Positions 1-64,000 of a stretch of 64,000 bases of DNA are shown here, piece after piece. The DNA is from an uncultured virus (IMG/VR IMGVR_UViG_3300035696_002359) (taxonomy: Duplodnaviria; Heunggongvirae; Uroviricota; Caudoviricetes). A program made the translations under genes and the position numbers. Below the pieces are notes generated by a model. It saw nothing but the letters and a program-made list of their open reading frames with translations. It was not told the origin of the DNA and searched no databases. Position 1 is the first letter of the stretch. The number at the start of each line of letters is the position of its first letter. The DNA is taken from IMG/VR virus record IMGVR_UViG_3300035696_002359. One strand, 5' to 3'.

Positions 1-107
1 CCGAAGTGGCTGCCTCGCCGGAATGTGCTGGGCTGGTCTTCGTGACCAGCCATCATTCTTCATACGCATGTATAGGCGTGACGTGTTCGGTCAACCGAGA
101 ACTTCGC

Positions 108-1235
108 TTAAGCTAGTGCCATTCGCGCGCCAGGCTGAAGCGACTTGACCACTGTTGCGCCGTTCTCCGTGCAGAACCGGCGGACGGCGCTGAGGGGAAC
201 GCGGGCCAGCAGGTCGCCGGAATGGGTGGCGATGAACTTCTGACCTGAAATTGCATCCAAAGCTGCCCAGAGGGATCGCGTAGCGCATGGATGCAGGTGC
301 GATTCTGGCTCCTCAAGCGCCAGGATGGGTTGGCTGAGCTTGTCGTATTGTTCCGCGAGCATCGTGGCCAGGAACGCCTCAAACAGGAAAATCACCGCCA
401 GGCTCTGGGTTCCTGCTCCGTGGCGCGTGAGAGGAAGGGGCGCGCCAGTGGACGCAGTAATGTTGATTTGGGCCTTTGCCAAGAGTTCTGAGATTCGTCC
501 GGGGAGGGCCTCAATATCCACCGTGCCGGCCTTGCCGGAGGCAACGACATTCTGGACTTTTGCCAGGTGCGTTTTGAGGGATTGAAGCGAGTCGTGAGAT
601 TTCAGAACTTGGTCGTTCAGGGCGTTAATCTCGGTCTGGAGCTTTTCGCGGATGTCGCTGGGGATCGTGGTGCTCTTGAGGAATGGAGCCCAGAATGTAG
701 ACCGACCCTGGAATTCGCGTGCGGCATCGCGTAACGCCGACAGGTAGAACAAAGGGACAAACTGGACGAACGTGGTTAGGGTCTGTTGACGTTTCACCTT
801 TGTACCAAGTGCGTTGCCCTTGGCATCGAGAAAATCCCAGTCGGACGTAAATGCCTTGAGCGTTTTGTCATAGGAGCTGGTCGTTCGGAGGATGGCATGG
901 CGGACATTGTTGTCGTCGAAGACAAGCACATCACCCAACGCCTGCACAAGCTCTGCCGGGGGTTGCGCATCGACGATGAAATCGAGTGTGATGCTGAGTT
1001 CGCCGGTTTCGTCGGGCTGCGCCTTGTCGGACGGAAGGTGGTAATCGTACTGGTCGAGCCAATCGCTGCGGCGGAAGTTACTGCGGGTCAGACAAAGGCG
1101 AATGGCCTCAAGAAAGCTAGTCTTGCCGCTGTTGTTCTCGCCGATGAGGACTGTCATCTTATCCACGGGGACAGTGACATCCTTGAAGCAGCGGAAGTTC
1201 TTGATGTTGACGGATCTGAGAAGCATCGTGAGCAT
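108..1235 (-). pseudogene. OLD/YbjD-family ABC-type ATPase (ATP-dependent endonuclease), C-terminally truncated, no TOPRIM domain
   Basis: N-terminal IKNFRCF, Walker A GENNSGKTS, signature HGAGTQS, Walker B LEEPESHLHP, ATHS switch. The ORF stops ~35 aa after ATHS, where the TOPRIM nuclease domain normally follows. Confidence 0.8.
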
Positions 1236-2171
1236 TTCCTGCCTTGACTACGCAATCACATAGGCAGCATTGTACCAGAACTTGGACGTAGCATCCACTA
1301 CCGGCGAAGTCAAGAAAGTCCGTTTTTCTGCAACTGGGTCAATGCCGCGAAGGCGGATTGCCCCGTTTAGACGTTCAGATTGGCCCAATCCGTAGATGTG
1401 ATGGTCCACGAAATGAACACTCAGGACAGGCTCGGCTCTGGGTCGCTGCATCGCCATTCTAGTGCAAGGCTTGCTGGACTGCTGATAAGCGGTGATTGTA
1501 GCCGAAGGGCTGCCCAATGTATCCCATGCCTTTGCTGGAAGCTGGGATTTCACCTGGAATCCGTGGGAAACAGCCCGCTGGAACGGTGCAAGCCGGCCTA
1601 TGCAGAGCATAGGGAAGACGCCTGATGAAAATGTTCTTCGCCAAGCTTCCAAAATCTCAAAGTTCGCTCATACTTGACTTCGGGTGTTTTCGGGCGAAGT
1701 CACGCTGGGTGTTTGCAATGCGACTGCAATGGCATCAAGAGAGCGTGGCCAACTGCATCCGGCATGGAGAAAACCGGCTGAATCGGGACAGTGCCCCTGG
1801 TCGAAGCGGAGCGGGCGCAGCGGTGGGGCGTGCGGTTAGTAGTCTTCGGCCAAGAGCACCGTCGTCACACAACCGTCAAAGAATCACCAGGGGGCAAGCC
1901 CCGGTGGTGGCGCGTTCGGCACAGCGGGACGGGCAGCAAGTTAACGAACGATGGGGGGGCGTGCCGCCAGGGCAAGATGTGGTTGTTTCGTTCGCGAGAG
2001 ATGAGGCACGGCGGGCGGTTACCACCATTGCCGTCCACCCGCCGAGGCGCTCGCTTATCCAGGTCGGCGGCAATTTACCCAAATATAATGGAAGGAATCC
2101 CGATTGTATCCTGAGCAGGAGACGAGGGAAATGTCCTGTCCTATTCCCCGTTCCCCGATCAAGGCAAGACA

Positions 2172-4856
2172 ATGAGCCATCTGATTACGTCCCAACTGGT
2201 CGAGGCCGACCAGCAGTGTCCACGCAAGGCGTTCTTTCTCTTGCGGGGCGACCCCGAACCTCACCCGCACGATTACGAACGTGTTGTTGAGAAACGTGCA
2301 GCACAACGGCGCACAACCTACCTTGCTCCGCTTTCAGCCCAGAAGGAAGGAACTCCCGTTGTAATCTTCACTGGCGATCTTCAAGCCACCTGCGATGCAC
2401 TGACGAACGGCAAAAACCGCGGGCAGCGAGAGCCGCATATTGTAATCGGGACCGAAAACCCGTCGCCCCTGGACAAGACCAGCCTCGCATTTGCGGGTTA
2501 TGCCCTCGGTCAGGAAAGCCGCCATCGTCCATCTTTCGGCGTGATCGTGCCTTTCGCGGGCAGCCCAAAGCGAGTGAAACTCGACCCGCTATATTCTGGC
2601 ATCTCCCAAGCCGTCGGTAGGCTGCGCGAATGGACACGGCAAATTCCACCTGATCCGCCCGCCTGTGTTATGGGCAAGCAATGTCAGACCTGCGAATTCC
2701 GCGATCACTGTCGCGCCGACGCCGAGAAAGCTGATAGTCTCTACCTCCTGGACAAGATGACGCCCAAGCTGGCCGCCAAGTACCAGAAGAAGGGGATTTT
2801 CACGCTGACGCAACTTTCGTATGTCTATCGCCCTCGCCGACGGCCAAGGAAATCGTTGGGCAAAATCCCCACGCCGTTTAATGTCGAACTCCAAGCCCTG
2901 GCTATCCGCGAGAAGAAGATTTACCTGTATGAACGTCCCACTTTGGCACAGCATCCCGTGGAACTCTTCCTCGACATCGAAGGCGTTCCCGACCAGAAAT
3001 TCAATTATCTCGTCGGGGCGATGGTCAAAAAGGGCGACAAGACCACGATGCACTCCTTCTGGGCTGACGGCCCTGACGATGAATCTCGTATCTTTAAGGA
3101 ATGCGTGGACCTAGCTGCCAAGTACCCTGATGCCCCGATTTACCATTACGGCAATTACGAGCGCCGCACCTTTGAGTGGGTGGCCGAACGATACGGCCTC
3201 GGCTGCGAAACCCTCTTGGAACGGTTGGTGAACGTCAACGGAATCGTCTACGGGAAGGTCTATTTTCCCACGCGATCTAACAAGCTGAAAGACCTTGGCG
3301 ACGCAGTCGGGGCGTCTTGGCCGACTTCCAGTCCTTCCGGGATAGAAAGCATCGCGTGGAGATTCCGCTGGGAGGATTCGGGGCAGGCCGACTTCAAGGC
3401 GAAGCTGATTGCCTACAATCAGGCAGATTGCAACGCCTTGCGTTTGTTGACGGCGGAACTCCAATCTCTGTCGAAGGCAGCCGACTCGCGGGTGGACGTG
3501 GACTTCACGAACAAGCCGAAGCAGTTGGCGACTGCGGCAGGCGAGCAAATTCATCGGACGTTTGTTGGAATCATCAAGTCCGCGCAGGAAGAGTACCGAC
3601 GCAAACGCATTCGGTTCTTTGAAGAGAGCAGGTCGAACGATCCACAAGGGCAGGGCGATCGCAAACAGCGTGCCCCAAGGAGGGTACGTCGTAGCCTCTC
3701 TGCTAAGCGCGTAAAGATCATTATGGTTCGTTCAAAACGAAAGTGCCCGCGTCACCCTGAGGAGAAGCTGCGACTTTCACAAGCTACCGCGCAACACACG
3801 TTGATAGACCTGCACTTTACAAGAACTGGCTGCCGCAAAGTCTTACTGAGATACGTAGGTCACAAAGTCTTTTGTCCGCTTTGCAACCGCAATTACCATC
3901 CACCAGCACTAACGCTGAGTCGGCTTGCAGGAGGCCAACTATATGGACACGCATTTCAGGCATGGGCCGCATACCAGCGAATCGTCCTGCATCTTCCGTA
4001 CCGTGCTATTGCACAATCGTCCGAGATTCTCTTTTCTGAGTACATGCGATTCAACACCGTCGAGACCTTCATCCGACAACTGTCCGAGAAATACAAGGTG
4101 ACGGAAAAGCACCTGCTTTCCAGCATTCTCGCAAGCCCCTTTATACATAGTGATGAAACGAAACTCAGTATTCACGGCACCGACTACTACGCTTGGACAC
4201 TCACGGACGGGAGGCATGTTGTTTTCCGTCTGACGCCGACTCGGGAAACGGCCTTCCTTGGCAAACTACTCAACGGGTACAACGGCGTGCTGATTTCCGA
4301 CTTTTACGGCGGCTACGACTCGATGCCATGCAGGCAGCAGAAGTGTCTGGTCCACTTGATCCGTGACCTAAACGATGACCTGTGGAAGAACCCGTTCCTA
4401 GCGGAGTACGAGTTGTTTGTCGCCCGCATCCGTGACTTGTTCTTGCCGATTTTCAAGGACGTTGAGCGGTACGGATCGAAAAGACGATATCTGAACAAAC
4501 ACATGAAATCGGTGGATCGGTTCTATCGCCAATCCATTGACGACGTGACGTGGCAGAGCGAAATAATCCAAACCTATCAAAAGAGATTCGTGCGATACAG
4601 GGAATCACTCTTCCTATTCCTGACGGAGGACGGTATTCCCTGGAACAACAACGCAGCGGAACGGGCTCTACGCACGTTGGTGGTCCAACGAAACATTTCG
4701 GGATCGTTCTACTTGAAGGGGACCAACAACTACTTGCGGTTGCTTGGAATCGCTCAATCATGCCGCTTCCAAGACAAGTCGTTCCTCCGATTCCTGCTGT
4801 CCGAAGAGCGCGATGTTGACGCATTCAAGGACAGCAAGGGACGCAGGCGATCATGA
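2172..4856 (+). CDS. TM0106/RecB-like nuclease + RNase_H_2-like domain fused to IS66-family DDE transposase
   Basis: N-half: CPRKAF, CQTCEFRDHC, FLDIEG, IYHYGNYE, YNQADCNAL. C-half: Zn finger CPRH..CPLC, HSDET, LISDFYGGY, QKCLVHLIRD, IPWNNNAAERALR. Confidence 0.8.
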   Translation: MSHLITSQLVEADQQCPRKAFFLLRGDPEPHPHDYERVVEKRAAQRRTTYLAPLSAQKEGTPVVIFTGDLQATCDALTNGKNRGQREPHIVIGTENPSPLDKTSLAFAGYALGQESRHRPSFGVIVPFAGSPKRVKLDPLYSGISQAVGRLREWTRQIPPDPPACVMGKQCQTCEFRDHCRADAEKADSLYLLDKMTPKLAAKYQKKGIFTLTQLSYVYRPRRRPRKSLGKIPTPFNVELQALAIREKKIYLYERPTLAQHPVELFLDIEGVPDQKFNYLVGAMVKKGDKTTMHSFWADGPDDESRIFKECVDLAAKYPDAPIYHYGNYERRTFEWVAERYGLGCETLLERLVNVNGIVYGKVYFPTRSNKLKDLGDAVGASWPTSSPSGIESIAWRFRWEDSGQADFKAKLIAYNQADCNALRLLTAELQSLSKAADSRVDVDFTNKPKQLATAAGEQIHRTFVGIIKSAQEEYRRKRIRFFEESRSNDPQGQGDRKQRAPRRVRRSLSAKRVKIIMVRSKRKCPRHPEEKLRLSQATAQHTLIDLHFTRTGCRKVLLRYVGHKVFCPLCNRNYHPPALTLSRLAGGQLYGHAFQAWAAYQRIVLHLPYRAIAQSSEILFSEYMRFNTVETFIRQLSEKYKVTEKHLLSSILASPFIHSDETKLSIHGTDYYAWTLTDGRHVVFRLTPTRETAFLGKLLNGYNGVLISDFYGGYDSMPCRQQKCLVHLIRDLNDDLWKNPFLAEYELFVARIRDLFLPIFKDVERYGSKRRYLNKHMKSVDRFYRQSIDDVTWQSEIIQTYQKRFVRYRESLFLFLTEDGIPWNNNAAERALRTLVVQRNISGSFYLKGTNNYLRLLGIAQSCRFQDKSFLRFLLSEERDVDAFKDSKGRRRS

Positions 4857-4867
4857 TCGACCACAGA

Positions 4868-5080
4868 TGCAGTTCAAGACGCCGAAGACTGCCTCGGCTT
4901 TTGTCGAACTGGCTCTGCGGCACCTATGCGACAAGCAGATCGCCGCGGCGATGGGGGATCAGCGAGCCGACGATTCGCACGTACCTGCAACGCATTTCCG
5001 CACGGACACAGACACGCGGCCGCATGGAACTGGCCATGCGTGTGCTGGCCGTCTCTCATCAAGTGGCCCGTGAAGCGTGA
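4868..5080 (+). pseudogene. LuxR-type HTH regulator fragment split by a +1 frameshift
   Basis: LCDKQIAAAMG in one frame continues as ISEPTIRTYLQRISARTQTRGRMELA in the next frame, across the G5 run at 4953-4957. Confidence 0.6.
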
Positions 5081-5129
5081 AGGGAATACACCGCGTGCGG
5101 ATGTGTTTCAACACATCTGAGAAATATCT

Positions 5130-5471
5130 TCAGACTTCGAGAAGAATCTGCGCGGCACGTGGAGGCAAAGTTGGAATGGCGGCGGCAATGTCGCCGTTGC
5201 GTTGGGGGAGGGGAGGATTCTTAAATCCATTTTGGCCAGCACGCCACTGGACGAAATCCTGCCAGAAGACGACCCCGTGAAACGCCGGAAAGCCGGGAAG
5301 GTGAAACCAGCAACGCGCTGTCGAATAGGACACACCGGCGCAAACGGCAAATTCCTTGGCGTTCAACGCCTGATCCAAACGGCGTTTTTCTAAGACGGAT
5401 TCGAGCGCGATGCCTTGCAGTTGCTTGTCTCGTCCTTGCTCTGGAAGAATTTCGGTGCGTCCCCGTTCCAT
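5130..5471 (-). CDS. Small HTH protein, probable excisionase/recombination directionality factor
   Basis: LNAKEFAVCAGVSYSTARCW HTH-like segment; co-oriented with and downstream of the 5658-6692 integrase. Start uncertain. Confidence 0.5.
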   Translation of the reverse strand: MERGRTEILPEQGRDKQLQGIALESVLEKRRLDQALNAKEFAVCAGVSYSTARCWFHLPGFPAFHGVVFWQDFVQWRAGQNGFKNPPLPQRNGDIAAAIPTLPPRAAQILLEV

Positions 5472-5657
5472 GACTCCGCTCCCTCGTTGTCCGGCCGTGC
5501 TTCGCCAGTTGTTGTTCGTACTCCATTATGCCCAGTATACCACGCTTTGCGGGCTTTGTCCCGTGGAAACTGGCTGTGATAGCCAGTTTGAGAGCATTCT
5601 CCCGTCACTGCCAGTAATGTAGCGGCAAGTTGAGGTGAATTGTCCCTGTGGGCTCCA

Positions 5658-6692
5658 TTAAGCGGGAAACTGCACTGCGTTCCGCCATTGCGCCACGTCC
5701 TCGACTTTTTCCCGCTGGTAAACTTGATGAACCAACTCGGACGAATGGTTCACTAGCCGCATAGCCGCTTCGCGCGGCACACCGGCACGGCGCAGCCGGT
5801 TGACGTAGGTGACGCGCAGGCAGTGGAAACACAAGTGTGGCTTATTGATTTTTATGAAGAATTGCTGCCAGCGGCGCGACGGCTGGAATGGAAATTCAAC
5901 GGTAAACTGCCGTTTCGCCTTGCGGATGCGTTGAAACAACGGGCGCAGCGCAGACGGCATGGGCACGGAAAACGCTCGGTCTTCGCCGCCTTTGGGCGAT
6001 GGGAACGTGATCTTGTTTTCCGCGAAATCAATGCAGTTGAGCGGCAGCCGGGTTTCCCGCAAGCGACAGCCAGTGTGCAGAGAAATGTCAAACGCGGTTT
6101 GCATCCATTCCGGCTCGGTTTTCAACGCCTCCCGAATGACGTGGATGTCCTCATCGGTCAGTTCCGGCTTCTTGGCAGCCTTGTCCCGCCGCAACTTGAG
6201 GCTCACCAGCGGGTTTGCATCGGCGTGGCCCAGCCGCACGGCCTCGCCCATAATCATGGCGAGGAGTTTCAATTCCATTATGGCCGTATTGCGTCCGGCC
6301 GCCTTACCAGTTTTCTTCTTGTAGCTTATGCGCCAGTCAAGGTATTCAAGAGCATTGCGGTAGGTAATGGCGCGGGGCGAGTGGTAGCGCTTTTCTTGCA
6401 GCCAGAACGCCAGCCAAGACCACGTGCCGGTGTAACGTTCCAGTGTCCGGGGGCTTTCGCAGTGCCGTTCCAGATATTGCGGCACCCAGGTATCCCAACC
6501 GCCGCCGCTGATTTCACCAGCGTTGCGGGTGAGTTCCTTGGCTTCAAGTCGCGCGCGCAGGGCGCGTGCCTTGACTGTCTGAGCGGGATCGTCCGCCCGC
6601 AAGCCGGTGGATTTGTTGCGCCGCTTGCCGTCGGTGTCAATGAACTGTATAAACCAGAAGGGTGAGTTTCGTTTCTTGTATATGGATGCCAT
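5658..6692 (-). CDS. Tyrosine recombinase/integrase (tRNA-Gly associated)
   Basis: MASIYKKRNSPFWFIQF arm-binding-type N-terminus, TGCRLRE, FHCLRVT, VNH, VYQR; adjacent to the tRNA-Gly 3' fragment. Confidence 0.9.
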   Translation of the reverse strand: MASIYKKRNSPFWFIQFIDTDGKRRNKSTGLRADDPAQTVKARALRARLEAKELTRNAGEISGGGWDTWVPQYLERHCESPRTLERYTGTWSWLAFWLQEKRYHSPRAITYRNALEYLDWRISYKKKTGKAAGRNTAIMELKLLAMIMGEAVRLGHADANPLVSLKLRRDKAAKKPELTDEDIHVIREALKTEPEWMQTAFDISLHTGCRLRETRLPLNCIDFAENKITFPSPKGGEDRAFSVPMPSALRPLFQRIRKAKRQFTVEFPFQPSRRWQQFFIKINKPHLCFHCLRVTYVNRLRRAGVPREAAMRLVNHSSELVHQVYQREKVEDVAQWRNAVQFPA

Positions 6693-6698
6693 AGACGA

Positions 6699-6863
6699 GT
6701 GCAGTTTGTGCAGTAATGATACTGCACAAATGTGCAAATGTCCAGCAAAACCTAGCCTTCTGGACTGCTATAAACCACTATGCCAGTAACGAGGGTTCGA
6801 TTCCCTTCACCCGCTCCATTATTTATCAATGGCTTAGATGGTAGTGCAGTAAAAGTGCAGTAA
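6699..6863. repeat. Arm-type repeats GTGCAGT(A/T) on both sides of the att core, plus an IHF-consensus site
   Basis: GTGCAGTT 6699, GTGCAGTAA 6708, inverted TACTGCAC 6720, GTGCAGTAA 6844 and 6855. TATCAATGGCTTA at 6824-6836 fits WATCAANNNNTTR. Confidence 0.65.
6789..6818 (+). mobile_element. att core: 3' fragment of a tRNA-Gly (T-arm + acceptor 3' strand + CCA)
   Basis: ACGAGGGTTCGATTCCCTTCACCCGCTCCA resembles the 3' end of tRNA-Gly(CCC)-type genes; no D-arm or anticodon arm upstream; next to an integrase. Confidence 0.85.
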
Positions 6864-7033
6864 CGTGCCATGATGGAGTTCTCCTGCCTTGCCACGCCGT
6901 GAAACAGCTTTCGCTAACCCTGCCGTCGTCGTCGCCGTCGCCGTTCGCCTCCTCGCCCCGCCGTTGGGAGGCAACGGCGATGGCAGAGACGAAAGGTAGG
7001 GTGCCCCTGCTGTTGTTGAGCCTGAGTTGGGGC

Positions 7034-8278
7034 CTATTGCCCGAAGACTGACAGAATCGCCTCCTGCTGGGTCGAGGGGTAGAGATGCCGGTATCGCTTT
7101 CGCTGCTCGTCGGTGGCATGGCCGGTCCATTCGTCAATCAACCGCTGGTCGATCCCTTTGCTCGCGCACGCCGAGATGAAGCTGTGGCGAAGCACATGGT
7201 ATCCGCGGAGCACTTCCCATTTCGAGCCACGGACTACTCGCTTAAAATGATCGTGGGCCTCGTCGTGCGTAATTGGCGTAGACGCCATCCGCTTGGTCTT
7301 GCTCCTTACCACCATCGGCGATTGGCAAAATAGGTACTGGCCTCCCGGATAAGCCGCCAGCCAGTCCTTCAAGACACCAGCCAGGAGCGGCGTCAGGGGT
7401 ATGCGCCTCGTCGTCGTCTTTCCTTTCGCCCGTTTCTTCTCCCGGATGAGGACGGTCTTGCCATCGAAATCCACGTCGGCCACCAGCACGCGCAGCATTT
7501 CGGCACGGCGGGTTCCGGTGTAGGCGGCGAAGCAAAAGAGCGGGTATACCCAGGGCTGTGCGGCTCGTGCCTTCACATGGGCGAGAAGGTCGGCCGTTTC
7601 CGCAGATTGCAGGTAGAGACAATCCCACAAGGTACGCTTTTCGGCATCGCTCAGTCCGCCGGCCTTGATTCTGCGTTCGATCTGGTTCCAGGTCTGGAAC
7701 GGGGGCTTTTCAGCGAACTTCGGATACCGCAGTCCCTTGTACGGGAACTTTCCGGTAAGCAGCCCCATCTGCACGGCCCAATTCCAGACCGTCCGCAAGG
7801 TGATGATCTCTTTGTGGATGGTCGCCGGCGAGAGCTTGCCCCGCAGACCTTTCTTCTTCGCGCGCCGATCGACGTGTTGTTGAAGATCGGCCATCGAGAG
7901 ATCCTCGACGGGGAACCGTTCCCCGAGCGTCCCGGCAAGGTGTTTGAAGTGAAGCTCGATGCCCTCCAGCGTAGACTTTTCTAGGCTGCCGTTTCGGTGG
8001 GTATCGAGGTATCGGTCGCGGAGGGCGGCAAGGGTCAGAGAGCCTTTCTCCGGTGCTTCCTGGGGTGGGTTGCCATCGAACTGCAAGAATGTGACAATAT
8101 CCATTGCGGGGGGCAGATGCAGGAGATTCTGCCTGAGCCGCATAAGAAGGTAGCCCACTTGACTGGCCTTGGCTTGAGCTTCGTCCTCGGCAACCTTTCC
8201 GAGACCGAACGTATGGCGTTTCCCATGATAAAGAAACTGGCAGTACCACGCCCCGCACTTGTTTTGGAGAGAGGCCAT
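7034..8278 (-). CDS. Tyrosine recombinase/integrase
   Basis: GTRRAEM, YHVLRHSF, WTGH, RYRHLYP; likely start MASLQNKCGAWYCQF at 8278. Confidence 0.92.
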   Translation of the reverse strand: MASLQNKCGAWYCQFLYHGKRHTFGLGKVAEDEAQAKASQVGYLLMRLRQNLLHLPPAMDIVTFLQFDGNPPQEAPEKGSLTLAALRDRYLDTHRNGSLEKSTLEGIELHFKHLAGTLGERFPVEDLSMADLQQHVDRRAKKKGLRGKLSPATIHKEIITLRTVWNWAVQMGLLTGKFPYKGLRYPKFAEKPPFQTWNQIERRIKAGGLSDAEKRTLWDCLYLQSAETADLLAHVKARAAQPWVYPLFCFAAYTGTRRAEMLRVLVADVDFDGKTVLIREKKRAKGKTTTRRIPLTPLLAGVLKDWLAAYPGGQYLFCQSPMVVRSKTKRMASTPITHDEAHDHFKRVVRGSKWEVLRGYHVLRHSFISACASKGIDQRLIDEWTGHATDEQRKRYRHLYPSTQQEAILSVFGQ

Positions 8279-8283
8279 TTTCT

Positions 8284-8409
8284 GCAATTCTTCTGCAATT
8301 GTTGGCAATTCGATTGCGATGTCAGAAACACGTCACGCCAGTTTTATTTTACCGTAAGTACAACAGCCGTCAATGGTTGCAATGTGAAATCAACGTGAAT
8401 GCAATGTGA
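8284..8409. repeat. Short 10-11 bp-period direct repeats between the left integrase and tRNA-Leu
   Basis: GCAATT at 8284, 8295, 8305; CAA(T/C)GTGA at 8380, 8391, 8402, the last abutting the tRNA 5' end. Confidence 0.55.
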
Positions 8410-8491
<82 letters not shown>

Positions 8492-8505
8492 CTCGCTTAT
8501 CTTAC

Positions 8506-8540
8506 AAGGACTTGCGACGATTGGTCGCAAGTCCTTTTTC
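8506..8540 (+). terminator. Rho-independent terminator-like hairpin after tRNA-Leu
   Basis: Perfect 13-bp stem AAGGACTTGCGAC / GTCGCAAGTCCTT, 5-nt loop, followed by a T run. Confidence 0.7.
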
Positions 8541-8554
8541 TATGAGCCCAGCCC

Positions 8555-8575
8555 AATCTGACACAAATCTGACAC
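8555..8575. repeat. Tandem arm-type repeat AATCTGACAC x2 (11-bp period)
   Basis: Exact 10-mer at 8555 and 8566, between the tRNA and the integrase. Confidence 0.6.
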
Positions 8576-8703
8576 GGCATTGGGCTTGTATGGGCTTCGT
8601 ATCGCTGGTCGAAAGCTCTTATCGGCAGAATAATCTGAGTGATAAGACACGCGTTGCTTCTCAACGAGGTCTGTCCAATGTCATTCCGCCGTGGAGGGAG
8701 TTT

Positions 8704-9963
8704 GTGGCTAGTCTGGAATACGATGTTGCGTCCAACCGTTATCGGCTTCGATTTCGATATGCGGGTCGCGCCTACAAGCGGTCGCTCAAGACGACCAACC
8801 AACGTGAAGCCAGGACCGTCGCAAGTCGCGTAGACGAAACGATCAGGCTGCTTGAACATGGTCGCCTGGAAATCCCCCCGGAGGCCGATCCGGCAGCTTT
8901 CATACTCTCCGACGGCAAGTCGAACGGCAAGCCGACCACGCCGGCCATTCGCACCCTGGAGGATCTTTTTACCTTTTACACGGAGAAACTACCAACGGGT
9001 GCCAAAGAAGCATCCACTTTGGAAGGGGAGGCAATCCATCGAAAACACCTCCTGAGGCACTTGAAGGGATCTAGCCTCGTCAGGTCATTGACCGCGGGTG
9101 ACATGCAGGCCTACGTCGAAAAACGGTTGCAGGACAAATGGCGTGGCAAGGCGATTCGGCCGGATACGATCAAAAAGGAATTGACCACGTTTCGACTCAC
9201 TTGGCGCTGGGCAGTGGATCAGGGCTACCTGAGCGGGTTTGCTCCATTAAAGGGCGTCAAATTGCCCAAGCGAGATGAGAAGCCCCCGTTCATGACGTGG
9301 GAAGAGATCCGGCGAGTTATTGAGCGCGGAGGACTGACCGCGGTGGAAGAGGCGGAACTTTGGGAATGTCTCTTTCTGACTCATGGTGAGGTCCAGGAAG
9401 TTCTCGACCATGCGAAGGCATATGCTCAGCAACCATTTGTGTTTCCGATGTTCGTCATCGCCGCACACACAGGTGCCCGACGGAGCGAAATCCTGCGGTC
9501 CCAGATCGACGACATCGACTTCCGCGCGAGAACAATGCTCATCCGAGAAAAGAAGAAGAATCATGAAAAGTCGCTAACTTACCGACGCGTACCCATGACA
9601 AAGCTACTGCTCGACACTTTGACCCAATGGTTATCCGAACACCCTGGTGGTCAATTCACCATCTGCGAGCCCGTGAAGATTTTGCGGGGGAAAGCCCGGC
9701 AAGTGGGGGTGCCATTGACCCGTTCCGAGGCCCACGATCACTTCAAACGGACTCTCAAAGGCAGCAAATGGGAGAAGATTCGAGGCTTCCACCTCTTCCG
9801 CCACTCATTCGCCTCGAATCTCGCGGCCGCCAGCGTCGACCAGCGTATCATCGACGAATGGATGGGCCACCAGACCGAGGAGCAACGGCGCCGTTATCGG
9901 CATCTCTTTCCCGACCAACAACGCGCGGCGATCGATTCAGTATTTGGTGGGAATGGGAAGTAA
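8704..9963 (+). CDS. Tyrosine recombinase/integrase (paralog of 7034-8278)
   Basis: GTG start after GGAGGGAG; TGARRSEI, FHLFRHSF, WMGH, RYRHLFP. Confidence 0.93.
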   Translation: MASLEYDVASNRYRLRFRYAGRAYKRSLKTTNQREARTVASRVDETIRLLEHGRLEIPPEADPAAFILSDGKSNGKPTTPAIRTLEDLFTFYTEKLPTGAKEASTLEGEAIHRKHLLRHLKGSSLVRSLTAGDMQAYVEKRLQDKWRGKAIRPDTIKKELTTFRLTWRWAVDQGYLSGFAPLKGVKLPKRDEKPPFMTWEEIRRVIERGGLTAVEEAELWECLFLTHGEVQEVLDHAKAYAQQPFVFPMFVIAAHTGARRSEILRSQIDDIDFRARTMLIREKKKNHEKSLTYRRVPMTKLLLDTLTQWLSEHPGGQFTICEPVKILRGKARQVGVPLTRSEAHDHFKRTLKGSKWEKIRGFHLFRHSFASNLAAASVDQRIIDEWMGHQTEEQRRRYRHLFPDQQRAAIDSVFGGNGK

Positions 9964-10323
9964 GCCGTGGTTTTTGATGCGTTCCAACTCGTCATGCGAG
10001 ATTTCCCACTCGTCAGCATCGCCACGGCCAGTCGGTCGTTTCCGAGCTTCGACCCGCTGTAGCCGGCACCACTCACGGACGGTATAGGGCTTCTTTCCAA
10101 GGATTTCGGCGATTTCGAGTGGCGAGTACCAATCCTTAAAGGTGCGCTGTGTGACAAAAGAGTCACGAAGATCGGTGAGCGTGGCGGTCATCGTGCCCTG
10201 CTGCTCTTGCACTTGGCTCAGCCCCGCCGCGATGCCGTCAAGAACGGCTTCAAGCCGCTCCAACCTGTCGAGACTCGCCTGCCCCAATTCAACCGTCAGG
10301 TTGTTGGAGTGACGCTGAGGCAT
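9937..10323 (-). CDS. HTH excisionase-like protein with N-terminal coiled coil
   Basis: WYSPLEIAEILGKKPYTVREWCRLQRVEARK; convergent with and overlapping the integrase end. Confidence 0.75.
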   Translation of the reverse strand: MPQRHSNNLTVELGQASLDRLERLEAVLDGIAAGLSQVQEQQGTMTATLTDLRDSFVTQRTFKDWYSPLEIAEILGKKPYTVREWCRLQRVEARKRPTGRGDADEWEISHDELERIKNHGLLPIPTKY

Positions 10324-10463
10324 CGTAGAGCCTGGGCGCTCGTTCTCCGCTAATGCCGGCCATGGTCGTCGCACAGGTTGGCTGATTGGCGGGGAACAGA
10401 TGGCGAAAGTTTTCACCATATTCCCGTCATCGCATCCGAATTTCGGCATTTTTGCACGCCTCC

Positions 10464-11186
10464 TCATCTCTCTACTGGGCCTTCGCCGTGGCTCGCCTTG
10501 CACTCGGCACAACTTGTTTGTTCCTCTTCCGCCATTTGTTGTCGCAAAACGCACTTGGCGGCCAATTCGACGGCCTTCTCTTCGTCACCCCGCAGGTCCG
10601 CCTGTTCTGTTTCAATCTCCAATTGGACATCCTGCCGGACCTGTTGCATTTCATGCTCGTCGAGGACGCGAGCGGCCGTTCTCCACTCGTAGTTCCTGTA
10701 TTCCACTCCTCGTCTTTTCAGCCCCTCCGCCACTTTCGCCTTGTCGGCGCAGGTCACAGTGGTTGGGGAGGTAAAGCAATAATCGATGCCGCCGAACTGG
10801 CCTTTGTTTCGCGGATCCTCCCTTCGCACCCAGCCGCCTTCAACAAGCTCCTGCAGTGCCTTGCCAGCAGTGTCGCGGTTCACGCCCAACGCATGTCCCA
10901 GACCGGCGACGGTCCAATGGGCGGTCAGGGTGTATTTCCGATCCTCGGCTGTTTCGAGATGAAGTGGGCTGGTTGGTTGCGGCCGCCAAGTACCGTGCCG
11001 CCGGGCGTGGGCGAAGAGCGCCAACCAGGTTTTTGCGGCGCGCGGTGATAATGTGAGAAAGGGATCACCCCTGTCTTTTTCCGGCGCCGGGCGCGGCACC
11101 AGCGAGAGCAGATGGTCCCCTACCGTGCCGTGCGTACGATCGCACGCACGGTAGCTGGGTCGTCTTTGTTCTCTCGGCTCGGCCAT
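10464..11186 (-). CDS. Winged-helix DNA-binding protein, possibly replication-initiator-like
   Basis: WTVAGLGHALGVNRDTAGKALQELVEGGWVRR..GQFGGIDY wHTH pattern. Confidence 0.55.
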   Translation of the reverse strand: MAEPREQRRPSYRACDRTHGTVGDHLLSLVPRPAPEKDRGDPFLTLSPRAAKTWLALFAHARRHGTWRPQPTSPLHLETAEDRKYTLTAHWTVAGLGHALGVNRDTAGKALQELVEGGWVRREDPRNKGQFGGIDYCFTSPTTVTCADKAKVAEGLKRRGVEYRNYEWRTAARVLDEHEMQQVRQDVQLEIETEQADLRGDEEKAVELAAKCVLRQQMAEEEQTSCAECKASHGEGPVER

Positions 11187-11420
11187 TGTTCATCATCTGC
11201 TGTTCGATTTGCGGCACGCTTGCGGCGAAGCGCTAAGAAGGAGCGTACCATCTCGCCAGCCAGGACGAAAATCGGACGTAATTCTGCAGTTACGAGCGGT
11301 CTCACGATTTTTGCGCTGACAAACGCAAAATAGTTCGTAGAATTAGGATGGCGAATAGTTGGGTTTCAAAGAGAGCGTCGTTTGGAGCTATTCGTCTCTA
11401 CAAACAGAAGGAGACAAAGA

Positions 11421-12305
11421 ATGAGTCATCGTCAAAACGTTATTAACCACTTCGTCGCTTGGCTCGACAAAGGGCATCCACTGGAATACGTGAGGTGTTG
11501 GCCCTGGCAGATCCGCCCGACTGACACCAACCCTGTGCCTGTGGCATTAGGTTTCGGTTTTTTTAGCCCAGTGGAGTTTGTGCTCAAGGGATTGCTCCCC
11601 GCAGAGTGTGATCTACTCCGACGTCACCTCCCTGACATAGGGGATGGCAGCGGCGCGGCTAAGGTGCACGAGATGTTAGTCGTGGCCACGTTGGTCACGC
11701 TCCTCCACCATAGAGGGGTGCGTTTACAGGAGCGCACGATCCTGTATCTCCATGGTCAACCCGCGCGCTTTGGGCGTGCGCTGGAACCTCCCCCTTTTAG
11801 TGGGATTCGTCTTTGCGAGCATTTGGAAGAACATGGTTGGGACGCGCTGGTCAAGTTCGTGGCGCAGGAGCAGAAGCGTCTCCGTTATCAGGGCACTGGT
11901 CGGCGGGGCCGCGGTCGCCCGAAGGACGAGAAATTCCATGACTTTGCGAGCAAGAGACACGTAGAACTGCAAAACGCGACTCAGGTCGCAAAAGAGGCCG
12001 TGCAGAGATTTGGCGGGAATGTGGAATCGGCGGCCAGGAACATAAGGCGCTCGGCTTGGTATCAACAAATGGCGCCTGCCCCAACGGTTCCGAAGTGCAA
12101 GCCCGCGCCGCGTCGCCAACCACCGGGAACAACCCTACTACCCATTGAAGACTTGATAGAGAAGCACCTCCGATTACATGGGCCCAGCAAGGCTGAGGAA
12201 ATCGCGGTCACGCAAGGCATCGATCTGAAAAAAGTCAGACGTGCTTTGTCGCAGGATCCGACGCGATTCCAGTACCGGCCTGGAAATGTCTGGGGGCTCG
12301 TTTGA
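11421..12305 (+). CDS. Hypothetical protein with C-terminal HTH-like segments
   Basis: Long ORF with AAGGAG RBS; RGRGRPK motif; AEEIAVTQGIDLKKVRRAL. Confidence 0.55.
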   Translation: MSHRQNVINHFVAWLDKGHPLEYVRCWPWQIRPTDTNPVPVALGFGFFSPVEFVLKGLLPAECDLLRRHLPDIGDGSGAAKVHEMLVVATLVTLLHHRGVRLQERTILYLHGQPARFGRALEPPPFSGIRLCEHLEEHGWDALVKFVAQEQKRLRYQGTGRRGRGRPKDEKFHDFASKRHVELQNATQVAKEAVQRFGGNVESAARNIRRSAWYQQMAPAPTVPKCKPAPRRQPPGTTLLPIEDLIEKHLRLHGPSKAEEIAVTQGIDLKKVRRALSQDPTRFQYRPGNVWGLV

Positions 12306-12439
12306 AATCTCAACCTCGTCAGAATGCCAGACGTTCTCCTGTTGTCGCCAATTATGTCCCTATTACGGCGATCCAGAACCGCTATTCTGGACAGCAGACG
12401 CTGCGATGGGCGCGGCGAGATAGGAGAGGGTCAGAGAAG

Positions 12440-13138
12440 ATGTTACGAATCAAAGATGAGAACGATCCACGAAAACATGGGCCGCAAATCGATCCCTGCG
12501 ATTCAACGCGGGCGATCTCCATCCACCAAGAGGATCCGCCTGCGGTTATGAGCGATGTTGCGCCCCGAGACAACGATGCCACGAGCGATCCCACAAGTTT
12601 CACGCGCGAAACTTCAACAGATGCGATTTCCACCTGGGACGATCCGACGCTTCTGGCAGGAATCCAAAAAGAGTGCGAGGAAATCCGTGATCTCGATTCC
12701 TGCTATCCAGTTCAATACCACCAGCTCGGAGCGCTCTGCATCGAAGCGCGCAAACGGTTCGGTGATGACCAACTGAGGCAAATTCTGCGGCGGGAAGGAA
12801 TCGATAGTACCAAAGGGTGGCGGGCTGAACAGATCGCCAAGTTCTACACGCTCGACCAAGTGATGGAGTTTCCTTCCTTGCGCGCGATATTGAAGACACT
12901 TCCTCCGAAGCAACCGCGGCACCCAAAGACCGATCTGCAGCAACGTGCCGACCGACCAACCGCTACAACAGTTCAAACCCAGCCGCCGGCGGCCAACGAC
13001 GACGACATCATGGAATCATTCATCCGGTTGGGGATCAAAATCAAGGACACTTACGGCGATGAGGCGCTCGATCAAGCGTTGGAGCAGATCAGATCGCATG
13101 CCCCCGAGGCGTTTGACGAAGTGTTCGTGGAGATATAG
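12440..13138 (+). CDS. Hypothetical protein
   Basis: ORF directly upstream of the MTase pair; start uncertain. Confidence 0.55.
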   Translation: MLRIKDENDPRKHGPQIDPCDSTRAISIHQEDPPAVMSDVAPRDNDATSDPTSFTRETSTDAISTWDDPTLLAGIQKECEEIRDLDSCYPVQYHQLGALCIEARKRFGDDQLRQILRREGIDSTKGWRAEQIAKFYTLDQVMEFPSLRAILKTLPPKQPRHPKTDLQQRADRPTATTVQTQPPAANDDDIMESFIRLGIKIKDTYGDEALDQALEQIRSHAPEAFDEVFVEI

Positions 13139-13144
13139 GAAGGG

Positions 13145-14134
13145 ATGGCAACCAGAATTGCAGTCGGTGATACGCGGAAGGTGTTGAAGCTGATCGGCAG
13201 CGAGTCGGTGAATTGTGTCGTTACCTCACCTCCCTACTGGTGCAAACGCAACTACAACGCCGGGCCGCAAGAACTGGGCAAGGAACCAACGATCCGGGAG
13301 TACCTCGATAATCTGTTGGGGGTCATCGATGAGGTGTATCGCGTTCTCTTGCCCAACGGGACACTATGGCTGAACATCGGCGACTCGTACGCCACGCAGG
13401 GCGGAACGCTCCGTGGGAATTACTATCCGGAGACCGGCACGATCCGCAACGTAAGCAACGGTGACGTTCTTATCAAGAGCCGCGAACTGCCCCACAAATC
13501 CCTTTGCCTAATTCCGTACCGTCTTGCCATTGCAATGCAGGATCGCGGCTGGATCGTTCGGAATGTGGTCGTCTGGCACAAGCCTGACGGGATGCCGGAG
13601 AGCGTAGAGGACCGTTTCACCGTGGACTATGAGCCAGTGTTCTTCTGCACGAAAAGCCCGCGATACTACTTCAAGCAGCAGTTTCGGCCGTATGCCGAAA
13701 CGACGGTGAACGGCACACGCAATCGCATCGAAAACGGCGACGCAGTGCGTATCACCAGAGTTCCAAAAAATCTGTCAGTTCCCGGACGCACCATCCACAC
13801 GTTGCACCGAGACCGCGCCGAAGGCAATGGTCGAGACATGTTCAATCCGGCAGGGGCCAATATGCGGTCGGTTTGGCGAATTTCCACGGCTGGCTACCGC
13901 GGAGCCCATTTCGCGGTAATGCCCGAACGGCTCGTCGAACTGTGCGTCGAGGCGGGCTGCCCACCGGGAGGGACCGTGCTGGATCCATTCCTCGGTTCCG
14001 GGACAACGGCGGTTGTGGCGGAGCGGCTTGCTCGGAATTGTCTCGGCATTGAATTGAATCCCGAATTCGCCGAACAAGCACAGGAGCGGATCCTCGCGGC
14101 GCGCGGGCGGCAAGGGGCAATTGGCTGCAAATGA
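13145..14134 (+). CDS. DNA methyltransferase, N4/N6 beta class (SPPY, probably m4C)
   Basis: Motif IV VTSPPYW near the N-terminus, HFAVMPE, motif I LDPFLGSGTT near the C-terminus. Confidence 0.93.
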   Translation: MATRIAVGDTRKVLKLIGSESVNCVVTSPPYWCKRNYNAGPQELGKEPTIREYLDNLLGVIDEVYRVLLPNGTLWLNIGDSYATQGGTLRGNYYPETGTIRNVSNGDVLIKSRELPHKSLCLIPYRLAIAMQDRGWIVRNVVVWHKPDGMPESVEDRFTVDYEPVFFCTKSPRYYFKQQFRPYAETTVNGTRNRIENGDAVRITRVPKNLSVPGRTIHTLHRDRAEGNGRDMFNPAGANMRSVWRISTAGYRGAHFAVMPERLVELCVEAGCPPGGTVLDPFLGSGTTAVVAERLARNCLGIELNPEFAEQAQERILAARGRQGAIGCK

Positions 14135-15366
14135 TCTCCACGCGGATTGCCACAGGCGATGTTCTCGCCGTCCTAAGAACCGTTCCCGCTGCCATGTTCG
14201 ACGGCTGTCTTTTTGATGCTCCCTATGGGCTGACGAGCATCGGCAGACGGTTTGGGAGAAAACATAGTGCCCCGCCGAAAACCGATCAAGGTTCGAACGG
14301 TGTGTATGGTCGCACGGCCAGGGGATTCTTGGGCCAAACCTGGGACGGCGATGTGCCATCCGCCGAGGTGTGTCGAGAACTGCTACGGGTCTGTAAGCCT
14401 GGTTCCTGGGCGCTGGCGTTCGGTCACCCTCGCACATTCCATCGGCTGATGTGCAACATCGAAGAGGCCGGTTGGGAAATTCGGGACACCTTGATGTGGC
14501 TTTACGGGCAAGGTTTTCCGAAGAGCCATAATCTCGGCAAGAAGCTGGGAAATATAGCGTGGGACGGCTATGGCTTCGCGCTAAAACCCGCCTACGAACC
14601 CGTCATCATGGCCATGAAACCGCTGGACGGTTCATTCGCCAACAACGCCCGCGAATGGGGTGTGGCCGGGCTGAACATCGATGGTTGCCGTATCGGTCAG
14701 GAAACGGTGCGTAGGTATCCCGCCAATATAGTGCTGGATGAACAGGCCGCCAGTTTACTCGATCTTCAAGGCCCGATGAGTAAGGGCGGAGGGTATAAGA
14801 AGACTGGCCAACGTGATCGCCGTCATAAGGGGCAACAACTGTACGGCGGAGCAATCGGCGGCGGCCGACAGAATGCCCCAGATTCCTACGGTGACGCTGG
14901 CGGAGTGAGTCGGTTCTTTTACTGCGCCAAGGCTGGCAAGCACGAACGCAACGCCGGACTGGATGGTCTTCCCCTCGACCGCCCTGACAAGCGGTCCGAC
15001 AGGGGGATGGGCACGTGGAATACGAAGGGCGTCCAGCCGCAACAGAATCCTCACCCCTGCGTCAAACCCATCGCGCTCACGGAATGGCTTGCCCGGCTGA
15101 TCCTGCCGCCCAAGCGCCGCGACCCGAGGAGGATCATGGTCCCCTATTGCGGCTCCGGCTCGGAAATGATCGGGGCGATGCGCGCCGGTTGGGATGAGGT
15201 TTGGGGCATTGAACACGAGGAGCAGTACGTCGAAATCGCCACGAGAAGAATACAGGAGGCAAGGCTCTACTTGCCCGGGGCGACAGAGTCCCCCACAACT
15301 GACCGATCCGCTGCCTCTGAACTCGGTCGGCGGCAGAGAACAAGCACGGCGTTGCTGGCTGGATGA
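14131..15366 (+). CDS. DNA methyltransferase, N4/N6 beta class (phage-type)
   Basis: FDAPYG (variant DPPY), WLYGQGFPKS, LKPAYEP, SRFFYCAKA, HPCVKPIAL, VPYCGSGSE; ATGA overlap with the previous gene. Confidence 0.88.
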   Translation: MISTRIATGDVLAVLRTVPAAMFDGCLFDAPYGLTSIGRRFGRKHSAPPKTDQGSNGVYGRTARGFLGQTWDGDVPSAEVCRELLRVCKPGSWALAFGHPRTFHRLMCNIEEAGWEIRDTLMWLYGQGFPKSHNLGKKLGNIAWDGYGFALKPAYEPVIMAMKPLDGSFANNAREWGVAGLNIDGCRIGQETVRRYPANIVLDEQAASLLDLQGPMSKGGGYKKTGQRDRRHKGQQLYGGAIGGGRQNAPDSYGDAGGVSRFFYCAKAGKHERNAGLDGLPLDRPDKRSDRGMGTWNTKGVQPQQNPHPCVKPIALTEWLARLILPPKRRDPRRIMVPYCGSGSEMIGAMRAGWDEVWGIEHEEQYVEIATRRIQEARLYLPGATESPTTDRSAASELGRRQRTSTALLAG

Positions 15367-15607
15367 TGGTGGCAAAGGTGGCCCGTTTCGTCACCGTCGT
15401 CTGCGCCCATCAGGTTCCTCGCAATCCGTTGCGCCGGATTGGCTAAAGCTGCGTTGTAGGGCAACCGTCGGGAAATCCGTGAATGGCGGGTCTGACCTTT
15501 CCGTCCGTAGAGAGATGGGAAACAAACGGCTCGTCTCGCGCCTTTCTTCTTTCGGACACAAAGAAACTTTCCCGCTCGTGCATAAAGATTGAAGAAGGAG
15601 ATAGTCA

Positions 15608-15847
15608 ATGCAGACCAACGATTTATTGATCATCAGCCAAGTCGCGGCACTTTTGGGAATTCGGAAACACAGGCTGGAGTACGCGATAACATCGGGATAC
15701 ATCCCCGAGCCGTCGAGGCGTTTTCTCGGCAATCGCGTTTTCAGTCCAGCGGAAGTGCGTATTGCGGCCGCCTATTTCGGGACGGACACACACGACTGTG
15801 TCTCACCTCTGCCGCAAGCAACGGACATTTTTCTTCGGCGCGAATAA
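15608..15847 (+). CDS. Small MerR/excisionase-like HTH protein
   Basis: ISQVAALLGIRKHRLEYAITSGYIPEP..RVFS; AAGGAG RBS. Confidence 0.7.
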   Translation: MQTNDLLIISQVAALLGIRKHRLEYAITSGYIPEPSRRFLGNRVFSPAEVRIAAAYFGTDTHDCVSPLPQATDIFLRRE

Positions 15848-15925
15848 TGTCCCTTTTTTGTCCCCCGAGAGATTTGGTATTCTGCGGACAGACTTGTTTA
15901 TCAACAAACTGAAGGGAGATTTGCA

Positions 15926-16558
15926 ATGCCGAATATCTGCGGTTTTGGTTTGAGAGTCTACGGCTCCGAAGAGGAGTCGCAACAAGTAGCTGACTGGGTG
16001 AACAGCCTGTGTACGGAAGATGGCTACATCGACGAGCCGGGCAATAGGCCGCTCCGGTCATGGGCTTGTCTGTACGGAAAGTGCGCGCTTGATCCCGACG
16101 AACCCGGACTACTCATTCAGGGAGAGGCTAAAGGAAGTCCTGCACTCTTCTTAGCGGAGATGGTGGCTAACCGGTTTCCCGAGTTGCGCGTGGAAATCGG
16201 TGGTTCGACCGAAGACGGGATCGCGGAACTGTGGGAACTGTGGAAAGGCGAGGCGCGCCTCTTGGAGTTCTCGACATTCTTCATGTTCGGTTCGTTCGGG
16301 GTGGGCGACTACGAGGTCGAGGGTGGATTCAAGGTATCACGCGAGGAACGGGTGAAATGTATCTACCAGCAGCTTGAAGAGTACGCTGCCGAGTCGCGGG
16401 AGCATCAAGCCTTTGCGGCGCAGCGTTCCGCCGAGGAATGGAAGACGTATATTCGCCAGGAGTTGCACGACCATCTGCCCACGTTTTTTGACGACGAGTT
16501 CATTCGCGAACTTCCCAGAAAGGAGATCTGCGATGCGGAACCTATCGGAAGCAATTGA
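15926..16558 (+). CDS. Hypothetical protein, YubB/DUF1281-like
   Basis: MPNICGFGLRVYG start and SPALF..RFPEL resemble the YubB-like pattern. Confidence 0.45.
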   Translation: MPNICGFGLRVYGSEEESQQVADWVNSLCTEDGYIDEPGNRPLRSWACLYGKCALDPDEPGLLIQGEAKGSPALFLAEMVANRFPELRVEIGGSTEDGIAELWELWKGEARLLEFSTFFMFGSFGVGDYEVEGGFKVSREERVKCIYQQLEEYAAESREHQAFAAQRSAEEWKTYIRQELHDHLPTFFDDEFIRELPRKEICDAEPIGSN

Positions 16559-16607
16559 AATCGCTGACGCTCACGAGAACACAAGACATTTCCAAGGAGA
16601 AGAAAGA

Positions 16608-17765
16608 ATGAGTGAGAATGAGACTACGATGAGTGATTCAACCTCCTGCGCTGCGCAGTGCGCGGATGAGCAACAACTTGGCGCGGTTACCCCCGTCGAG
16701 AACAAATGGAACCACGTGCTTGCTGATGACGATCGCTGGCCGTATTCCGGCGGCGGCGACTGGAAGCGGGAGGATTATGGCCTCTATGGCATTTTTGAGA
16801 ACGTCAGACGGGAAATCCTCCCCCACCTGCATCCGAATTCCCTTTATGAACTCGACAAGCTGCGCGCCGACGTGTATGAGGAGCCTTGGCCCGAAATCCC
16901 TGTGCTGGCGCTTGGTGAGCATCTGAACATAGCCATTGTCTACGATCCTCAGGAGCAGCCAAAACCGGTGACGACCCAACTCCTAGCGGAATGGGGCGTA
17001 TCATTTGGTGACGTATGCGAGGTTGCTGCGGAGAACCTCAGAAATCTGCCTCGCACGTCTGGCGAACCTCGTTCGGGCGTCTACTATTCCCACAACCTTG
17101 ACGGCCACGATGCGTCCCGTCTGCTGCTTCTCGACGAGATTCGCAGCCTTCATGTAGAGGGGGATCCCATTGCGGTGACGCCTACTCCCTACACGCTCAT
17201 GGTTACCGGCTCCGCCGACCTGCGCGGGCTCAAGTCCATGTTGACTAACGTCCAAAAACTCTTTCAGCGTGTGCAAGCCCACGTGTCATTCATCCCTCTG
17301 CAGTTGATACGAGATGAGTGGAAGTCCTGGTCCCCTGCGCCCGACCATCCGTTGTATGACGACTACAATAATCTGCGCGTGCTCAGCCTTGCGCGAGACT
17401 ACGCGGTGGGGAATAAGATCTTAAACAAGCTGTGTGACAAGCGAGACCGAGGATTCGTGGCTAGCTACAAGGTGGCTGAGGAGCCATATTCCGGTCGGCT
17501 GTTCACTTTCGCCTCATGGGCTGGCGGAATCAGCTCATGGCTGCCGCGTACCGACATCATCGGGTTCACGAAAATCCAAGACAAGAAACGTGGCCTCTTT
17601 CAGAACCGCGCGTATCGCTGGGATCAGGCATTTCCCGTGGTGGGACACCGCATGAAGCCACTTGGCATCGATCCACCCTGGTATGAGGTCACGACATTTC
17701 CCACCGAGGATGAGTTTGCGGCGATGGGAGAAGAACGCCTTTCATCCCTGGCCATTGAGATATGA
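16608..17765 (+). CDS. DUF1444-like protein
   Basis: LLAEWGVSF..AAENL, DGHDASRLLL, PIAVTPTPYTLMVTG pattern; AAGGAG RBS. Confidence 0.6.
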   Translation: MSENETTMSDSTSCAAQCADEQQLGAVTPVENKWNHVLADDDRWPYSGGGDWKREDYGLYGIFENVRREILPHLHPNSLYELDKLRADVYEEPWPEIPVLALGEHLNIAIVYDPQEQPKPVTTQLLAEWGVSFGDVCEVAAENLRNLPRTSGEPRSGVYYSHNLDGHDASRLLLLDEIRSLHVEGDPIAVTPTPYTLMVTGSADLRGLKSMLTNVQKLFQRVQAHVSFIPLQLIRDEWKSWSPAPDHPLYDDYNNLRVLSLARDYAVGNKILNKLCDKRDRGFVASYKVAEEPYSGRLFTFASWAGGISSWLPRTDIIGFTKIQDKKRGLFQNRAYRWDQAFPVVGHRMKPLGIDPPWYEVTTFPTEDEFAAMGEERLSSLAIEI

Positions 17766-17813
17766 CCGCGCCTAACATGTAGCTGAAGCGACTATTCCCA
17801 AGGAGAAGACAAA

Positions 17814-18470
17814 ATGGCTGAGAATGAGGCGGAGAGAGCGGTGGTGAGAAGTTACGGGCAGTGGGTAGCCCGGTGGGACGCAGGTTTTTTCGGCATTAAC
17901 GGAAGGCGGTATTACACTGACGATCCCGATAAGCTCCGAGAAAAGTTTACACTGCTTGCCAGAACCAATCGCGAATTGTGTCTGCAACTATGGCGGGACT
18001 TCGACGCTGGCTACTGGGATGTGATGGCGAAAGTGGAAGTAGAAATCGATCCGGAGGAAATCGAGCAGGACGAGGGATCGCCTTGGTGGTACCGGTGTGA
18101 GTCGGAAAAAACTGAACAAGAGGAGACGGAGCGAGATAGCCGCCGAACCGAACAGGTCTACAACCGCCGATCTTGGCAGTTCCTGTCAGAGTTCACGGAA
18201 GAGGAGCGAAGGGAATACTGGAGCCGAGTGCGGAAGGAGGAGGATGAGAAACAGCAAAGACCGTATCGGCAACTGGTAGAGGCGTGTCTTGGGGCTGGGA
18301 ACCCGAGGTCTGGTGGGACACCAGCGATTGTCAGAGAGATTCGGGAAGCAGTTCTCGCAGAGAGTGAGCTCAATTCTGACTCACCAAGCCTGTGCAATCG
18401 GCCCGAAGGCGAATACTCGGAGATCGATGAGGCTCGTCGAGAGGCGGAAGGAGCAGAAGAACATGAGTAA
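17814..18470 (+). CDS. Hypothetical acidic protein
   Basis: AAGGAG RBS; overlaps the start of the next gene. Confidence 0.6.
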   Translation: MAENEAERAVVRSYGQWVARWDAGFFGINGRRYYTDDPDKLREKFTLLARTNRELCLQLWRDFDAGYWDVMAKVEVEIDPEEIEQDEGSPWWYRCESEKTEQEETERDSRRTEQVYNRRSWQFLSEFTEEERREYWSRVRKEEDEKQQRPYRQLVEACLGAGNPRSGGTPAIVREIREAVLAESELNSDSPSLCNRPEGEYSEIDEARREAEGAEEHE

Positions 18471-19305
18471 TCAACCTCTAAAATGGTGGGGTGGAAAACA
18501 TTATCTCGCCAAGAAGATCATCGACCTCATGCCGCGCCATCTGCATTATGTAGAACCGTATGCCGGTGGGCTGGCCGTGTTGCTAGAGAAAGACCCGTTC
18601 GACCAGTCCAAGTATTGGGGTGAGAAGGGTTACGAACAGGGCATCAGCGAGGTCGTCAACGACATCCACCGCGAACTCACCAATTTCTGGCGTGTAATGC
18701 AGCGCGAGGACACTTTCGCCGTCTTCCAGCGGCAGATCGACGCCATGCCGTTTTCGCAGATCGAGTGGGAGGAGGCCGAAGTTCGGCACAATCCCCTCAC
18801 TGATCTCGATGTCGAAGCCGCTGTGGCATTTTTTATCCGCTGCCGCCAGAGCCGCGCGGGTGGCTTCAAGGATTTCGCCACCTTGTCAAGGAACCGCACC
18901 AGGCGCCAAATGAACGAACAAGTGTCGGCGTGGCAAAACTGCATTGACGGGCTGCCGGCGGTTTCAGACCGCTTGCGGCGCGTGGTAATCCTGAATCAGC
19001 CCGCCCTGGACGTCATCCGCCAGCAGGATGGAGCGGCAACCCTGTTCTACTTGGATCCGCCGTACTTGCATGAAACTCGTGCAACGACCGGCAATTACCA
19101 GCACGAAATGATGAAGGACGACCACCGCGATCTCCTCGCCGTTATCAAGCAATGCCAAGGTACGGTTATGCTGTCGGGCTATCCCAACCCGCTGTACGAC
19201 GAAGAATTGGCGGGCTGGAGGCGCGAAGATTTCCAAATTGACAACAAAGCCGCTGGTGGAAAGGAAAAACGGCAAATGACCGAGTCGCTGTGGATGAATT
19301 TCTAG
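18463..19305 (+). CDS. Dam-like (D12 class) DNA adenine methyltransferase
   Basis: PLKWWGGKHYL, YVEPYAGG, VVNDI, LFYLDPPY, MLSGY, TESLWMNF. Confidence 0.93.
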   Translation: MSNQPLKWWGGKHYLAKKIIDLMPRHLHYVEPYAGGLAVLLEKDPFDQSKYWGEKGYEQGISEVVNDIHRELTNFWRVMQREDTFAVFQRQIDAMPFSQIEWEEAEVRHNPLTDLDVEAAVAFFIRCRQSRAGGFKDFATLSRNRTRRQMNEQVSAWQNCIDGLPAVSDRLRRVVILNQPALDVIRQQDGAATLFYLDPPYLHETRATTGNYQHEMMKDDHRDLLAVIKQCQGTVMLSGYPNPLYDEELAGWRREDFQIDNKAAGGKEKRQMTESLWMNF

Positions 19306-19639
19306 AATGCGGGGTGCGGTCTCCGATGATCTCACGTCTCCAAAGAAAGCTACCAGGCAAGGCAGACTTTCCATCTGCATTTGGGCTATTAACAGCCGAA
19401 CCTCCCACCCACAACGAACTAATAACACCTCCGCCGGACAGGAAGTTCCACGTAAGTCATTCTTGAATCGCGACTTACGTCGCTTTGTGGGAGAGCAGTA
19501 GGAAGAGAGCTAATAACTCGGCCTGACTCTCACCTATTAACCCCGCCGCCCCAGCTAATAACCCGGCTCACAGGAATCTCGTCATCTCCACGAAGAAAAT
19601 CTGCGTGTCTTGCATAGATAAAGGCAAAGGAGGGTCAAT

Positions 19640-19846
19640 ATGGAAAAGATATTTTCAACCGGCGAAGTCGCCAAGATCTTGGGGATTGCCCGGCACAAGA
19701 TCGAATATGCAATCGCTAATAGTCATCTGCCGGAGGTCCAATTCCGGTTCCTTGACAAGCGATGTTTCACCAATGATGACGTGAAACGGATCGGTATCTA
19801 TTTTGGCGTCCAAGCCGATGCCGCGTTGCTGGAGCAGATCGCCTGA
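19640..19846 (+). CDS. Small MerR/excisionase-like HTH protein (paralog of 15608-15847)
   Basis: FSTGEVAKILGIARHKIEYAI..LPE..RFLDKRCFT; AAGGAGG RBS. Confidence 0.75.
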   Translation: MEKIFSTGEVAKILGIARHKIEYAIANSHLPEVQFRFLDKRCFTNDDVKRIGIYFGVQADAALLEQIA

Positions 19847-19873
19847 TCGGTGGCGTTGAAGGGAATAAGCACA

Positions 19874-20863
19874 ATGGCCACATCGTTCGACAAAGATGCT
19901 GTGAGGAGAACCATCTACAAGCAGTGGTTCGGGGACAAGCGGTATATCGACTTGCTGTCCGTCAGCAGCAAGTCATTGCCGCTCACCTTTGCTGAACGAT
20001 TGGTCATGAGCTTTGCCACCTGGGTCAATCGCATGAAGCCGGGCGAAGCAAAGCCCTTGTCGGTGATCGCCGACCGACTGCACCTGGGAAAACGACAGGT
20101 CGCCCGAGCAGTCCAAAGTCTCGAGGAGAAGGGATTGGTCACCACGGTCAAAGGTAAAGCGAATGCCACGCTGCTTCTTCCAACCGGCGAAAGTCGCGAC
20201 CAATACTTCGTGGTTAAAGCCGGTCGCCCCTCGTCAAGTCGCCTCTATCTTCTCAATGGCAATGCGGCGATTACGACACGGGATGCCGCGCTGCTGATGG
20301 CTTTGTACTCCATCGCTGCTGCCAGGGGAACCACCTTTCTCCAAAACCGAAAGCGGGGCTTGGCAAAACTCGCCTCGATCTCCCGATCCCAGGTGGATGT
20401 CTCGTTGGAAAGGTTGAAGATGGCGGGCGGATTGGTTGTCGGTGCCGACCATCTTGCATTGAAACAGCCGTCGAAGGAGTTCTTGGCGAACTTTCAGGAT
20501 CGAGGGTGCAATTGCAAACCGAGCGGTGAACGTGGTCGGCTATTCTCGGTCGCGGCCAACTTTCCAGGCAACAACGAGGTCGCGCAATGGATTAACGACA
20601 ATATTGCCGAATGGCAGGAGCGGCAAATCGCCGCCGGATGGTCGCTGGCCGAGTGTAAAGATTACTGGAAAACGACCCTGTTTGGCAACGATCCTGATCC
20701 CAGTGTGTGGAAGGACTTTATCCTGTTTCGTCTTCCTGTCCTTTGGATCACCGCCCAGGAGCAGCACGCCGAAACGGGACGGACGAAGACGTGCCGCCAC
20801 CTCCTGACGAGCCTGTCCAACCAAACTATTGAAGATCTGATTCGTGAAAGGAGCACATTATGA
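19874..20863 (+). CDS. Tandem winged-helix protein, candidate replication initiator
   Basis: Two wHTH-like segments (LSVIADRLHLGKRQVARAVQSLEEKGLV; GLAKLASISRSQVDVSLERLKMAG); iteron-like repeats ~460 bp downstream. Confidence 0.5.
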   Translation: MATSFDKDAVRRTIYKQWFGDKRYIDLLSVSSKSLPLTFAERLVMSFATWVNRMKPGEAKPLSVIADRLHLGKRQVARAVQSLEEKGLVTTVKGKANATLLLPTGESRDQYFVVKAGRPSSSRLYLLNGNAAITTRDAALLMALYSIAAARGTTFLQNRKRGLAKLASISRSQVDVSLERLKMAGGLVVGADHLALKQPSKEFLANFQDRGCNCKPSGERGRLFSVAANFPGNNEVAQWINDNIAEWQERQIAAGWSLAECKDYWKTTLFGNDPDPSVWKDFILFRLPVLWITAQEQHAETGRTKTCRHLLTSLSNQTIEDLIRERSTL

Positions 20864-21330
20864 GCTATGCTAACAGTCTGGGCGTGTTGAAGACGATTTC
20901 CCAGGACAAGTACATCGGTGCCATCCGAGATGGGATTGATGACCTCGGCGCGAAGATGGAAGCAGCGGGATACAAGCCGACCGACATCCGACGATATTTC
21001 AGGATGGTGCTTGCCAAGTTGGCCGGAACGCGTCTCGCCGACTATTGTTGGGACTTCTTTGTCTGGAGCCGGGCCAACATGTTGTTCCGCTATGCGGAGG
21101 AGAATTACGACCGGCAGTATCCTAATAGTCTCGGGCTGCTCTGGACGATCACCTTTGACCCTGACGAGGGCATTGACCGATGCCGCTGGGACGTGAACTA
21201 CTTGGAACACGGCACGGCCACGGAGGAGCATTTGGAGAAAGCTCGCCAGAAGGAAGAGGTTCTTCGCCAAAAATTCCTCCGGGAACATGGCGGTCTCACC
21301 ATCTTGGTGGACGATTCCTTGCGGAAGTAG
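20860..21330 (+). CDS. Hypothetical protein, translationally coupled to the wHTH gene
   Basis: ATGA overlap, AGGAG RBS. Confidence 0.65.
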   Translation: MSYANSLGVLKTISQDKYIGAIRDGIDDLGAKMEAAGYKPTDIRRYFRMVLAKLAGTRLADYCWDFFVWSRANMLFRYAEENYDRQYPNSLGLLWTITFDPDEGIDRCRWDVNYLEHGTATEEHLEKARQKEEVLRQKFLREHGGLTILVDDSLRK

Positions 21331-21407
21331 TTGTGCCATTCTGGAAGCCAGTTGTGCCATTCTGTAAAGTAGTTGCTCCTTTCTGTAAAACAGTTGCTCC
21401 GATTTCG
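21324..21407. repeat. Four 21-bp direct repeats (iteron-like) followed by an AT-rich patch
   Basis: AGTTG cores at 21329, 21350, 21371, 21392 (AGTTGTGCCATTCTG x2, AGTTGCTCC x2), then CAATAACTACCTATATAAC. Confidence 0.8.
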
Positions 21408-22015
21408 ACACAATAACTACCTATATAACGACCTCGGAAAATGACCTATTGATGCCTTACCGCAGAAAAGGGTCGCCTTGCGGCTGGGGATCTGAGGGAA
21501 GGGCAACGTCGGGTCAGGCGAACGGCCATTGTGGTCATTGTGTTTCAATGTGGTTCACGCTCTGCCCAAACCATCTCTGACCTGCTCGCCGATCCAGGCC
21601 GGGCAAAGGCTTGGTCAGACTAATAACCATCAGGGCCAGGGCAGCCTGCATCATGCCACCCTCAGCTTGTCTTAATAAGAAGCAGCCTCCCGCAAAGTAA
21701 CCAACCTCTGCTCAAACGTGTGGCGCCGCCGCCCGTTCAGCCCAGGCCGAGATTCCACTATTAACCGCCGTGGCTTCGGCTGATTTCCCTCAGCCGCGAT
21801 CATGCTTCACCTGCCCAACAGCACAGGCCCAGCAATGGCCGAGCCAGATCCCAGATCAGCCGTCAGCGCATCTGGTCAACGCTCGGCGGTTCTCGTTTCG
21901 GATTGCCCGTTCCTGACTGTCTCGGCGACGGATTGGGCCGGTGGAGTGGTGACCGCACAGTAAGGGACAGAACTTCCACGAAGTGTTTCGCCGCCCCGTT
22001 CGCCCCCGCCGCTCC

Positions 22016-22243
22016 TCAATCTCGTTCGCCGCCGATCAATCGTCGCAGTTCCTCGATTTGATCCAGGCCATAGTAGAGCCGCTTGCCTCGGCCAATTGCG
22101 GTTCCTGGTTTGGGCCATGCCCCAGATCGGACTCGCCCGAAAAACGACCAAATATCGACATTGAGGATGCCTGCTGTTTCCGTCTGCGTAAAGAGCCCCG
22201 CCCTTTGCCGCAATTCTCGCGCGTCGAGTCGATGTGTTTTCAT
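22016..22243 (-). CDS. Small AlpA-like HTH protein
   Basis: GLFTQTETAGILNVDIWSFFGRVRSGAWPKP..RLYY; GGAGG RBS. Confidence 0.65.
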   Translation of the reverse strand: MKTHRLDARELRQRAGLFTQTETAGILNVDIWSFFGRVRSGAWPKPGTAIGRGKRLYYGLDQIEELRRLIGGERD

Positions 22244-22344
22244 ATTACCTCCGGCCTATTCCATATAGTAGTCCCAATTCTCGCCAAAATTGCCGGTGAG
22301 ATTTTGGAGCGACCGGCATAGATACATGAGACACAGGAGGCCAA

Positions 22345-22740
22345 ATGAAACTCACGTACCAGCAATTTCTGCAAACCGACATCTGGAAACGCACAGCGCA
22401 GAGCGTGATCTGCAGAGCCGGAGGTCAGTGCGAGCGGTGCTACACGACCCACGGGCCATTTCACGCCCATCACATCACCTATCTCGCTGGCAATCGGCCC
22501 GACGTACCAAGTTGGATTCCGCGAGGCTGGCTGCCGGAATATCCGTGGCTTCTCTGCCTATGCGAGGATTGCCACCGGCACATGCACTCGCTCCGGTTCC
22601 TGCCGCGTTTTCGGGAGACAAGCCGAATTCTTCAAAGTCGCAAAACCGACGAGAAACGGCGCCTCATCGTGATCGAATTACCGTTCACCGACTTTGGAAC
22701 AGAAAACGCCTGGATTATGTGCCAGGGGCGGCTTGCCTAA
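22345..22740 (+). CDS. HNH-type endonuclease/zinc-binding protein
   Basis: CERC..FHAHHITY..LCLCEDCHRHMH; AGGAGG RBS. Confidence 0.75.
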   Translation: MKLTYQQFLQTDIWKRTAQSVICRAGGQCERCYTTHGPFHAHHITYLAGNRPDVPSWIPRGWLPEYPWLLCLCEDCHRHMHSLRFLPRFRETSRILQSRKTDEKRRLIVIELPFTDFGTENAWIMCQGRLA

Positions 22741-23215
22741 CGACGTACCCTTCACCTCCTTCGCGAGTAGTCGCGGTTGCGAGTTTAGAACTGAAATATA
22801 GCCGCACATTCGCACTGAACACATGGCATCGGACCCCCGTCACGCTTCTCCACTTCCACAATTAGTCCAATTTTTGTCCGTCACGCAATGCGGTATTCTA
22901 GGTCATACACGGCCCTGAAGTCATGGCTGATGTTGAGACTGAGGTAGCGAAGGGCTGGCCGTACCAACCAGATTGATAACTCGTATATCCCTGGCACTTC
23001 TGCTCCCGCAGCCCCTCTGCCAGACGATGGGCCACCGGTTGATTGGCCAAGCAATGGTTTCTGAGCAGGAAGCGTGGGCGAAGAAGATGACGAGGAAGGT
23101 GTCATTCTATCGGTTTATTGCGAGAACGATGAGCAGAGCAGAACCTGCTCGATGAGTCTTGGTGAGTGCTGATGAGTTGGACTAAGAGAGCGTTTTTGTT
23201 ACAAGGAGATAGGTT

Positions 23216-23758
23216 ATGGCAAATTGGGATAATCATAGGCTCAGCGCAGTTGGGCCGCCGAAGGAAATGGCGCGGTTCGTAAACGACTTTGAGATCGTTT
23301 CTGGTGCAATCGATATGGGAACCGGTGAAGTGCTTGAAGGATGGGGGCGAAAGCCGTGGATCAAGCTCGGCCCCGGTCGCCACATTATCGAGAAATGCGC
23401 GGTCGGGCTATGTTGCGTCGAGATTGACTTTGAGTCGGCCAACTTTGTTTGGCCGGAGGGAATGTATCGCGCGTTGGTGAGGGAGTACCCTACGCTGCAT
23501 TTCCAGTGGCGTTATTGGCTGGATGCGGACTGTGGGGTCGGTTATGTCGACGAGACCGGCGATCATCGCTACCACGAAGATCTCATGGGGGAAGACGTAG
23601 CCATAGAGCTAGTCCCAGAATCAGAGTATCCAGATAGGGCGATAGAGGCAGAACGGGCGGGAGAGCCACTTGCGGAAGCAGACCGCGAAGCGGCGGACAA
23701 CGTCGCATTCCAAGCGATCTGGGAACGGGAAAGGGATGACATCCATGATGATGAATAG
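23216..23758 (+). CDS. YubB/DUF1281-like protein
   Basis: MANWDNHRLSAVG..IDFESA..LVREYPTLHFQWRY. Confidence 0.55.
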   Translation: MANWDNHRLSAVGPPKEMARFVNDFEIVSGAIDMGTGEVLEGWGRKPWIKLGPGRHIIEKCAVGLCCVEIDFESANFVWPEGMYRALVREYPTLHFQWRYWLDADCGVGYVDETGDHRYHEDLMGEDVAIELVPESEYPDRAIEAERAGEPLAEADREAADNVAFQAIWERERDDIHDDE

Positions 23759-23806
23759 AACCGAAGCTGAAGTCCGTGATAGTGAACAACAACAAAGGAA
23801 GATGGC

Positions 23807-24109
23807 GTGGAGACAAGAATCAGGTTTTCCACCGCGTGGTCGCCACCAATTCCTGTAATCGCGGCGGCGTCTCGTCTTTATCCTCACTTGACCTTGACGC
23901 TAATCTATTGCGAATGCTCAATGGAATTCGCCGGAGATGCCACATTCGTTGGAGGGAGTGAGAGGGAAAGCAATCACTACGAGGGTGGGCCAGAATATCG
24001 ACGGATTGTTGCTGACTTTGGCTGGGAGGCAGATGAAGAAGAAGGCGACAACAGCCTCATCTTTTCAGAGAATGAGCCGCCCGTCGACTGGGCAAAGGAA
24101 GGGTTCTAA
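23807..24109 (+). CDS. YubB-like ferredoxin-fold C-terminal domain (possibly a fragment)
   Basis: FSTAWSPPIPVI..YPHLTLTLIYCE..FAG signature. Confidence 0.55.
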   Translation: METRIRFSTAWSPPIPVIAAASRLYPHLTLTLIYCECSMEFAGDATFVGGSERESNHYEGGPEYRRIVADFGWEADEEEGDNSLIFSENEPPVDWAKEGF

Positions 24110-24110
24110 T

Positions 24111-25319
24111 ATGCCATTCCAAGAATCCGTGATTGAAAAAGAAAAGCAATCGCTCCTGACGTTGGTTCGGGCGTTTTCAAGCGACCGTCTTCCGGTTCAC
24201 TTCTGGCGCGGCGAATGGTTCGTCTGGACAGGGACACACTATGAGCAGGTCGCACAGCAAGGCATTGCGCAACGGGCGATGGCCTTCTTGGAACAGAAAT
24301 CAACATCCCCCGTAAATGGCTCGATGATTCGCCGATTTCTTGATCTGCTGCAAATCGTTCGGTATGCCGATCACCCAACGGCACCATGCTGGCTGACTTC
24401 GGGGCGCTCGCCCGCGCCGACGGAGTTGTTTGCCGTCAATAACGGGTTATTGCACGTTGCGGCCACCGCCTCGGGCGGTCCAGAACTTCTGCCCCACGAT
24501 CCGGCGTTCTTTGGCCTATCGGCGGTATCCTACGATTATTGCCCAACAGCCGGTTCTCCTCGTTGGCGGAGATTTCTGGATCAACTGTGGGGTGATGCGA
24601 CGGCGCCGGTCCAATTGCTGCAAGAGTGGTTTGGCTATTGTCTGTTGCCGGATACATCTCAGCAGAAGATCCTGGCGATCAACGGGCCCCTGAGGAGTGG
24701 GAAAAGCACCATCACCCGAGTCCTTCGGGCATTGCTTGGAAGCCGCAACGTCGCGTGTCCATCCATTCGGTCTCTAAGCGGTCAGTTTGGCCTCTGGGGA
24801 CTGCTCGATAAACTTGTGGCAATCGTGCCTGACGCGATGCTGCTTCGTCCATGTCCGGCATTGGAAGATCTGTTAAAGAGCATCAGCGGCGAAGACGCCG
24901 TGGATATTCATCGTAAGGGCTTGCCTCCCCTGACTGGCGTGAAGTTGCCGACTCGGCTCGTGATCGTATCCAATGACCCACCGAAGTTCTGTGATCCCAG
25001 CGGCGCGATGGATCGGCGAATGATGCAGCTTCGTACCCATCGCAGTTTTCTCGGCACAGAGGACGTAACGCTCACGAACAAGCTCCTGGGCGAATTGCCG
25101 GGGATCTTGAATTGGGCGATCGAAGGGTGGGAACGATTGCATTCAAGGGGTCGCTTTGAAGCCCCGCAGACCGTGTGCATTGATCCCACGACATTATTGC
25201 AGGCTCTCCCAGATCAAGGCCGCGTCAGCCGAATTGTCATTCAGTACCAAGACGATCATCCTCAGCGGAAGAGATCGCGGCATCATCGGCGTCGGTCCGG
25301 GTGTCAGCGAGCAACCTAG
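24111..25319 (+). CDS. P4/D5-family SF3 helicase (no N-terminal primase domain)
   Basis: AVNNGLL, YDYCP, LQEWFGYCL, Walker A GPLRSGKST, LKSISGED, VSNDPP, GAMDRR, ELPGILNWAIEG. Confidence 0.88.
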   Translation: MPFQESVIEKEKQSLLTLVRAFSSDRLPVHFWRGEWFVWTGTHYEQVAQQGIAQRAMAFLEQKSTSPVNGSMIRRFLDLLQIVRYADHPTAPCWLTSGRSPAPTELFAVNNGLLHVAATASGGPELLPHDPAFFGLSAVSYDYCPTAGSPRWRRFLDQLWGDATAPVQLLQEWFGYCLLPDTSQQKILAINGPLRSGKSTITRVLRALLGSRNVACPSIRSLSGQFGLWGLLDKLVAIVPDAMLLRPCPALEDLLKSISGEDAVDIHRKGLPPLTGVKLPTRLVIVSNDPPKFCDPSGAMDRRMMQLRTHRSFLGTEDVTLTNKLLGELPGILNWAIEGWERLHSRGRFEAPQTVCIDPTTLLQALPDQGRVSRIVIQYQDDHPQRKRSRHHRRRSGCQRAT

Positions 25320-25366
25320 GCGACGTTCGCCCAGACGGGTGTTTGTCAACAACAAGAAGTGTTGCG

Positions 25367-27178
25367 ATGGGAAAGAACCAAATGAACAAAGTGTGCCGAA
25401 AAGTTGCGCATGCGCAACTTTCTGATAGCTCAGCAGAGAAGCGTTACGAAGAACTCTGCAAGTCTATCCCCGAACACGTCGAGCAGTGTCTTCAACGTGC
25501 AAACTCCCTGATGGCCGAAATGTGGGCGATGGCCGAAGAGGTCTACGAATTGAAGGCCGTCTGCAAGGCGTTGGGTAAGCCCTATGAGAGCGAAGCCATC
25601 CGGCTTTGTGCTGGCGAAACGGACTTCCACTATCTGCGCGATCTTCATACGGCCTTCGCGGGCAATCGACGGAAGGCCCTGGAATGTGCGAAGGCTCCGT
25701 ATACTCTTTTGCGCGAATTCCGCGCCGAACGGGCGGCGAAGAACAGAGAGAAGAAACGCCCGGCCCCTGAGAATCACCATGTCGAGAATCTGAACCTCTT
25801 TCCGGCCGATCCGCGCCAGGAAATATCGGAGACCGGGGCGAGACCGGCGCTGCCGACCGGATCGTCCTTGGCCCGAAATATCGAAATGCAGCCGCACATC
25901 ATCGACGTTGTGGCCGAATTGCCCGTTTCGGTCGGCACCATTGAGCAACCGCTTGCCGCCGATGATGACGCCCATCCCGATGTCTGCCCGTCCAAGAACG
26001 TGGATGAACTTGCACGATATGAAGACGCCAAGGAAAGGGCCGAAGCCTTCATCAAGTGCTCCCTCTTTGACGGTGATGTTCACAAAGCCCTAGATTTCTT
26101 GAAGGCACACTTCCTTGAGAAGCCCGCTGATGAACATTCCGTCGCATTGCCCGATGGAAATAAGTGCGCAGACCATACCACGGCCAAAAAGGCAACCGTG
26201 TGCGGCGCGAAGCGGGTGAGGAAGCGGGCGACCGCCAAGAAGAAAACCGTCGCGGCGAAGAAGCAGGCGAATCCCGCCGATACGTCCTGGCCTCCCCCCA
26301 TTGTCTGTGGAGAAGTCTCCACGTGGGAAGAGGCAAAGAAGGGCCAGTATGTAATGTGGGGAGGGTTGGGCCGGGTAATGGTCATTGATGACGTTCAGGA
26401 TTCTGAAATCATTCTAGAAGACCCCTTTCATCCAACGGGCACATACCCGGTTTGCGTTACTCGCGAAAAGTGGGGCCAAGTGTTTGGGACAACAGAGGAG
26501 TACGTTACGAGTGCATTTATGAAGTTCTGCGGCAAGGTGCCAGAAAATAACAGTGCGGAACGGACCACGGATGAAATGGCAGGGAGGAGATTGCAGTACG
26601 TCCGGACAGATACCTCTATGGTACAACTCAAAATAGAAACCCTGTTCGATGCGGCGTGGGAGGTCTTCGGGTTCCAACATGCCCAAGTCGTCGCCGACCG
26701 AGATGATTTTCAGGCCGGAATAGAACGTCGCCTCGGCCAGGATGTAGCTGCGCAGATACAACTGCACGTTGATTCGGCTATGGGACGAAGCCAGATGGAC
26801 ACCGTCAATCCCACCATCATGGCGATGAGGGAAACCTACGAGTTACTGGCCTTGGAACAAACCATCGACGAAGTTCGACAACGGATCGACGCCAATGCCG
26901 TCTTCGTTGACCCCGGCAGCTTCTTACCGATCTTCGGGCTTTCCTGGTCGGAGGATGTTCTTCCGCTCCTCGACGGCCAAAAGAGTCCCAGCTTCATGCC
27001 GATTGAGAACGTCAAGATTTTCCTGGCGATGGTCAGGGGCGCCACACAGCGGATACGGTCCAAGGAAGGGAGCGATGGTCCGGCCAACGACGACCACTTC
27101 CGCAAATGGCGGCGGGACTTGATCGAGTTCTTAGAACGGGTGGTCAAGTTCGGGGAGCCGATATGGTGCCGTCTGTGA
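25367..27178 (+). CDS. Large hypothetical protein with Lys/Ala-rich linker
   Basis: Long uninterrupted ORF in the operon direction; start uncertain. Confidence 0.65.
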   Translation: MGKNQMNKVCRKVAHAQLSDSSAEKRYEELCKSIPEHVEQCLQRANSLMAEMWAMAEEVYELKAVCKALGKPYESEAIRLCAGETDFHYLRDLHTAFAGNRRKALECAKAPYTLLREFRAERAAKNREKKRPAPENHHVENLNLFPADPRQEISETGARPALPTGSSLARNIEMQPHIIDVVAELPVSVGTIEQPLAADDDAHPDVCPSKNVDELARYEDAKERAEAFIKCSLFDGDVHKALDFLKAHFLEKPADEHSVALPDGNKCADHTTAKKATVCGAKRVRKRATAKKKTVAAKKQANPADTSWPPPIVCGEVSTWEEAKKGQYVMWGGLGRVMVIDDVQDSEIILEDPFHPTGTYPVCVTREKWGQVFGTTEEYVTSAFMKFCGKVPENNSAERTTDEMAGRRLQYVRTDTSMVQLKIETLFDAAWEVFGFQHAQVVADRDDFQAGIERRLGQDVAAQIQLHVDSAMGRSQMDTVNPTIMAMRETYELLALEQTIDEVRQRIDANAVFVDPGSFLPIFGLSWSEDVLPLLDGQKSPSFMPIENVKIFLAMVRGATQRIRSKEGSDGPANDDHFRKWRRDLIEFLERVVKFGEPIWCRL

Positions 27179-27234
27179 CGAGCGGACCAACATAAATCCC
27201 AACGGACAGAACAAATCCTAACGGAGAGAGCATC

Positions 27235-27762
27235 ATGGCGGACAGAATGGCAGCGGAAATCTGGATCGGAGGCAAGCTCCCGCGCAGTCTGCTGGACGAG
27301 TTCCCCATCGACGATTTGCGCGTCGATTGGGACGAAAACCCAGTCGATCGGACCTCGGAAGAGACGCTGTTGGCAGGCCGTGAAGACGACTGCCTGCATT
27401 TCTGCGATTGCGAGGCGGCTTACGGCGAGTTTCAGGAATTGGAAGGTTGGTTGCGGGAACACAGCATCCCGTTCCAGCGGCAGTCGTCGGGCAAGTACGA
27501 GTATGATCCATGCTTTATGGAGTTTCGCCCCGATCTGCCGGGCACACCGGACAGGAACACGTTGACGACTCAGGAAGGTGCCCCGGTAATCTGCCATGAG
27601 GAGATTGCGAAGGCGATGCAGAGCATGGCAAAGCTGGTGAAGGACCAAAAACGGTCGGAAACGAAACGCCTTCAGGCTTGGGAGCGAATCTACAGCAAGC
27701 TGAACCGCTTGATTCCGCCGAAGTTGCCGCCCTTGCCGAAGTTCACCATCGTTGATGGCTGA
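27235..27762 (+). CDS. Hypothetical protein
   Basis: GGAG RBS; first of a tightly packed co-oriented cluster. Confidence 0.7.
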   Translation: MADRMAAEIWIGGKLPRSLLDEFPIDDLRVDWDENPVDRTSEETLLAGREDDCLHFCDCEAAYGEFQELEGWLREHSIPFQRQSSGKYEYDPCFMEFRPDLPGTPDRNTLTTQEGAPVICHEEIAKAMQSMAKLVKDQKRSETKRLQAWERIYSKLNRLIPPKLPPLPKFTIVDG

Positions 27763-28063
27763 TCCCCTTACCGAAAAGAATGGTGCCATGATTTACACCA
27801 AGGACCGAATCCTGACCGAGTTAGACGGCGTCGGCGCGCTGCTTGCGTCGTTGGCAACCGACTTGAAGGACTGCCGCGCCGTGTTACAGGTGCGGCTGAA
27901 GAAACCGCCGCCTTTCATGCCGCTGGACGAATACGATAGTCATTTCGCTAATGCCTTCACCCACATCGAGAAAGCCAAGATGGCGATCCGGGCACTTCAC
28001 CCCATTTGCCATCAGGCCGACTTCCTCAAGAAGAAGACGGAGAAGAAAGGACGACGCAGATGA
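27755..28063 (+). CDS. Hypothetical protein
   Basis: Overlaps both neighbours. Confidence 0.55.
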   Translation: MADPLTEKNGAMIYTKDRILTELDGVGALLASLATDLKDCRAVLQVRLKKPPPFMPLDEYDSHFANAFTHIEKAKMAIRALHPICHQADFLKKKTEKKGRRR

Positions 28064-28425
28064 ACACAGACCGAACTTGGAAATGTCCTGATTGCGGGAA
28101 AACAACGGAGATCAGCTACGACTGGCTGGCCGAACATGGCGGACCGGTCTGCGAGAAATGCGACTGCGACATGGAACTTCAGCCCGAGCCGGACGTGGCT
28201 GCTGTCGTGGACCGATTGACCAACAAGGCCGATGCCGCCGGGTTGGCTGCGGAAGACCTCGACGATTTGGTTCACGAGTTAGCGGCCAGTGTCGCCGCCG
28301 ATGTAAACAACGGCGGACTGGAGGACCAACTCAGGTATTTGGTCGATGGCATCGGCGCTCAACACACAGAGCGACAACTTGATGAGTTGATCGAAGGACG
28401 ACAGCAAAAGCAAGAGGACCGATGA
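28060..28425 (+). CDS. Zn-ribbon-containing hypothetical protein
   Basis: CPDC..CEKC; ATGA overlap. Confidence 0.65.
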   Translation: MNTDRTWKCPDCGKTTEISYDWLAEHGGPVCEKCDCDMELQPEPDVAAVVDRLTNKADAAGLAAEDLDDLVHELAASVAADVNNGGLEDQLRYLVDGIGAQHTERQLDELIEGRQQKQEDR

Positions 28426-28426
28426 A

Positions 28427-28672
28427 ATGCGATTCACACCTTGGCAATGTCCCGAATGTGACGAAGCCGCCCGAGGCACAGTGGAAATCATACATGGCTT
28501 GGCACTGCTCGTTTTCGATGAGGAGGGCAATGCCGATTACGAGGGCGAGACGAAGGTGGATTGGGATAGCCAGACCAGCGTGCTTGACCCTCGCGGCCAA
28601 GTCACCCTGGAATGCCCCAATGGCCATCAATGGCAGGCGTCCGCCGGTGATGTGCCCGACTGGAAACAATAG
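28427..28672 (+). CDS. Small Zn-ribbon protein
   Basis: CPEC..CPNGH. Confidence 0.65.
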   Translation: MRFTPWQCPECDEAARGTVEIIHGLALLVFDEEGNADYEGETKVDWDSQTSVLDPRGQVTLECPNGHQWQASAGDVPDWKQ

Positions 28673-28684
28673 GAGAGTAACGCT

Positions 28685-29245
28685 ATGGCAAACAATTATC
28701 TGGAGTTCTCGGCAGTCATTGAACGTCTCACCGCAGAGGAAGAGGCGTGGCTGAAGGAGCAGCTACAGCCCATCCACGTCTTCGGTGAGAAGGAATGCCC
28801 CGAGGATGCTATTCCCGCTGAATTGGCTGAGACGGAAGCGGATTGGACCGGCGCTCGCTTTCTCCGCGATAAGGAAGATTGTGATCCGCAGTGGGATGAC
28901 AGGGGTTTTGAGTACGCCTTCCATGACGATGCTGACACCAACGGCTGGGGGCGTCATCTGTGGTTTTATACGGAAGAATGGGGCGACCCTTCCAATGTGG
29001 CTTGGTTGATGCAGAAGTTTCTCAGGAAGTTTCGCGCCGACCAATGCTCGTCGCTGACCTACTCGACGACTTGTTCAAAGCCAAGGGTGGGAGAGTTTGG
29101 TGGCGGCGCGGTCTTCGTTACGGCCGACGAAATCAAGTGGGACAACGCCTATGACTTTATAGAACAGCAGCGGACCGCCTTTGAGGCGAAGAAGAAGGCT
29201 TCCCGACAGAAGAAGGCAATCCGCCGACGAAAGGATCGAAAATGA
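28685..29245 (+). CDS. Hypothetical protein
   Basis: AGGAG RBS; MANNYLEFS..TCSKPRVGEFGGGAVFV. Confidence 0.7.
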   Translation: MANNYLEFSAVIERLTAEEEAWLKEQLQPIHVFGEKECPEDAIPAELAETEADWTGARFLRDKEDCDPQWDDRGFEYAFHDDADTNGWGRHLWFYTEEWGDPSNVAWLMQKFLRKFRADQCSSLTYSTTCSKPRVGEFGGGAVFVTADEIKWDNAYDFIEQQRTAFEAKKKASRQKKAIRRRKDRK

Positions 29246-29607
29246 GCCGGTTCTACGACATGACCGTGGAAGTCTCTGGCCACAATCCAGCCCGAGCATC
29301 CGAAATCCAGGCAGCAGCCAAGGAGCAGTGGCCCTTCGACGATTGGTGGTTTCAGGACGAGGGGACCATGCAGTCGTCCGCACAGGATTACCTTTGCGGT
29401 GGTTTGAGCGAAGAGGAGTTCACCGAGCGTCTTGGCGCGGCGATTTGGCGCGCCAACGGTGATTTTTGCGAGGTCGTCGTCAGTGCCACATTCCTGGAAG
29501 AGTTGCCCTACGAAATCCACACGCTGGACCAAGCGGATTACGAACGACTGATCGAGGCGAACACAGGAAAAACGAATGATGAAGACCACACTGACTGTGG
29601 AGATTGA
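29242..29607 (+). CDS. Hypothetical protein
   Basis: ATGA overlap with the previous ORF. Confidence 0.65.
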   Translation: MSRFYDMTVEVSGHNPARASEIQAAAKEQWPFDDWWFQDEGTMQSSAQDYLCGGLSEEEFTERLGAAIWRANGDFCEVVVSATFLEELPYEIHTLDQADYERLIEANTGKTNDEDHTDCGD

Positions 29608-30187
29608 GTACGATCCGGCCATGACCGACGGGGAGGGCTTGGCCTGTGCTATGGACCGACTTTTGGAAACGGCCCTTTCCACGCCGGGCATCCTCGAAGA
29701 CTATGGCGATCCCATAGTGGGCGAGTTCTTCGTTGCCCAGGAAACGTCCGCGCCGAAGGTCGTGTTGAACATCTCCGGCGGCGTCTTGCAGGACGTGTTC
29801 AGTTCGGACCCTGCCATCTCGGTAGTGCTGGTAGATTGGGACGCGGAAGGTTCCGATCCGTCAGAGAAGGGCATTGTCGAGATTCCCGATGGGCGCGGCG
29901 GTACGCAACTGGCAAACGTGGCCGAATACCCGGTATCGCCATTGATGGACCTGATGGGCACGGAAACCGAAGCGGCGTTGAAAGCGGCGGGGCTGGAGTT
30001 GCCACAAGCCGCCGACCGAACCGTGGCGCGCCGTTGGGTGCTTTATTGCGGCGACACCAACTCGCTGCTGACCACCCGCACTTACGACACTTACGAGGAT
30101 GCCGCCGAGGATGCCAAACAGGTGGATGATGTCCTCGTTCTTCCCCTCGTGTTCGAGGAAGTTCAGGCGAATGGGGACTTCGCCTGA
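29576..30187 (+). CDS. Hypothetical protein
   Basis: Co-oriented, overlapping ORF. Confidence 0.65.
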   Translation: MMKTTLTVEIEYDPAMTDGEGLACAMDRLLETALSTPGILEDYGDPIVGEFFVAQETSAPKVVLNISGGVLQDVFSSDPAISVVLVDWDAEGSDPSEKGIVEIPDGRGGTQLANVAEYPVSPLMDLMGTETEAALKAAGLELPQAADRTVARRWVLYCGDTNSLLTTRTYDTYEDAAEDAKQVDDVLVLPLVFEEVQANGDFA

Positions 30188-30237
30188 GCGGGCGGACCTT
30201 TCAGAGCGGATGGGCCATCAGACGGAAAGGACGAGAC

Positions 30238-30639
30238 ATGAAATCATACGCCTTGCACATCGACGGACCGCTTCTCCGCGATCAGCGAAAACTCTTGCTG
30301 AAAATCGCTGAGGCCGCTCGAAATCATCAGCATTACGAGTCGAAGCTCGGCGACGAGGGCTTACTGGAGGGTCTGTTATCCTTGACCGACGAAATTGCGG
30401 ATCAGGCCCACGATCGGTACGGCATCGACTGCCTGCTGGTCGATGAGAACCGCTGCGAATGCGAGAAAGGCGGCTTCTTTTGTTCTGGCGTTCCTGGCAT
30501 TCTGGCCCACATGGAAAACGGTCGCTTGGCGGACGGCGCCCAGGTGAACCGCTGCGATCTGTGTCAGAGGTACCCCTCCGATGAGGCGGCATTGGAGAAG
30601 TTGCGGGAGTTGGACCTTATTCCCCCAAAGGCGACGTAA
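30238..30639 (+). CDS. Cys-rich hypothetical protein
   Basis: CECE..CDLC. Confidence 0.6.
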   Translation: MKSYALHIDGPLLRDQRKLLLKIAEAARNHQHYESKLGDEGLLEGLLSLTDEIADQAHDRYGIDCLLVDENRCECEKGGFFCSGVPGILAHMENGRLADGAQVNRCDLCQRYPSDEAALEKLRELDLIPPKAT

Positions 30640-30653
30640 ACCGAGAAAACACC

Positions 30654-30926
30654 ATGAACCGAGTGGGCGGCACAATTCGACTTCCGTGCTTCGGAATTGC
30701 AATCACGCTGGTCAGAGGGAACGACCCCTCAACGTTTGGCAGCGGCTCGATCACCAGCGACCTGCGCGCCCCGAGGACCGCGGCGAATCGGCAGTTCAAC
30801 GCCGCCATCGACGGCCTCGAATCGCTGATCCTGGCCCACGCCTGCGCAGGAATAGATGTGGAATCGCCCGCTTACATCGAGGGCATCGAAACCGCTGTCG
30901 AGGCTATCGCCAACCAGTGTGCTTGA
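30654..30926 (+). CDS. Hypothetical protein
   Basis: AAIDGLESLILAHACAGIDV; last of the small-gene cluster. Confidence 0.65.
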   Translation: MNRVGGTIRLPCFGIAITLVRGNDPSTFGSGSITSDLRAPRTAANRQFNAAIDGLESLILAHACAGIDVESPAYIEGIETAVEAIANQCA

Positions 30927-31336
30927 CTTGGCAACCAGGACAATGTCGCGTTGGCATCCCGGTACTTGTCGCCCCACTGACGTCCGACCAATTTATCTGA
31001 AATCAAATCAGATATCTCGATTGCAGAAGAAGACCATCGCCTGGATGGCTGGCAGTCGTCTCGACGGCTCGACTGCGTCAAATCAAACGCCAGAGAGTTT
31101 AGAATTGATTTCTACGCTCGGGGTTGCCGTGGTCTCAGGCGGGGCGCCACACCTAATCGGGCAAACTCGTCCGCCATCACCGCCAGCACGTATTCGACGA
31201 TAGTGGGCTATTCTCGGCTACCGCCAGTGCATCTCATAGCGATAGAGGGGCCTTCAGGGGGTGATTGCGGGAATATGGAATGATTGGTAAAGTTTGGTTT
31301 GTGAGCGTCAAAGCCCTTTTGGGTCGGGGTACGGCC

Positions 31337-31549
31337 ATGAGCATCCGCGAGAAGTACATGAAGGTGCGGGAAGCGGCTGAGTTTCTGGGAATCGCACCGA
31401 ACACGGTCAGATCATGGGGCGCCGCGGGGAAACTCCGCGAATTCCGGTCCCCTGCAAACGGGTATCGGTTGTACAAACGAGAGGATTTGGAGAAGTTCCT
31501 CCGGCAGATCGAGATGACGGCCACTCACACCCCCAAACGGAAAAGGTGA
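31337..31549 (+). CDS. MerR/excisionase-type HTH regulator heading the defence operon
   Basis: MKVREAAEFLGIAPNTVRSW..GKL..RSPANGYRLY. Confidence 0.85.
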   Translation: MSIREKYMKVREAAEFLGIAPNTVRSWGAAGKLREFRSPANGYRLYKREDLEKFLRQIEMTATHTPKRKR

Positions 31550-31565
31550 AGTAAGGGAACCGAGC

Positions 31566-34500
31566 ATGAATACGATCTTCGAGACGTGTACGCCTCGTGA
31601 CGAGGTACTCAAGGGCGAGTTGAAGGAGCAGCAGTTCGCCGCATCTCTCACCAAGGTTCTGCGCGGCAACGCCGATGCCGTGTACGGCGACCCCAGCACC
31701 TTCTTTGCCAACACCTACCCGACCGGTGGCCTTAAGTCACTGTTGCGCGAGGCTCTGGGTCGGCTATCGGGAAAGCGGCTGGACGGTGCTTCAGTCATCC
31801 GGTTGGAAACCAGCTTCGGAGGCGGCAAGACGCACAATCTCATCGCTCTTTATCACATTTGCCACGACGAGGTGGACTCAAAGATCTCAAAGGGTTTTGT
31901 GGACAAGTCCTTGCTTCCGGGCAAGCCCATCAAGAAGATTGTCGGCATCGTGGGCCCGGACGTCGGCGTGGCTGACGGCGTGGACCATGGTGATGTTCGT
32001 ACCTATACGCTCTGGGGCGAGTTAGCCTATCAACTTGGCGGCGCCGCGGCCTACGAGGAAGTCCGCAAGAGCGACGAGCAGCGGATGGCCCCCAGCACCC
32101 AGCCCTGGGAAAAGCTGATCGGCGACGAACCGGCACTCATAATGATCGACGAGATCGGCCAGTATCTCCGCGTCAGTAGCGGCGCGCAGGTTGGCAAGAA
32201 CACGTTGGCCGACCAGACCGTGGCTTTCCTGATGTCGTTGATGAAGTCTGCCTCGGAAAGCAAGGGCACTGTCCTCGTCTACACCTTGGCCGATTCCGGT
32301 GATGCCTTTGGCAAGGAGAACGATCAGGTTCGTGCGGCCCTTGCCGAGTCCAAGAGTGTCTCCGCACGAGAGGAACACGTCTTGACGCCCACGGCGGAAG
32401 ATGAAATCAGTGCCATCGTCAGCCACCGCATGTTCGCCAAGGTGGACCAGCAGGCCGCAAAGGAGACGGCCCGTTGCTACGCCGATTACTTCGGCCGCAT
32501 GGTCGGTCAGAACGTGGATCTTCCACAGCGGGCAGTCCGCGCCGAGTACGGCGACGAAATCCGCAAGTCCTACCCATTCCACCCCGAACTGCTCACGACG
32601 CTCAACCGCAAGACCTCAACGATTCCTAACTTTCAGAAAACCCGCGGCGTGCTGCGCCTCTTGGCCCAAACGATTCGTAAGCTGTGGCAGGAGAAGCCCA
32701 ACGACTGTCACCTCATCGCTCCATTTTGCATGGATCTTAGCGACGACCAGACGGCCAATGACCTGACCAGCCGTCTGGACCGGCCCCAGTTCAAGCAGGT
32801 CATTGAGGCCGATATCGCCAGCCCGTTGAAGGGCACGCAGTCCCACGCCCAGGAGATCGACCAGGACTTCACCGAGGCCGGTCGGCCACCCTATGCTCAG
32901 CGGATTGCCACGACGGCGTTCTTGCATAGCCTAGTGATGACGGGCCAAAGCGGCGTCGATCCGGCCGACCTGCGGCTCGCGGTGCTCCAACCTGACGATG
33001 ACCCGTCGCTGCTGGACAAGGCCGTGCAGCGGCTCGTGGATCGCTGCTGGTACTTCGACTACGACGGCTTGCGTTACCGTTTCAAGCCCGAGCCGGCGCC
33101 GCGGAAGATCATCGACGACGAGATAGGCATGGTCGGCAAGATCAAGGCCAAGACGGAGTTGGATGAACGGATTCAGAAGGTTTGGAAGAAGGGCACCTTC
33201 GACCCAGAATACTTCCCGGCCGAGGCAGCCAATCTGGACGACGACGCCCAGGCCCCCAAACTCGCCATCATCCACTACGATGCGGCCAACGTCACGGCCA
33301 CTGAGGCGGCCACCCCACCCGACCTCGTGCTCAAGCTCTTCGAGCACAAGGGGAGCATGGAGGAGTATCGCACCTATAAGAATAATGTCATGTTCCTCGT
33401 GGCCGATGGGGACCAGGTGTCGAACATGGTGGACGTGGCGCAGCGGTATCTTGCCGCCCAGCGAGTTGTCGGCGACGGCGACCGTATGAAGGAGTTCACC
33501 CAGACGGTAGCCGAGAAACTCAAACAGATGGCCGAAGCCGCTGAGCTGGACCTGCGCGTGGCGGTTACCAAGGCCTACCGGCACTTGTACTATCCGTCGG
33601 CCGACGCGCCACGGAAGGCCGGCAATCTGGCCCATTCGCCCATCCAGCCCGACGATCAAGGCCAAATGCAGAAGGACCAGTCGGAGGTCGTCCTGAAAGT
33701 GCTGAAGGGCCTCGACAAGGTGCTCACGGCCGACGACAAGCCCTTGAACGCCCAGTACCTCAAGGCGAAGGCATGGCCCCAAAACTCGCCCATCATCACG
33801 ACGGAAGACCTACGCAAAACCTTCTGCCAGCGGCTTGGGTTGAAGATGCTGCTCGACATCAACCAACTCAAGAAGACCATCAAGGAGGGAGTGCAGAAGG
33901 GCGTCTGGATCTATTACCTTGGTTCTGAAGGCATTGGCTACGGCCTGCCCTCTCCGGCCCCGGTGGTCGAGATCAGCGAGGATGCCACACTCTACACACC
34001 CGAGGAGGCTGTGCGAGTGGGCATCAAGATCAAGGGGGCTGAGCCGACCCAGGAGATATGCCCGGTCTGCAAGAAGTTCCCCTGCGTCTGTGATGAGGAA
34101 GATGATGGAGAAGAAGAGGGAAAGGACAAGCCGCGCCGAGTTTCGGGCGAAGGCACACCCGGCCAGGCGTTCCAAGCCATCGCCGACCAGTGCCATGACC
34201 ACGGCGTCAAGATCCTCAGCCGGCTATTCATCCGCATCGAGGGCATGGGCAAGGACGCCGCGAAAGACGTCCGCTCGCTGGGCCTGGCGATCCCTCAGAT
34301 CGGCAAGGTACAACTCCAGGTGGACCAGCGGTTGGTGTTGGAGTTCGGCGGCGAGGAGAAGTTCACGGTCGAGTTCAAGGGTTCCTGGGACCGCTACAAG
34401 CGGATCAAGCAGGTTACCGATGCCCTTAGCCAGGAGGCGTCCAACGCCAGCGTCCGCATGGGCGTCCGTGCCGACTTCGACGGCGGGCTGGCGCCAGATG

Positions 34501-34604
34501 GCGACCAGTTCCAGACCATTCGCGACGTGCTAGTCAACCTAGGCGTGGGGAAGGTCTTCATCGACGGCCAACCTGGGACGACAGAGGGAGGTGCCAGTGA
34601 GTAA
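31566..34604 (+). CDS. DUF499 AAA+ ATPase
   Basis: FFANTYPT, LETSFGGGKTHNLIALYH, TLWGELAYQL, LIMIDE, SYPFHPEL, FQKTRGVLRLLA. Confidence 0.9.
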   Translation: MNTIFETCTPRDEVLKGELKEQQFAASLTKVLRGNADAVYGDPSTFFANTYPTGGLKSLLREALGRLSGKRLDGASVIRLETSFGGGKTHNLIALYHICHDEVDSKISKGFVDKSLLPGKPIKKIVGIVGPDVGVADGVDHGDVRTYTLWGELAYQLGGAAAYEEVRKSDEQRMAPSTQPWEKLIGDEPALIMIDEIGQYLRVSSGAQVGKNTLADQTVAFLMSLMKSASESKGTVLVYTLADSGDAFGKENDQVRAALAESKSVSAREEHVLTPTAEDEISAIVSHRMFAKVDQQAAKETARCYADYFGRMVGQNVDLPQRAVRAEYGDEIRKSYPFHPELLTTLNRKTSTIPNFQKTRGVLRLLAQTIRKLWQEKPNDCHLIAPFCMDLSDDQTANDLTSRLDRPQFKQVIEADIASPLKGTQSHAQEIDQDFTEAGRPPYAQRIATTAFLHSLVMTGQSGVDPADLRLAVLQPDDDPSLLDKAVQRLVDRCWYFDYDGLRYRFKPEPAPRKIIDDEIGMVGKIKAKTELDERIQKVWKKGTFDPEYFPAEAANLDDDAQAPKLAIIHYDAANVTATEAATPPDLVLKLFEHKGSMEEYRTYKNNVMFLVADGDQVSNMVDVAQRYLAAQRVVGDGDRMKEFTQTVAEKLKQMAEAAELDLRVAVTKAYRHLYYPSADAPRKAGNLAHSPIQPDDQGQMQKDQSEVVLKVLKGLDKVLTADDKPLNAQYLKAKAWPQNSPIITTEDLRKTFCQRLGLKMLLDINQLKKTIKEGVQKGVWIYYLGSEGIGYGLPSPAPVVEISEDATLYTPEEAVRVGIKIKGAEPTQEICPVCKKFPCVCDEEDDGEEEGKDKPRRVSGEGTPGQAFQAIADQCHDHGVKILSRLFIRIEGMGKDAAKDVRSLGLAIPQIGKVQLQVDQRLVLEFGGEEKFTVEFKGSWDRYKRIKQVTDALSQEASNASVRMGVRADFDGGLAPDGDQFQTIRDVLVNLGVGKVFIDGQPGTTEGGASE

Positions 34605-35040
34605 GAAAACCTTTGAGCTTCGCGTTGAGCAGGGCAAGACCACCGACTACGGCTTGGCCCTCTACCGCTTGCCCGCCCGCGGCGAGACCAGCAATGGTGA
34701 CGGCGATCGTTGGCAGTTCGTGGTCCGCGTTCAGGGCGTGCCCATGCGCGCCGTCATCGATCAGATCCTCGCCACGATCAAGCAGGCCGGCTACCGTTCC
34801 ACCGATTTGGCCAGGAGCCGCAAGATCCCCTTTGCCCTGTCCGAGGAATTGGGAGTCCGACTGGGATTGCTCATGCTGGCCGTGAAGCCGCTCCGTAAGA
34901 CCTCGCGGATGTCCGATGTGTCGGAGCATGTCAGAGGAATGACGAACGAGGAGGCGTACTACTGGTTCAGCAAGGTCACCGACGCCGGACAAGGGCGACG
35001 GTCGCAGAAAGCCCTGCGCATCCTATTGGCAAAGGAGTAA
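34597..35040 (+). CDS. DUF3780-like accessory protein of the DUF499/DUF1156 system
   Basis: Position between DUF499 and DUF1156 genes; C-terminal EEAYYWFSK..KALRILL pattern. Confidence 0.55.
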   Translation: MSKKTFELRVEQGKTTDYGLALYRLPARGETSNGDGDRWQFVVRVQGVPMRAVIDQILATIKQAGYRSTDLARSRKIPFALSEELGVRLGLLMLAVKPLRKTSRMSDVSEHVRGMTNEEAYYWFSKVTDAGQGRRSQKALRILLAKE

Positions 35041-35043
35041 TTC

Positions 35044-36090
35044 GTGAAATCCTTCGAGGACGACCGCGTTCTCCGCCAGCCGCTCACGCCGGGGCTTTTG
35101 AGCACCGTGCGGGTGATCGGTGAGTACAGGGGAAAGCAGGAGTTGTGGCAGAAGCAGTTTCCCGAAGTGCTCGACAGCCTCAAGGAACTGGCAATCATCC
35201 AGTCCACCGAGTCGTCGAACCGCCTGGAACAGATTACGGCGGCCCCAGAGCGGCTCCGCGACCTGATGCTCCAGACAACCACCCCTGCCAACCGGCCCGA
35301 GGAAGAGATCGCCGGCTACCGTGACGTGCTGGCCACCATCCACACGTCGCACCCCTACGTCCCCATCAAGCCAAACATCATCGCCCAGTTGCATCGCGAC
35401 CTACTGAAGTTCGCGCCGGAGCCGGGCGGGAAATGGAAGCAGGTCGAGAACGAAATCGCCGATTTTCGCGCGGACGGCAGCCGCACGACGCGATTCAAGT
35501 GCGTGTCGGTGGCTCTCACGCCTGAATGGATGGAGCGACTTTGCGATGGCTTCAACCGGCTGCGGGACCAAGAAGCGGCGGAAGCTCTCTTGCTGATCCC
35601 GGCCTTCGTTCTCGACTTCCTTTGTATTCACCCCTTCCTTGACGGCAACGGCCGGATGGCCCGGTTGTTGTCGTTGCTGTTGCTGTACCAGGCTGGCTAC
35701 GAAGTCGGCCGCTACATCAGTTTGGAGCGGATCATCGAGGAGTCGAAGGAGTCGTACTACGAGTCCCTCAAGGCATCCAGCCAGCGGTGGCACGAGGGGC
35801 AGCACGACCTGTCGCCGTGGCGCGACTATTTCCTAGGCACAATCGTCGCCGCCTACCGGGAACTGGAACGCCGGACGGAGCTTACCACGGCCACGCCCGG
35901 AGCGAAGCGGAGCCTCATCCGCGAGGCCGCCGATCATTTCGTTGCCGACTTCACCTCGAAGGAATTGGAGTTGGCATGTCCCATGGTCAGTCGCGAAATG
36001 ATTCGCGTCGTGCTTCGCGAAATGCAGGCCGAGGGAAGGGTCGAGAAGATCGGCGAAGGACGGGGGGCACGATGGAAACGAATCCGGTAA
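35044..36090 (+). CDS. fic: Fic-domain protein with N-terminal inhibitory helix and C-terminal wHTH
   Basis: Canonical HPFLDGNGRMAR; SNRLEQ inhibitory-type motif; C-terminal KIGEGRGARW wing. Confidence 0.92.
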   Translation: MKSFEDDRVLRQPLTPGLLSTVRVIGEYRGKQELWQKQFPEVLDSLKELAIIQSTESSNRLEQITAAPERLRDLMLQTTTPANRPEEEIAGYRDVLATIHTSHPYVPIKPNIIAQLHRDLLKFAPEPGGKWKQVENEIADFRADGSRTTRFKCVSVALTPEWMERLCDGFNRLRDQEAAEALLLIPAFVLDFLCIHPFLDGNGRMARLLSLLLLYQAGYEVGRYISLERIIEESKESYYESLKASSQRWHEGQHDLSPWRDYFLGTIVAAYRELERRTELTTATPGAKRSLIREAADHFVADFTSKELELACPMVSREMIRVVLREMQAEGRVEKIGEGRGARWKRIR

Positions 36091-36100
36091 CGGCACGCAG

Positions 36101-36154
36101 TTATCGGTAATCAAATAGCGACCATTACCGATAACAACCCCGCATTACCGATAA
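36101..36154. promoter_or_regulatory. Three copies of 11-bp ATTACCGATAA (one inverted, two direct), candidate operator
   Basis: TTATCGGTAAT 36101-36111; ATTACCGATAA 36124-36134 and 36144-36154; AT-rich stretch follows at ~36178-36204. Confidence 0.5.
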
Positions 36155-36473
36155 GTCCTGATGCTCACGGGAACACGTAAGTATAAATTATAAATATAGT
36201 TACGACACGGAAAGCAAGAAAACAGTGGACACGATCCGGTAATGCCTTGGACAACGATGGTCTGAGAAATAGCAGTATTGGGCCACCGGCAAGGCAAAAA
36301 CCTCCTCTACCGCTAAAAGAGGGCCAGTATGAGGGCAGTTGAAGTAGGACTGGGACGGCGTTGGTACGGAGCGGGTACGGCGGCAATGGGGTAATCAACG
36401 GCCGACCAATACCACATTGAACGGCGATTACCACATTGATCGCCGACAACATAGGAAGAGTGAACCAGGAGCG

Positions 36474-39400
36474 ATGATGGCGACCAAGAAGGACCGGCCG
36501 AAGGTGTTGATCGAGCAGTGGCTACCGATCGCCGCTGTCGGGGCGGAATCGCTGCGAGATGCGAGCGCGGCCAAGAAACCTCCCCTTAACCGCCTGCATG
36601 TTTGGTGGGCACGGCGGCCATTGACCGTCAGCCGGGCTGCGATTCTGGCCAGCTTGCTACCAGCGTATCCGACCGACAACAACAACGGCGTGCGGCCCTG
36701 GCCGGCGAAGTTCTGCAAGCGGTTCCCCACCTTCGACAACTACAAGGCGTGGTTCTTGCGGCTCATCGGTATCAATGGCGACCCAGTGGCCGGAAGAAAA
36801 CTAATCGAATGGGCCAACAAAAACGGCAAGAAACTCCCTGGCAATCCTTACGGCTACCCTCGCGCTTTCACCGTCAGCCCGAGCGAGGAGCACCTTGAGA
36901 TTCTATACGACTTGCTCGAATGGACATGGGACACCAGGGACATCACATTCTGCGATCCAATGTCTGGTGGTGGCAGTATTCCTTTCGAAGCCCTGCGGTA
37001 CGGACTAACCGTCCATGCCAACGAGCTGAATCCTGTCGCCAGTGTGGTTCTCCGGGCCACCCTTGATTATCCAGCACGATTTGGGCCATCGCTCGCCGAC
37101 GACATTCGTAAGTATGGTCGCATCTGGTGCGAGGAGGTCCGTAGGAAAGTGGAGCCTTTCTATCCCCTTTCCGAACCGAACGAGAACATCTTCGCTTATG
37201 TGTGGGCGAGAACTGTAGCCTGTCCCGTGACGGGTAAGCAGGTTCCGCTGTCGCCCAACTGGTGGCTGCGGAAAGGCTCCGCCCCCATCGCCATAATGGT
37301 CATCGCCGATCCAAAGGCGGAGCGCTGCCGATTCGAGATCGTGCATGGCCGTATGGCGTGTATGAAGGTGAAGCCGGACCAGGGAACAATCAAACGCGGC
37401 ACCGGAATCAGTCCGTGGACGGGTGAGACTATTGACGGCGATTACATCAAGGCCGAAGCCAAGGCGGGCCGAATGGGTGAGCAACTCTACGCTGTGGGGA
37501 CAAAGAAATCAGCCGAAACGACCTTTCGTGCTCCCACTGTCGAGGACGAATGTGCTTACGAACGAGCTGTGAAGGAAATGCAGATACGTCGCCCTGCCTG
37601 GGAGGTTGCTGGGCTGGTTCCTACGGAACCACGGCGAGAGGGACGAGCTGATTGGGCTTGTGAAATCTACGGAGCGACCCAATGGTGCGACACATACACG
37701 TCCCGACAGCTTCTGTCCATGATTACGTTCGTCGAGTGTCTGCAAGCGACGATTGACCAAGCGATGAAGGAACTTGGTGGAGACCGCGCCGACGCTGTAA
37801 GAGTATACCTTTCGGTCGCGATCGATAAGGCGGCGGACTACAACTCTCGCCAGATTCGATGGGACGGCACTCGTGAAAAAATAGTCAATGCCTTTGCTCG
37901 CCACGATTTGAGTATGCGTTGGAGCTTTGCGGAGTTCGACGCGAGCCGGAATCTTGGCCCATGGGTACTGGACATGGTTGCCAATGCGTGCAAGGAGATC
38001 ACGGCATTGTTGACTCCCTTGCCAGAGTCACTATTTGGTCCCAGTGGAACGCCACCCGTCGAACGCCTGCGTTTCACCAACGGCGTGGCTCAGTCGCTAA
38101 ACAGCATCAACACGGGCACAGTCAAGTGCATTACCGTCGACCCACCATACTACGACAACGTCAACTACGCGGAGTGCTCAAACTACTTCTACGTCTGGAT
38201 GAAACGCACGCTCGGCAAGACATTTCCCCACCTGTTTGCCGCAGAGTTAGCCAATGCAGACGACGAAGCAGTGATGAACGTCGCGCGATTCAAGGACATG
38301 GGGCAGAAGGCCAAATCACTGGCCATCGCTGACTATGAAAACAAGATGCTGGCTTGTTTTCAGGAGATGTACCGCATCCTTAGCGAAGACGGTGTTCTCA
38401 CGGTCATGTTCACGCACAAGCAAGTCGAGGCATGGGATACCTTGGGTAGCAGTCTGATTCGCGCTGGTTTCCGAATCGACGCATCTTGGCCAGTTCACAC
38501 TGAAAATGATAAGGCCATCACGGTGGCAAAGAAGAACTCGGCCGTCAGCACGATACTCTTGGCCTGCCGGAAACGAGAACAGTCCACTGATCCCATTTGG
38601 TGGGATGACTTGAAATCGCGGGTCCGTGAGACGGCTAGAGCGAAGGCTGCGGAGTTTGAGACGCAGGGGATTAAGGGTGTGGACCTCTACATCAGCACTT
38701 TCGGTCCGGTGCTGTCCATCATTTCCGAGAACTGGCCGGTGCTCACCAGTGAAACCGACCCCAAGACCGGTGACCCGTTACCACTGAGACCGGGCGAGGC
38801 GCTCGACCTGGCCCGGCAGGAAGTTGTCGACTTGCGCAAGAAAGGCTTGCTACTGGGACGCTCGGTGGAATTCGACCCGGTGACTGACTGGTACTTGATG
38901 GCCTGGGATGCCTTCAAGGCCCAGCAGTTTCCGGCTGACGAGGCGCGCAAGTTAGCGTTGGCCCTGGGCCTGGATCTGGAAAAGGATCTAGTGAAGGACA
39001 AACGGCTGGTCACGAAGAAATCGGCGAGCGTCGTGCTCACCTTGCCGACTGACCGTCGCAAGAAGAATATGGTGGACCCAGATGCCACGAGCTTCCCACA
39101 TGTGATCGATGCCCTGCACACAGCTATGATGATCTACGACGAGGAGGGCTCGAATGCATGCCAGGTCTTCGTCGATCGCCAACGGTTCCCCGAGCGGTTC
39201 ATGCTCTGCGATGAAGTCGGCCTGGGCAAGACGATCGAGGCCGGTATGGCGATCCGGCAACTCGTGGTTTCTGGCGTCGTCAAGAGGGTTTTGATCTTGG
39301 TGCCCAAGAGCGTGCTGGTGCAGTGGCAGGAAGAACTGTACGAGAAGTTCGCTCTGAACATCCCTCAGTACGATGGCAACGACTTCCATGATGTCTTCGG

Positions 39401-42050
39401 CCGCCAAGTGCCAGACGCAGACAGCGACAATCCTTGGGAAGCCCACCCTATCTTTCTGGCCTCTAGCCATTTGGCAAAACGCCGCGAACGCCAAGCTCAA
39501 CTGTTTGAAGCCCAGGATTGGGATCTGGTGGTCGTGGATGAGGCACACCATGCCCGGCGCAAGGATTTTTTGAACAAGGAACAGTTTCGCCCTAACCGGT
39601 TGCTGGAGTTGCTGCTTGGCACGGAGGGCCGGCCGGGGCTGGCGAGTAAGACTCGTGGCCTGCTGTTGCTGACCGCCACACCTATGCAGTTGGACCCGGT
39701 GGAAGTTTTCGACCTGCTGAAGCTCTTGGGCATGGGAGGCCGCTGGGGCGTCGAGGGCAATTTCCTGCGATATTTCGAGGAGTTGCGGCGGCCCTTTGAA
39801 GACATTGACTGGCCGTTCATCCTTGGGATGCTCGACGACCATTTCACGACCGGCGGCCAATGGGACGAGGCTTTCTGCCGCGTGGCCGAGGGGCGCGTTG
39901 GTCCGGTGGCCTGGGATCAGATTCGCCGGCTGCCTAGCTCGCGCAACGCCGAGAGCGTCATTCGGCAGCTCGACGGCGCTGCCCAAGGAGCGCTCCGGCA
40001 ACTCGCCGGCCGGCACACGCCGCTGCGGAGACATATCTTCCGCAACACCCGTCCGTTGTTGCGAAAGTACCGTGAGCAAGGACTGCTCAAGGAGAATATC
40101 CCAGAACGCCGGCCCAAGCCGGAATGGATTCCCATGACCGACGAGGAGGACACACTGTATAGGCGGATCGAGGAGTACATCCGCGATCACTACCAGAAAT
40201 ACGAGGCGGAGCGCAGAGGTCTGGGCTTCATTATGACGGTCTACCGCCGGCGGCTGACCAGCAGTTTCTACGCGATCCAGCAGAGCCTCCAACGCCGGCT
40301 GGATTATCTGAAGGGGGCAGCCAAGGGATGGCTCACTGACGACGACCTTGACCAGGAAGACCTGGAGACCGACGTGACTGAGACGCTGCTCTTCGACGAG
40401 GACGAGGAGCGGCCACCCGAGGAAGTGCCGTCCTTATTCCTGGGCGAGGTCAACTTCGTCACGGACTTCCTGGCCGACCTGCGGGCGTTGGGGACCGACA
40501 GCAAGTTTGAGCAGCTCGCCAAGGATCTGAATGAGTTGCTGATGCGACGCGACTCCGTCATCATCTTCACGCAGTATACCGATACGATGGACTACCTCCG
40601 CGACAAACTCCGACACGTCTACGGAGCACAGGTCGCTTGCTACAGCGGCCAGGGCGGGGAACGGTGGGACGGCAAGGTATGGGTTGGCACCAGTAAGGAA
40701 AACATCAAGACGGCCTTCCGTGAACGGCAGGACATCAAGATACTCCTCTGCACCGAGTCAGCCTCCGAGGGCCTCAACCTTCAGACTTGCGGCGTACTGA
40801 TTAACTTCGACTTGCCCTGGAATCCCATGAGAGTCGAGCAACGGATCGGCCGTATCGACCGAATTGGACAGGTTTACCCCGATGTTTGGATTCGCAACTA
40901 TTTCTACGAAGGCACGGTAGAGGCCATCGTCTACCAGCGACTCGACGAGCGGATCGCATCGTTTGAGAACGTTGTGGGCCAGTTGCAGCCAATCCTCAGC
41001 CAAGTCGCTCGGGTGATCGAGGCGGCGGCGATGGCTAACGACACGCGCCGTGGGGAGTTGATCGCCAAGGAGATCGAGGAGATCAATCGCCGGGTCCAGG
41101 AGGAGGAAATCTCGGCCCTGAACGTGGATAAGTTCGTGGACGACACCGTAGAGGCTGTGGCCGAGGAACCGGCACCGGTAACGTTGGCTGAATTGGAGCG
41201 CGCCATCGTGGAGTCGGCCGCGCTGCGAGATCGCTTTGAGCCGCACCCCGAAATTGCCGGGGCTCACCTGCTGGACTGGCACGGCGCCTACCAGGCCGTG
41301 ACTTTCAACCCTGAGGTGTTTGACGAGTATCCCAACACGCTGCGACTGCTGACCTACGGCGGTGGCCTGTTAGAAGAGGTTCTCCAGACGCTGGAACCGC
41401 CTGTAGACGGCGCGACTAGCGCCGAGGTTATCCGCTGTGCCCACGCCACGCCCTGGCCGCTGGTGGGATTCTACGAAGCTGCCGACGGTCAGGCGATCCG
41501 ATCTCTGGGCGAGTTACGGATCATCCTCGATAAGGGCGCAATAGTCGAGTTGAAGGACGAGCAGCGTCAATGCCTCGTTGCTCAGTTTAACGATACCGCC
41601 GGCAAGCTTATGTCTCGGGAGACCAACGCAGCCGACTCACGGCGTAAGGCTCACATCTCATCGCTGACCGAGGAGATTCGCCAGCTCCTGACACAAGCGG
41701 CCTACATTGAGCTTGCCCAGGCTACCAACAAGGATCTGTTTGATGAGGACGACCTACCAGTGGACTTCTCCGAGCACGCCTACGAGCGGCTCAAGCGGCA
41801 CAAGTACCCATTCTCCGGCGCCTTAAAGCAGGTCGGTGATCGCCTGCCTCGGCCCCGACCCCAGGATCCATTCTTTCTGAAGATGAACGCCGCCAAGCGG
41901 GACGTACTCACCCGTCGCTTCGAGGCGATCCGCACCAAGCTCGGCGAACGGCTGCATCAGTTGATGGCGGCGAAGCAGGCCGGCGTGCCTGGTGAAGACG
42001 GCAGCATGTCATTGGGGGTTACGCCGACCATCGAGTGCTTCACGGCGTAA
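36474..42050 (+). CDS. DUF1156 adenine methyltransferase fused in frame to a SNF2-family helicase
   Basis: LHVWWARRPL, DPMSGGGSIP, VDPPYYDN; then CDEVGLGKTIEAG, VVDEAHH, LLLTATPMQ, IIFTQY, ESASEGLNLQ, DLPWNPMRVEQRIGRIDRIGQ. Confidence 0.88.
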   Translation: MMATKKDRPKVLIEQWLPIAAVGAESLRDASAAKKPPLNRLHVWWARRPLTVSRAAILASLLPAYPTDNNNGVRPWPAKFCKRFPTFDNYKAWFLRLIGINGDPVAGRKLIEWANKNGKKLPGNPYGYPRAFTVSPSEEHLEILYDLLEWTWDTRDITFCDPMSGGGSIPFEALRYGLTVHANELNPVASVVLRATLDYPARFGPSLADDIRKYGRIWCEEVRRKVEPFYPLSEPNENIFAYVWARTVACPVTGKQVPLSPNWWLRKGSAPIAIMVIADPKAERCRFEIVHGRMACMKVKPDQGTIKRGTGISPWTGETIDGDYIKAEAKAGRMGEQLYAVGTKKSAETTFRAPTVEDECAYERAVKEMQIRRPAWEVAGLVPTEPRREGRADWACEIYGATQWCDTYTSRQLLSMITFVECLQATIDQAMKELGGDRADAVRVYLSVAIDKAADYNSRQIRWDGTREKIVNAFARHDLSMRWSFAEFDASRNLGPWVLDMVANACKEITALLTPLPESLFGPSGTPPVERLRFTNGVAQSLNSINTGTVKCITVDPPYYDNVNYAECSNYFYVWMKRTLGKTFPHLFAAELANADDEAVMNVARFKDMGQKAKSLAIADYENKMLACFQEMYRILSEDGVLTVMFTHKQVEAWDTLGSSLIRAGFRIDASWPVHTENDKAITVAKKNSAVSTILLACRKREQSTDPIWWDDLKSRVRETARAKAAEFETQGIKGVDLYISTFGPVLSIISENWPVLTSETDPKTGDPLPLRPGEALDLARQEVVDLRKKGLLLGRSVEFDPVTDWYLMAWDAFKAQQFPADEARKLALALGLDLEKDLVKDKRLVTKKSASVVLTLPTDRRKKNMVDPDATSFPHVIDALHTAMMIYDEEGSNACQVFVDRQRFPERFMLCDEVGLGKTIEAGMAIRQLVVSGVVKRVLILVPKSVLVQWQEELYEKFALNIPQYDGNDFHDVFGRQVPDADSDNPWEAHPIFLASSHLAKRRERQAQLFEAQDWDLVVVDEAHHARRKDFLNKEQFRPNRLLELLLGTEGRPGLASKTRGLLLLTATPMQLDPVEVFDLLKLLGMGGRWGVEGNFLRYFEELRRPFEDIDWPFILGMLDDHFTTGGQWDEAFCRVAEGRVGPVAWDQIRRLPSSRNAESVIRQLDGAAQGALRQLAGRHTPLRRHIFRNTRPLLRKYREQGLLKENIPERRPKPEWIPMTDEEDTLYRRIEEYIRDHYQKYEAERRGLGFIMTVYRRRLTSSFYAIQQSLQRRLDYLKGAAKGWLTDDDLDQEDLETDVTETLLFDEDEERPPEEVPSLFLGEVNFVTDFLADLRALGTDSKFEQLAKDLNELLMRRDSVIIFTQYTDTMDYLRDKLRHVYGAQVACYSGQGGERWDGKVWVGTSKENIKTAFRERQDIKILLCTESASEGLNLQTCGVLINFDLPWNPMRVEQRIGRIDRIGQVYPDVWIRNYFYEGTVEAIVYQRLDERIASFENVVGQLQPILSQVARVIEAAAMANDTRRGELIAKEIEEINRRVQEEEISALNVDKFVDDTVEAVAEEPAPVTLAELERAIVESAALRDRFEPHPEIAGAHLLDWHGAYQAVTFNPEVFDEYPNTLRLLTYGGGLLEEVLQTLEPPVDGATSAEVIRCAHATPWPLVGFYEAADGQAIRSLGELRIILDKGAIVELKDEQRQCLVAQFNDTAGKLMSRETNAADSRRKAHISSLTEEIRQLLTQAAYIELAQATNKDLFDEDDLPVDFSEHAYERLKRHKYPFSGALKQVGDRLPRPRPQDPFFLKMNAAKRDVLTRRFEAIRTKLGERLHQLMAAKQAGVPGEDGSMSLGVTPTIECFTA

Positions 42051-42178
42051 CAGAACAGTCGTTTGCGTGCGACGCAAATCGATTCTCAGGTCAGCACGGT
42101 TGCTTTTCCAGGAAGAGCCGCGCCGTCCCTGCCTCGTGGATTGACACGCCTCCTCAAAGTCAAAAGTCCTATGTGTGG

Positions 42179-42985
42179 TCAGTCGAGAGGATCGTCGATC
42201 CAAAGAAGTGTAATCGTCCTGTCATAATAATCGAGATATCGGCTGTCTTCCTTGATATCAACATCCCGTTTGTACTCAAATCCTTCGAGCCATGCGTAGG
42301 CCGGAGAGCGGACCATCTGACCGACGTCGGGCGCCTTATTGGCCAGGCGTTCCCCTGCGGCGGAGTGCTCATGAATGTCTCCAAATCTGATTTGAGGCCA
42401 GCCCGCCTTGAACGGTCGGAAGAATCGCATGTCCCAGCCTTCGCTCAATACGACAGCGACGGGCTCGTTCGTGTATTCCCAGTACTGAAAGACTGTCGCT
42501 ATCACGCTAGTCCGAAATTCTTCCGCGAGCGAATCCATCAGCTTCATGCTCGGAGGATTGCCGGAGAATCGCGGCCGAAGCAGAAACTCAGGCATGAGTA
42601 GCTCAGCTGCAAATGCGTTGGCCTCCGCTTCCTCGGACGAATCATTCCAAACGGTGAAACTCGCTTTTGAATCTGTTCTATCAATCATGGCTCCTTGATG
42701 TAAAAGCCAGTGACCGATTTCGTGCGCGATCGTAAATCGACGGCGCCCAGCGTGAGAACTTCGCACGACGCGTATCACACCACCTCGTGTTGTCGTAGCG
42801 ACCAACCGGCCTTCCGCGCAGTCAAGTCCTCCCTCCTTCACAATGAGCCGTCCGACGTGCCACGCAATCGTTTCAACTTCAATCGCGTCCGGATGTTCAA
42901 CGTGGAAACGCTCCAAGAGTTCTCTTGCCGCTCTGCGAGCGGCTTCAACTCGCACATTCAGAAGTATGCGTTTGTCACTCTTCAT
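42179..42985 (-). CDS. ImmA/IrrE-family Zn metallopeptidase
   Basis: RRRFTIAHEIGH, EAEANAFAAELLMP. Confidence 0.92.
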   Translation of the reverse strand: MKSDKRILLNVRVEAARRAARELLERFHVEHPDAIEVETIAWHVGRLIVKEGGLDCAEGRLVATTTRGGVIRVVRSSHAGRRRFTIAHEIGHWLLHQGAMIDRTDSKASFTVWNDSSEEAEANAFAAELLMPEFLLRPRFSGNPPSMKLMDSLAEEFRTSVIATVFQYWEYTNEPVAVVLSEGWDMRFFRPFKAGWPQIRFGDIHEHSAAGERLANKAPDVGQMVRSPAYAWLEGFEYKRDVDIKEDSRYLDYYDRTITLLWIDDPLD

Positions 42986-43397
42986 CGGACGAACTGCCCA
43001 AGATATCGCCGATATCCTCAAGCCACGACCGAAGTTCTTCATCCGATAGCAACGATGTATCCTTGTTTCGGCATCGCGCTAGGGCAGCCTGCTGATACTG
43101 AGGACCATATGAACCATCTTGAAGTTGCGCAAATATCGACAACATCGCGTCTCGTGACATCGTTGCCAATTGAGGGAGAAGGCCTGGTTGGACACGTATT
43201 CTATCCTGTTCGCTCCGAGCAGCGGCGCGTAGTTGTTCGCTGTAACTGGTTTGGACGATCTTCTTAATGCGACTGAAGAACTGGGCCGTATCGAGTCCTT
43301 GTGACCGCAGTTCCGCGATCGTCTCCGCTTTTGTCTGCTCCTCATTCGATGCGAGAAAGTCCTCAAGATCCTCAAGCCGCTTGCCTTTGTAATTCAT
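42975..43397 (-). CDS. Hypothetical helical protein (candidate anti-sigma or peptidase substrate)
   Basis: Overlaps both the sigma-like and IrrE genes; function inferred from position only. Confidence 0.6.
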   Translation of the reverse strand: MNYKGKRLEDLEDFLASNEEQTKAETIAELRSQGLDTAQFFSRIKKIVQTSYSEQLRAAARSEQDRIRVQPGLLPQLATMSRDAMLSIFAQLQDGSYGPQYQQAALARCRNKDTSLLSDEELRSWLEDIGDILGSSSDEE

Positions 43398-43969
43398 GAT
43401 GCATGCCCTTCGTGTTGGAGCCTATGGGCAATGCTTGGGTAAATCCCGCGCAGTTCGCGGGTCAACTGGTATACACGATTGATCGACAACGAAGTCTCCT
43501 TAGAAATCTCATCAGCAGTCGACGCGCCGCACGACAACGCCATCACAACAAGTTCCAAGTCCGAATGATCCATAACTTTCGGATGAGCCAACAGCAGATC
43601 GATTGCTCGCGCGAACTCGTCGTGGGTATCCACTTGATTCACGCCGTCGTCGGGAATCGCCTCGGCATCTTCCAGAACAATCTCTTGCCGTAGTTGCTCA
43701 TCGGAGCTTTTTGCCAGGTTCCAGAGTTTGCTGCGAACGATACCTTTTAACTGAACCGTCAGTGGCACCTTCGCATTGATCCTCGACGGGACCGCCCAAA
43801 TATCCTGGATTGCTTCAGCTACTACATCTTCGAGCGATGTTCCATTGGGTAGGACGCTATTCGCTTTCCATCCATACCGTCCCGCAAACACCGAAGCTGC
43901 CGCGAGAGTCTTAGCGGCGATATCCTCCCAATCTAGGGAGCGAAGGAAGGTTAGGTACTGTTCATCCAT
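43394..43969 (-). CDS. ECF/sigma-70-like factor (divergent)
   Basis: EDVVAEAI and LKGIVRSKLWNL (region 2-like); TADEISKETSLSINRVYQLTREL (region 4 HTH). Confidence 0.6.
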   Translation of the reverse strand: MDEQYLTFLRSLDWEDIAAKTLAAASVFAGRYGWKANSVLPNGTSLEDVVAEAIQDIWAVPSRINAKVPLTVQLKGIVRSKLWNLAKSSDEQLRQEIVLEDAEAIPDDGVNQVDTHDEFARAIDLLLAHPKVMDHSDLELVVMALSCGASTADEISKETSLSINRVYQLTRELRGIYPSIAHRLQHEGHAS

Positions 43970-44214
43970 CTTGAACCTCATGCCCTCCAACAGCTTAGGC
44001 TGACCAGACGATCCCCTTTCGTGCAAGAAGTTCTTGGAATTTTCCCCAATAGCTCCCTGCTCGTCAGCCTCGGCAGATGAGAGGTGATCCGCAGAAACCG
44101 CGACCCCACTCATAGGGAGTGCTAATTAGACATGTTACTATCTTCAATAGCGACAGGATAGTCCCCCCGGTGTGGGTGTTTGCTGGCCAAAGAATTCCAT
44201 AAGGAGACATCACC

Positions 44215-44658
44215 ATGCATGAACGAATTGAGTACACGGTGAACGATAAGCCTCAGTTTACCGATGTGACCGAGATGACCGTCACTGAGATTCTAGAGAA
44301 GGCGGGCGGCAGCCCGGATTTGTCCTATTTGGTTGAGATTGAGGATGAGCGGCGAGTCTCGTATCACGATCGCCCCCACCACATCATCAAGATGCGCAAC
44401 GGCTTGGTCTTCGAGATCAGCCACCACACGTTCCACATCAAGGTGGACGGCGAAGTAGAAGTGTCGCGAGATGCGACGTTGACACCACGCGAGATTATGA
44501 AGCGGGCTGACGTAGACCCAGATCGGCACTACCTGAAGGCGCTAAAGATGGATGGCCATCCGGAAGTGTCGTATCGTGACCGCCCCGATGAACCCATTCA
44601 CTTGCGTCAGAGCCAGGAGTTCGCCACGGTGGCGATGACTCCCACGCCCGTTTCCTGA
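44215..44658 (+). CDS. Multi-ubiquitin (two beta-grasp repeats) Ubl protein
   Basis: Internal repeat YTVND..MTVTEILEKAG..YLVEI..VSYHDRP / IKVDG..LTPREIMKRAD..YLKAL..VSYRDRP; AAGGAG RBS. Confidence 0.75.
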   Translation: MHERIEYTVNDKPQFTDVTEMTVTEILEKAGGSPDLSYLVEIEDERRVSYHDRPHHIIKMRNGLVFEISHHTFHIKVDGEVEVSRDATLTPREIMKRADVDPDRHYLKALKMDGHPEVSYRDRPDEPIHLRQSQEFATVAMTPTPVS

Positions 44659-44670
44659 TGGAGGGTCGGT

Positions 44671-45030
44671 ATGTCTCAGCAAGACTTCATTGGTGAATTG
44701 AAGGCCCTCGGCCACGGCGTTCAGATCAAGGACGGCAACCTGATCACGTTTCCGTACGTCGTTCCACTCGGGCGATTCCAAGGCCAGGCGATTACGCTCG
44801 GTTTCGCAGTGCCTGGTGACTATCCGCTATCATGCCCCTCCGGCCCCCACATAACGCCGCGACTGCTGCCGATGAACGACGGTGGTGAACACCCACACGG
44901 AAAGATTCTTGGCAGCGACCAGTTCGGTGGTGATTGGCAGTATTGGAGCCGCCCCTTCTTGGAGTGGAGCAAGACGAAGAGGAATGCGAAAGAATACATG
45001 GCGTACATTCGTCTCCTGTTCGATCAATGA
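44671..45030 (+). CDS. Prokaryotic E2/UBC-like protein
   Basis: YVVPLG..ITLGFAVPGDYPLSCP..WQYWSRP; sits between the Ubl and E1 genes. Confidence 0.7.
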   Translation: MSQQDFIGELKALGHGVQIKDGNLITFPYVVPLGRFQGQAITLGFAVPGDYPLSCPSGPHITPRLLPMNDGGEHPHGKILGSDQFGGDWQYWSRPFLEWSKTKRNAKEYMAYIRLLFDQ

Positions 45031-46493
45031 GATACTCCGTCGCACTCACAACCGATGTTCAGCAACAAGCATGTGGGCACCTGATTCGACGAGATCGGCA
45101 GGAAGACCTCTGCTTCGGGCTTTGGTATCCGAGTCGCGGACGGTCTCGGTTCACGGCTCTGCTCTCGGGCCTGATCGTGCCGGAGCGGGGTGAACGAAGT
45201 GTCCACGGCAATGCAGTGTTCACCCCGGAGTATTTCGATCGCGCGATGGGACTCGCGCGGGAACACGGAGCGGGACTCGCCTTTCTACACAGCCATCTGG
45301 GCCCAGGATGGCAGGGGATGAGCAGCGACGATATTGTCGCTGAGGAAAGCCATGCAGCATCGACGTACGGCGCGACCGGGTTGCCCTTGGTCGGCATGAC
45401 GGTCGGAACTGACCGTGCCTGGAGCGCACGGATGTGGGAGCGGACGGGGCGGCGGCAATACGCCCGTCGATGGTGTGAGTCGGTGCGGGTTGCCGGCGAA
45501 TACCTTTCCGTGACTTACGATACCGATCTCGCACCTGTACCACACATTGGTTCCGAATTGGACCGGACGGTGTCGGCGTGGGGCGAGGCAAAGCAGGCTG
45601 ACATTGGTCGGTTGAAGGTGGGTGTAATCGGAGCGGGCAGCGTGGGGTGCATCGTTGCCGAGTCGCTCGCCCGTATGGGCTTCGGCTCAGTGCTCCTCTT
45701 GGACTTCGACGACGTCGAACGAGTCAATATGGATCGGTTGCTGCACGCGACACGATGGGATATCGGAAAGGCCAAGGTCAATGTTCTCGCTCGTGCACTG
45801 CGTAAAAGTGCGACTGCGAGCGGCTTCTCCGTCGAACCGATGGAGTATAGTGTTGCGGAGGAGGCAGGATACCGCGCAGCCCTCGACTGCGACATCCTTT
45901 TCAGTTGCGTTGATCGGCCGCTTGCCCGCCACGTTCTGAACTTCATCGCGTACGCGCACCTGATTCCGGTGGTTGACGGCGGCATTGCGATCAGAACTCG
46001 GACCGACGGCACGATGCGACACTGCGACATGCGCAGCCATATTGCAGCTCCTTCACGGCGGTGCCTGGAGTGCCTTGAACAGTATAACGCGGGGCTCGTC
46101 TCGGCAGAGCGGGACGGATTTCTTGACGATCCTAAGTACATCGAAGGACTGCCAGAGGACTCGGACATCCGGCGCCGCGAGAACGTGTTCGGCTTTAGCG
46201 CGATGACGGCCTCCCTCGAACTCATGCACATGTTGGCAATGGTTATTGTGCCTTGCGACATTGGGAATCACGGATCGCAGATTTATCACTTCAAAACGGG
46301 TGATCTAGACCGGGAACATGAGTCCGCGTGCGACACGACGTGTATCTTTCCGAGTCTTACGGCTCGTGGGGACGCAGCTAACGTGACGCTCACCGGCCCT
46401 CATCGTGCTGCCGAGCGGGCACGAGCCTCGCGTCGAGGCTGGCATGCCAAGATGCGATGGATGGGTCGAATGATCTTCATAAAGGCGCGATAA
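45027..46493 (+). CDS. JAB-like peptidase fused to ThiF/E1-like adenylyltransferase
   Basis: QEDLCF and HSHLGPGWQGMSSDD (JAMM-like); VIGAGSVG, DFDDVERVNMDR, KAKV, CVDRPLAR, CLEC. Confidence 0.88.
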   Translation: MRYSVALTTDVQQQACGHLIRRDRQEDLCFGLWYPSRGRSRFTALLSGLIVPERGERSVHGNAVFTPEYFDRAMGLAREHGAGLAFLHSHLGPGWQGMSSDDIVAEESHAASTYGATGLPLVGMTVGTDRAWSARMWERTGRRQYARRWCESVRVAGEYLSVTYDTDLAPVPHIGSELDRTVSAWGEAKQADIGRLKVGVIGAGSVGCIVAESLARMGFGSVLLLDFDDVERVNMDRLLHATRWDIGKAKVNVLARALRKSATASGFSVEPMEYSVAEEAGYRAALDCDILFSCVDRPLARHVLNFIAYAHLIPVVDGGIAIRTRTDGTMRHCDMRSHIAAPSRRCLECLEQYNAGLVSAERDGFLDDPKYIEGLPEDSDIRRRENVFGFSAMTASLELMHMLAMVIVPCDIGNHGSQIYHFKTGDLDREHESACDTTCIFPSLTARGDAANVTLTGPHRAAERARASRRGWHAKMRWMGRMIFIKAR

Positions 46494-47082
46494 ACCTCAC
46501 GTTCATGCGCTTTAGGTCGTTCACCTGCCACGTCTAACAGATGCCTGGGCATTCTCGCCGAAATGATCGGCGACAATCTTGTTCCCATTCGGAAAGCGTA
46601 AGATAAGCCTGCATAACTCGGTGCTAATGCTCATCCACCTTGGCTGGACGAGCACCAGCAGGCCAAGCAATTGTTCTTACCGGATCGGTTCTGGTTGCCT
46701 TGCTTTGTTGGTTCCATTGCCGCTCTAGCTATCTGTCCTTCGTTCGGAACGATGGTTTCCCATCGCGCGTCGGGTGCGCCGGGCCGACGCACGCATGGGC
46801 TCGTTCGCGCAGCGAAGACGAGTTGCCCTTCTGCTGGTGGGGTCTGGTCGTCTCTCGGCGCGTTTCATTCGCGCCCCATTTTCACGGGTTCTCGGGACTT
46901 TGATTGTGAGACGGCAATTCAGGACCGCCGCTCCCCGAAAACTGTTGGAATCACAGCGCCTGAAAGAAGATGTGGCATCAATCGAAGGGTTGTTGACACG
47001 CGGCGGCAATTCGTTAGGCTGGAGTAAGCGATAATTGAATCGCAAGCAGGATTGCGTGGTACGATGAAAGGACACATCGCAT

Positions 47083-48432
47083 ATGACGATGAATTGGACG
47101 AATCTGTCTGTCTTGAAGTTTGCCGGAGCTTCCGACCCTGTCGAATTAGTTCAGCAGGCAGCTCGCACGATGGCGCTAAATGCTGCCGAAAATGGCTGGT
47201 CTGGGCCGCCGTTTGACCCTTTTGAACTTGCCTCCATTTTGAATTATCGCGTAGTGCCTTCTCAAGGGGTTCGGGATGCAAGGCTCACCCCGGAAGGCAC
47301 GGGTTATCGCGTGGACTTCAATCCAAACCAATCGCTTAGACGGATCCGGTTTTCGATTGCTCATGAGTTGGCTCACACACTGTTTCCGGACTGCCGCGCA
47401 CAAGTTCGTCATCGCCTTCGGTCGGATGCAATGCGGGAAGATGAGTGGCAGCTTGAAATGCTCTGTAACATTGCGGCGGGTGAGCTTCTCATGCCGGCAG
47501 GCAACTTGGCGGTCGAGTCAATGGGAAGGCTTACCATCGACAATTTGCTTGAGTTCCAGAATAGATTCGGCGTTTCAATGGAAGCAATTCTCCTGCGGGT
47601 TGTTCGGCTCGAGCGTCGGCAATGTGCCGTATTTGTCGCGTCATGCTCTGAGGAGGGATGGGGCCTTGACTATGCGTTGGAAACAAAAGGGGCAGGGTTT
47701 GGACTCGGAAGCGGCTTACTGCTTCCGAAGAATACTCGTATTGCCAATTGTCGTGCCATTGGCTACACGGCGAAAGGTGAGGAAACATGGGTTGAGGATC
47801 AAGCGATTCATGTCGAGAGTGTTGCCATTCCCGGTTACTCAGGCCACAAACAGCCACGAGTTGCAGGAATTGTCTACCGGAAGGGAGACAGGGGGCAAAC
47901 AACTGCACGCATCACCTTTGTGATTGGTGACGCTACGAAGCCACACGGAGACGGCCACAAGGTCATTGCCCACATTGTAAACGATGCAGCGACGCGGTGG
48001 GGAGGTGCAGGCTTCGCAAAGGCCATTCGAAGGTGTTGGCCGGCCGCATATGATGAGTTTCACCATTGGGCTGAAACCTATCGTCGACAGTTGCGCCTCG
48101 GGCGCACACACGTTTCGCGTGTCGAGGATGCGATCACCATTTTTAGCATGATAGCTCAGCACGGCTACGGAGAGTCATCCCTTCCGCGAATTCGCTACCA
48201 GCACCTAAAAACGTGTCTCTCAGAACTTCGGGAGTTTGCGAGATCTAACGATGCGTCTGTCCATATACCTCGGATCGGCTGTGGGGAAGCAGGTGGGAAC
48301 TGGGAGATCGTTCAGGACTTGATTCTTGAGTGTCTTTCTGACCACGGTGTGTCGGTAACGGTGTACGACCTAAAGCCTCCATCCAAAGCGACATCCCGGC
48401 CAGCGCAACAATCCCTTTTTGCACACCACTGA
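47083..48432 (+). CDS. ImmA/IrrE metallopeptidase fused to a C-terminal macrodomain (ALC1/TARG1/SCO6735-like)
   Basis: RIRFSIAHELAH, EMLCNIAAGELLMP; then GDATKP, IAHIVND, WGGAGFAKAI, IAQHG, VHIPRIGCGEAGGNW, VTVYD. Confidence 0.88.
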   Translation: MTMNWTNLSVLKFAGASDPVELVQQAARTMALNAAENGWSGPPFDPFELASILNYRVVPSQGVRDARLTPEGTGYRVDFNPNQSLRRIRFSIAHELAHTLFPDCRAQVRHRLRSDAMREDEWQLEMLCNIAAGELLMPAGNLAVESMGRLTIDNLLEFQNRFGVSMEAILLRVVRLERRQCAVFVASCSEEGWGLDYALETKGAGFGLGSGLLLPKNTRIANCRAIGYTAKGEETWVEDQAIHVESVAIPGYSGHKQPRVAGIVYRKGDRGQTTARITFVIGDATKPHGDGHKVIAHIVNDAATRWGGAGFAKAIRRCWPAAYDEFHHWAETYRRQLRLGRTHVSRVEDAITIFSMIAQHGYGESSLPRIRYQHLKTCLSELREFARSNDASVHIPRIGCGEAGGNWEIVQDLILECLSDHGVSVTVYDLKPPSKATSRPAQQSLFAHH

Positions 48433-48459
48433 TCGATCGTGGGCGAAGTGAGGCAGCCA

Positions 48460-50070
48460 ATGGCTCGAATCATAGTCCTTCTTTCTGGATCGGTTGCATC
48501 GGGAAAAAGTACGCTCGGAAATCAGCTCGTTAGTGATTTTGGTGCAATACTCATCAAGACTTGGCAGCTTCTTACCGAAATCGATCCCAATGTAAGTCGC
48601 GATAGGGAGTCGCTCCAGAACCTTGGGGAGAAGCTGGATCAAGAGACGGGGGGGCGGTGGGTTTCAGAGGCTCTTGGCAAGAGCGTATCGCGGTTAGCCG
48701 ATGACGCGATTATCGCTGTCGATTCTGTACGCATTCTTGCGCAAATTGATTGCGTCCGGAAGGGCTTCGGATCGAAGGTGGTCCACGTTCACTTGGAAGC
48801 CACGGAGGAGGACCGTAGCAAGCGCTACGCAGGAAGAAAGCGAAAGGATATCAAGGAATTAGAGACCTACGCGGAGGTTCTAAAAAATGCGACCGAAAGA
48901 GACGTTCCGTCGCTCCGTGAGAAAGCAGACATAGTTATCGACACAACTCGATCTGACGAGAGAGACGTATTGATACGGGCGGCGAGTCATCTTGGCCTCT
49001 ACGGACGCGGTTGCCACAAGGTTGTCGATGTACTTGTAGGTGGGCAATATGGCAGTGAAGGAAAGGGCCAAGTGGCCGCGTACTTGTCAAAAGAGTACGA
49101 CGTGCTCGTTCGCGTAGGCGGGCCAAACGCTGGCCACAAGGTTTACAAAAGTGATGGTGAGGACACCTTTCATATTTTGCCTTCCGGAAGTCGGGTTAGC
49201 ACCGCAGAGCTTATGCTGGGACCAGGAGCCGTGATTGACGTTGAGACGTTACTAAAGGAAATCAACGCTCTCCAAATCGAGCCAGAGCGTCTTACCGTCG
49301 ATCCCTATGCCATCATCATTACCGACGAGGACAAGGCGGTGGAGACACGGCTTGTCGAAGAAATCGGCTCTACTGGCCAGGGCGTTGGCGCTGCGACTTC
49401 ACGGAGGATAATGCAAAGGGACGGAAGTGTACGCCTCGCGAAAGACACGAAGGAACTAGAACCGTATGTTCGTCCGGCGTGGATTAGGCTCGAAGAGAAG
49501 ATGCGAGACCCACGAGTTCGTGTTTTCTTAGAGGGAACTCAAGGCACCGCGCTTAGCCTATATCACGGGCCGTACCCACATGTCACTTCACGGGACACGA
49601 CGGTTTCAGGCTGTCTTGCTGAAGCCGGAATCTCACCGGGACATGTTCGTCGCACGATCATGGTCACTCGCACCTTGCCGATACGTGTTGAGAGCCCAAA
49701 AGGCAAAGGAAAGACTTCGGGGCCGATGAAGCAGGAGCTGACATATAGGCAAGTCGCTGATCGATGCCATCTCGCCGAAGTCGATATTCGCAAGACTGAG
49801 CTAACCTCAACCACGCACAAACCTCGGCGGCTCGGTGAATTTGACTGGGAGCTCTTCAGGAAGTCGGTCTTTTTGAATTCCCCAACTGACGTCGCTTTGA
49901 CGTTTGTCGATTATATCGACGCAGTTAACAGGAACGCCAGGCGTTTTGATCAGTTAACTCCAGAAACGTTGCGGTTTATTGAGGAAATCGAGCAAGTCGC
50001 AAACGCGCCTGTTTCGCTTATTTCTACGAGATTTCACTACCGCAGCATCATTGACCGACGCAACTGGTAA
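48460..50070 (+). CDS. NMP-kinase-like P-loop domain fused to an adenylosuccinate-synthetase-family (PurZ0-like) domain
   Basis: GSVASGKST, RESLQNLG, DSVR; then GGQYGSEGKG, GGPNAGH, LPSG, GSTGQGVG, EGTQG, HGPYPHVTSRD, TTHKPRRLG, LTFVDY. Confidence 0.88.
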   Translation: MARIIVLLSGSVASGKSTLGNQLVSDFGAILIKTWQLLTEIDPNVSRDRESLQNLGEKLDQETGGRWVSEALGKSVSRLADDAIIAVDSVRILAQIDCVRKGFGSKVVHVHLEATEEDRSKRYAGRKRKDIKELETYAEVLKNATERDVPSLREKADIVIDTTRSDERDVLIRAASHLGLYGRGCHKVVDVLVGGQYGSEGKGQVAAYLSKEYDVLVRVGGPNAGHKVYKSDGEDTFHILPSGSRVSTAELMLGPGAVIDVETLLKEINALQIEPERLTVDPYAIIITDEDKAVETRLVEEIGSTGQGVGAATSRRIMQRDGSVRLAKDTKELEPYVRPAWIRLEEKMRDPRVRVFLEGTQGTALSLYHGPYPHVTSRDTTVSGCLAEAGISPGHVRRTIMVTRTLPIRVESPKGKGKTSGPMKQELTYRQVADRCHLAEVDIRKTELTSTTHKPRRLGEFDWELFRKSVFLNSPTDVALTFVDYIDAVNRNARRFDQLTPETLRFIEEIEQVANAPVSLISTRFHYRSIIDRRNW

Positions 50071-50074
50071 TTGC

Positions 50075-50719
50075 ATGAAAGGGCTCGCCTTGCCATTTAC
50101 GCTCTTACGTTTTGCAGCGACTCGACCCTACCTATACCACTTGACGAGTCGCCGTAACTTCGAGTGGCTGCTTCGTGGCCGAGTCATGCACAGCACGGCG
50201 GAACTCCTCAGGGCGTCGGGCAATGAGCAGTGGCTCACTCGAAAGCGGCCCGAAACGGTGACGGTTACAGTGGATGACAGGCTGATCGACCTTCGCGACC
50301 AGCAGCCTCTCTACTCCGGAAAAACGCTTTTGGAAAATGGTTGGACATTTGAGCGTTTGGTTCAGCGACTAAACGAACGAGTGTTCTTTTGGCCGGGTGT
50401 AATAGAAGGTCCTGTTTCGTCCGGGCGACGTCACTATGAGCGGTACGCGGGAGAATCGCCCGTGATTATGCGAGTCAAGACAGAGGATCTCCTTAGCGCG
50501 AACGCATGTGCCACCCCGCTTTTCTGTAAGTACAACTCCGGTTCCCCAAGAACAACGCAGGGAAGGGGTAGTCCGAGAGGCGACAACACTTTCATCGAGT
50601 GCCATCGTGCAGCCTATTCAGCAAGCAACGTTGTCGAAGTGACGTTTCTGCATTCCGTTAAGCTGCCGCAAGCCATCGAGTCTTCCGACAAGCCCAGTGG
50701 ACCGTGGAAAAGCCATTGA
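50075..50719 (+). CDS. DarT-like / DUF7002-like putative ADP-ribosyltransferase-fold protein
   Basis: YLYHLTSRRN, LRDQQPL, LNERVFFW, YNSG, VVEVT; starts 4 bp after the previous stop. Confidence 0.55.
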   Translation: MKGLALPFTLLRFAATRPYLYHLTSRRNFEWLLRGRVMHSTAELLRASGNEQWLTRKRPETVTVTVDDRLIDLRDQQPLYSGKTLLENGWTFERLVQRLNERVFFWPGVIEGPVSSGRRHYERYAGESPVIMRVKTEDLLSANACATPLFCKYNSGSPRTTQGRGSPRGDNTFIECHRAAYSASNVVEVTFLHSVKLPQAIESSDKPSGPWKSH

Positions 50720-51209
50720 GCCGGCGGGACGCCTTTCGCCGAAGTATCCATGAACTCGCAGGAACTCAATATCACTCTGGACGGTACGAAGATAGGGCGG
50801 CAAGGATGCTTGGCCGGACTGACCATTAGGCCCGCTGGTGTTTCATCAAGTGATACCTATTCTCGGACATCCCAATACGTGACCGTCTTCTCAGAGCGAA
50901 GTGCCGTCGATCCCAATCGTGGCGCGCGTCGGTCATATTGACGAATGGCACTAGCTTGCCTTTGGGAAGGGACGTGGAGCCAAGTGGAAGCGAATGGGGT
51001 AATCGCCAAGAAATGGGGTAATGAGTGCGGTTCCATTATCGCCACGTCATCATGCTACTCCTCCCTGATCCTATTATCGAAGATTGCTGCCAAGACTTTA
51101 GAACTCAAAGGTTCGGCGGCCTAAGAAAAAAGCCCCGTTTTTTTCCGGGGCTCCCCACAATTTCGTGTTTTTCGGCTCAAAAATTGGGCCGAGGACACTA
51201 CTATATGGT

Positions 51210-52994
51210 ATGGACTCTTCAGTATATAGTAGTAACGCAACCAACAAATCTGCACGGAAAAGAAAGAAAAATCCGGTTTCCCAACTGGCACTCGATTCTT
51301 TCGAGGCTTTCAAACCGTTCATCAACATCTTCGATCCTGGGACCAAGGACTGGGCTGGCACCGTCGTCCACACCATCACCAGGGAAGATTGGCGGCTTTT
51401 CCGCCGCTACAAAGACGGCGAACGGAACCTGACCTATCTCGATGGTCGGGAGTTCAAGCCAGGACGGGACATCGTCCAGAATATCTACGGCCCGCGCCAC
51501 GTTCATCGCCATATCGACGGGGGCGAAGTCAGTTATTACACCTCGGGCAAGAATGGGCTGGCCTTGGCCTATCTCGACATCGACGCCCATCATCCGTGGC
51601 AGACCGACGAATATCGAGCCAAAGCCGTCCTTGAAGAGTTGTTCCCCTTCGGCTACTTTCGGTGTTCTCGAAGAGGTCAGAACGGCTACCTGAAGATTCG
51701 GTACAACACACCAGAAGAATTCAACGACTTGGCGGATCGGTTGGAGAAGACGCTGGCTCGACTGTTTCTGAGCCGCGGCATCCTGTGCGACATCGAGATC
51801 AAGGGGACCATCACCACCGGCCAGAAATCGGGCAGTCTTGCAAAACCTCCGTTCACAACCAATTATCCGTGCCACAGACGGGATGAGACCGACAGTTGGA
51901 ACTATCCACAATTGGAGAAGTTCAAGGCTTGCCCCGTCGTCAATCTTCGTCGAATCGAGTGCATCATTGGACAGATCGAGATCGACGAAGAGAAGGCGGC
52001 TGCCTTCGCCAAAGTGAAGAAGCGGTTGGACGAGGAACACAAAGTCAGGACGGCGAAGCCTGCTCCGTCGCCCCCATCACCGACCATTCTAAAGCCCGTG
52101 GTGAAGAACCAGCCCAAACCATCTTTGACACAGTGTTCTCTTCGGCTCAAGATGGACCTGTCACCCCAGGGTTCGGACGACGCATTTCGTCGAAACCTTG
52201 AAGATATTCGTCTGTTTGCGCGGGCTTTTTTCTCCGAACACCGCCGTTTTCCGACGACCGAAGAGGCTTTGGAGTGGCTGAGGGACAACAAACGGTACTC
52301 CGGCGAATGGGAAGACAACGTCAATCGTCGCGCCAAACGGGTCGAGCAAATCCTTCAGTTCACCGAGCGGACGTTTGATCCTGACCTGTTGGCCAAGGGG
52401 GAAAATCCATCGGTATCGCTGGAATTGGGTCGGTTCAGTTGGTGGGTTCGGCAGAAGTGTGGCTCGACGATGATAAGGCAGGTGGCGGACATCAGTCGAT
52501 TTGACGCCGAAACCATGCAGGCGCCGACCACCACAATCTCGGTTCCAGCCAAATTCGTCGAGACCTTCCTGACTGTGGCTCATTTCTGCCTTTCAACCGA
52601 CCCCTTGTCCAATCGCGCGGTCCCAACGAATCGGATCAAGAAGATTTGGGGAATGGTCAAAGATGGAGCAGCTTGGAATCAGAAATACTTCCAAGTTGTT
52701 CGGGATCGGTTGAATCGGATGGGGATCATTTCGATCTTCGATAGGCAACATCATGCTGGAAAGGCATGGAGATGGTCAGTTGGAAACTCCTTCCCTGAAC
52801 ACAGTTGGAAAGAAGACCAGCGAAAGCTCAAGGAAGAGCTTCGACTGCCAGCAGAACTGGCCAAGAGCTTCGAGGAGATCGTGGCCGTTGATAGTGATAA
52901 TGATAACAACAACTTACATAACACCCTATACCACGACGAGGCTCAGATTTCAGCCGTTTCCGAGCCAGACGAGCAGGTCCGACCTCCTCCATAA
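51210..52994 (+). CDS. Large hypothetical protein, candidate AEP/primase-like Rep
   Basis: AYLDIDAH (DxD), SRRGQNGY (motif II-like but without the usual His), Pro-rich linker, helical C-terminus. Confidence 0.45.
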   Translation: MDSSVYSSNATNKSARKRKKNPVSQLALDSFEAFKPFINIFDPGTKDWAGTVVHTITREDWRLFRRYKDGERNLTYLDGREFKPGRDIVQNIYGPRHVHRHIDGGEVSYYTSGKNGLALAYLDIDAHHPWQTDEYRAKAVLEELFPFGYFRCSRRGQNGYLKIRYNTPEEFNDLADRLEKTLARLFLSRGILCDIEIKGTITTGQKSGSLAKPPFTTNYPCHRRDETDSWNYPQLEKFKACPVVNLRRIECIIGQIEIDEEKAAAFAKVKKRLDEEHKVRTAKPAPSPPSPTILKPVVKNQPKPSLTQCSLRLKMDLSPQGSDDAFRRNLEDIRLFARAFFSEHRRFPTTEEALEWLRDNKRYSGEWEDNVNRRAKRVEQILQFTERTFDPDLLAKGENPSVSLELGRFSWWVRQKCGSTMIRQVADISRFDAETMQAPTTTISVPAKFVETFLTVAHFCLSTDPLSNRAVPTNRIKKIWGMVKDGAAWNQKYFQVVRDRLNRMGIISIFDRQHHAGKAWRWSVGNSFPEHSWKEDQRKLKEELRLPAELAKSFEEIVAVDSDNDNNNLHNTLYHDEAQISAVSEPDEQVRPPP

Positions 52995-53167
52995 CCTTCC
53001 AGTCTTCTTTTCAGACAATTTCACGATTGAAACCAGCCTCATCAAGACCTGGTTCCGAAGATCCTCTGCAATTTCCTCTTCTTCCGAGCCAATTGGCTAG
53101 GTGTTTCCCGTTCGTGCGGACCATCTGGTTGGAGTGACTTACCAACCACACCAACGGAAACACGACA

Positions 53168-53479
53168 ATGCCGACCCAAATCGCACTACCGACCTTCAGA
53201 GACGCCGACCTCTCGCCAGAAGAGTTTTCGGCCCAATGGGGAGGCGATCCCGTCTACATGAAGGCGCCCAATCTCCCTGGCGATGGGTATCTGTTCTACA
53301 ACTTTTCAGTGGAACAGGATGATCCCGACTTTCTCCGGCAATTCATTCCGGCCATTGAACGGACCATCCAATTCGTCGAGCGGAATCCCAATCGCTTTCC
53401 GCCCGCGAACGAGGATGCCGCTGATCTGCAAGAGTTCTTGGAGTACGTCAAGGGGCTTCTGGCAGAAGAGGAGGAATAG
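53168..53479 (+). CDS. Hypothetical protein
   Basis: First of a long co-oriented small-gene array. Confidence 0.6.
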   Translation: MPTQIALPTFRDADLSPEEFSAQWGGDPVYMKAPNLPGDGYLFYNFSVEQDDPDFLRQFIPAIERTIQFVERNPNRFPPANEDAADLQEFLEYVKGLLAEEEE

Positions 53480-53482
53480 AAG

Positions 53483-53797
53483 ATGAAACGACCTCGGACC
53501 CGCAAGATCGTCATGACGGTGTACTGCCTCGAACAGGATGCTGAGAACGTGGAACGGCAACTCCTCGACGATTTCTTCGCAGGAAATAGCACTTCCCTGG
53601 CCAACATCAAAGTTGAGGTTCTCGAACCGACGCCAGAGGAGGAGAGGGAAGCGTGCGATAGCTTGGACCTGATTCTGGAAGACGAGATCGACCCGTCCGA
53701 GTGGACCGTCGAAGATTGCGTCAACTTCATCGAAACGACATTCGGCAAGAGTATTCTTGTTGGCGCCATGCACGAAATCTCCAACGACGATGTTTGA
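53483..53797 (+). CDS. Hypothetical acidic protein
   Basis: GAGGAGG RBS; tightly packed. Confidence 0.6.
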   Translation: MKRPRTRKIVMTVYCLEQDAENVERQLLDDFFAGNSTSLANIKVEVLEPTPEEEREACDSLDLILEDEIDPSEWTVEDCVNFIETTFGKSILVGAMHEISNDDV

Positions 53798-54041
53798 GGG
53801 CTGGCGGAACGAGGTTCGTCGTCGGACCGAAGAGAAGTAGGCCAAATCACCGACTTCTCGCGCGCTCCTTCGTTTCTTCGGACGTTGGAAGCTGTCTAAC
53901 GTCTCCTCCTTGAGTCCGGTCTTCCTTGCCCCGCCCCGCCACGTTGGCTGGACCAAGCCGGTTGGCATCGACGGCAGACAAACTGTTTCTTGCCCTCCGT
54001 CTTGCCGTGGCGGTTCTGTAATGCAGAAAGGGAGCAAGCGA

Positions 54042-54314
54042 ATGCGAAGCGTCATTTATGCAGCCACCCGTTGCGGCTACTGCGTTCAAGTCATCGACGG
54101 TGGTGAGATCGTCTACGAATACGCAGCGGGCAACCACAAAAGGGAATCGCAGACCTTTGTGGACCCCCGTTCCCCCAACGCCGTCAAGTTGTCCCAACTC
54201 AGGCGCTGGGCCAAACAAACCGCGGACCAGATCGCAGAGGAGCGAGGGGTTCCAACGAACCTGGTCGAATATGATCCCGACCTCGAAACCCAATTGGATG
54301 CAATTCCATGTTGA
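54042..54314 (+). CDS. Hypothetical protein
   Basis: GGGAG RBS; overlaps the next ORF. Confidence 0.55.
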   Translation: MRSVIYAATRCGYCVQVIDGGEIVYEYAAGNHKRESQTFVDPRSPNAVKLSQLRRWAKQTADQIAEERGVPTNLVEYDPDLETQLDAIPC

Positions 54315-54988
54315 TGACCACACACAAGCCGTTCGTTCCCAACGCCGTCTTCATCCCGATGACAGACGAGAAAGAAGGCAGGGATTTCGACCGGGAGGAC
54401 TGCACGCTTCTCTTCGTTGACGGCGAGTTCAGCTACGGCAACGTGTTCACCGAGGCGGCGTGGAAGAGCGACGGCGAACCAACCTACATCCAGCGCCGTG
54501 GCGACTTCTTCCTACCCGATGATTCCGCGATTCCGACTGGCAGGGTGCAACTCTTGCCGGATGTCTGCATCGTCAAGGTTCCAGATCGGGAGTATTGGTG
54601 CGAAGCGGTTCAGAAGCTCACAACCAGAATCTTCGCCGTCTATGCTTTGGACCGACGGCAACACCATTACCTCTGCGAGATGTGTGCCTCTTATGAACTG
54701 TGGTTTATCGAGCATCAATACGAGCCGACCGAAGAGGTGGACCAGGACGACGACAAGCGGGAGGAACTGAACGAACTGATTTTGGACGGCAGTCGTTACG
54801 AAGAGCGAGTCGTCTATGAACATCGTTGCGATGTTGACCCGATGTTCGGTCGTGGCCGTCGCTGTCGTCCTGGCTGGTTGCCAAAAGGTGACAAGGGCGG
54901 CGGATACCGTCTGAGAGGACTGCGTTCTGTGACGTGGGATGGCGTCATGGAAGAGATTGGCGAACTGCTATGCAACTCGTACATCTGA
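54308..54988 (+). CDS. Hypothetical protein (paralog of 58812-59279)
   Basis: VYALDRRQHHYLCEMCASY motif shared with the downstream paralog. Confidence 0.65.
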   Translation: MLMTTHKPFVPNAVFIPMTDEKEGRDFDREDCTLLFVDGEFSYGNVFTEAAWKSDGEPTYIQRRGDFFLPDDSAIPTGRVQLLPDVCIVKVPDREYWCEAVQKLTTRIFAVYALDRRQHHYLCEMCASYELWFIEHQYEPTEEVDQDDDKREELNELILDGSRYEERVVYEHRCDVDPMFGRGRRCRPGWLPKGDKGGGYRLRGLRSVTWDGVMEEIGELLCNSYI

Positions 54989-55001
54989 GGAGATTCTCGA
55001 A

Positions 55002-55199
55002 ATGGCTGCCGACGTACTGATCGAAAATCACGGCTCCGTGGCAGTGTTCACGCCGATGACGCCTGACGCTCACCAATGGGTCGAAGAGTATGTCCACGTC
55101 GAACCGTGGCAACGAATGGGATGTTCAATCGCCTGTGAGCCTCGTTGTTTGGGACCACTCATCGAAGGAATGCAGCAAGACGGTTTGGTCGTCGAGTAG
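55002..55199 (+). CDS. Small hypothetical protein
   Basis: GAGGAG RBS; IENHGSV..EPR. Confidence 0.6.
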   Translation: MAADVLIENHGSVAVFTPMTPDAHQWVEEYVHVEPWQRMGCSIACEPRCLGPLIEGMQQDGLVVE

Positions 55200-55270
55200 G
55201 TGCCGCATCGTTCGGACCACACCGCATACCGTCGAATGACAAACTAACCAACCGATTCAGGAGAGTAATC

Positions 55271-56218
55271 GTGGCAACTCAAGAAGAAATCCGGCAGTCC
55301 ATCACCGACAGCATTGCGTCAGCCCTCAAGAGCGATTCCGTCTTGCCCTGGAGGCGCCCGTGGGGAATTAGTCCCAACAGCGGTTTCCCGACCAACGTAG
55401 TGTCGAAAAGGCGGTACAGCGGCGTGAACGTGCTTCTGCTTCGCATGGCCGCAATGACTCACGGGTTCACCAGCAAGTATTGGGCAACATTCAATCAGTG
55501 GCGCGAACTCGGCGGCAAGGTCATGCGTCGGCCCGAGAACGTCAAGCCAGGACATTGGGGGCAGACCATCGTTTTCTTCACTCGGATCACCAAGACGGAA
55601 GTGGACCCAGTCACCGGCCAGGAAGAGGAAACGTCCTTCCCGCTCCTCAAGACGTATTGTGTGTTCAACGTCGATCAGGTCGAAGGACCGTTCGATCATT
55701 TGCGAGTGAAGGAGGAGTTGCTCGCGGTCAATGCGGACTTCGTGGACTACTATCCCGCTGAGGAGACGATCAAAGCCACCGCCGCAGACATTCGCTTCGG
55801 CGGGGACCACGCCTTCTACAATCGCCGGGATGACAGCATCCTCTGCCCGCCGAAGCATCGGTTTGAGAAGGAAAGCCAATACTACGGCACGATTTTCCAC
55901 GAACTGGCGCACTGGACCGGCCACGAAAGCCGCCTCAATCGAGCCGACAAACTTGCCCGTTTTGGCGACAAGTCGTATGCGGAAGAGGAATTGGTGGCCG
56001 AAATGGGATCGTGTTTCACCCTCGCCACCCTGGGTGTTCCCCAGACGGATGATATGTCAAACCACAAGGCTTACGTCGCCAACTGGCTCGAAGCTTTGAA
56101 CAAAGACAGCCGCTTCATTTTTCGTGCTGCCAGTGCCGCCAGCAAAGCCGCCGATTACGTCCTTTCGTTCGCGCCGCAGTTCCAGCATGAGCCAGACCTT
56201 GCAGAAGTCCCCTTCTGA
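55271..56218 (+). CDS. ardC: ArdC-family ssDNA-binding anti-restriction protein with zincin-like domain
   Basis: PWRRPW, RRYSGVNVLLL, WATFNQW, VFNVDQ, YYGTIFHELAHWTGH, YAEEELVAEMGS, YVANWL. Confidence 0.92.
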   Translation: MATQEEIRQSITDSIASALKSDSVLPWRRPWGISPNSGFPTNVVSKRRYSGVNVLLLRMAAMTHGFTSKYWATFNQWRELGGKVMRRPENVKPGHWGQTIVFFTRITKTEVDPVTGQEEETSFPLLKTYCVFNVDQVEGPFDHLRVKEELLAVNADFVDYYPAEETIKATAADIRFGGDHAFYNRRDDSILCPPKHRFEKESQYYGTIFHELAHWTGHESRLNRADKLARFGDKSYAEEELVAEMGSCFTLATLGVPQTDDMSNHKAYVANWLEALNKDSRFIFRAASAASKAADYVLSFAPQFQHEPDLAEVPF

Positions 56219-56237
56219 GGTTGGTGGTGTGGTGTTG

Positions 56238-56280
56238 CACGGGGCGGTGGCTCGTAGCCATCGCCCCGTGTGGATTTTTG
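56238..56280 (+). terminator. Strong hairpin after ardC
   Basis: CACGGGGCGGTGGCT-CGT-AGCCATCGCCCCGTG (15-bp stem, one G-U pair), then TGGATTTTTG. Confidence 0.55.
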
Positions 56281-56323
56281 TGGACCGCCTCTTCCATCGT
56301 AACAACAACCAACAACGGAGATT

Positions 56324-56944
56324 ATGACCATGACCACCACACTTGTTCAACTGGACCTGAAATCAGCCGCAAAGGAAGCGGCAGGGAATTGGCGAACCTT
56401 CGGGTCAAACTTTTCGTGGTATCGCAAGTACGACCTTGAATCGCCGGAAGACTGGGCGATCTTCTACACCCATCATCGTGACTCGGACCTTCTGGAACTC
56501 AGCAACGCAGAGGTTATCAGAGAAGCGATGCAGCCCTTTTCGGAGGGCGACAATCCCGATGTGGTGTTTGAGTCCCATGATAGCTGGGCGGTTGGCCACG
56601 TCGATGGCCTTTCCGTCCTCGTGTTTCGCCGTGGAAGAATCACCAAAGCCTTTCGGACCTACCACAAACTGACGTTGAGGCTCGCCGATTACCCCATCCT
56701 CGACGAAGACGATTATTCGACTCGTGTGTACGAAGCGACCCTCGAAAACATCGCCGATTCCGCGCGGCGATTGAAACGGGAATACGATTTGCCGTCGGAT
56801 TGGACGTTTGAGGTCTACCGCTGGCTATCGGACCACGATTGTTCGGAAATCGAGAACGACGACGACCGTGGAGGTTATCCGAGCGAAGAATGGGTGCGTC
56901 GGGCGTTCACGGCTTTGGGATACAAGCGGACCGAAGAGGAGTAA
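56324..56944 (+). CDS. Hypothetical protein
   Basis: GGAG RBS; RDSDLLELSN..WAVGHV..LADYPILDEDDYS. Confidence 0.7.
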   Translation: MTMTTTLVQLDLKSAAKEAAGNWRTFGSNFSWYRKYDLESPEDWAIFYTHHRDSDLLELSNAEVIREAMQPFSEGDNPDVVFESHDSWAVGHVDGLSVLVFRRGRITKAFRTYHKLTLRLADYPILDEDDYSTRVYEATLENIADSARRLKREYDLPSDWTFEVYRWLSDHDCSEIENDDDRGGYPSEEWVRRAFTALGYKRTEEE

Positions 56945-56946
56945 TC

Positions 56947-57297
56947 ATGAGCAACAAAGAGAATCCATCTGCTGGCCATCTGATTGAGGCGTCCAAGTTG
57001 GCGGTGTTCCTCCCTGATGACCAACGCCCTGCCTTCGACGAGTGCTTGGGGGAACGCGATTTCGATACGGCCCTTTCGATGCTGGACCGGGCCATCCCCA
57101 ATGGTGTGGCATGTCCAACTCAGATTTTCATCCTTAGCGAGACAGACACCGGAGATGCGGACTTGGAGCAGGATACTCCCTATGCCTATTTCGACGAGGA
57201 AGACCTGTACGAGATGCGAGAGAAGCCGGACCTGATTCGGCTTCGAGAGAAAATCGGAGAAGCCCCGGCTGCCCATTCTTGGACGATCTGGGGCTGA
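56947..57297 (+). CDS. Hypothetical protein
   Basis: GAGGAG RBS; tightly packed. Confidence 0.6.
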   Translation: MSNKENPSAGHLIEASKLAVFLPDDQRPAFDECLGERDFDTALSMLDRAIPNGVACPTQIFILSETDTGDADLEQDTPYAYFDEEDLYEMREKPDLIRLREKIGEAPAAHSWTIWG

Positions 57298-57326
57298 TCC
57301 ACACACCACACAACAGAGGTTTCGTC

Positions 57327-58091
57327 ATGGGACTCACCATCCACTGGTCTTTTCAGGGACCGCAAAAGAAATCCGAAGCGACGGCCATCATCGAAAAGAT
57401 GCGGCAGCGGGCAATGGACCTGCCGTTCGAGTCAGTCGGCGACATCGTTCACTTCAAGGGCGAGCAAGCCCAGTTTGACCACGATCCACCCAACGGTGAG
57501 TACACTTGGCTCAAAATCCAAGCGCGCGAAACCATCTGGAGCCAAGATGGCAGGACCGGCTGGGATTGTCCTGCCCAAGAGATCGTTGGTTTTCAGATCG
57601 ACGTGGCCCCCGGAAGCGAGTGGATGGAGATCTTTCTGGCGACGTATCCCAAGACGATCCAGATCGCGGATGAGCGGACCAGAAGGCTGAAACGACTTCG
57701 CACCAACCTTGCTGCTTGCTCTGGCCGCGGATTCTGCAAGACCCAGTATGCCAGCGATGCCCGTTGCGGTGGCGTTCCCAACTTCCTTCGGGCACACCTT
57801 TCCGTCTGCCGCCTCTTGGACCACGCCAGGGAACTGGGCATCTTGAAGGAAGTGTCTGACGAGGGGCACTTCTTCGAGAACCGAGACATTCCCGCCTTAG
57901 TCAACACGATTGCCGATTGGAACGCATTCATCGCCGCTGGGACCGGCGCCTTCGATGAACTTGTCGGCAGCAAGGCGGTGGCCCCAATCAAGGAGTTCCC
58001 CGATTTCGAGCATCTTGAAGCAGAAGGTCAGGACCAAATCGAGGGATTCCTTCGGTGGATCAAGGAAAGGCAACTGGCGGCCAGCAGGTAA
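57327..58091 (+). CDS. Hypothetical protein
   Basis: MGLTIHW..FCKTQYAS..FLRAH..VSDEG. Confidence 0.7.
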   Translation: MGLTIHWSFQGPQKKSEATAIIEKMRQRAMDLPFESVGDIVHFKGEQAQFDHDPPNGEYTWLKIQARETIWSQDGRTGWDCPAQEIVGFQIDVAPGSEWMEIFLATYPKTIQIADERTRRLKRLRTNLAACSGRGFCKTQYASDARCGGVPNFLRAHLSVCRLLDHARELGILKEVSDEGHFFENRDIPALVNTIADWNAFIAAGTGAFDELVGSKAVAPIKEFPDFEHLEAEGQDQIEGFLRWIKERQLAASR

Positions 58092-58117
58092 AGGAAGACC
58101 TAGAAAGGAGAAATGCC

Positions 58118-58636
58118 ATGTGCCAAGAACCCAACGACCTGGAGGACGACGATTGGGAGGATGACGATTGGGACCGAGATGACTGGGATGACGAATGGGA
58201 GGAACCACAAGAGGAACGAGAAATGAAACCCATCCCTGAAAACGCCAAGGTCGCTTTGATTGGCGTGGTTTTTCGCTACGGAAATGATGAACAACCGTGG
58301 CTGGTTCAGGACAACCGCAAGGCGTTGAAGAACGAGTTTCCGTGTGGCGCGAAAGCCGACGTGCTGAACAAGATCGCCGAAATCCTGGACGACATGTGCA
58401 ATCCCCCAAGCAAATTGGATCAGGACAGTGACCCTGCCGAGGTCACGGTGGTGGTGACGTTGCGGGCAAGCCTATGCGATTTGGAGAATCAGGTCAACAT
58501 CCTGGACCTGCGGAGGGCAGCAGCCGAGGCCGTGGGAAATGCCGTTCATCATCACGAGGAGGCGGGCTTCGATCACTTCCTCGCCGACATAGTGTCCCTC
58601 GGTGTGGTAGAAGTTCGGACCGTCAGCGTGGAATAG
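58118..58636 (+). CDS. Hypothetical protein with acidic (D/E-W) N-terminal repeats
   Basis: AAGGAG RBS; EDDDWEDDDWDRDDWDDEW. Confidence 0.6.
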   Translation: MCQEPNDLEDDDWEDDDWDRDDWDDEWEEPQEEREMKPIPENAKVALIGVVFRYGNDEQPWLVQDNRKALKNEFPCGAKADVLNKIAEILDDMCNPPSKLDQDSDPAEVTVVVTLRASLCDLENQVNILDLRRAAAEAVGNAVHHHEEAGFDHFLADIVSLGVVEVRTVSVE

Positions 58637-58645
58637 GAGGAGATC

Positions 58646-58825
58646 GTGAAGAGAATCTACTACGTCAGCTACACCTTTGGCGCCTCGATCCGTGTCGAAG
58701 CCGAAAGCGAAGACGAGGCGGAAGCCCTGGTCGAGGACATGGAAAACCAGGAACTCATGGACCTTGCCGCCGATGGGTTTGAGATCCAAGGCGTCGAAGA
58801 GGAGCGACCACATGCCAATGCTTGA
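58646..58825 (+). CDS. Small acidic protein (59 aa, below the ORF-track cutoff)
   Basis: AGGAGG RBS, GTG start; MKRIYYVSYTFGASIRVEAESEDEAEALV. Confidence 0.6.
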   Translation: MKRIYYVSYTFGASIRVEAESEDEAEALVEDMENQELMDLAADGFEIQGVEEERPHANA

Positions 58826-59279
58826 AGTATCCGTGCCTCGTAATCGCAGTCGGCGATTGCCCATCGACGCCTATGTGGTTGCATTCTCTGAGGTGGACCA
58901 CTACCAGATCAGGGAAGAGGACCGGCCCCACATTCAAGACATTCGCGGAGTTTACCTTTTCGACCGTCACGAACGAACATTTTGTTGTGAAATGACGCCG
59001 AGCTATTGGCTCATCCATCTCTACGACGAAGTCGTCTTGACCCCAGAAGCTCAGGAAGCACTTGACGAATTGGAGAAGGATACCATCTATCAGGAGTACG
59101 AGTATTGCGGCGGTGACGACATCTATGTCCACTGCCATACGATCGACGGCATGATCGAAGCTGACAAGCCAAACACCGTTTACCACTACGGTTGGACCGC
59201 CGTCAGATACCGCGACTCCGACCACGAGGAACAGATGGAAGGATTGAGAGAACATTTCTGCTGCAACCACTGCTTGTAG
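58812..59279 (+). CDS. Hypothetical protein (paralog of 54308-54988)
   Basis: VYLFDRHERTFCCEMTPSY. Confidence 0.65.
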   Translation: MPMLEVSVPRNRSRRLPIDAYVVAFSEVDHYQIREEDRPHIQDIRGVYLFDRHERTFCCEMTPSYWLIHLYDEVVLTPEAQEALDELEKDTIYQEYEYCGGDDIYVHCHTIDGMIEADKPNTVYHYGWTAVRYRDSDHEEQMEGLREHFCCNHCL

Positions 59280-59291
59280 AAGAGGGAACCA

Positions 59292-59558
59292 ATGCCGATC
59301 TTCCGCATCGAGCAATACGAAATTCATGTCCAGGGCTACAACGTCACAGCCGACAACGAGGCCGACGCAATCTCCAGGCTGTTTATGGGCGAAGGAGATC
59401 CAATTGACAATTCGCTGGAGTTCGTGGAGATAGCCGACGATCACGGGATGCCAGTGAACGAGAACCGAGACCTCGCGGACCAACTGTTTGATCGAGGCAC
59501 GATCAACGGCCATGACGAAATCATCCCCTCGATTCGTTGCATCGAGGAAGTCGAGTAG
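59292..59558 (+). CDS. Small acidic hypothetical protein
   Basis: YNVTADNEADAI resembles the VEAESEDEA motif of 58646-58825. Confidence 0.6.
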   Translation: MPIFRIEQYEIHVQGYNVTADNEADAISRLFMGEGDPIDNSLEFVEIADDHGMPVNENRDLADQLFDRGTINGHDEIIPSIRCIEEVE

Positions 59559-59577
59559 TGGACCAGCGGAGAGGAAC

Positions 59578-60525
59578 ATGGAAAAGAACGAAGCCACCGA
59601 AATCAACGACGTTGCCCCCAGCTCACTTTCCCATCTCATCGGGCAGCGCGGAGTAATCGACCAAGTGCGGGTTGCCATCGATGCTGCTCAGATGGACAAC
59701 AAGAAGTTCGATCATGCCCTGCTGGTCGGACCACCGGGCATGGGCAAGAGCGCCTTGGCGGCAGTCATCGCCCAAGAGATGGCGACCGACTTCCATGAAG
59801 TCTTGGGGCAAAGCATCAAGAACAATGCGGACCTCAACGTGTTGTTGCTGGCGGCGAAGGACAAGGATATCGTCCACATCGACGAATGCCACGAGCTTGC
59901 CAAGGAGTTTCAGACAGCTCTGTACCTCGCGGTCGACAAGCGAAAACTCATCATCCAGGGCGGGAAGACGCCGATGACGTTGCCGTTGGCCGACTTCAGT
60001 CTGTTGCTCAGCACGACCGATGAATATGGTCTTCTCCAACCCTGTCGGGACCGAATGAAGCTCCTGCTTCGCTTTCAGTTCTACGAAGAAGCCGATTTGA
60101 TCGAAGTGTTGCGGCATCGCAGCAAGGCCTTGCGATGGACCGTGGGCGACGTCGTTTTGCCGGAGATCGCCAAGCGCGCGAAAGGAACGCCGCGATTGGC
60201 ACTTCGTCTTTTGCAATCGGCCCGGCGCTGCGCAAGATCTGAAGGTGACAACGCGATCTCGCTCGAACATCTCCATCGGGCGTGTGCCTTGGAGCAGATC
60301 GACAATCTCGGGCTGGGACCGACCGAAAGGAAGTACCTCGCCATTCTCACGAACGGTACAACGCGGCTGAACGTTTTGGCGTCGATGTTGGGGCTGCCGT
60401 CTCGAACCGTGAGCGAGGTCACGGAACCGTTCTTGGTACGATCCGGTCTCATCATCAAAGACGATCAGGGCAGGCGGCAACTGACCCAGAAAGGCATGGA
60501 CCACTGTCATATTGGCGTCAAATAA
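59578..60525 (+). CDS. ruvB: RuvB-like Holliday-junction branch-migration AAA+ motor (element-borne paralog)
   Basis: LIGQ, DHALLVGPPGMGKS, IDECH, QPCRDR, KGTPRLALRLL, C-terminal wHTH EPFLVRSGLI..GRRQLT. Confidence 0.88.
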   Translation: MEKNEATEINDVAPSSLSHLIGQRGVIDQVRVAIDAAQMDNKKFDHALLVGPPGMGKSALAAVIAQEMATDFHEVLGQSIKNNADLNVLLLAAKDKDIVHIDECHELAKEFQTALYLAVDKRKLIIQGGKTPMTLPLADFSLLLSTTDEYGLLQPCRDRMKLLLRFQFYEEADLIEVLRHRSKALRWTVGDVVLPEIAKRAKGTPRLALRLLQSARRCARSEGDNAISLEHLHRACALEQIDNLGLGPTERKYLAILTNGTTRLNVLASMLGLPSRTVSEVTEPFLVRSGLIIKDDQGRRQLTQKGMDHCHIGVK

Positions 60526-60552
60526 GCGTCAGATTCGCGACAAAGGACCGTC

Positions 60553-61011
60553 ATGATTGATAAGATCACGCCCGTTGTCTCGGTTGCTGGTATGGCTCGA
60601 ATGGTGGGGCTCAGTCGCCAGCGATTTCATCAACTGATGAAGCAAGGCGTCTTCCCAGCCCCCGTCTATGATGTCCGAACCCGCCGACCGCACTACACCG
60701 AGGAGATGCAGAAAGTCTGCACGGCGGTCAGGGAGAAGAATGTCGGCATCAACGGTCGGGTGGTGCTTTTCTACGCCCGTCGTCCTGGGATCGTGCAACA
60801 AAAACAAATCAAATCCCACGGGTCCGCCTCGCACATGAGACCCCAGAGACATTCTGAGTTGATCGACGGACTCAAAGGGCTGGGACTGACGACCGTCACC
60901 GGGCAGCAGATTGAGGCGGCGCTGAAAGAGCTGTTTCCCAACGGCACCGCTGACGTGGGGGAAGCGGAGCTACTGCGGACCATCTTCGTTCACGTCATGC
61001 GACGGCATTAG
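60553..61011 (+). CDS. AlpA/MerR-like HTH fused to a RuvA-domain-III-like C-terminal bundle
   Basis: VSVAGMARMVGLSRQRFHQLMKQGVFPAP; C-terminal SELIDGLKGLGL..QIEAALKEL..EAELLRTIF. Confidence 0.6.
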   Translation: MIDKITPVVSVAGMARMVGLSRQRFHQLMKQGVFPAPVYDVRTRRPHYTEEMQKVCTAVREKNVGINGRVVLFYARRPGIVQQKQIKSHGSASHMRPQRHSELIDGLKGLGLTTVTGQQIEAALKELFPNGTADVGEAELLRTIFVHVMRRH

Positions 61012-61109
61012 GCGGAAAATCACGGGAGAAAATAACGAATTACTCCCCAGTGGACCCACTCTACCGTCAGATTTGGCGTCCATTTCCGTCAGATTCGGAG
61101 GGTTAATCT

Positions 61110-62021
61110 GTGAAGAATTCGGCAGTAAATCATTTCGATGGCATTCTGGTTGGTGAAGCCGAAGACCACCTGTTCGAGGCGTACTTGAACTCGAACGACT
61201 ATGCACCTGGTTCGCGGCGCGGGTACATCCTCGACCTTCGTGAGTTTGCCAAATGGTTCACGATGACCAACGGCGAGCGGTTCGTCATCGGCCGAGTCAC
61301 CACCCGCGACATCACCGATTTCAGAACGTACCTTCGGCGGGACCGTAATCAAGCCGTTGCCACCATCAACCGCAACCTGACCACGATCCGCAGGTTCTTC
61401 GGCTGGTTGGCCGAGCAGGGCCATGTCGCCGCCAATCCAGGCAAGCCCGTCAAGGATTTGAAGCGAACGGCGCTGGCTCCCAAAGGATTGGACAGAACTC
61501 AGGTAAGGAAATTGCTGCGGGAGATCGAACTCCGAAACGATCTTCGAGCCAATGCGATCTTTTCCGTGATACTCTACACGGGCTGTCGGGTTGGCGATCT
61601 TGTCGACTTGGACCTCCATGATCTTGTCATTGGCGAGCGAAGCGGCTCGGTTGTATTCAGATATGGGAAGGGGAACAAGCAAAGAGTCTGCCCCTTGCCC
61701 GTCGCTGCACGCCAAGCCATCGCCGCTTACCTTGCACAGCGACCACCCGTTCCATCGGGTCGGGTCTTCGTTGGTGAACGAGGACCATTGACCGACCGTG
61801 GCTTTCGGGCGATGTGCGACAAGTACGGCGCCATCTGCGGCTTCAAGCTGCATCCGCATCTGCTGAGGCACACGATGGCTCATCAGTACTTGGAGGACAA
61901 TCCCGGTGATTTGGTTGGGCTTTCTGCTCTGCTCGGGCATGAGTCGCTCAACACGACGGCACGGTACGTCAAGAAGAGCGAAGGGCAGTTGGCCGCGGCC
62001 ACCGACAAGCTGACATATTGA
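61110..62021 (+). CDS. XerC/D-like tyrosine recombinase
   Basis: SAM-like N-domain ([14 protein letters not shown]), [36 protein letters not shown]. Confidence 0.93.
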
Positions 62022-62071
62022 TGGACCATTCCATCCTCCTGCTGCAACGATAATCTCCACTCAAGAGGACA

Positions 62072-62377
62072 ATGATGTCCACAGCCATCGCCAACGGGAC
62101 TATCGAAGCGGAACGAAAGGCGGCATCCGATGCTCGTGAGGTTCAGGATGGAGTGAACATCATCGCCATTGTCGGGGCGTTCCATCGACATTTGATTGCA
62201 ATGCGAGATGCTGGCGTTTGCGGCGACAATCTCAACAACCACCCCGTCTCCATTGCGTTCATCAGCAAATTGAACTCCCTTTGTCGTCTGACGAATGGGC
62301 GCGAGATAGCGGCTCTCATTGCCATCAACCGCATCGAGAATGGGGAGACCGTGGAATACGAAGTCATCCCGATCTGA
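62072..62377 (+). CDS. Hypothetical protein
   Basis: GAGG RBS; co-oriented. Confidence 0.6.
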   Translation: MMSTAIANGTIEAERKAASDAREVQDGVNIIAIVGAFHRHLIAMRDAGVCGDNLNNHPVSIAFISKLNSLCRLTNGREIAALIAINRIENGETVEYEVIPI

Positions 62378-62432
62378 TGGACCTCCTTGCTGAGTGCGAT
62401 TACATCAACACCCAATTCAAGGAGACAACGCA

Positions 62433-62846
62433 ATGGCATCGACTCGCTCAATTCGTCAGGGGCAAATCGAAATCGGCATTCTCGAACACGAAGGGCACGA
62501 GTTCGTCGCCTATGGAGCAACGGTTGTCCGGCGTGACATCACAGCCTACATCAAGTTCAAGCGCGGCCACTATTGGCTCACGTCTTGGGCTGGCGGGACC
62601 AAACTCGACTGCCGTTCCGAGGTAATCGAGAGATTCTGGGATGGCTCACTTGCTCTCATGTTCCGCCTGCCAAAAGGTCGGTTCATTGTCGGCTATGCTC
62701 TCGGCGACGATGGCATGTTGTTTCGGGGCGAGTTGATCGACGGTTGTGACGAAGACGATGCTCGTCATCATGCGATCATGCTCTCGCAGAATTGGGCGGA
62801 AGCGGACCAAATCGACGCAGAGGAGGCAGAACTCGCCGAAGCGTAA
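62433..62846 (+). CDS. Hypothetical protein
   Basis: AAGGAG RBS. Confidence 0.6.
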   Translation: MASTRSIRQGQIEIGILEHEGHEFVAYGATVVRRDITAYIKFKRGHYWLTSWAGGTKLDCRSEVIERFWDGSLALMFRLPKGRFIVGYALGDDGMLFRGELIDGCDEDDARHHAIMLSQNWAEADQIDAEEAELAEA

Positions 62847-62898
62847 ATGAACGGACCAGCATCCTCGGGCGTTCGGCAGAAACACCAAACGCCCGAGG

Positions 62899-63366
62899 AT
62901 GATTATGAATATCACGGTCTCAGTTGCCAACTGGCTAAGAAGTCGGAACAACGTCAATTCCGCCGTCCCTGTCATCGTGCAGATCGGTCATCGGACCTAT
63001 TCCGCAGTGCGATACATCGAGACCAGCAGAGGCTTTGACGAAACACGTCTCTACGTTCTTGGCACACTGCCGCCGTTGCATGACAAGATGCGGCGGCTCT
63101 GTTATCGGACCGACGACTCGGACTGCGACTGGCACATCATCGCCTGGTTCAGACAACGAACAGCCTGCACTGAGTGGCAGGAGGTGCATCCCTTTGGAAG
63201 CCACTTCATCCTCGCTCAGTGGTCACCGGTCGAGAATTGGGCCGCGGACCAATGTGACAAGAGGCCGTTTCGCCGCACTCCGATGAGCATCACGAACTGT
63301 GCTGGACCGACTGACGCTGATGTCAATCGGCCATCCGAGGAAAAGGACGATGGCAACTCGCATTGA
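62899..63366 (+). CDS. Hypothetical protein
   Basis: GAGG RBS; co-oriented. Confidence 0.5.
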   Translation: MIMNITVSVANWLRSRNNVNSAVPVIVQIGHRTYSAVRYIETSRGFDETRLYVLGTLPPLHDKMRRLCYRTDDSDCDWHIIAWFRQRTACTEWQEVHPFGSHFILAQWSPVENWAADQCDKRPFRRTPMSITNCAGPTDADVNRPSEEKDDGNSH

Positions 63367-63423
63367 TCGTCACCGGACCTTGGCTGTGCGATGTAAGCCA
63401 ACCACAACAACGGAGCAACGATC

Positions 63424-63732
63424 ATGTCCGCAATCGCCACCAAGCCGAAGTTTGTCCCAGGAGTCCTCCTTGCCACGCCCGGAGCATCAGAAGCATTCGA
63501 GAGGAATGGGCAGATGCCGTTCGAGTTTCTTCAACGCCACATCAATGGGGATTGGGGATCGGAACTCTGTCAGGAGGACCGCTTGCTGAATGACCAAGCC
63601 TTGATCGACGGTTCTCGATTGCTTAGCGCGTATCGCCTCAAGGATGGGACCAAGCTCTGGTGCATTACCGAAGCTGTCGGCGAGAACGACCGACGCGAAG
63701 CGACGACGTTTCTCCTGCCCGAGGAGTACTGA
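63424..63732 (+). CDS. Conserved plasmid/ICE small protein (GDWG..LLPEEY type)
   Basis: ATPGA..LQRHINGDWG..NDQAL..LLSAY..WCITE..TTFLLPEEY. Confidence 0.75.
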   Translation: MSAIATKPKFVPGVLLATPGASEAFERNGQMPFEFLQRHINGDWGSELCQEDRLLNDQALIDGSRLLSAYRLKDGTKLWCITEAVGENDRREATTFLLPEEY

Positions 63733-63766
63733 TTGGACCGAGTACCAGTTGAAAGGACACTGCACT

Positions 63767-63940
63767 ATGCCGACCACAGCAACGACTTTGTTCCGTAACT
63801 TCTACGAGTGTTCCGAGTGTGGCACACGTTGGACCGACGAGTGGGAATGCCAGTGCAATGATCGCTGCCCGAAGTGCTGCTGCGAAATCGAACCGTACGA
63901 CTCGGTAGAGATCGGACCACCGCCAATCCCAACCACCTGA
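63767..63940 (+). CDS. Small Zn-finger protein
   Basis: YECSECGTRWTDEWECQCNDRCPKC. Confidence 0.65.
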   Translation: MPTTATTLFRNFYECSECGTRWTDEWECQCNDRCPKCCCEIEPYDSVEIGPPPIPTT

Positions 63941-64000
63941 ATGAAAGGAAGAAGTCATGTGTGATGATGAGACCGAAATAGCCCGCCGGGAGATGGTCGC

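Follow-up and report, generated by a model that had tools for sequence, protein, structure and literature searches.

Synthesis of 2-aminoadenine (Z) appears, in those parts of the PurZ literature that deal with it, as a phage trick only, by which DNA is hidden from host nucleases. The enzyme PurZ is a relative of the adenylosuccinate synthetase PurA, and PurZ0 is its GTP-using form. Use of GTP by PurZ0 is implied in the relevant part of 10.1101/2025.10.22.683976, and the passage on PurZ0 in PMC12884076 words the donor preference the opposite way round; the latter also gives the catalytic Asp of the PurA group as 99% conserved.

A separate set of described systems concerns ADP-ribose, and in DarTG the DNA-modifying ADP-ribosyltransferase (ART) DarT shares an operon with a macrodomain protein, DarG. 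Some macrodomains of the TARG1/BT1257/SCO6735 type also remove protein-linked ADP-ribose, and proteases of the CapP/ImmA/IrrE kind respond to DNA damage signals. SCO6735 itself is reported to cleave thymidine-linked DNA ADP-ribosylation (title of PMC9411070). A meeting point of ARTs and purine synthesis is found in a 2025 survey in BMC Genomics (PMC12522546), the section of which on the ART-like Lmac_3114 family counts 60% of neighbourhoods as having an adenylosuccinate-synthetase domain, describes an operon of Pseudomonas aeruginosa in which AAA, adenylosuccinate synthetase and NUDIX domains occur together, remarks on a middle motif FFW and proposes regulation through NAD availability, the ART being linked to purine synthesis.

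The locus compared here lies in a window of 64,000 nucleotides, the whole stretch of DNA analysed, from an IMG/VR record of an uncultured virus (IMGVR_UViG_3300035696_002359). Three genes, an M78-macrodomain gene upstream, a kinase/PurZ-like fusion in the middle and a DUF7002 ART gene downstream, form a compact cassette of about 3.6 kb (Table 1). An earlier note on the fusion gene did not mention the linked M78-macrodomain and DarT-like ART genes. The open frame of the fusion spans 48439/48460-50070 (+); its homologues begin at a MAR/MAK position in the alignment, in agreement with the ATG at 48460, and a GAGG stands a few bases 5' of that codon. The ATG of gene 3 comes 4 nt past the gene 2 stop codon. 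A scan of 46400-51300 for promoters and terminators gave sites no more numerous than in shuffled sequence.

Table 1. Features of the three-gene cassette, in window coordinates.
Feature	Coordinates	Strand	Basis
Gene 1, M78/IrrE-type metallopeptidase, conserved middle and C-terminal macrodomain	47083..48432	+	Pfam, PADLOC, PDB matches
Gene 2, 536-aa NMP-kinase-like and Ser-type PurA/PurZ-like fusion	48460..50070	+	Pfam, NCBIfam, alignments, tree
Kinase domain of gene 2, residues 1-185, Walker A GSVASGKST	48460..49014	+	AF2 model, structure matches, alignment
Ser-type adenylosuccinate-synthetase-like domain of gene 2, residues 186-536	49015..50070	+	PF00709 5e-52, PDB matches, trees, motifs
Ser199 codon AGT, at the PurA catalytic-Asp position	49054..49056	+	Read directly; Ser in 24/24 aligned sequences
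Gene 3, DUF7002 DarT-like ADP-ribosyltransferase, 214 aa	50075..50719	+	Pfam DUF7002 2.9e-24, AF2 model

The P-loop of the fusion reads GGQYGSEGKG, with its Ser encoded by the AGT of Table 1, and the translated frame also contains GSVASGKST, RESLQNLG, DSVR and LTFVDY. Pfam places Adenylsucc_synt (PF00709) from residue 198 (177.5 bits, cut-off 27) and AAA_33 over residues 13-151 (E 2.5e-7). Across 24 aligned relatives of the fusion GSEGKG, GGPNAGH, EGTQGT and TSRD are invariant, as are the T-T...R-R aspartate loop and D484 of LTFVDY, and because these motifs hold in 24/24 the Ser199 is, on the alignment, neither a sequence error nor a chance event. The same invariance argues for a live enzyme, as predicted from the active site, and it is on the keeping of the catalytic motifs in all the relatives that a catalytically dead enzyme was rejected.

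Sequence matches of the PurZ-like domain in the PDB run from the P. horikoshii PurA (3.5e-51) to phage PurZ (~1e-33) and PurZ0 (7vf6, 1e-28). The best NCBIfam model for the fusion is the short archaeal-type PurA NF003295, of which positions 3-334 of 337 align, and the fusion stays below every PurA equivalog cut-off (TIGR00184, 190.7 against 395.55; NF003295, 281.9 against 368; NF002223, 159.4 against 402) as well as below that of the curated PurZ model NF038379 (198.8 bits against 300). Its PHROGs family is labelled '2-aminooxy adenylosuccinate synthetase' (6.6e-65). In an IQ-TREE tree of 110 rows, with outgroups drawn from a library search with archaeal PurA and from named phage records, the fusion family forms one clade (support 100/98) and joins four phage PurZ in a clade supported at 98/96, the bootstrap being not fully converged. 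The wider Ser-type clade, at 93/94, takes in PurZ0, which forms a separate clade (100/97) in the half without the fusion family, and outside stand all the long PurA and all but one of the Asp-type short PurA. A quick tree of 157 rows gave the same result. When unfused relatives were sought with a 300-aa piece as protein query, the matches were taken up by shortened calls of the fusion family.

At the base motif T-F-V-D-Y the fusion retains the GTP-type Asp, whereas the four phage PurZ have N or Q there. It has STRF at the C-terminal guanine-contact motif, which in PurA, PurZ and PurZ0 is S/T-G-P, and F in place of the K of T-K-x-D, so that its use of donor may differ. The fusion is an accessory enzyme and not the housekeeping PurA, since the related carrier genomes, ten out of ten, hold a canonical Asp-type PurA besides it.

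The AF2 model of the kinase domain has a pLDDT of 95.4, and VIA-align matches it best to 3lw7, a protein related to adenylate kinase with AMP bound (Z 19.2, rmsd 2.6, 165 aligned), followed by UMP kinase 1ukz (Z 16.0) and adenylate kinase (14.8). Foldseek puts shikimate and adenylate kinases on top (E ~1e-8). On the model, then, the N-terminal domain has the NMP-kinase fold, to which shikimate, gluconate and phosphomevalonate kinases are also close, and Pfam offers generic kinase families alone (AAA_33, AAA_18, Cytidylate_kin2). Among 46 sequences the Walker A pattern GxxxxGK[ST] and the residues G15, K16, D60 and E146 are invariant, and R91, R122 and R126 are conserved at >=90%. Much of what the earlier note had claimed from the letters thus holds: the Ser-bearing P-loop is there on direct reading, the domain is short and archaeal/PurZ-like with its Asp kept in LTFVDY, the N-terminus is of NMP-kinase type with all three of the motifs named for it, and the phylogeny it had proposed with PurA, PurZ and PurZ0 sets the fusion in the Ser-type clade and not with ordinary PurA. 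Its description of the enzyme as PurZ0-like survives in part, for the Ser P-loop combined with a base-motif Asp, but the tree groups the fusion with phage PurZ instead.

The AF2 model of the DUF7002 ART (pLDDT 94.7) finds DarT as all of its top four VIA-align matches (Z 9.6, 9.4, 9.0 and 8.2), and the others are almost all ADP-ribosyltransferases or related NAD-using enzymes, with ARTs of the Tpt1/KptA type (Z 6.0-6.1) ranking after DarT, CopC and OspC3. With Foldseek the top seven are likewise DarT, but weakly so (best E 2.9e-3, TM ~0.4). In an alignment of 43 sequences H22, R74, D75, F104, W106, Y124, N154, G156, R168 and E188 are invariant. Set against the H-Y-E-type motifs, H22, F104/W106 and E188 are the invariant residues, and the middle motif is FFW and not Y-x-x. 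Taken together the motifs and VIA-align Z values of 8-10 suggest a DarT-like protein, likely a writer or toxin. By its motifs the Lmac_3114 family, as presented in its section of PMC12522546, very probably is this same ART family; a literature search for DUF7002 gave no match.

Gene 1 has its peptidase, with HExxH, at about residues 70-180 and its macrodomain at about 275-432. The peptidase part is supported by Pfam Peptidase_M78 (5.5e-11), by PADLOC capP (6e-19) and by IrrE (3dte, 1e-4) in the PDB, where CapP structures also match; H94 and H98 are invariant in 30/30 sequences and the HExxH is intact. The macrodomain finds BT1257 (2afc/2fg1, 2e-32) and, as third-best match, SCO6735 (5e3b, 8e-29). 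PADLOC gives DarG at 3e-10, and the NCBIfam DarG model NF048014 reaches 35.4 bits (7e-9) against a cut-off of 250, with the macrodomain part alone matching. The nearest phage family in PHROGs is labelled phosphatase. The product is likely a sensor combined with an ADP-ribose eraser, and beside it in related loci no HTH repressor partner is conserved.

Linkage of the three genes is tight. By tblastn, with which presence counts were redone after crude first ORF calls (longest ORF, greedy choice), the ART gene is present in 80/81 fusion loci, the sole miss being a locus cut by a contig end, and the M78-macrodomain gene in 73/81; seven loci with adequate flanks are without the latter. Neighbouring genes overlap at their ends or sit a few bases apart, and in one locus (L014) the kinase, PurZ-like and ART domains share a single 757-aa frame. 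The cassette has a patchy spread over archaea and many phyla of bacteria, with variable flanks, and is a horizontally mobile three-gene operon. Extra nucleotide genes are occasional: a PurB-like lyase adjoins the fusion in 6/81 loci (a second copy beside another PurB in 5/5 genomes tested), tblastn finds a MazG-like pyrophosphohydrolase in 5/81, three of the 81 loci have a deoxynucleoside kinase and four a dCTP-deaminase-like protein, and most cassettes, including that of the window, are without a PurB, MazG or polymerase of their own. HsdR occurs in 7 of the loci and integrase in 8/81, as raw counts with no background rate alongside. In related loci the trio is not accompanied by any conserved receptor or effector gene, and a JAB/ThiF gene at 44934-46493 was rejected as a cassette member, its cluster being common to 3/81 loci alone.

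In the window the cassette lies within a defence island carried by a mobile element, amid Hma (HmaC 1e-114, HmaB/A), SoFic-like, CapP-like, GajA-like and methylase genes. The window also has integrases, a primase of D5 type and ArdC, an anti-restriction gene. It is not a listed defence system, because the ART is without a model in PADLOC 2.0.0, which matches the fusion weakly, in its kinase part (VakA 2.6e-7). Two claims of the earlier note need adjusting in this setting. The enzyme was called non-phage, and its carriers are mostly cellular genomes, but nine viral contigs also have the fusion and in 4/9 it adjoins a family-A DNA polymerase in a replication module. Partners of a standard Z cassette were said to be missing, and indeed the window contains no MazZ, DatZ or DpoZ, although related loci do have the MazG-like and PurB-like genes.

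Searches of the literature for a description of the cassette found none beyond the ART/adenylosuccinate-synthetase neighbourhood in the relevant section of the 2025 survey (PMC12522546). Diaminopurine or aminoadenine was not linked to DarT, macrodomain or ART among the matches listed, PurA-like enzymes together with macrodomain and ART, and adenylosuccinate together with macrodomain and a defence system, gave no match, and for adenylosuccinate synthetase as an anti-phage factor nothing related was among the matches listed. In a broader, poorly discriminating search on defence islands the enzyme was likewise absent from the matches listed.

The preferred explanation, to which about an even chance is given, is an accessory kinase/PurZ-clade enzyme in a mobile operon that couples Z-type nucleotides to reversible ADP-ribosylation as a conflict or defence system. 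The PurZ-like domain would use GTP to activate a guanine (deoxy)nucleotide at its 6-oxo group and attach aspartate, PurB, either the host's or the cassette's, would release fumarate to leave the 2-aminoadenine nucleotide, and the kinase domain would phosphorylate the Z monophosphate. This chemistry would then be coupled to a reversible ADP-ribosylation, probably of DNA, with an anti-phage or toxin-antitoxin-like outcome, and the M78 domain would control the macrodomain eraser. A bolder version, quite unlikely as it stands, is a cell-encoded 'mark and strike' immunity where invader DNA is labelled with Z and then ADP-ribosylated. Phage attack would raise dGMP, for example by breakdown of host DNA, the fusion would convert this to dZ nucleotides in a path finished by PurB and Ndk, and Z would enter the replicating invader DNA. 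The DarT-like ART would ADP-ribosylate Z or its thymine partner in ssDNA to block replication, while the M78-controlled macrodomain would protect or reset host DNA.

That the fusion is just an ordinary or back-up adenylosuccinate synthetase, converting IMP to AMP and with a kinase fused by chance, is what Pfam and all the source annotations would say, and the aspartate loop and GTP-type Asp are kept, but this reading is largely refuted and barely credible. A Ser replaces in all 24 sequences the Asp that the PurA-group passage of PMC12884076 found 99% conserved, the sub-cut-off scores and the Ser-type clade point the same way, and the spread of the fusion is mobile and patchy in genomes that have canonical PurA; the housekeeping identity was rejected on these grounds. 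It is improbable too that the fusion serves the mobile element, with partial Z-substitution of element or prophage DNA evading restriction and the ART and macrodomain travelling along as a separate addiction module. The versions in phage replication modules beside a family-A polymerase and the mobile-element genes of the window fit this, yet neither a polymerase nor an enzyme that removes dATP lies close to the cassette in the window or in most cellular loci, and hitch-hiking is hard to square with an ART in nearly every locus and overlapping gene ends.

Alternatively the ART and macrodomain act not on DNA but on the fusion enzyme or another protein, ADP-ribosylation switching the enzyme on or off, and the output is a change of the purine pool alone, in which G nucleotides run low or a toxic analogue accumulates. 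The near-constant fusion-ART link, the one natural triple fusion, the TARG1/BT1257/SCO6735-type grouping of the gene 1 macrodomain and the regulatory ART-purine synthesis link also proposed in the Lmac_3114 section of PMC12522546 would all suit this, but in structure the ART comes closest to the DNA-modifying DarT and not to protein ARTs, and the analysis has no sign of contact between ART and fusion; a complex prediction for the two, at a score of 0.00, speaks neither for nor against one. A protein switch is unlikely. Unlikely to the same degree seems a small-molecule nucleotide signal or poison, such as an ADP-ribosylated or succinylated purine nucleotide, which the ART would write on the product of the fusion enzyme and the macrodomain would break down: each of the three proteins works on nucleotides or NAD, the Tpt1/KptA-type ARTs, which act on phosphate groups, are among the structural matches, and the phage family nearest the macrodomain has its phosphatase label, but conserved receptor or effector genes are lacking beside the trio and DarT lies above the Tpt1 matches by ~3 Z units.

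The fusion puts the PurZ clade commonly into cellular genomes, bacterial and archaeal. If the chemistry of the preferred explanation is true, cells or mobile elements make Z-type nucleotides linked to nucleic-acid ADP-ribosylation, and this would add a new branch to nucleotide-based immunity and supply a testable account of where phage PurZ came from; were invader DNA indeed marked and struck, the Z base would for the first time be put to use by cells, serving to attack where in phages it serves as armour.

Compared with phage PurZ (phiVC8 6FM1/6TNH, S-2L 7ODX) the fusion has in common the short PurA-type fold, Ser in place of Asp13, the TSRD motif, an insertion G-x-SG-P and an aspartate loop of the form T-V/T-T...RR, whereas the phage P-loop is GSTGKG and not GSEGKG, the phage base motif has N/Q for Asp and the phage enzyme is without an attached kinase. 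Phage PurZ sits with MazZ, DatZ and DpoZ; the fusion is mostly chromosomal, with ART and macrodomain genes, and in 4/9 viral contigs a family-A polymerase adjoins it, much as DpoZ accompanies PurZ. PurZ0 (Gordonia phage Archimedes, 7VF6) has a near-identical P-loop, GGQ[YF]GSE[AG]KG, and the same base-motif Asp, but its partners, in the passage of PMC12884076 on it, are DutZ and DmtZ in place of ART and M78-macrodomain genes. Gene 1 shares the HExxH peptidase domain of the CapP/ImmA/IrrE M78 peptidases and adds a macrodomain, which is nearer to BT1257 and SCO6735 than to DarG and differs from DarG also in being fused to the peptidase. The Lmac_3114 family has the Hxx, FFW and xxE motifs and DarT likeness of DUF7002, and its section of PMC12522546 says nothing of the Ser switch, of a kinship with PurZ, of the fold of the kinase, or of an M78-macrodomain partner, PurB/MazG extras, archaeal hosts and phage replication-module versions. 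With DarTG the cassette shares a DarT-like ART fold, here with an invariant His, aromatic motif and Glu, and a macrodomain partner in the same operon, but DUF7002 is a Pfam family separate from DarT, and where DarTG has two genes the cassette has three, with a PurZ-type enzyme placed between eraser and writer.

The kinase/PurZ-like fusion, when counted from the ATG at 48460, begins where its homologues begin in the alignment and has GAGG a short way 5' of this codon. Its translation contains the kinase motifs GSVASGKST, RESLQNLG and DSVR together with LTFVDY and matches Adenylsucc_synt (5e-52) and AAA_33 (2.5e-7) in Pfam, and so the ORF, serine P-loop, kinase motifs and LTFVDY described in the earlier note are all borne out by sequence, Pfam and homologue alignment. 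The top NCBIfam model is the short archaeal-type PurA (281.9 bits, below its cut-off of 368), with PurZ second (198.8 bits, below 300), and the nearest solved sequence is P. horikoshii PurA (3.5e-51), followed by the phage PurZ of phiVC8 and S-2L (about 1e-33) and PurZ0 7VF6 (1e-28). Relatives found by protein search fall into at least 120 protein clusters, nearly all of about 535 aa, at 54-93% identity and 79-100% query coverage. The Ser P-loop, GGPNAGH, EGTQGT, TSRD, the T-T...R-R aspartate loop and also the Asp of T-F-[VA]-D-Y are invariant in 24/24 aligned members, and it is this invariance that makes the fusion look like a working enzyme.

For the N-terminal domain a role as NMP kinase is likely, as predicted from its AF2 model (residues 1-185, pLDDT 95.4). 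The best structural match is 3lw7, the AMP-bound crystal structure of an adenylate-kinase-related protein from Sulfolobus (Z 19.2, rmsd 2.6 Å, 165 residues), with UMP kinase (Z 16.0), phosphomevalonate kinase (15.9) and adenylate kinase (14.8) lower, and Foldseek is concordant with the small-molecule P-loop kinase class. Walker A and several Arg residues are conserved across 46 sequences; fold and Walker A both uphold the earlier description of this domain as NMP-kinase-like.

The trees combine representatives drawn from the full library with an archaeal PurA as query, phage PurZ and PurZ0 sequences from named records (four of each), housekeeping PurAs of carrier genomes and fusion-family members, leaving out 13 representatives with a P-loop outside the search pattern. 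In a quick tree of 157 rows the Ser-type proteins form one clade (SH-aLRT 96) apart from every Asp-type PurA, and this holds the fusions, PurZ, PurZ0, all but one of the 24 unfused short Ser proteins and also a few Gly/Leu variants. A careful tree of 110 rows, its bootstrap not fully settled (correlation 0.944), gives UFBoot/SH-aLRT supports of 100/98 for the fusion family, 98/96 for this family with phage PurZ and some short Ser proteins, and 93/94 for a wider clade with PurZ0 that has one row labelled Asp-type inside. On these supports the PurA-like domain is, by its phylogeny, a PurZ-clade enzyme closer to PurZ than to PurZ0. The comparison with PurA, PurZ and PurZ0 that had been proposed sets the fusion in the Ser-type clade and not among ordinary PurA, and the former label of PurZ0-like suits the P-loop and the kept base-motif Asp but not the tree.

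The fusion shares with PurZ0 a P-loop of type GSE[GA]KG, whereas PurZ has GSTGKG. The base-contact motif is T-F-V-D-Y in the fusion, [ST]-M-x-D-Q in PurZ0 and T-K-x-D in PurA, all with Asp, in contrast to N-F-x-[NQ]-Y in PurZ; the C-terminal [ST]-G-P position reads S-T-R-F in the fusion. PurZ0 is a GTP user and PurZ an ATP or dATP user. A passage of a preprint (10.1101/2025.10.22.683976) implies this assignment, whereas one of PMC12884076 words the donor preference the opposite way. With its Asp kept, the fusion may use a guanine nucleotide as donor. Because many unfused short PurA homologues in metagenomes (about 330-370 aa) carry Ser, or in some cases Gly, at the catalytic Asp (24 Ser and 6 Gly among kept representatives), the Ser switch extends, at the level of sequence, far beyond the phage PurZ and PurZ0 characterised so far. 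In 19 of 80 IMG/VR loci (L141, L142, L152 and L191 among them) an unfused Ser-type homologue has its own PurB-like lyase about 1-3 kb away (tblastn), and P0243, of 570 aa, has an unrelated N-terminal part of 235 aa ahead of an archaeal PurA of the Asp type.

ORF clustering of 80 genome loci and the window found only two recurrent neighbours of the fusion, an operon context absent from the earlier note. By tblastn the downstream gene is present in 80 of the 81 loci, the remaining one ending 2 nt past the fusion, and the upstream gene in 73, with one more locus cut at that end and seven without the gene. The cassette genes overlap or stand a few bases apart, and in the window the fusion has 27 nt ahead of it and 4 nt behind. 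The downstream product is Pfam DUF7002, and its AF2 model (pLDDT 94.7) is best matched by DarT among 48,161 representative chains (8baq Z 9.6, 7omu 9.4, 7omv 9.0, 7yk3 8.2), followed by CopC, OspC3, Tpt1/KptA and classical ART toxins; Foldseek also places DarT top, weakly (E 2.9e-3). The invariant His, F-F-W motif and Glu of the family match those of the 'Lmac_3114' DarT-like family of PMC12522546, which reports adenylosuccinate-synthetase domains in 60% of that family's neighbourhoods. The upstream gene has an N-terminal M78/IrrE/CapP-type peptidase part with HExxH intact and a macrodomain closest to BT1257 (2e-32) and SCO6735 (8e-29), the latter cleaving thymidine-linked DNA ADP-ribosylation according to the title of PMC9411070. 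With a DarT-like ART and a macrodomain akin to SCO6735, the cassette thus resembles a writer/eraser pair of the DarTG type, between whose two genes a PurZ-type enzyme has been inserted.

In a Bryobacterales MAG (L014:8001-10274) kinase, PurZ-like and DarT-like domains lie in one 757-aa frame, weak evidence from a single assembly: the three domains may be genuinely fused, or the stop codon may have been lost through misassembly. Six alphaproteobacterial loci (L058, L060, L062, L066, L068, L079) add a fourth gene (about 385 aa) that overlaps the ART stop codon and bears a weak M48/M78-like peptidase signature, and in six others a protein of about 243 aa adjoins the ART gene, downstream and co-directional in four.

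A pattern search of species-representative genomes gave 600 matches, of which 578 were confirmed. The best 80 loci are 46-82% identical and come from bacteria (Planctomycetota, Verrucomicrobiota, Acidobacteriota, Actinomycetota, Chloroflexota, Alphaproteobacteria, Bacteroidota, Gemmatimonadota, Myxococcota and others) and archaea (Nitrosopumilus, Cenarchaeum, Thermoplasmata and one Nitrososphaerota MAG). An identity of about 50% between bacterial and archaeal fusions, with unrelated flanks, indicates spread by horizontal transfer. Judging from the carrier genomes the fusion is not the housekeeping PurA, and a separate canonical PurA was found in 10/10 (related genomes, those reached through the loci), of the long type in eight (443-589 bits) and, in two Nitrosopumilus-type archaea, of 332-333 aa with GDEGKG. 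The archaeal MAG L034 (Ca. Gagatemarchaeum, 8001-13375) has two convergent (tail-to-tail) fusion copies, the ART gene with one and the M78-macro gene with the other.

The enzyme had been called non-phage, which fits the many cellular loci, but the kinase fusion also occurs in nine IMG/VR loci on eight contigs, two of them near-identical copies; in four of the nine it is accompanied by the ART gene and in two by the M78-macro gene. In four others of the nine (L115, L116, L121, L123) the fusion lies in a replication module that also encodes DnaB, a primase and a family-A DNA polymerase (UDG-PolA), and neither an ART nor a macrodomain gene was detected within the 6-kb flanks. As candidate Z-genome phages that would carry their own kinase, these four have no mention in the PurZ literature searched by term. 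In the careful tree these phage copies fall within the cellular fusion clade at three or more places.

A PurB-family lyase adjoins the cassette in 6 of the 81 loci (three Dehalococcoidia, three Actinomycetota), one copy scoring above the TIGR00928 cut-off and another above that of NF006764, and is a second copy next to another PurB in 5/5 genomes tested. A MazG-like pyrophosphohydrolase occurs in five loci by tblastn (four by clustering), a dCTP-deaminase-like (dUTPase-superfamily) protein in four and a deoxynucleoside kinase in three. That no MazZ partner is visible, as was said of the window, is to be set against related loci that do hold MazG-like and PurB-family genes. In the phage Z pathway, as the introduction of the preprint 10.1101/2025.10.22.683976 has it, PurZ is followed by host PurB and GMP kinase, and MazZ supplies dGMP; the four kinds of extra gene in some cassettes echo this, and by analogy point to a real purine-conversion pathway. 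A guanine nucleotide would be the likely substrate of the PurZ-like domain because Ser at this position marks dGMP-using PurZ enzymes, its deoxy form being suggested only by the deoxynucleoside kinase, MazG-like and polymerase contexts.

Judging from its neighbours, the cassette sits in a defence island, which also has methylase genes, on a mobile element. The genes at 42179-46493 may form a regulatory module of their own, ubiquitin-like or of CBASS type. Taken jointly, the GajA-like ATPase, IS66 transposase, three tyrosine recombinases, D5-type primase and ArdC suggest that the element is integrative and probably conjugative. Recurrent in related loci, as raw counts, are HsdR (7) and HsdS (4) of type I restriction, integrases (8) and helicases (8).

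Features of the window around and including the cassette
Feature	Coordinates	Strand	Remarks
GajA-like ATPase	108-1235	-	only 374 aa; models about 570-640 positions
IS66-family transposase	2172-4856		
Three tyrosine recombinases in a row	5658-9963		
D5-type primase	23937-25319		
HmaC	31566-34604		1012 aa; PADLOC 1e-114
HmaB methylase/HmaA SNF2-helicase fusion	36417-42050		1877 aa; single ORF
Other genes of Hma-type defence system	within 31566-42050		DUF7680 protein; SoFic-like Fic protein
CapP-like M78 peptidase	42179-43042	-	PADLOC capP 9e-51; two small ORFs adjoining
JAB/E1-like ThiF protein	44934-46493		519 aa, extended at the N-terminus; best E1-E2 model 4e-16
M78-macrodomain gene (upstream)	47083-48432	+	about 460 aa across loci
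Kinase/PurZ-like fusion	48439/48460-50070	+	536 aa from ATG 48460
Ser codon AGT in GGQYGSEGKG	49054-49056	+	read from sequence
ART gene (downstream)	50075-50719	+	about 223 aa across loci
ORF directly 3' of cassette	51165-52994		609 aa; no match in Pfam, NCBIfam, PADLOC or PHROGs
ArdC	55145-56218		

Rival accounts of the cassette differ in what the ADP-ribosylation or the purine product would be for. ADP-ribosylation may be a switch that acts on the fusion enzyme itself, and PMC12522546 suggests a regulatory link between the ART family and purine synthesis. Alternatively the cassette may make a small-molecule product, or may serve self-modification of the mobile element's own DNA.

The cassette corresponds to no described defence or toxin-antitoxin system in the literature searched or in PADLOC 2.0.0, which lacks a model for this ART and matched the fusion weakly, in the kinase part only; the sole prior mention found in the literature is the 2025 neighbourhood survey PMC12522546. 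The cassette is a new combination built from known parts. It resembles the writer/eraser pair of DarTG, but the trio alone has a PurZ-type gene between the two.
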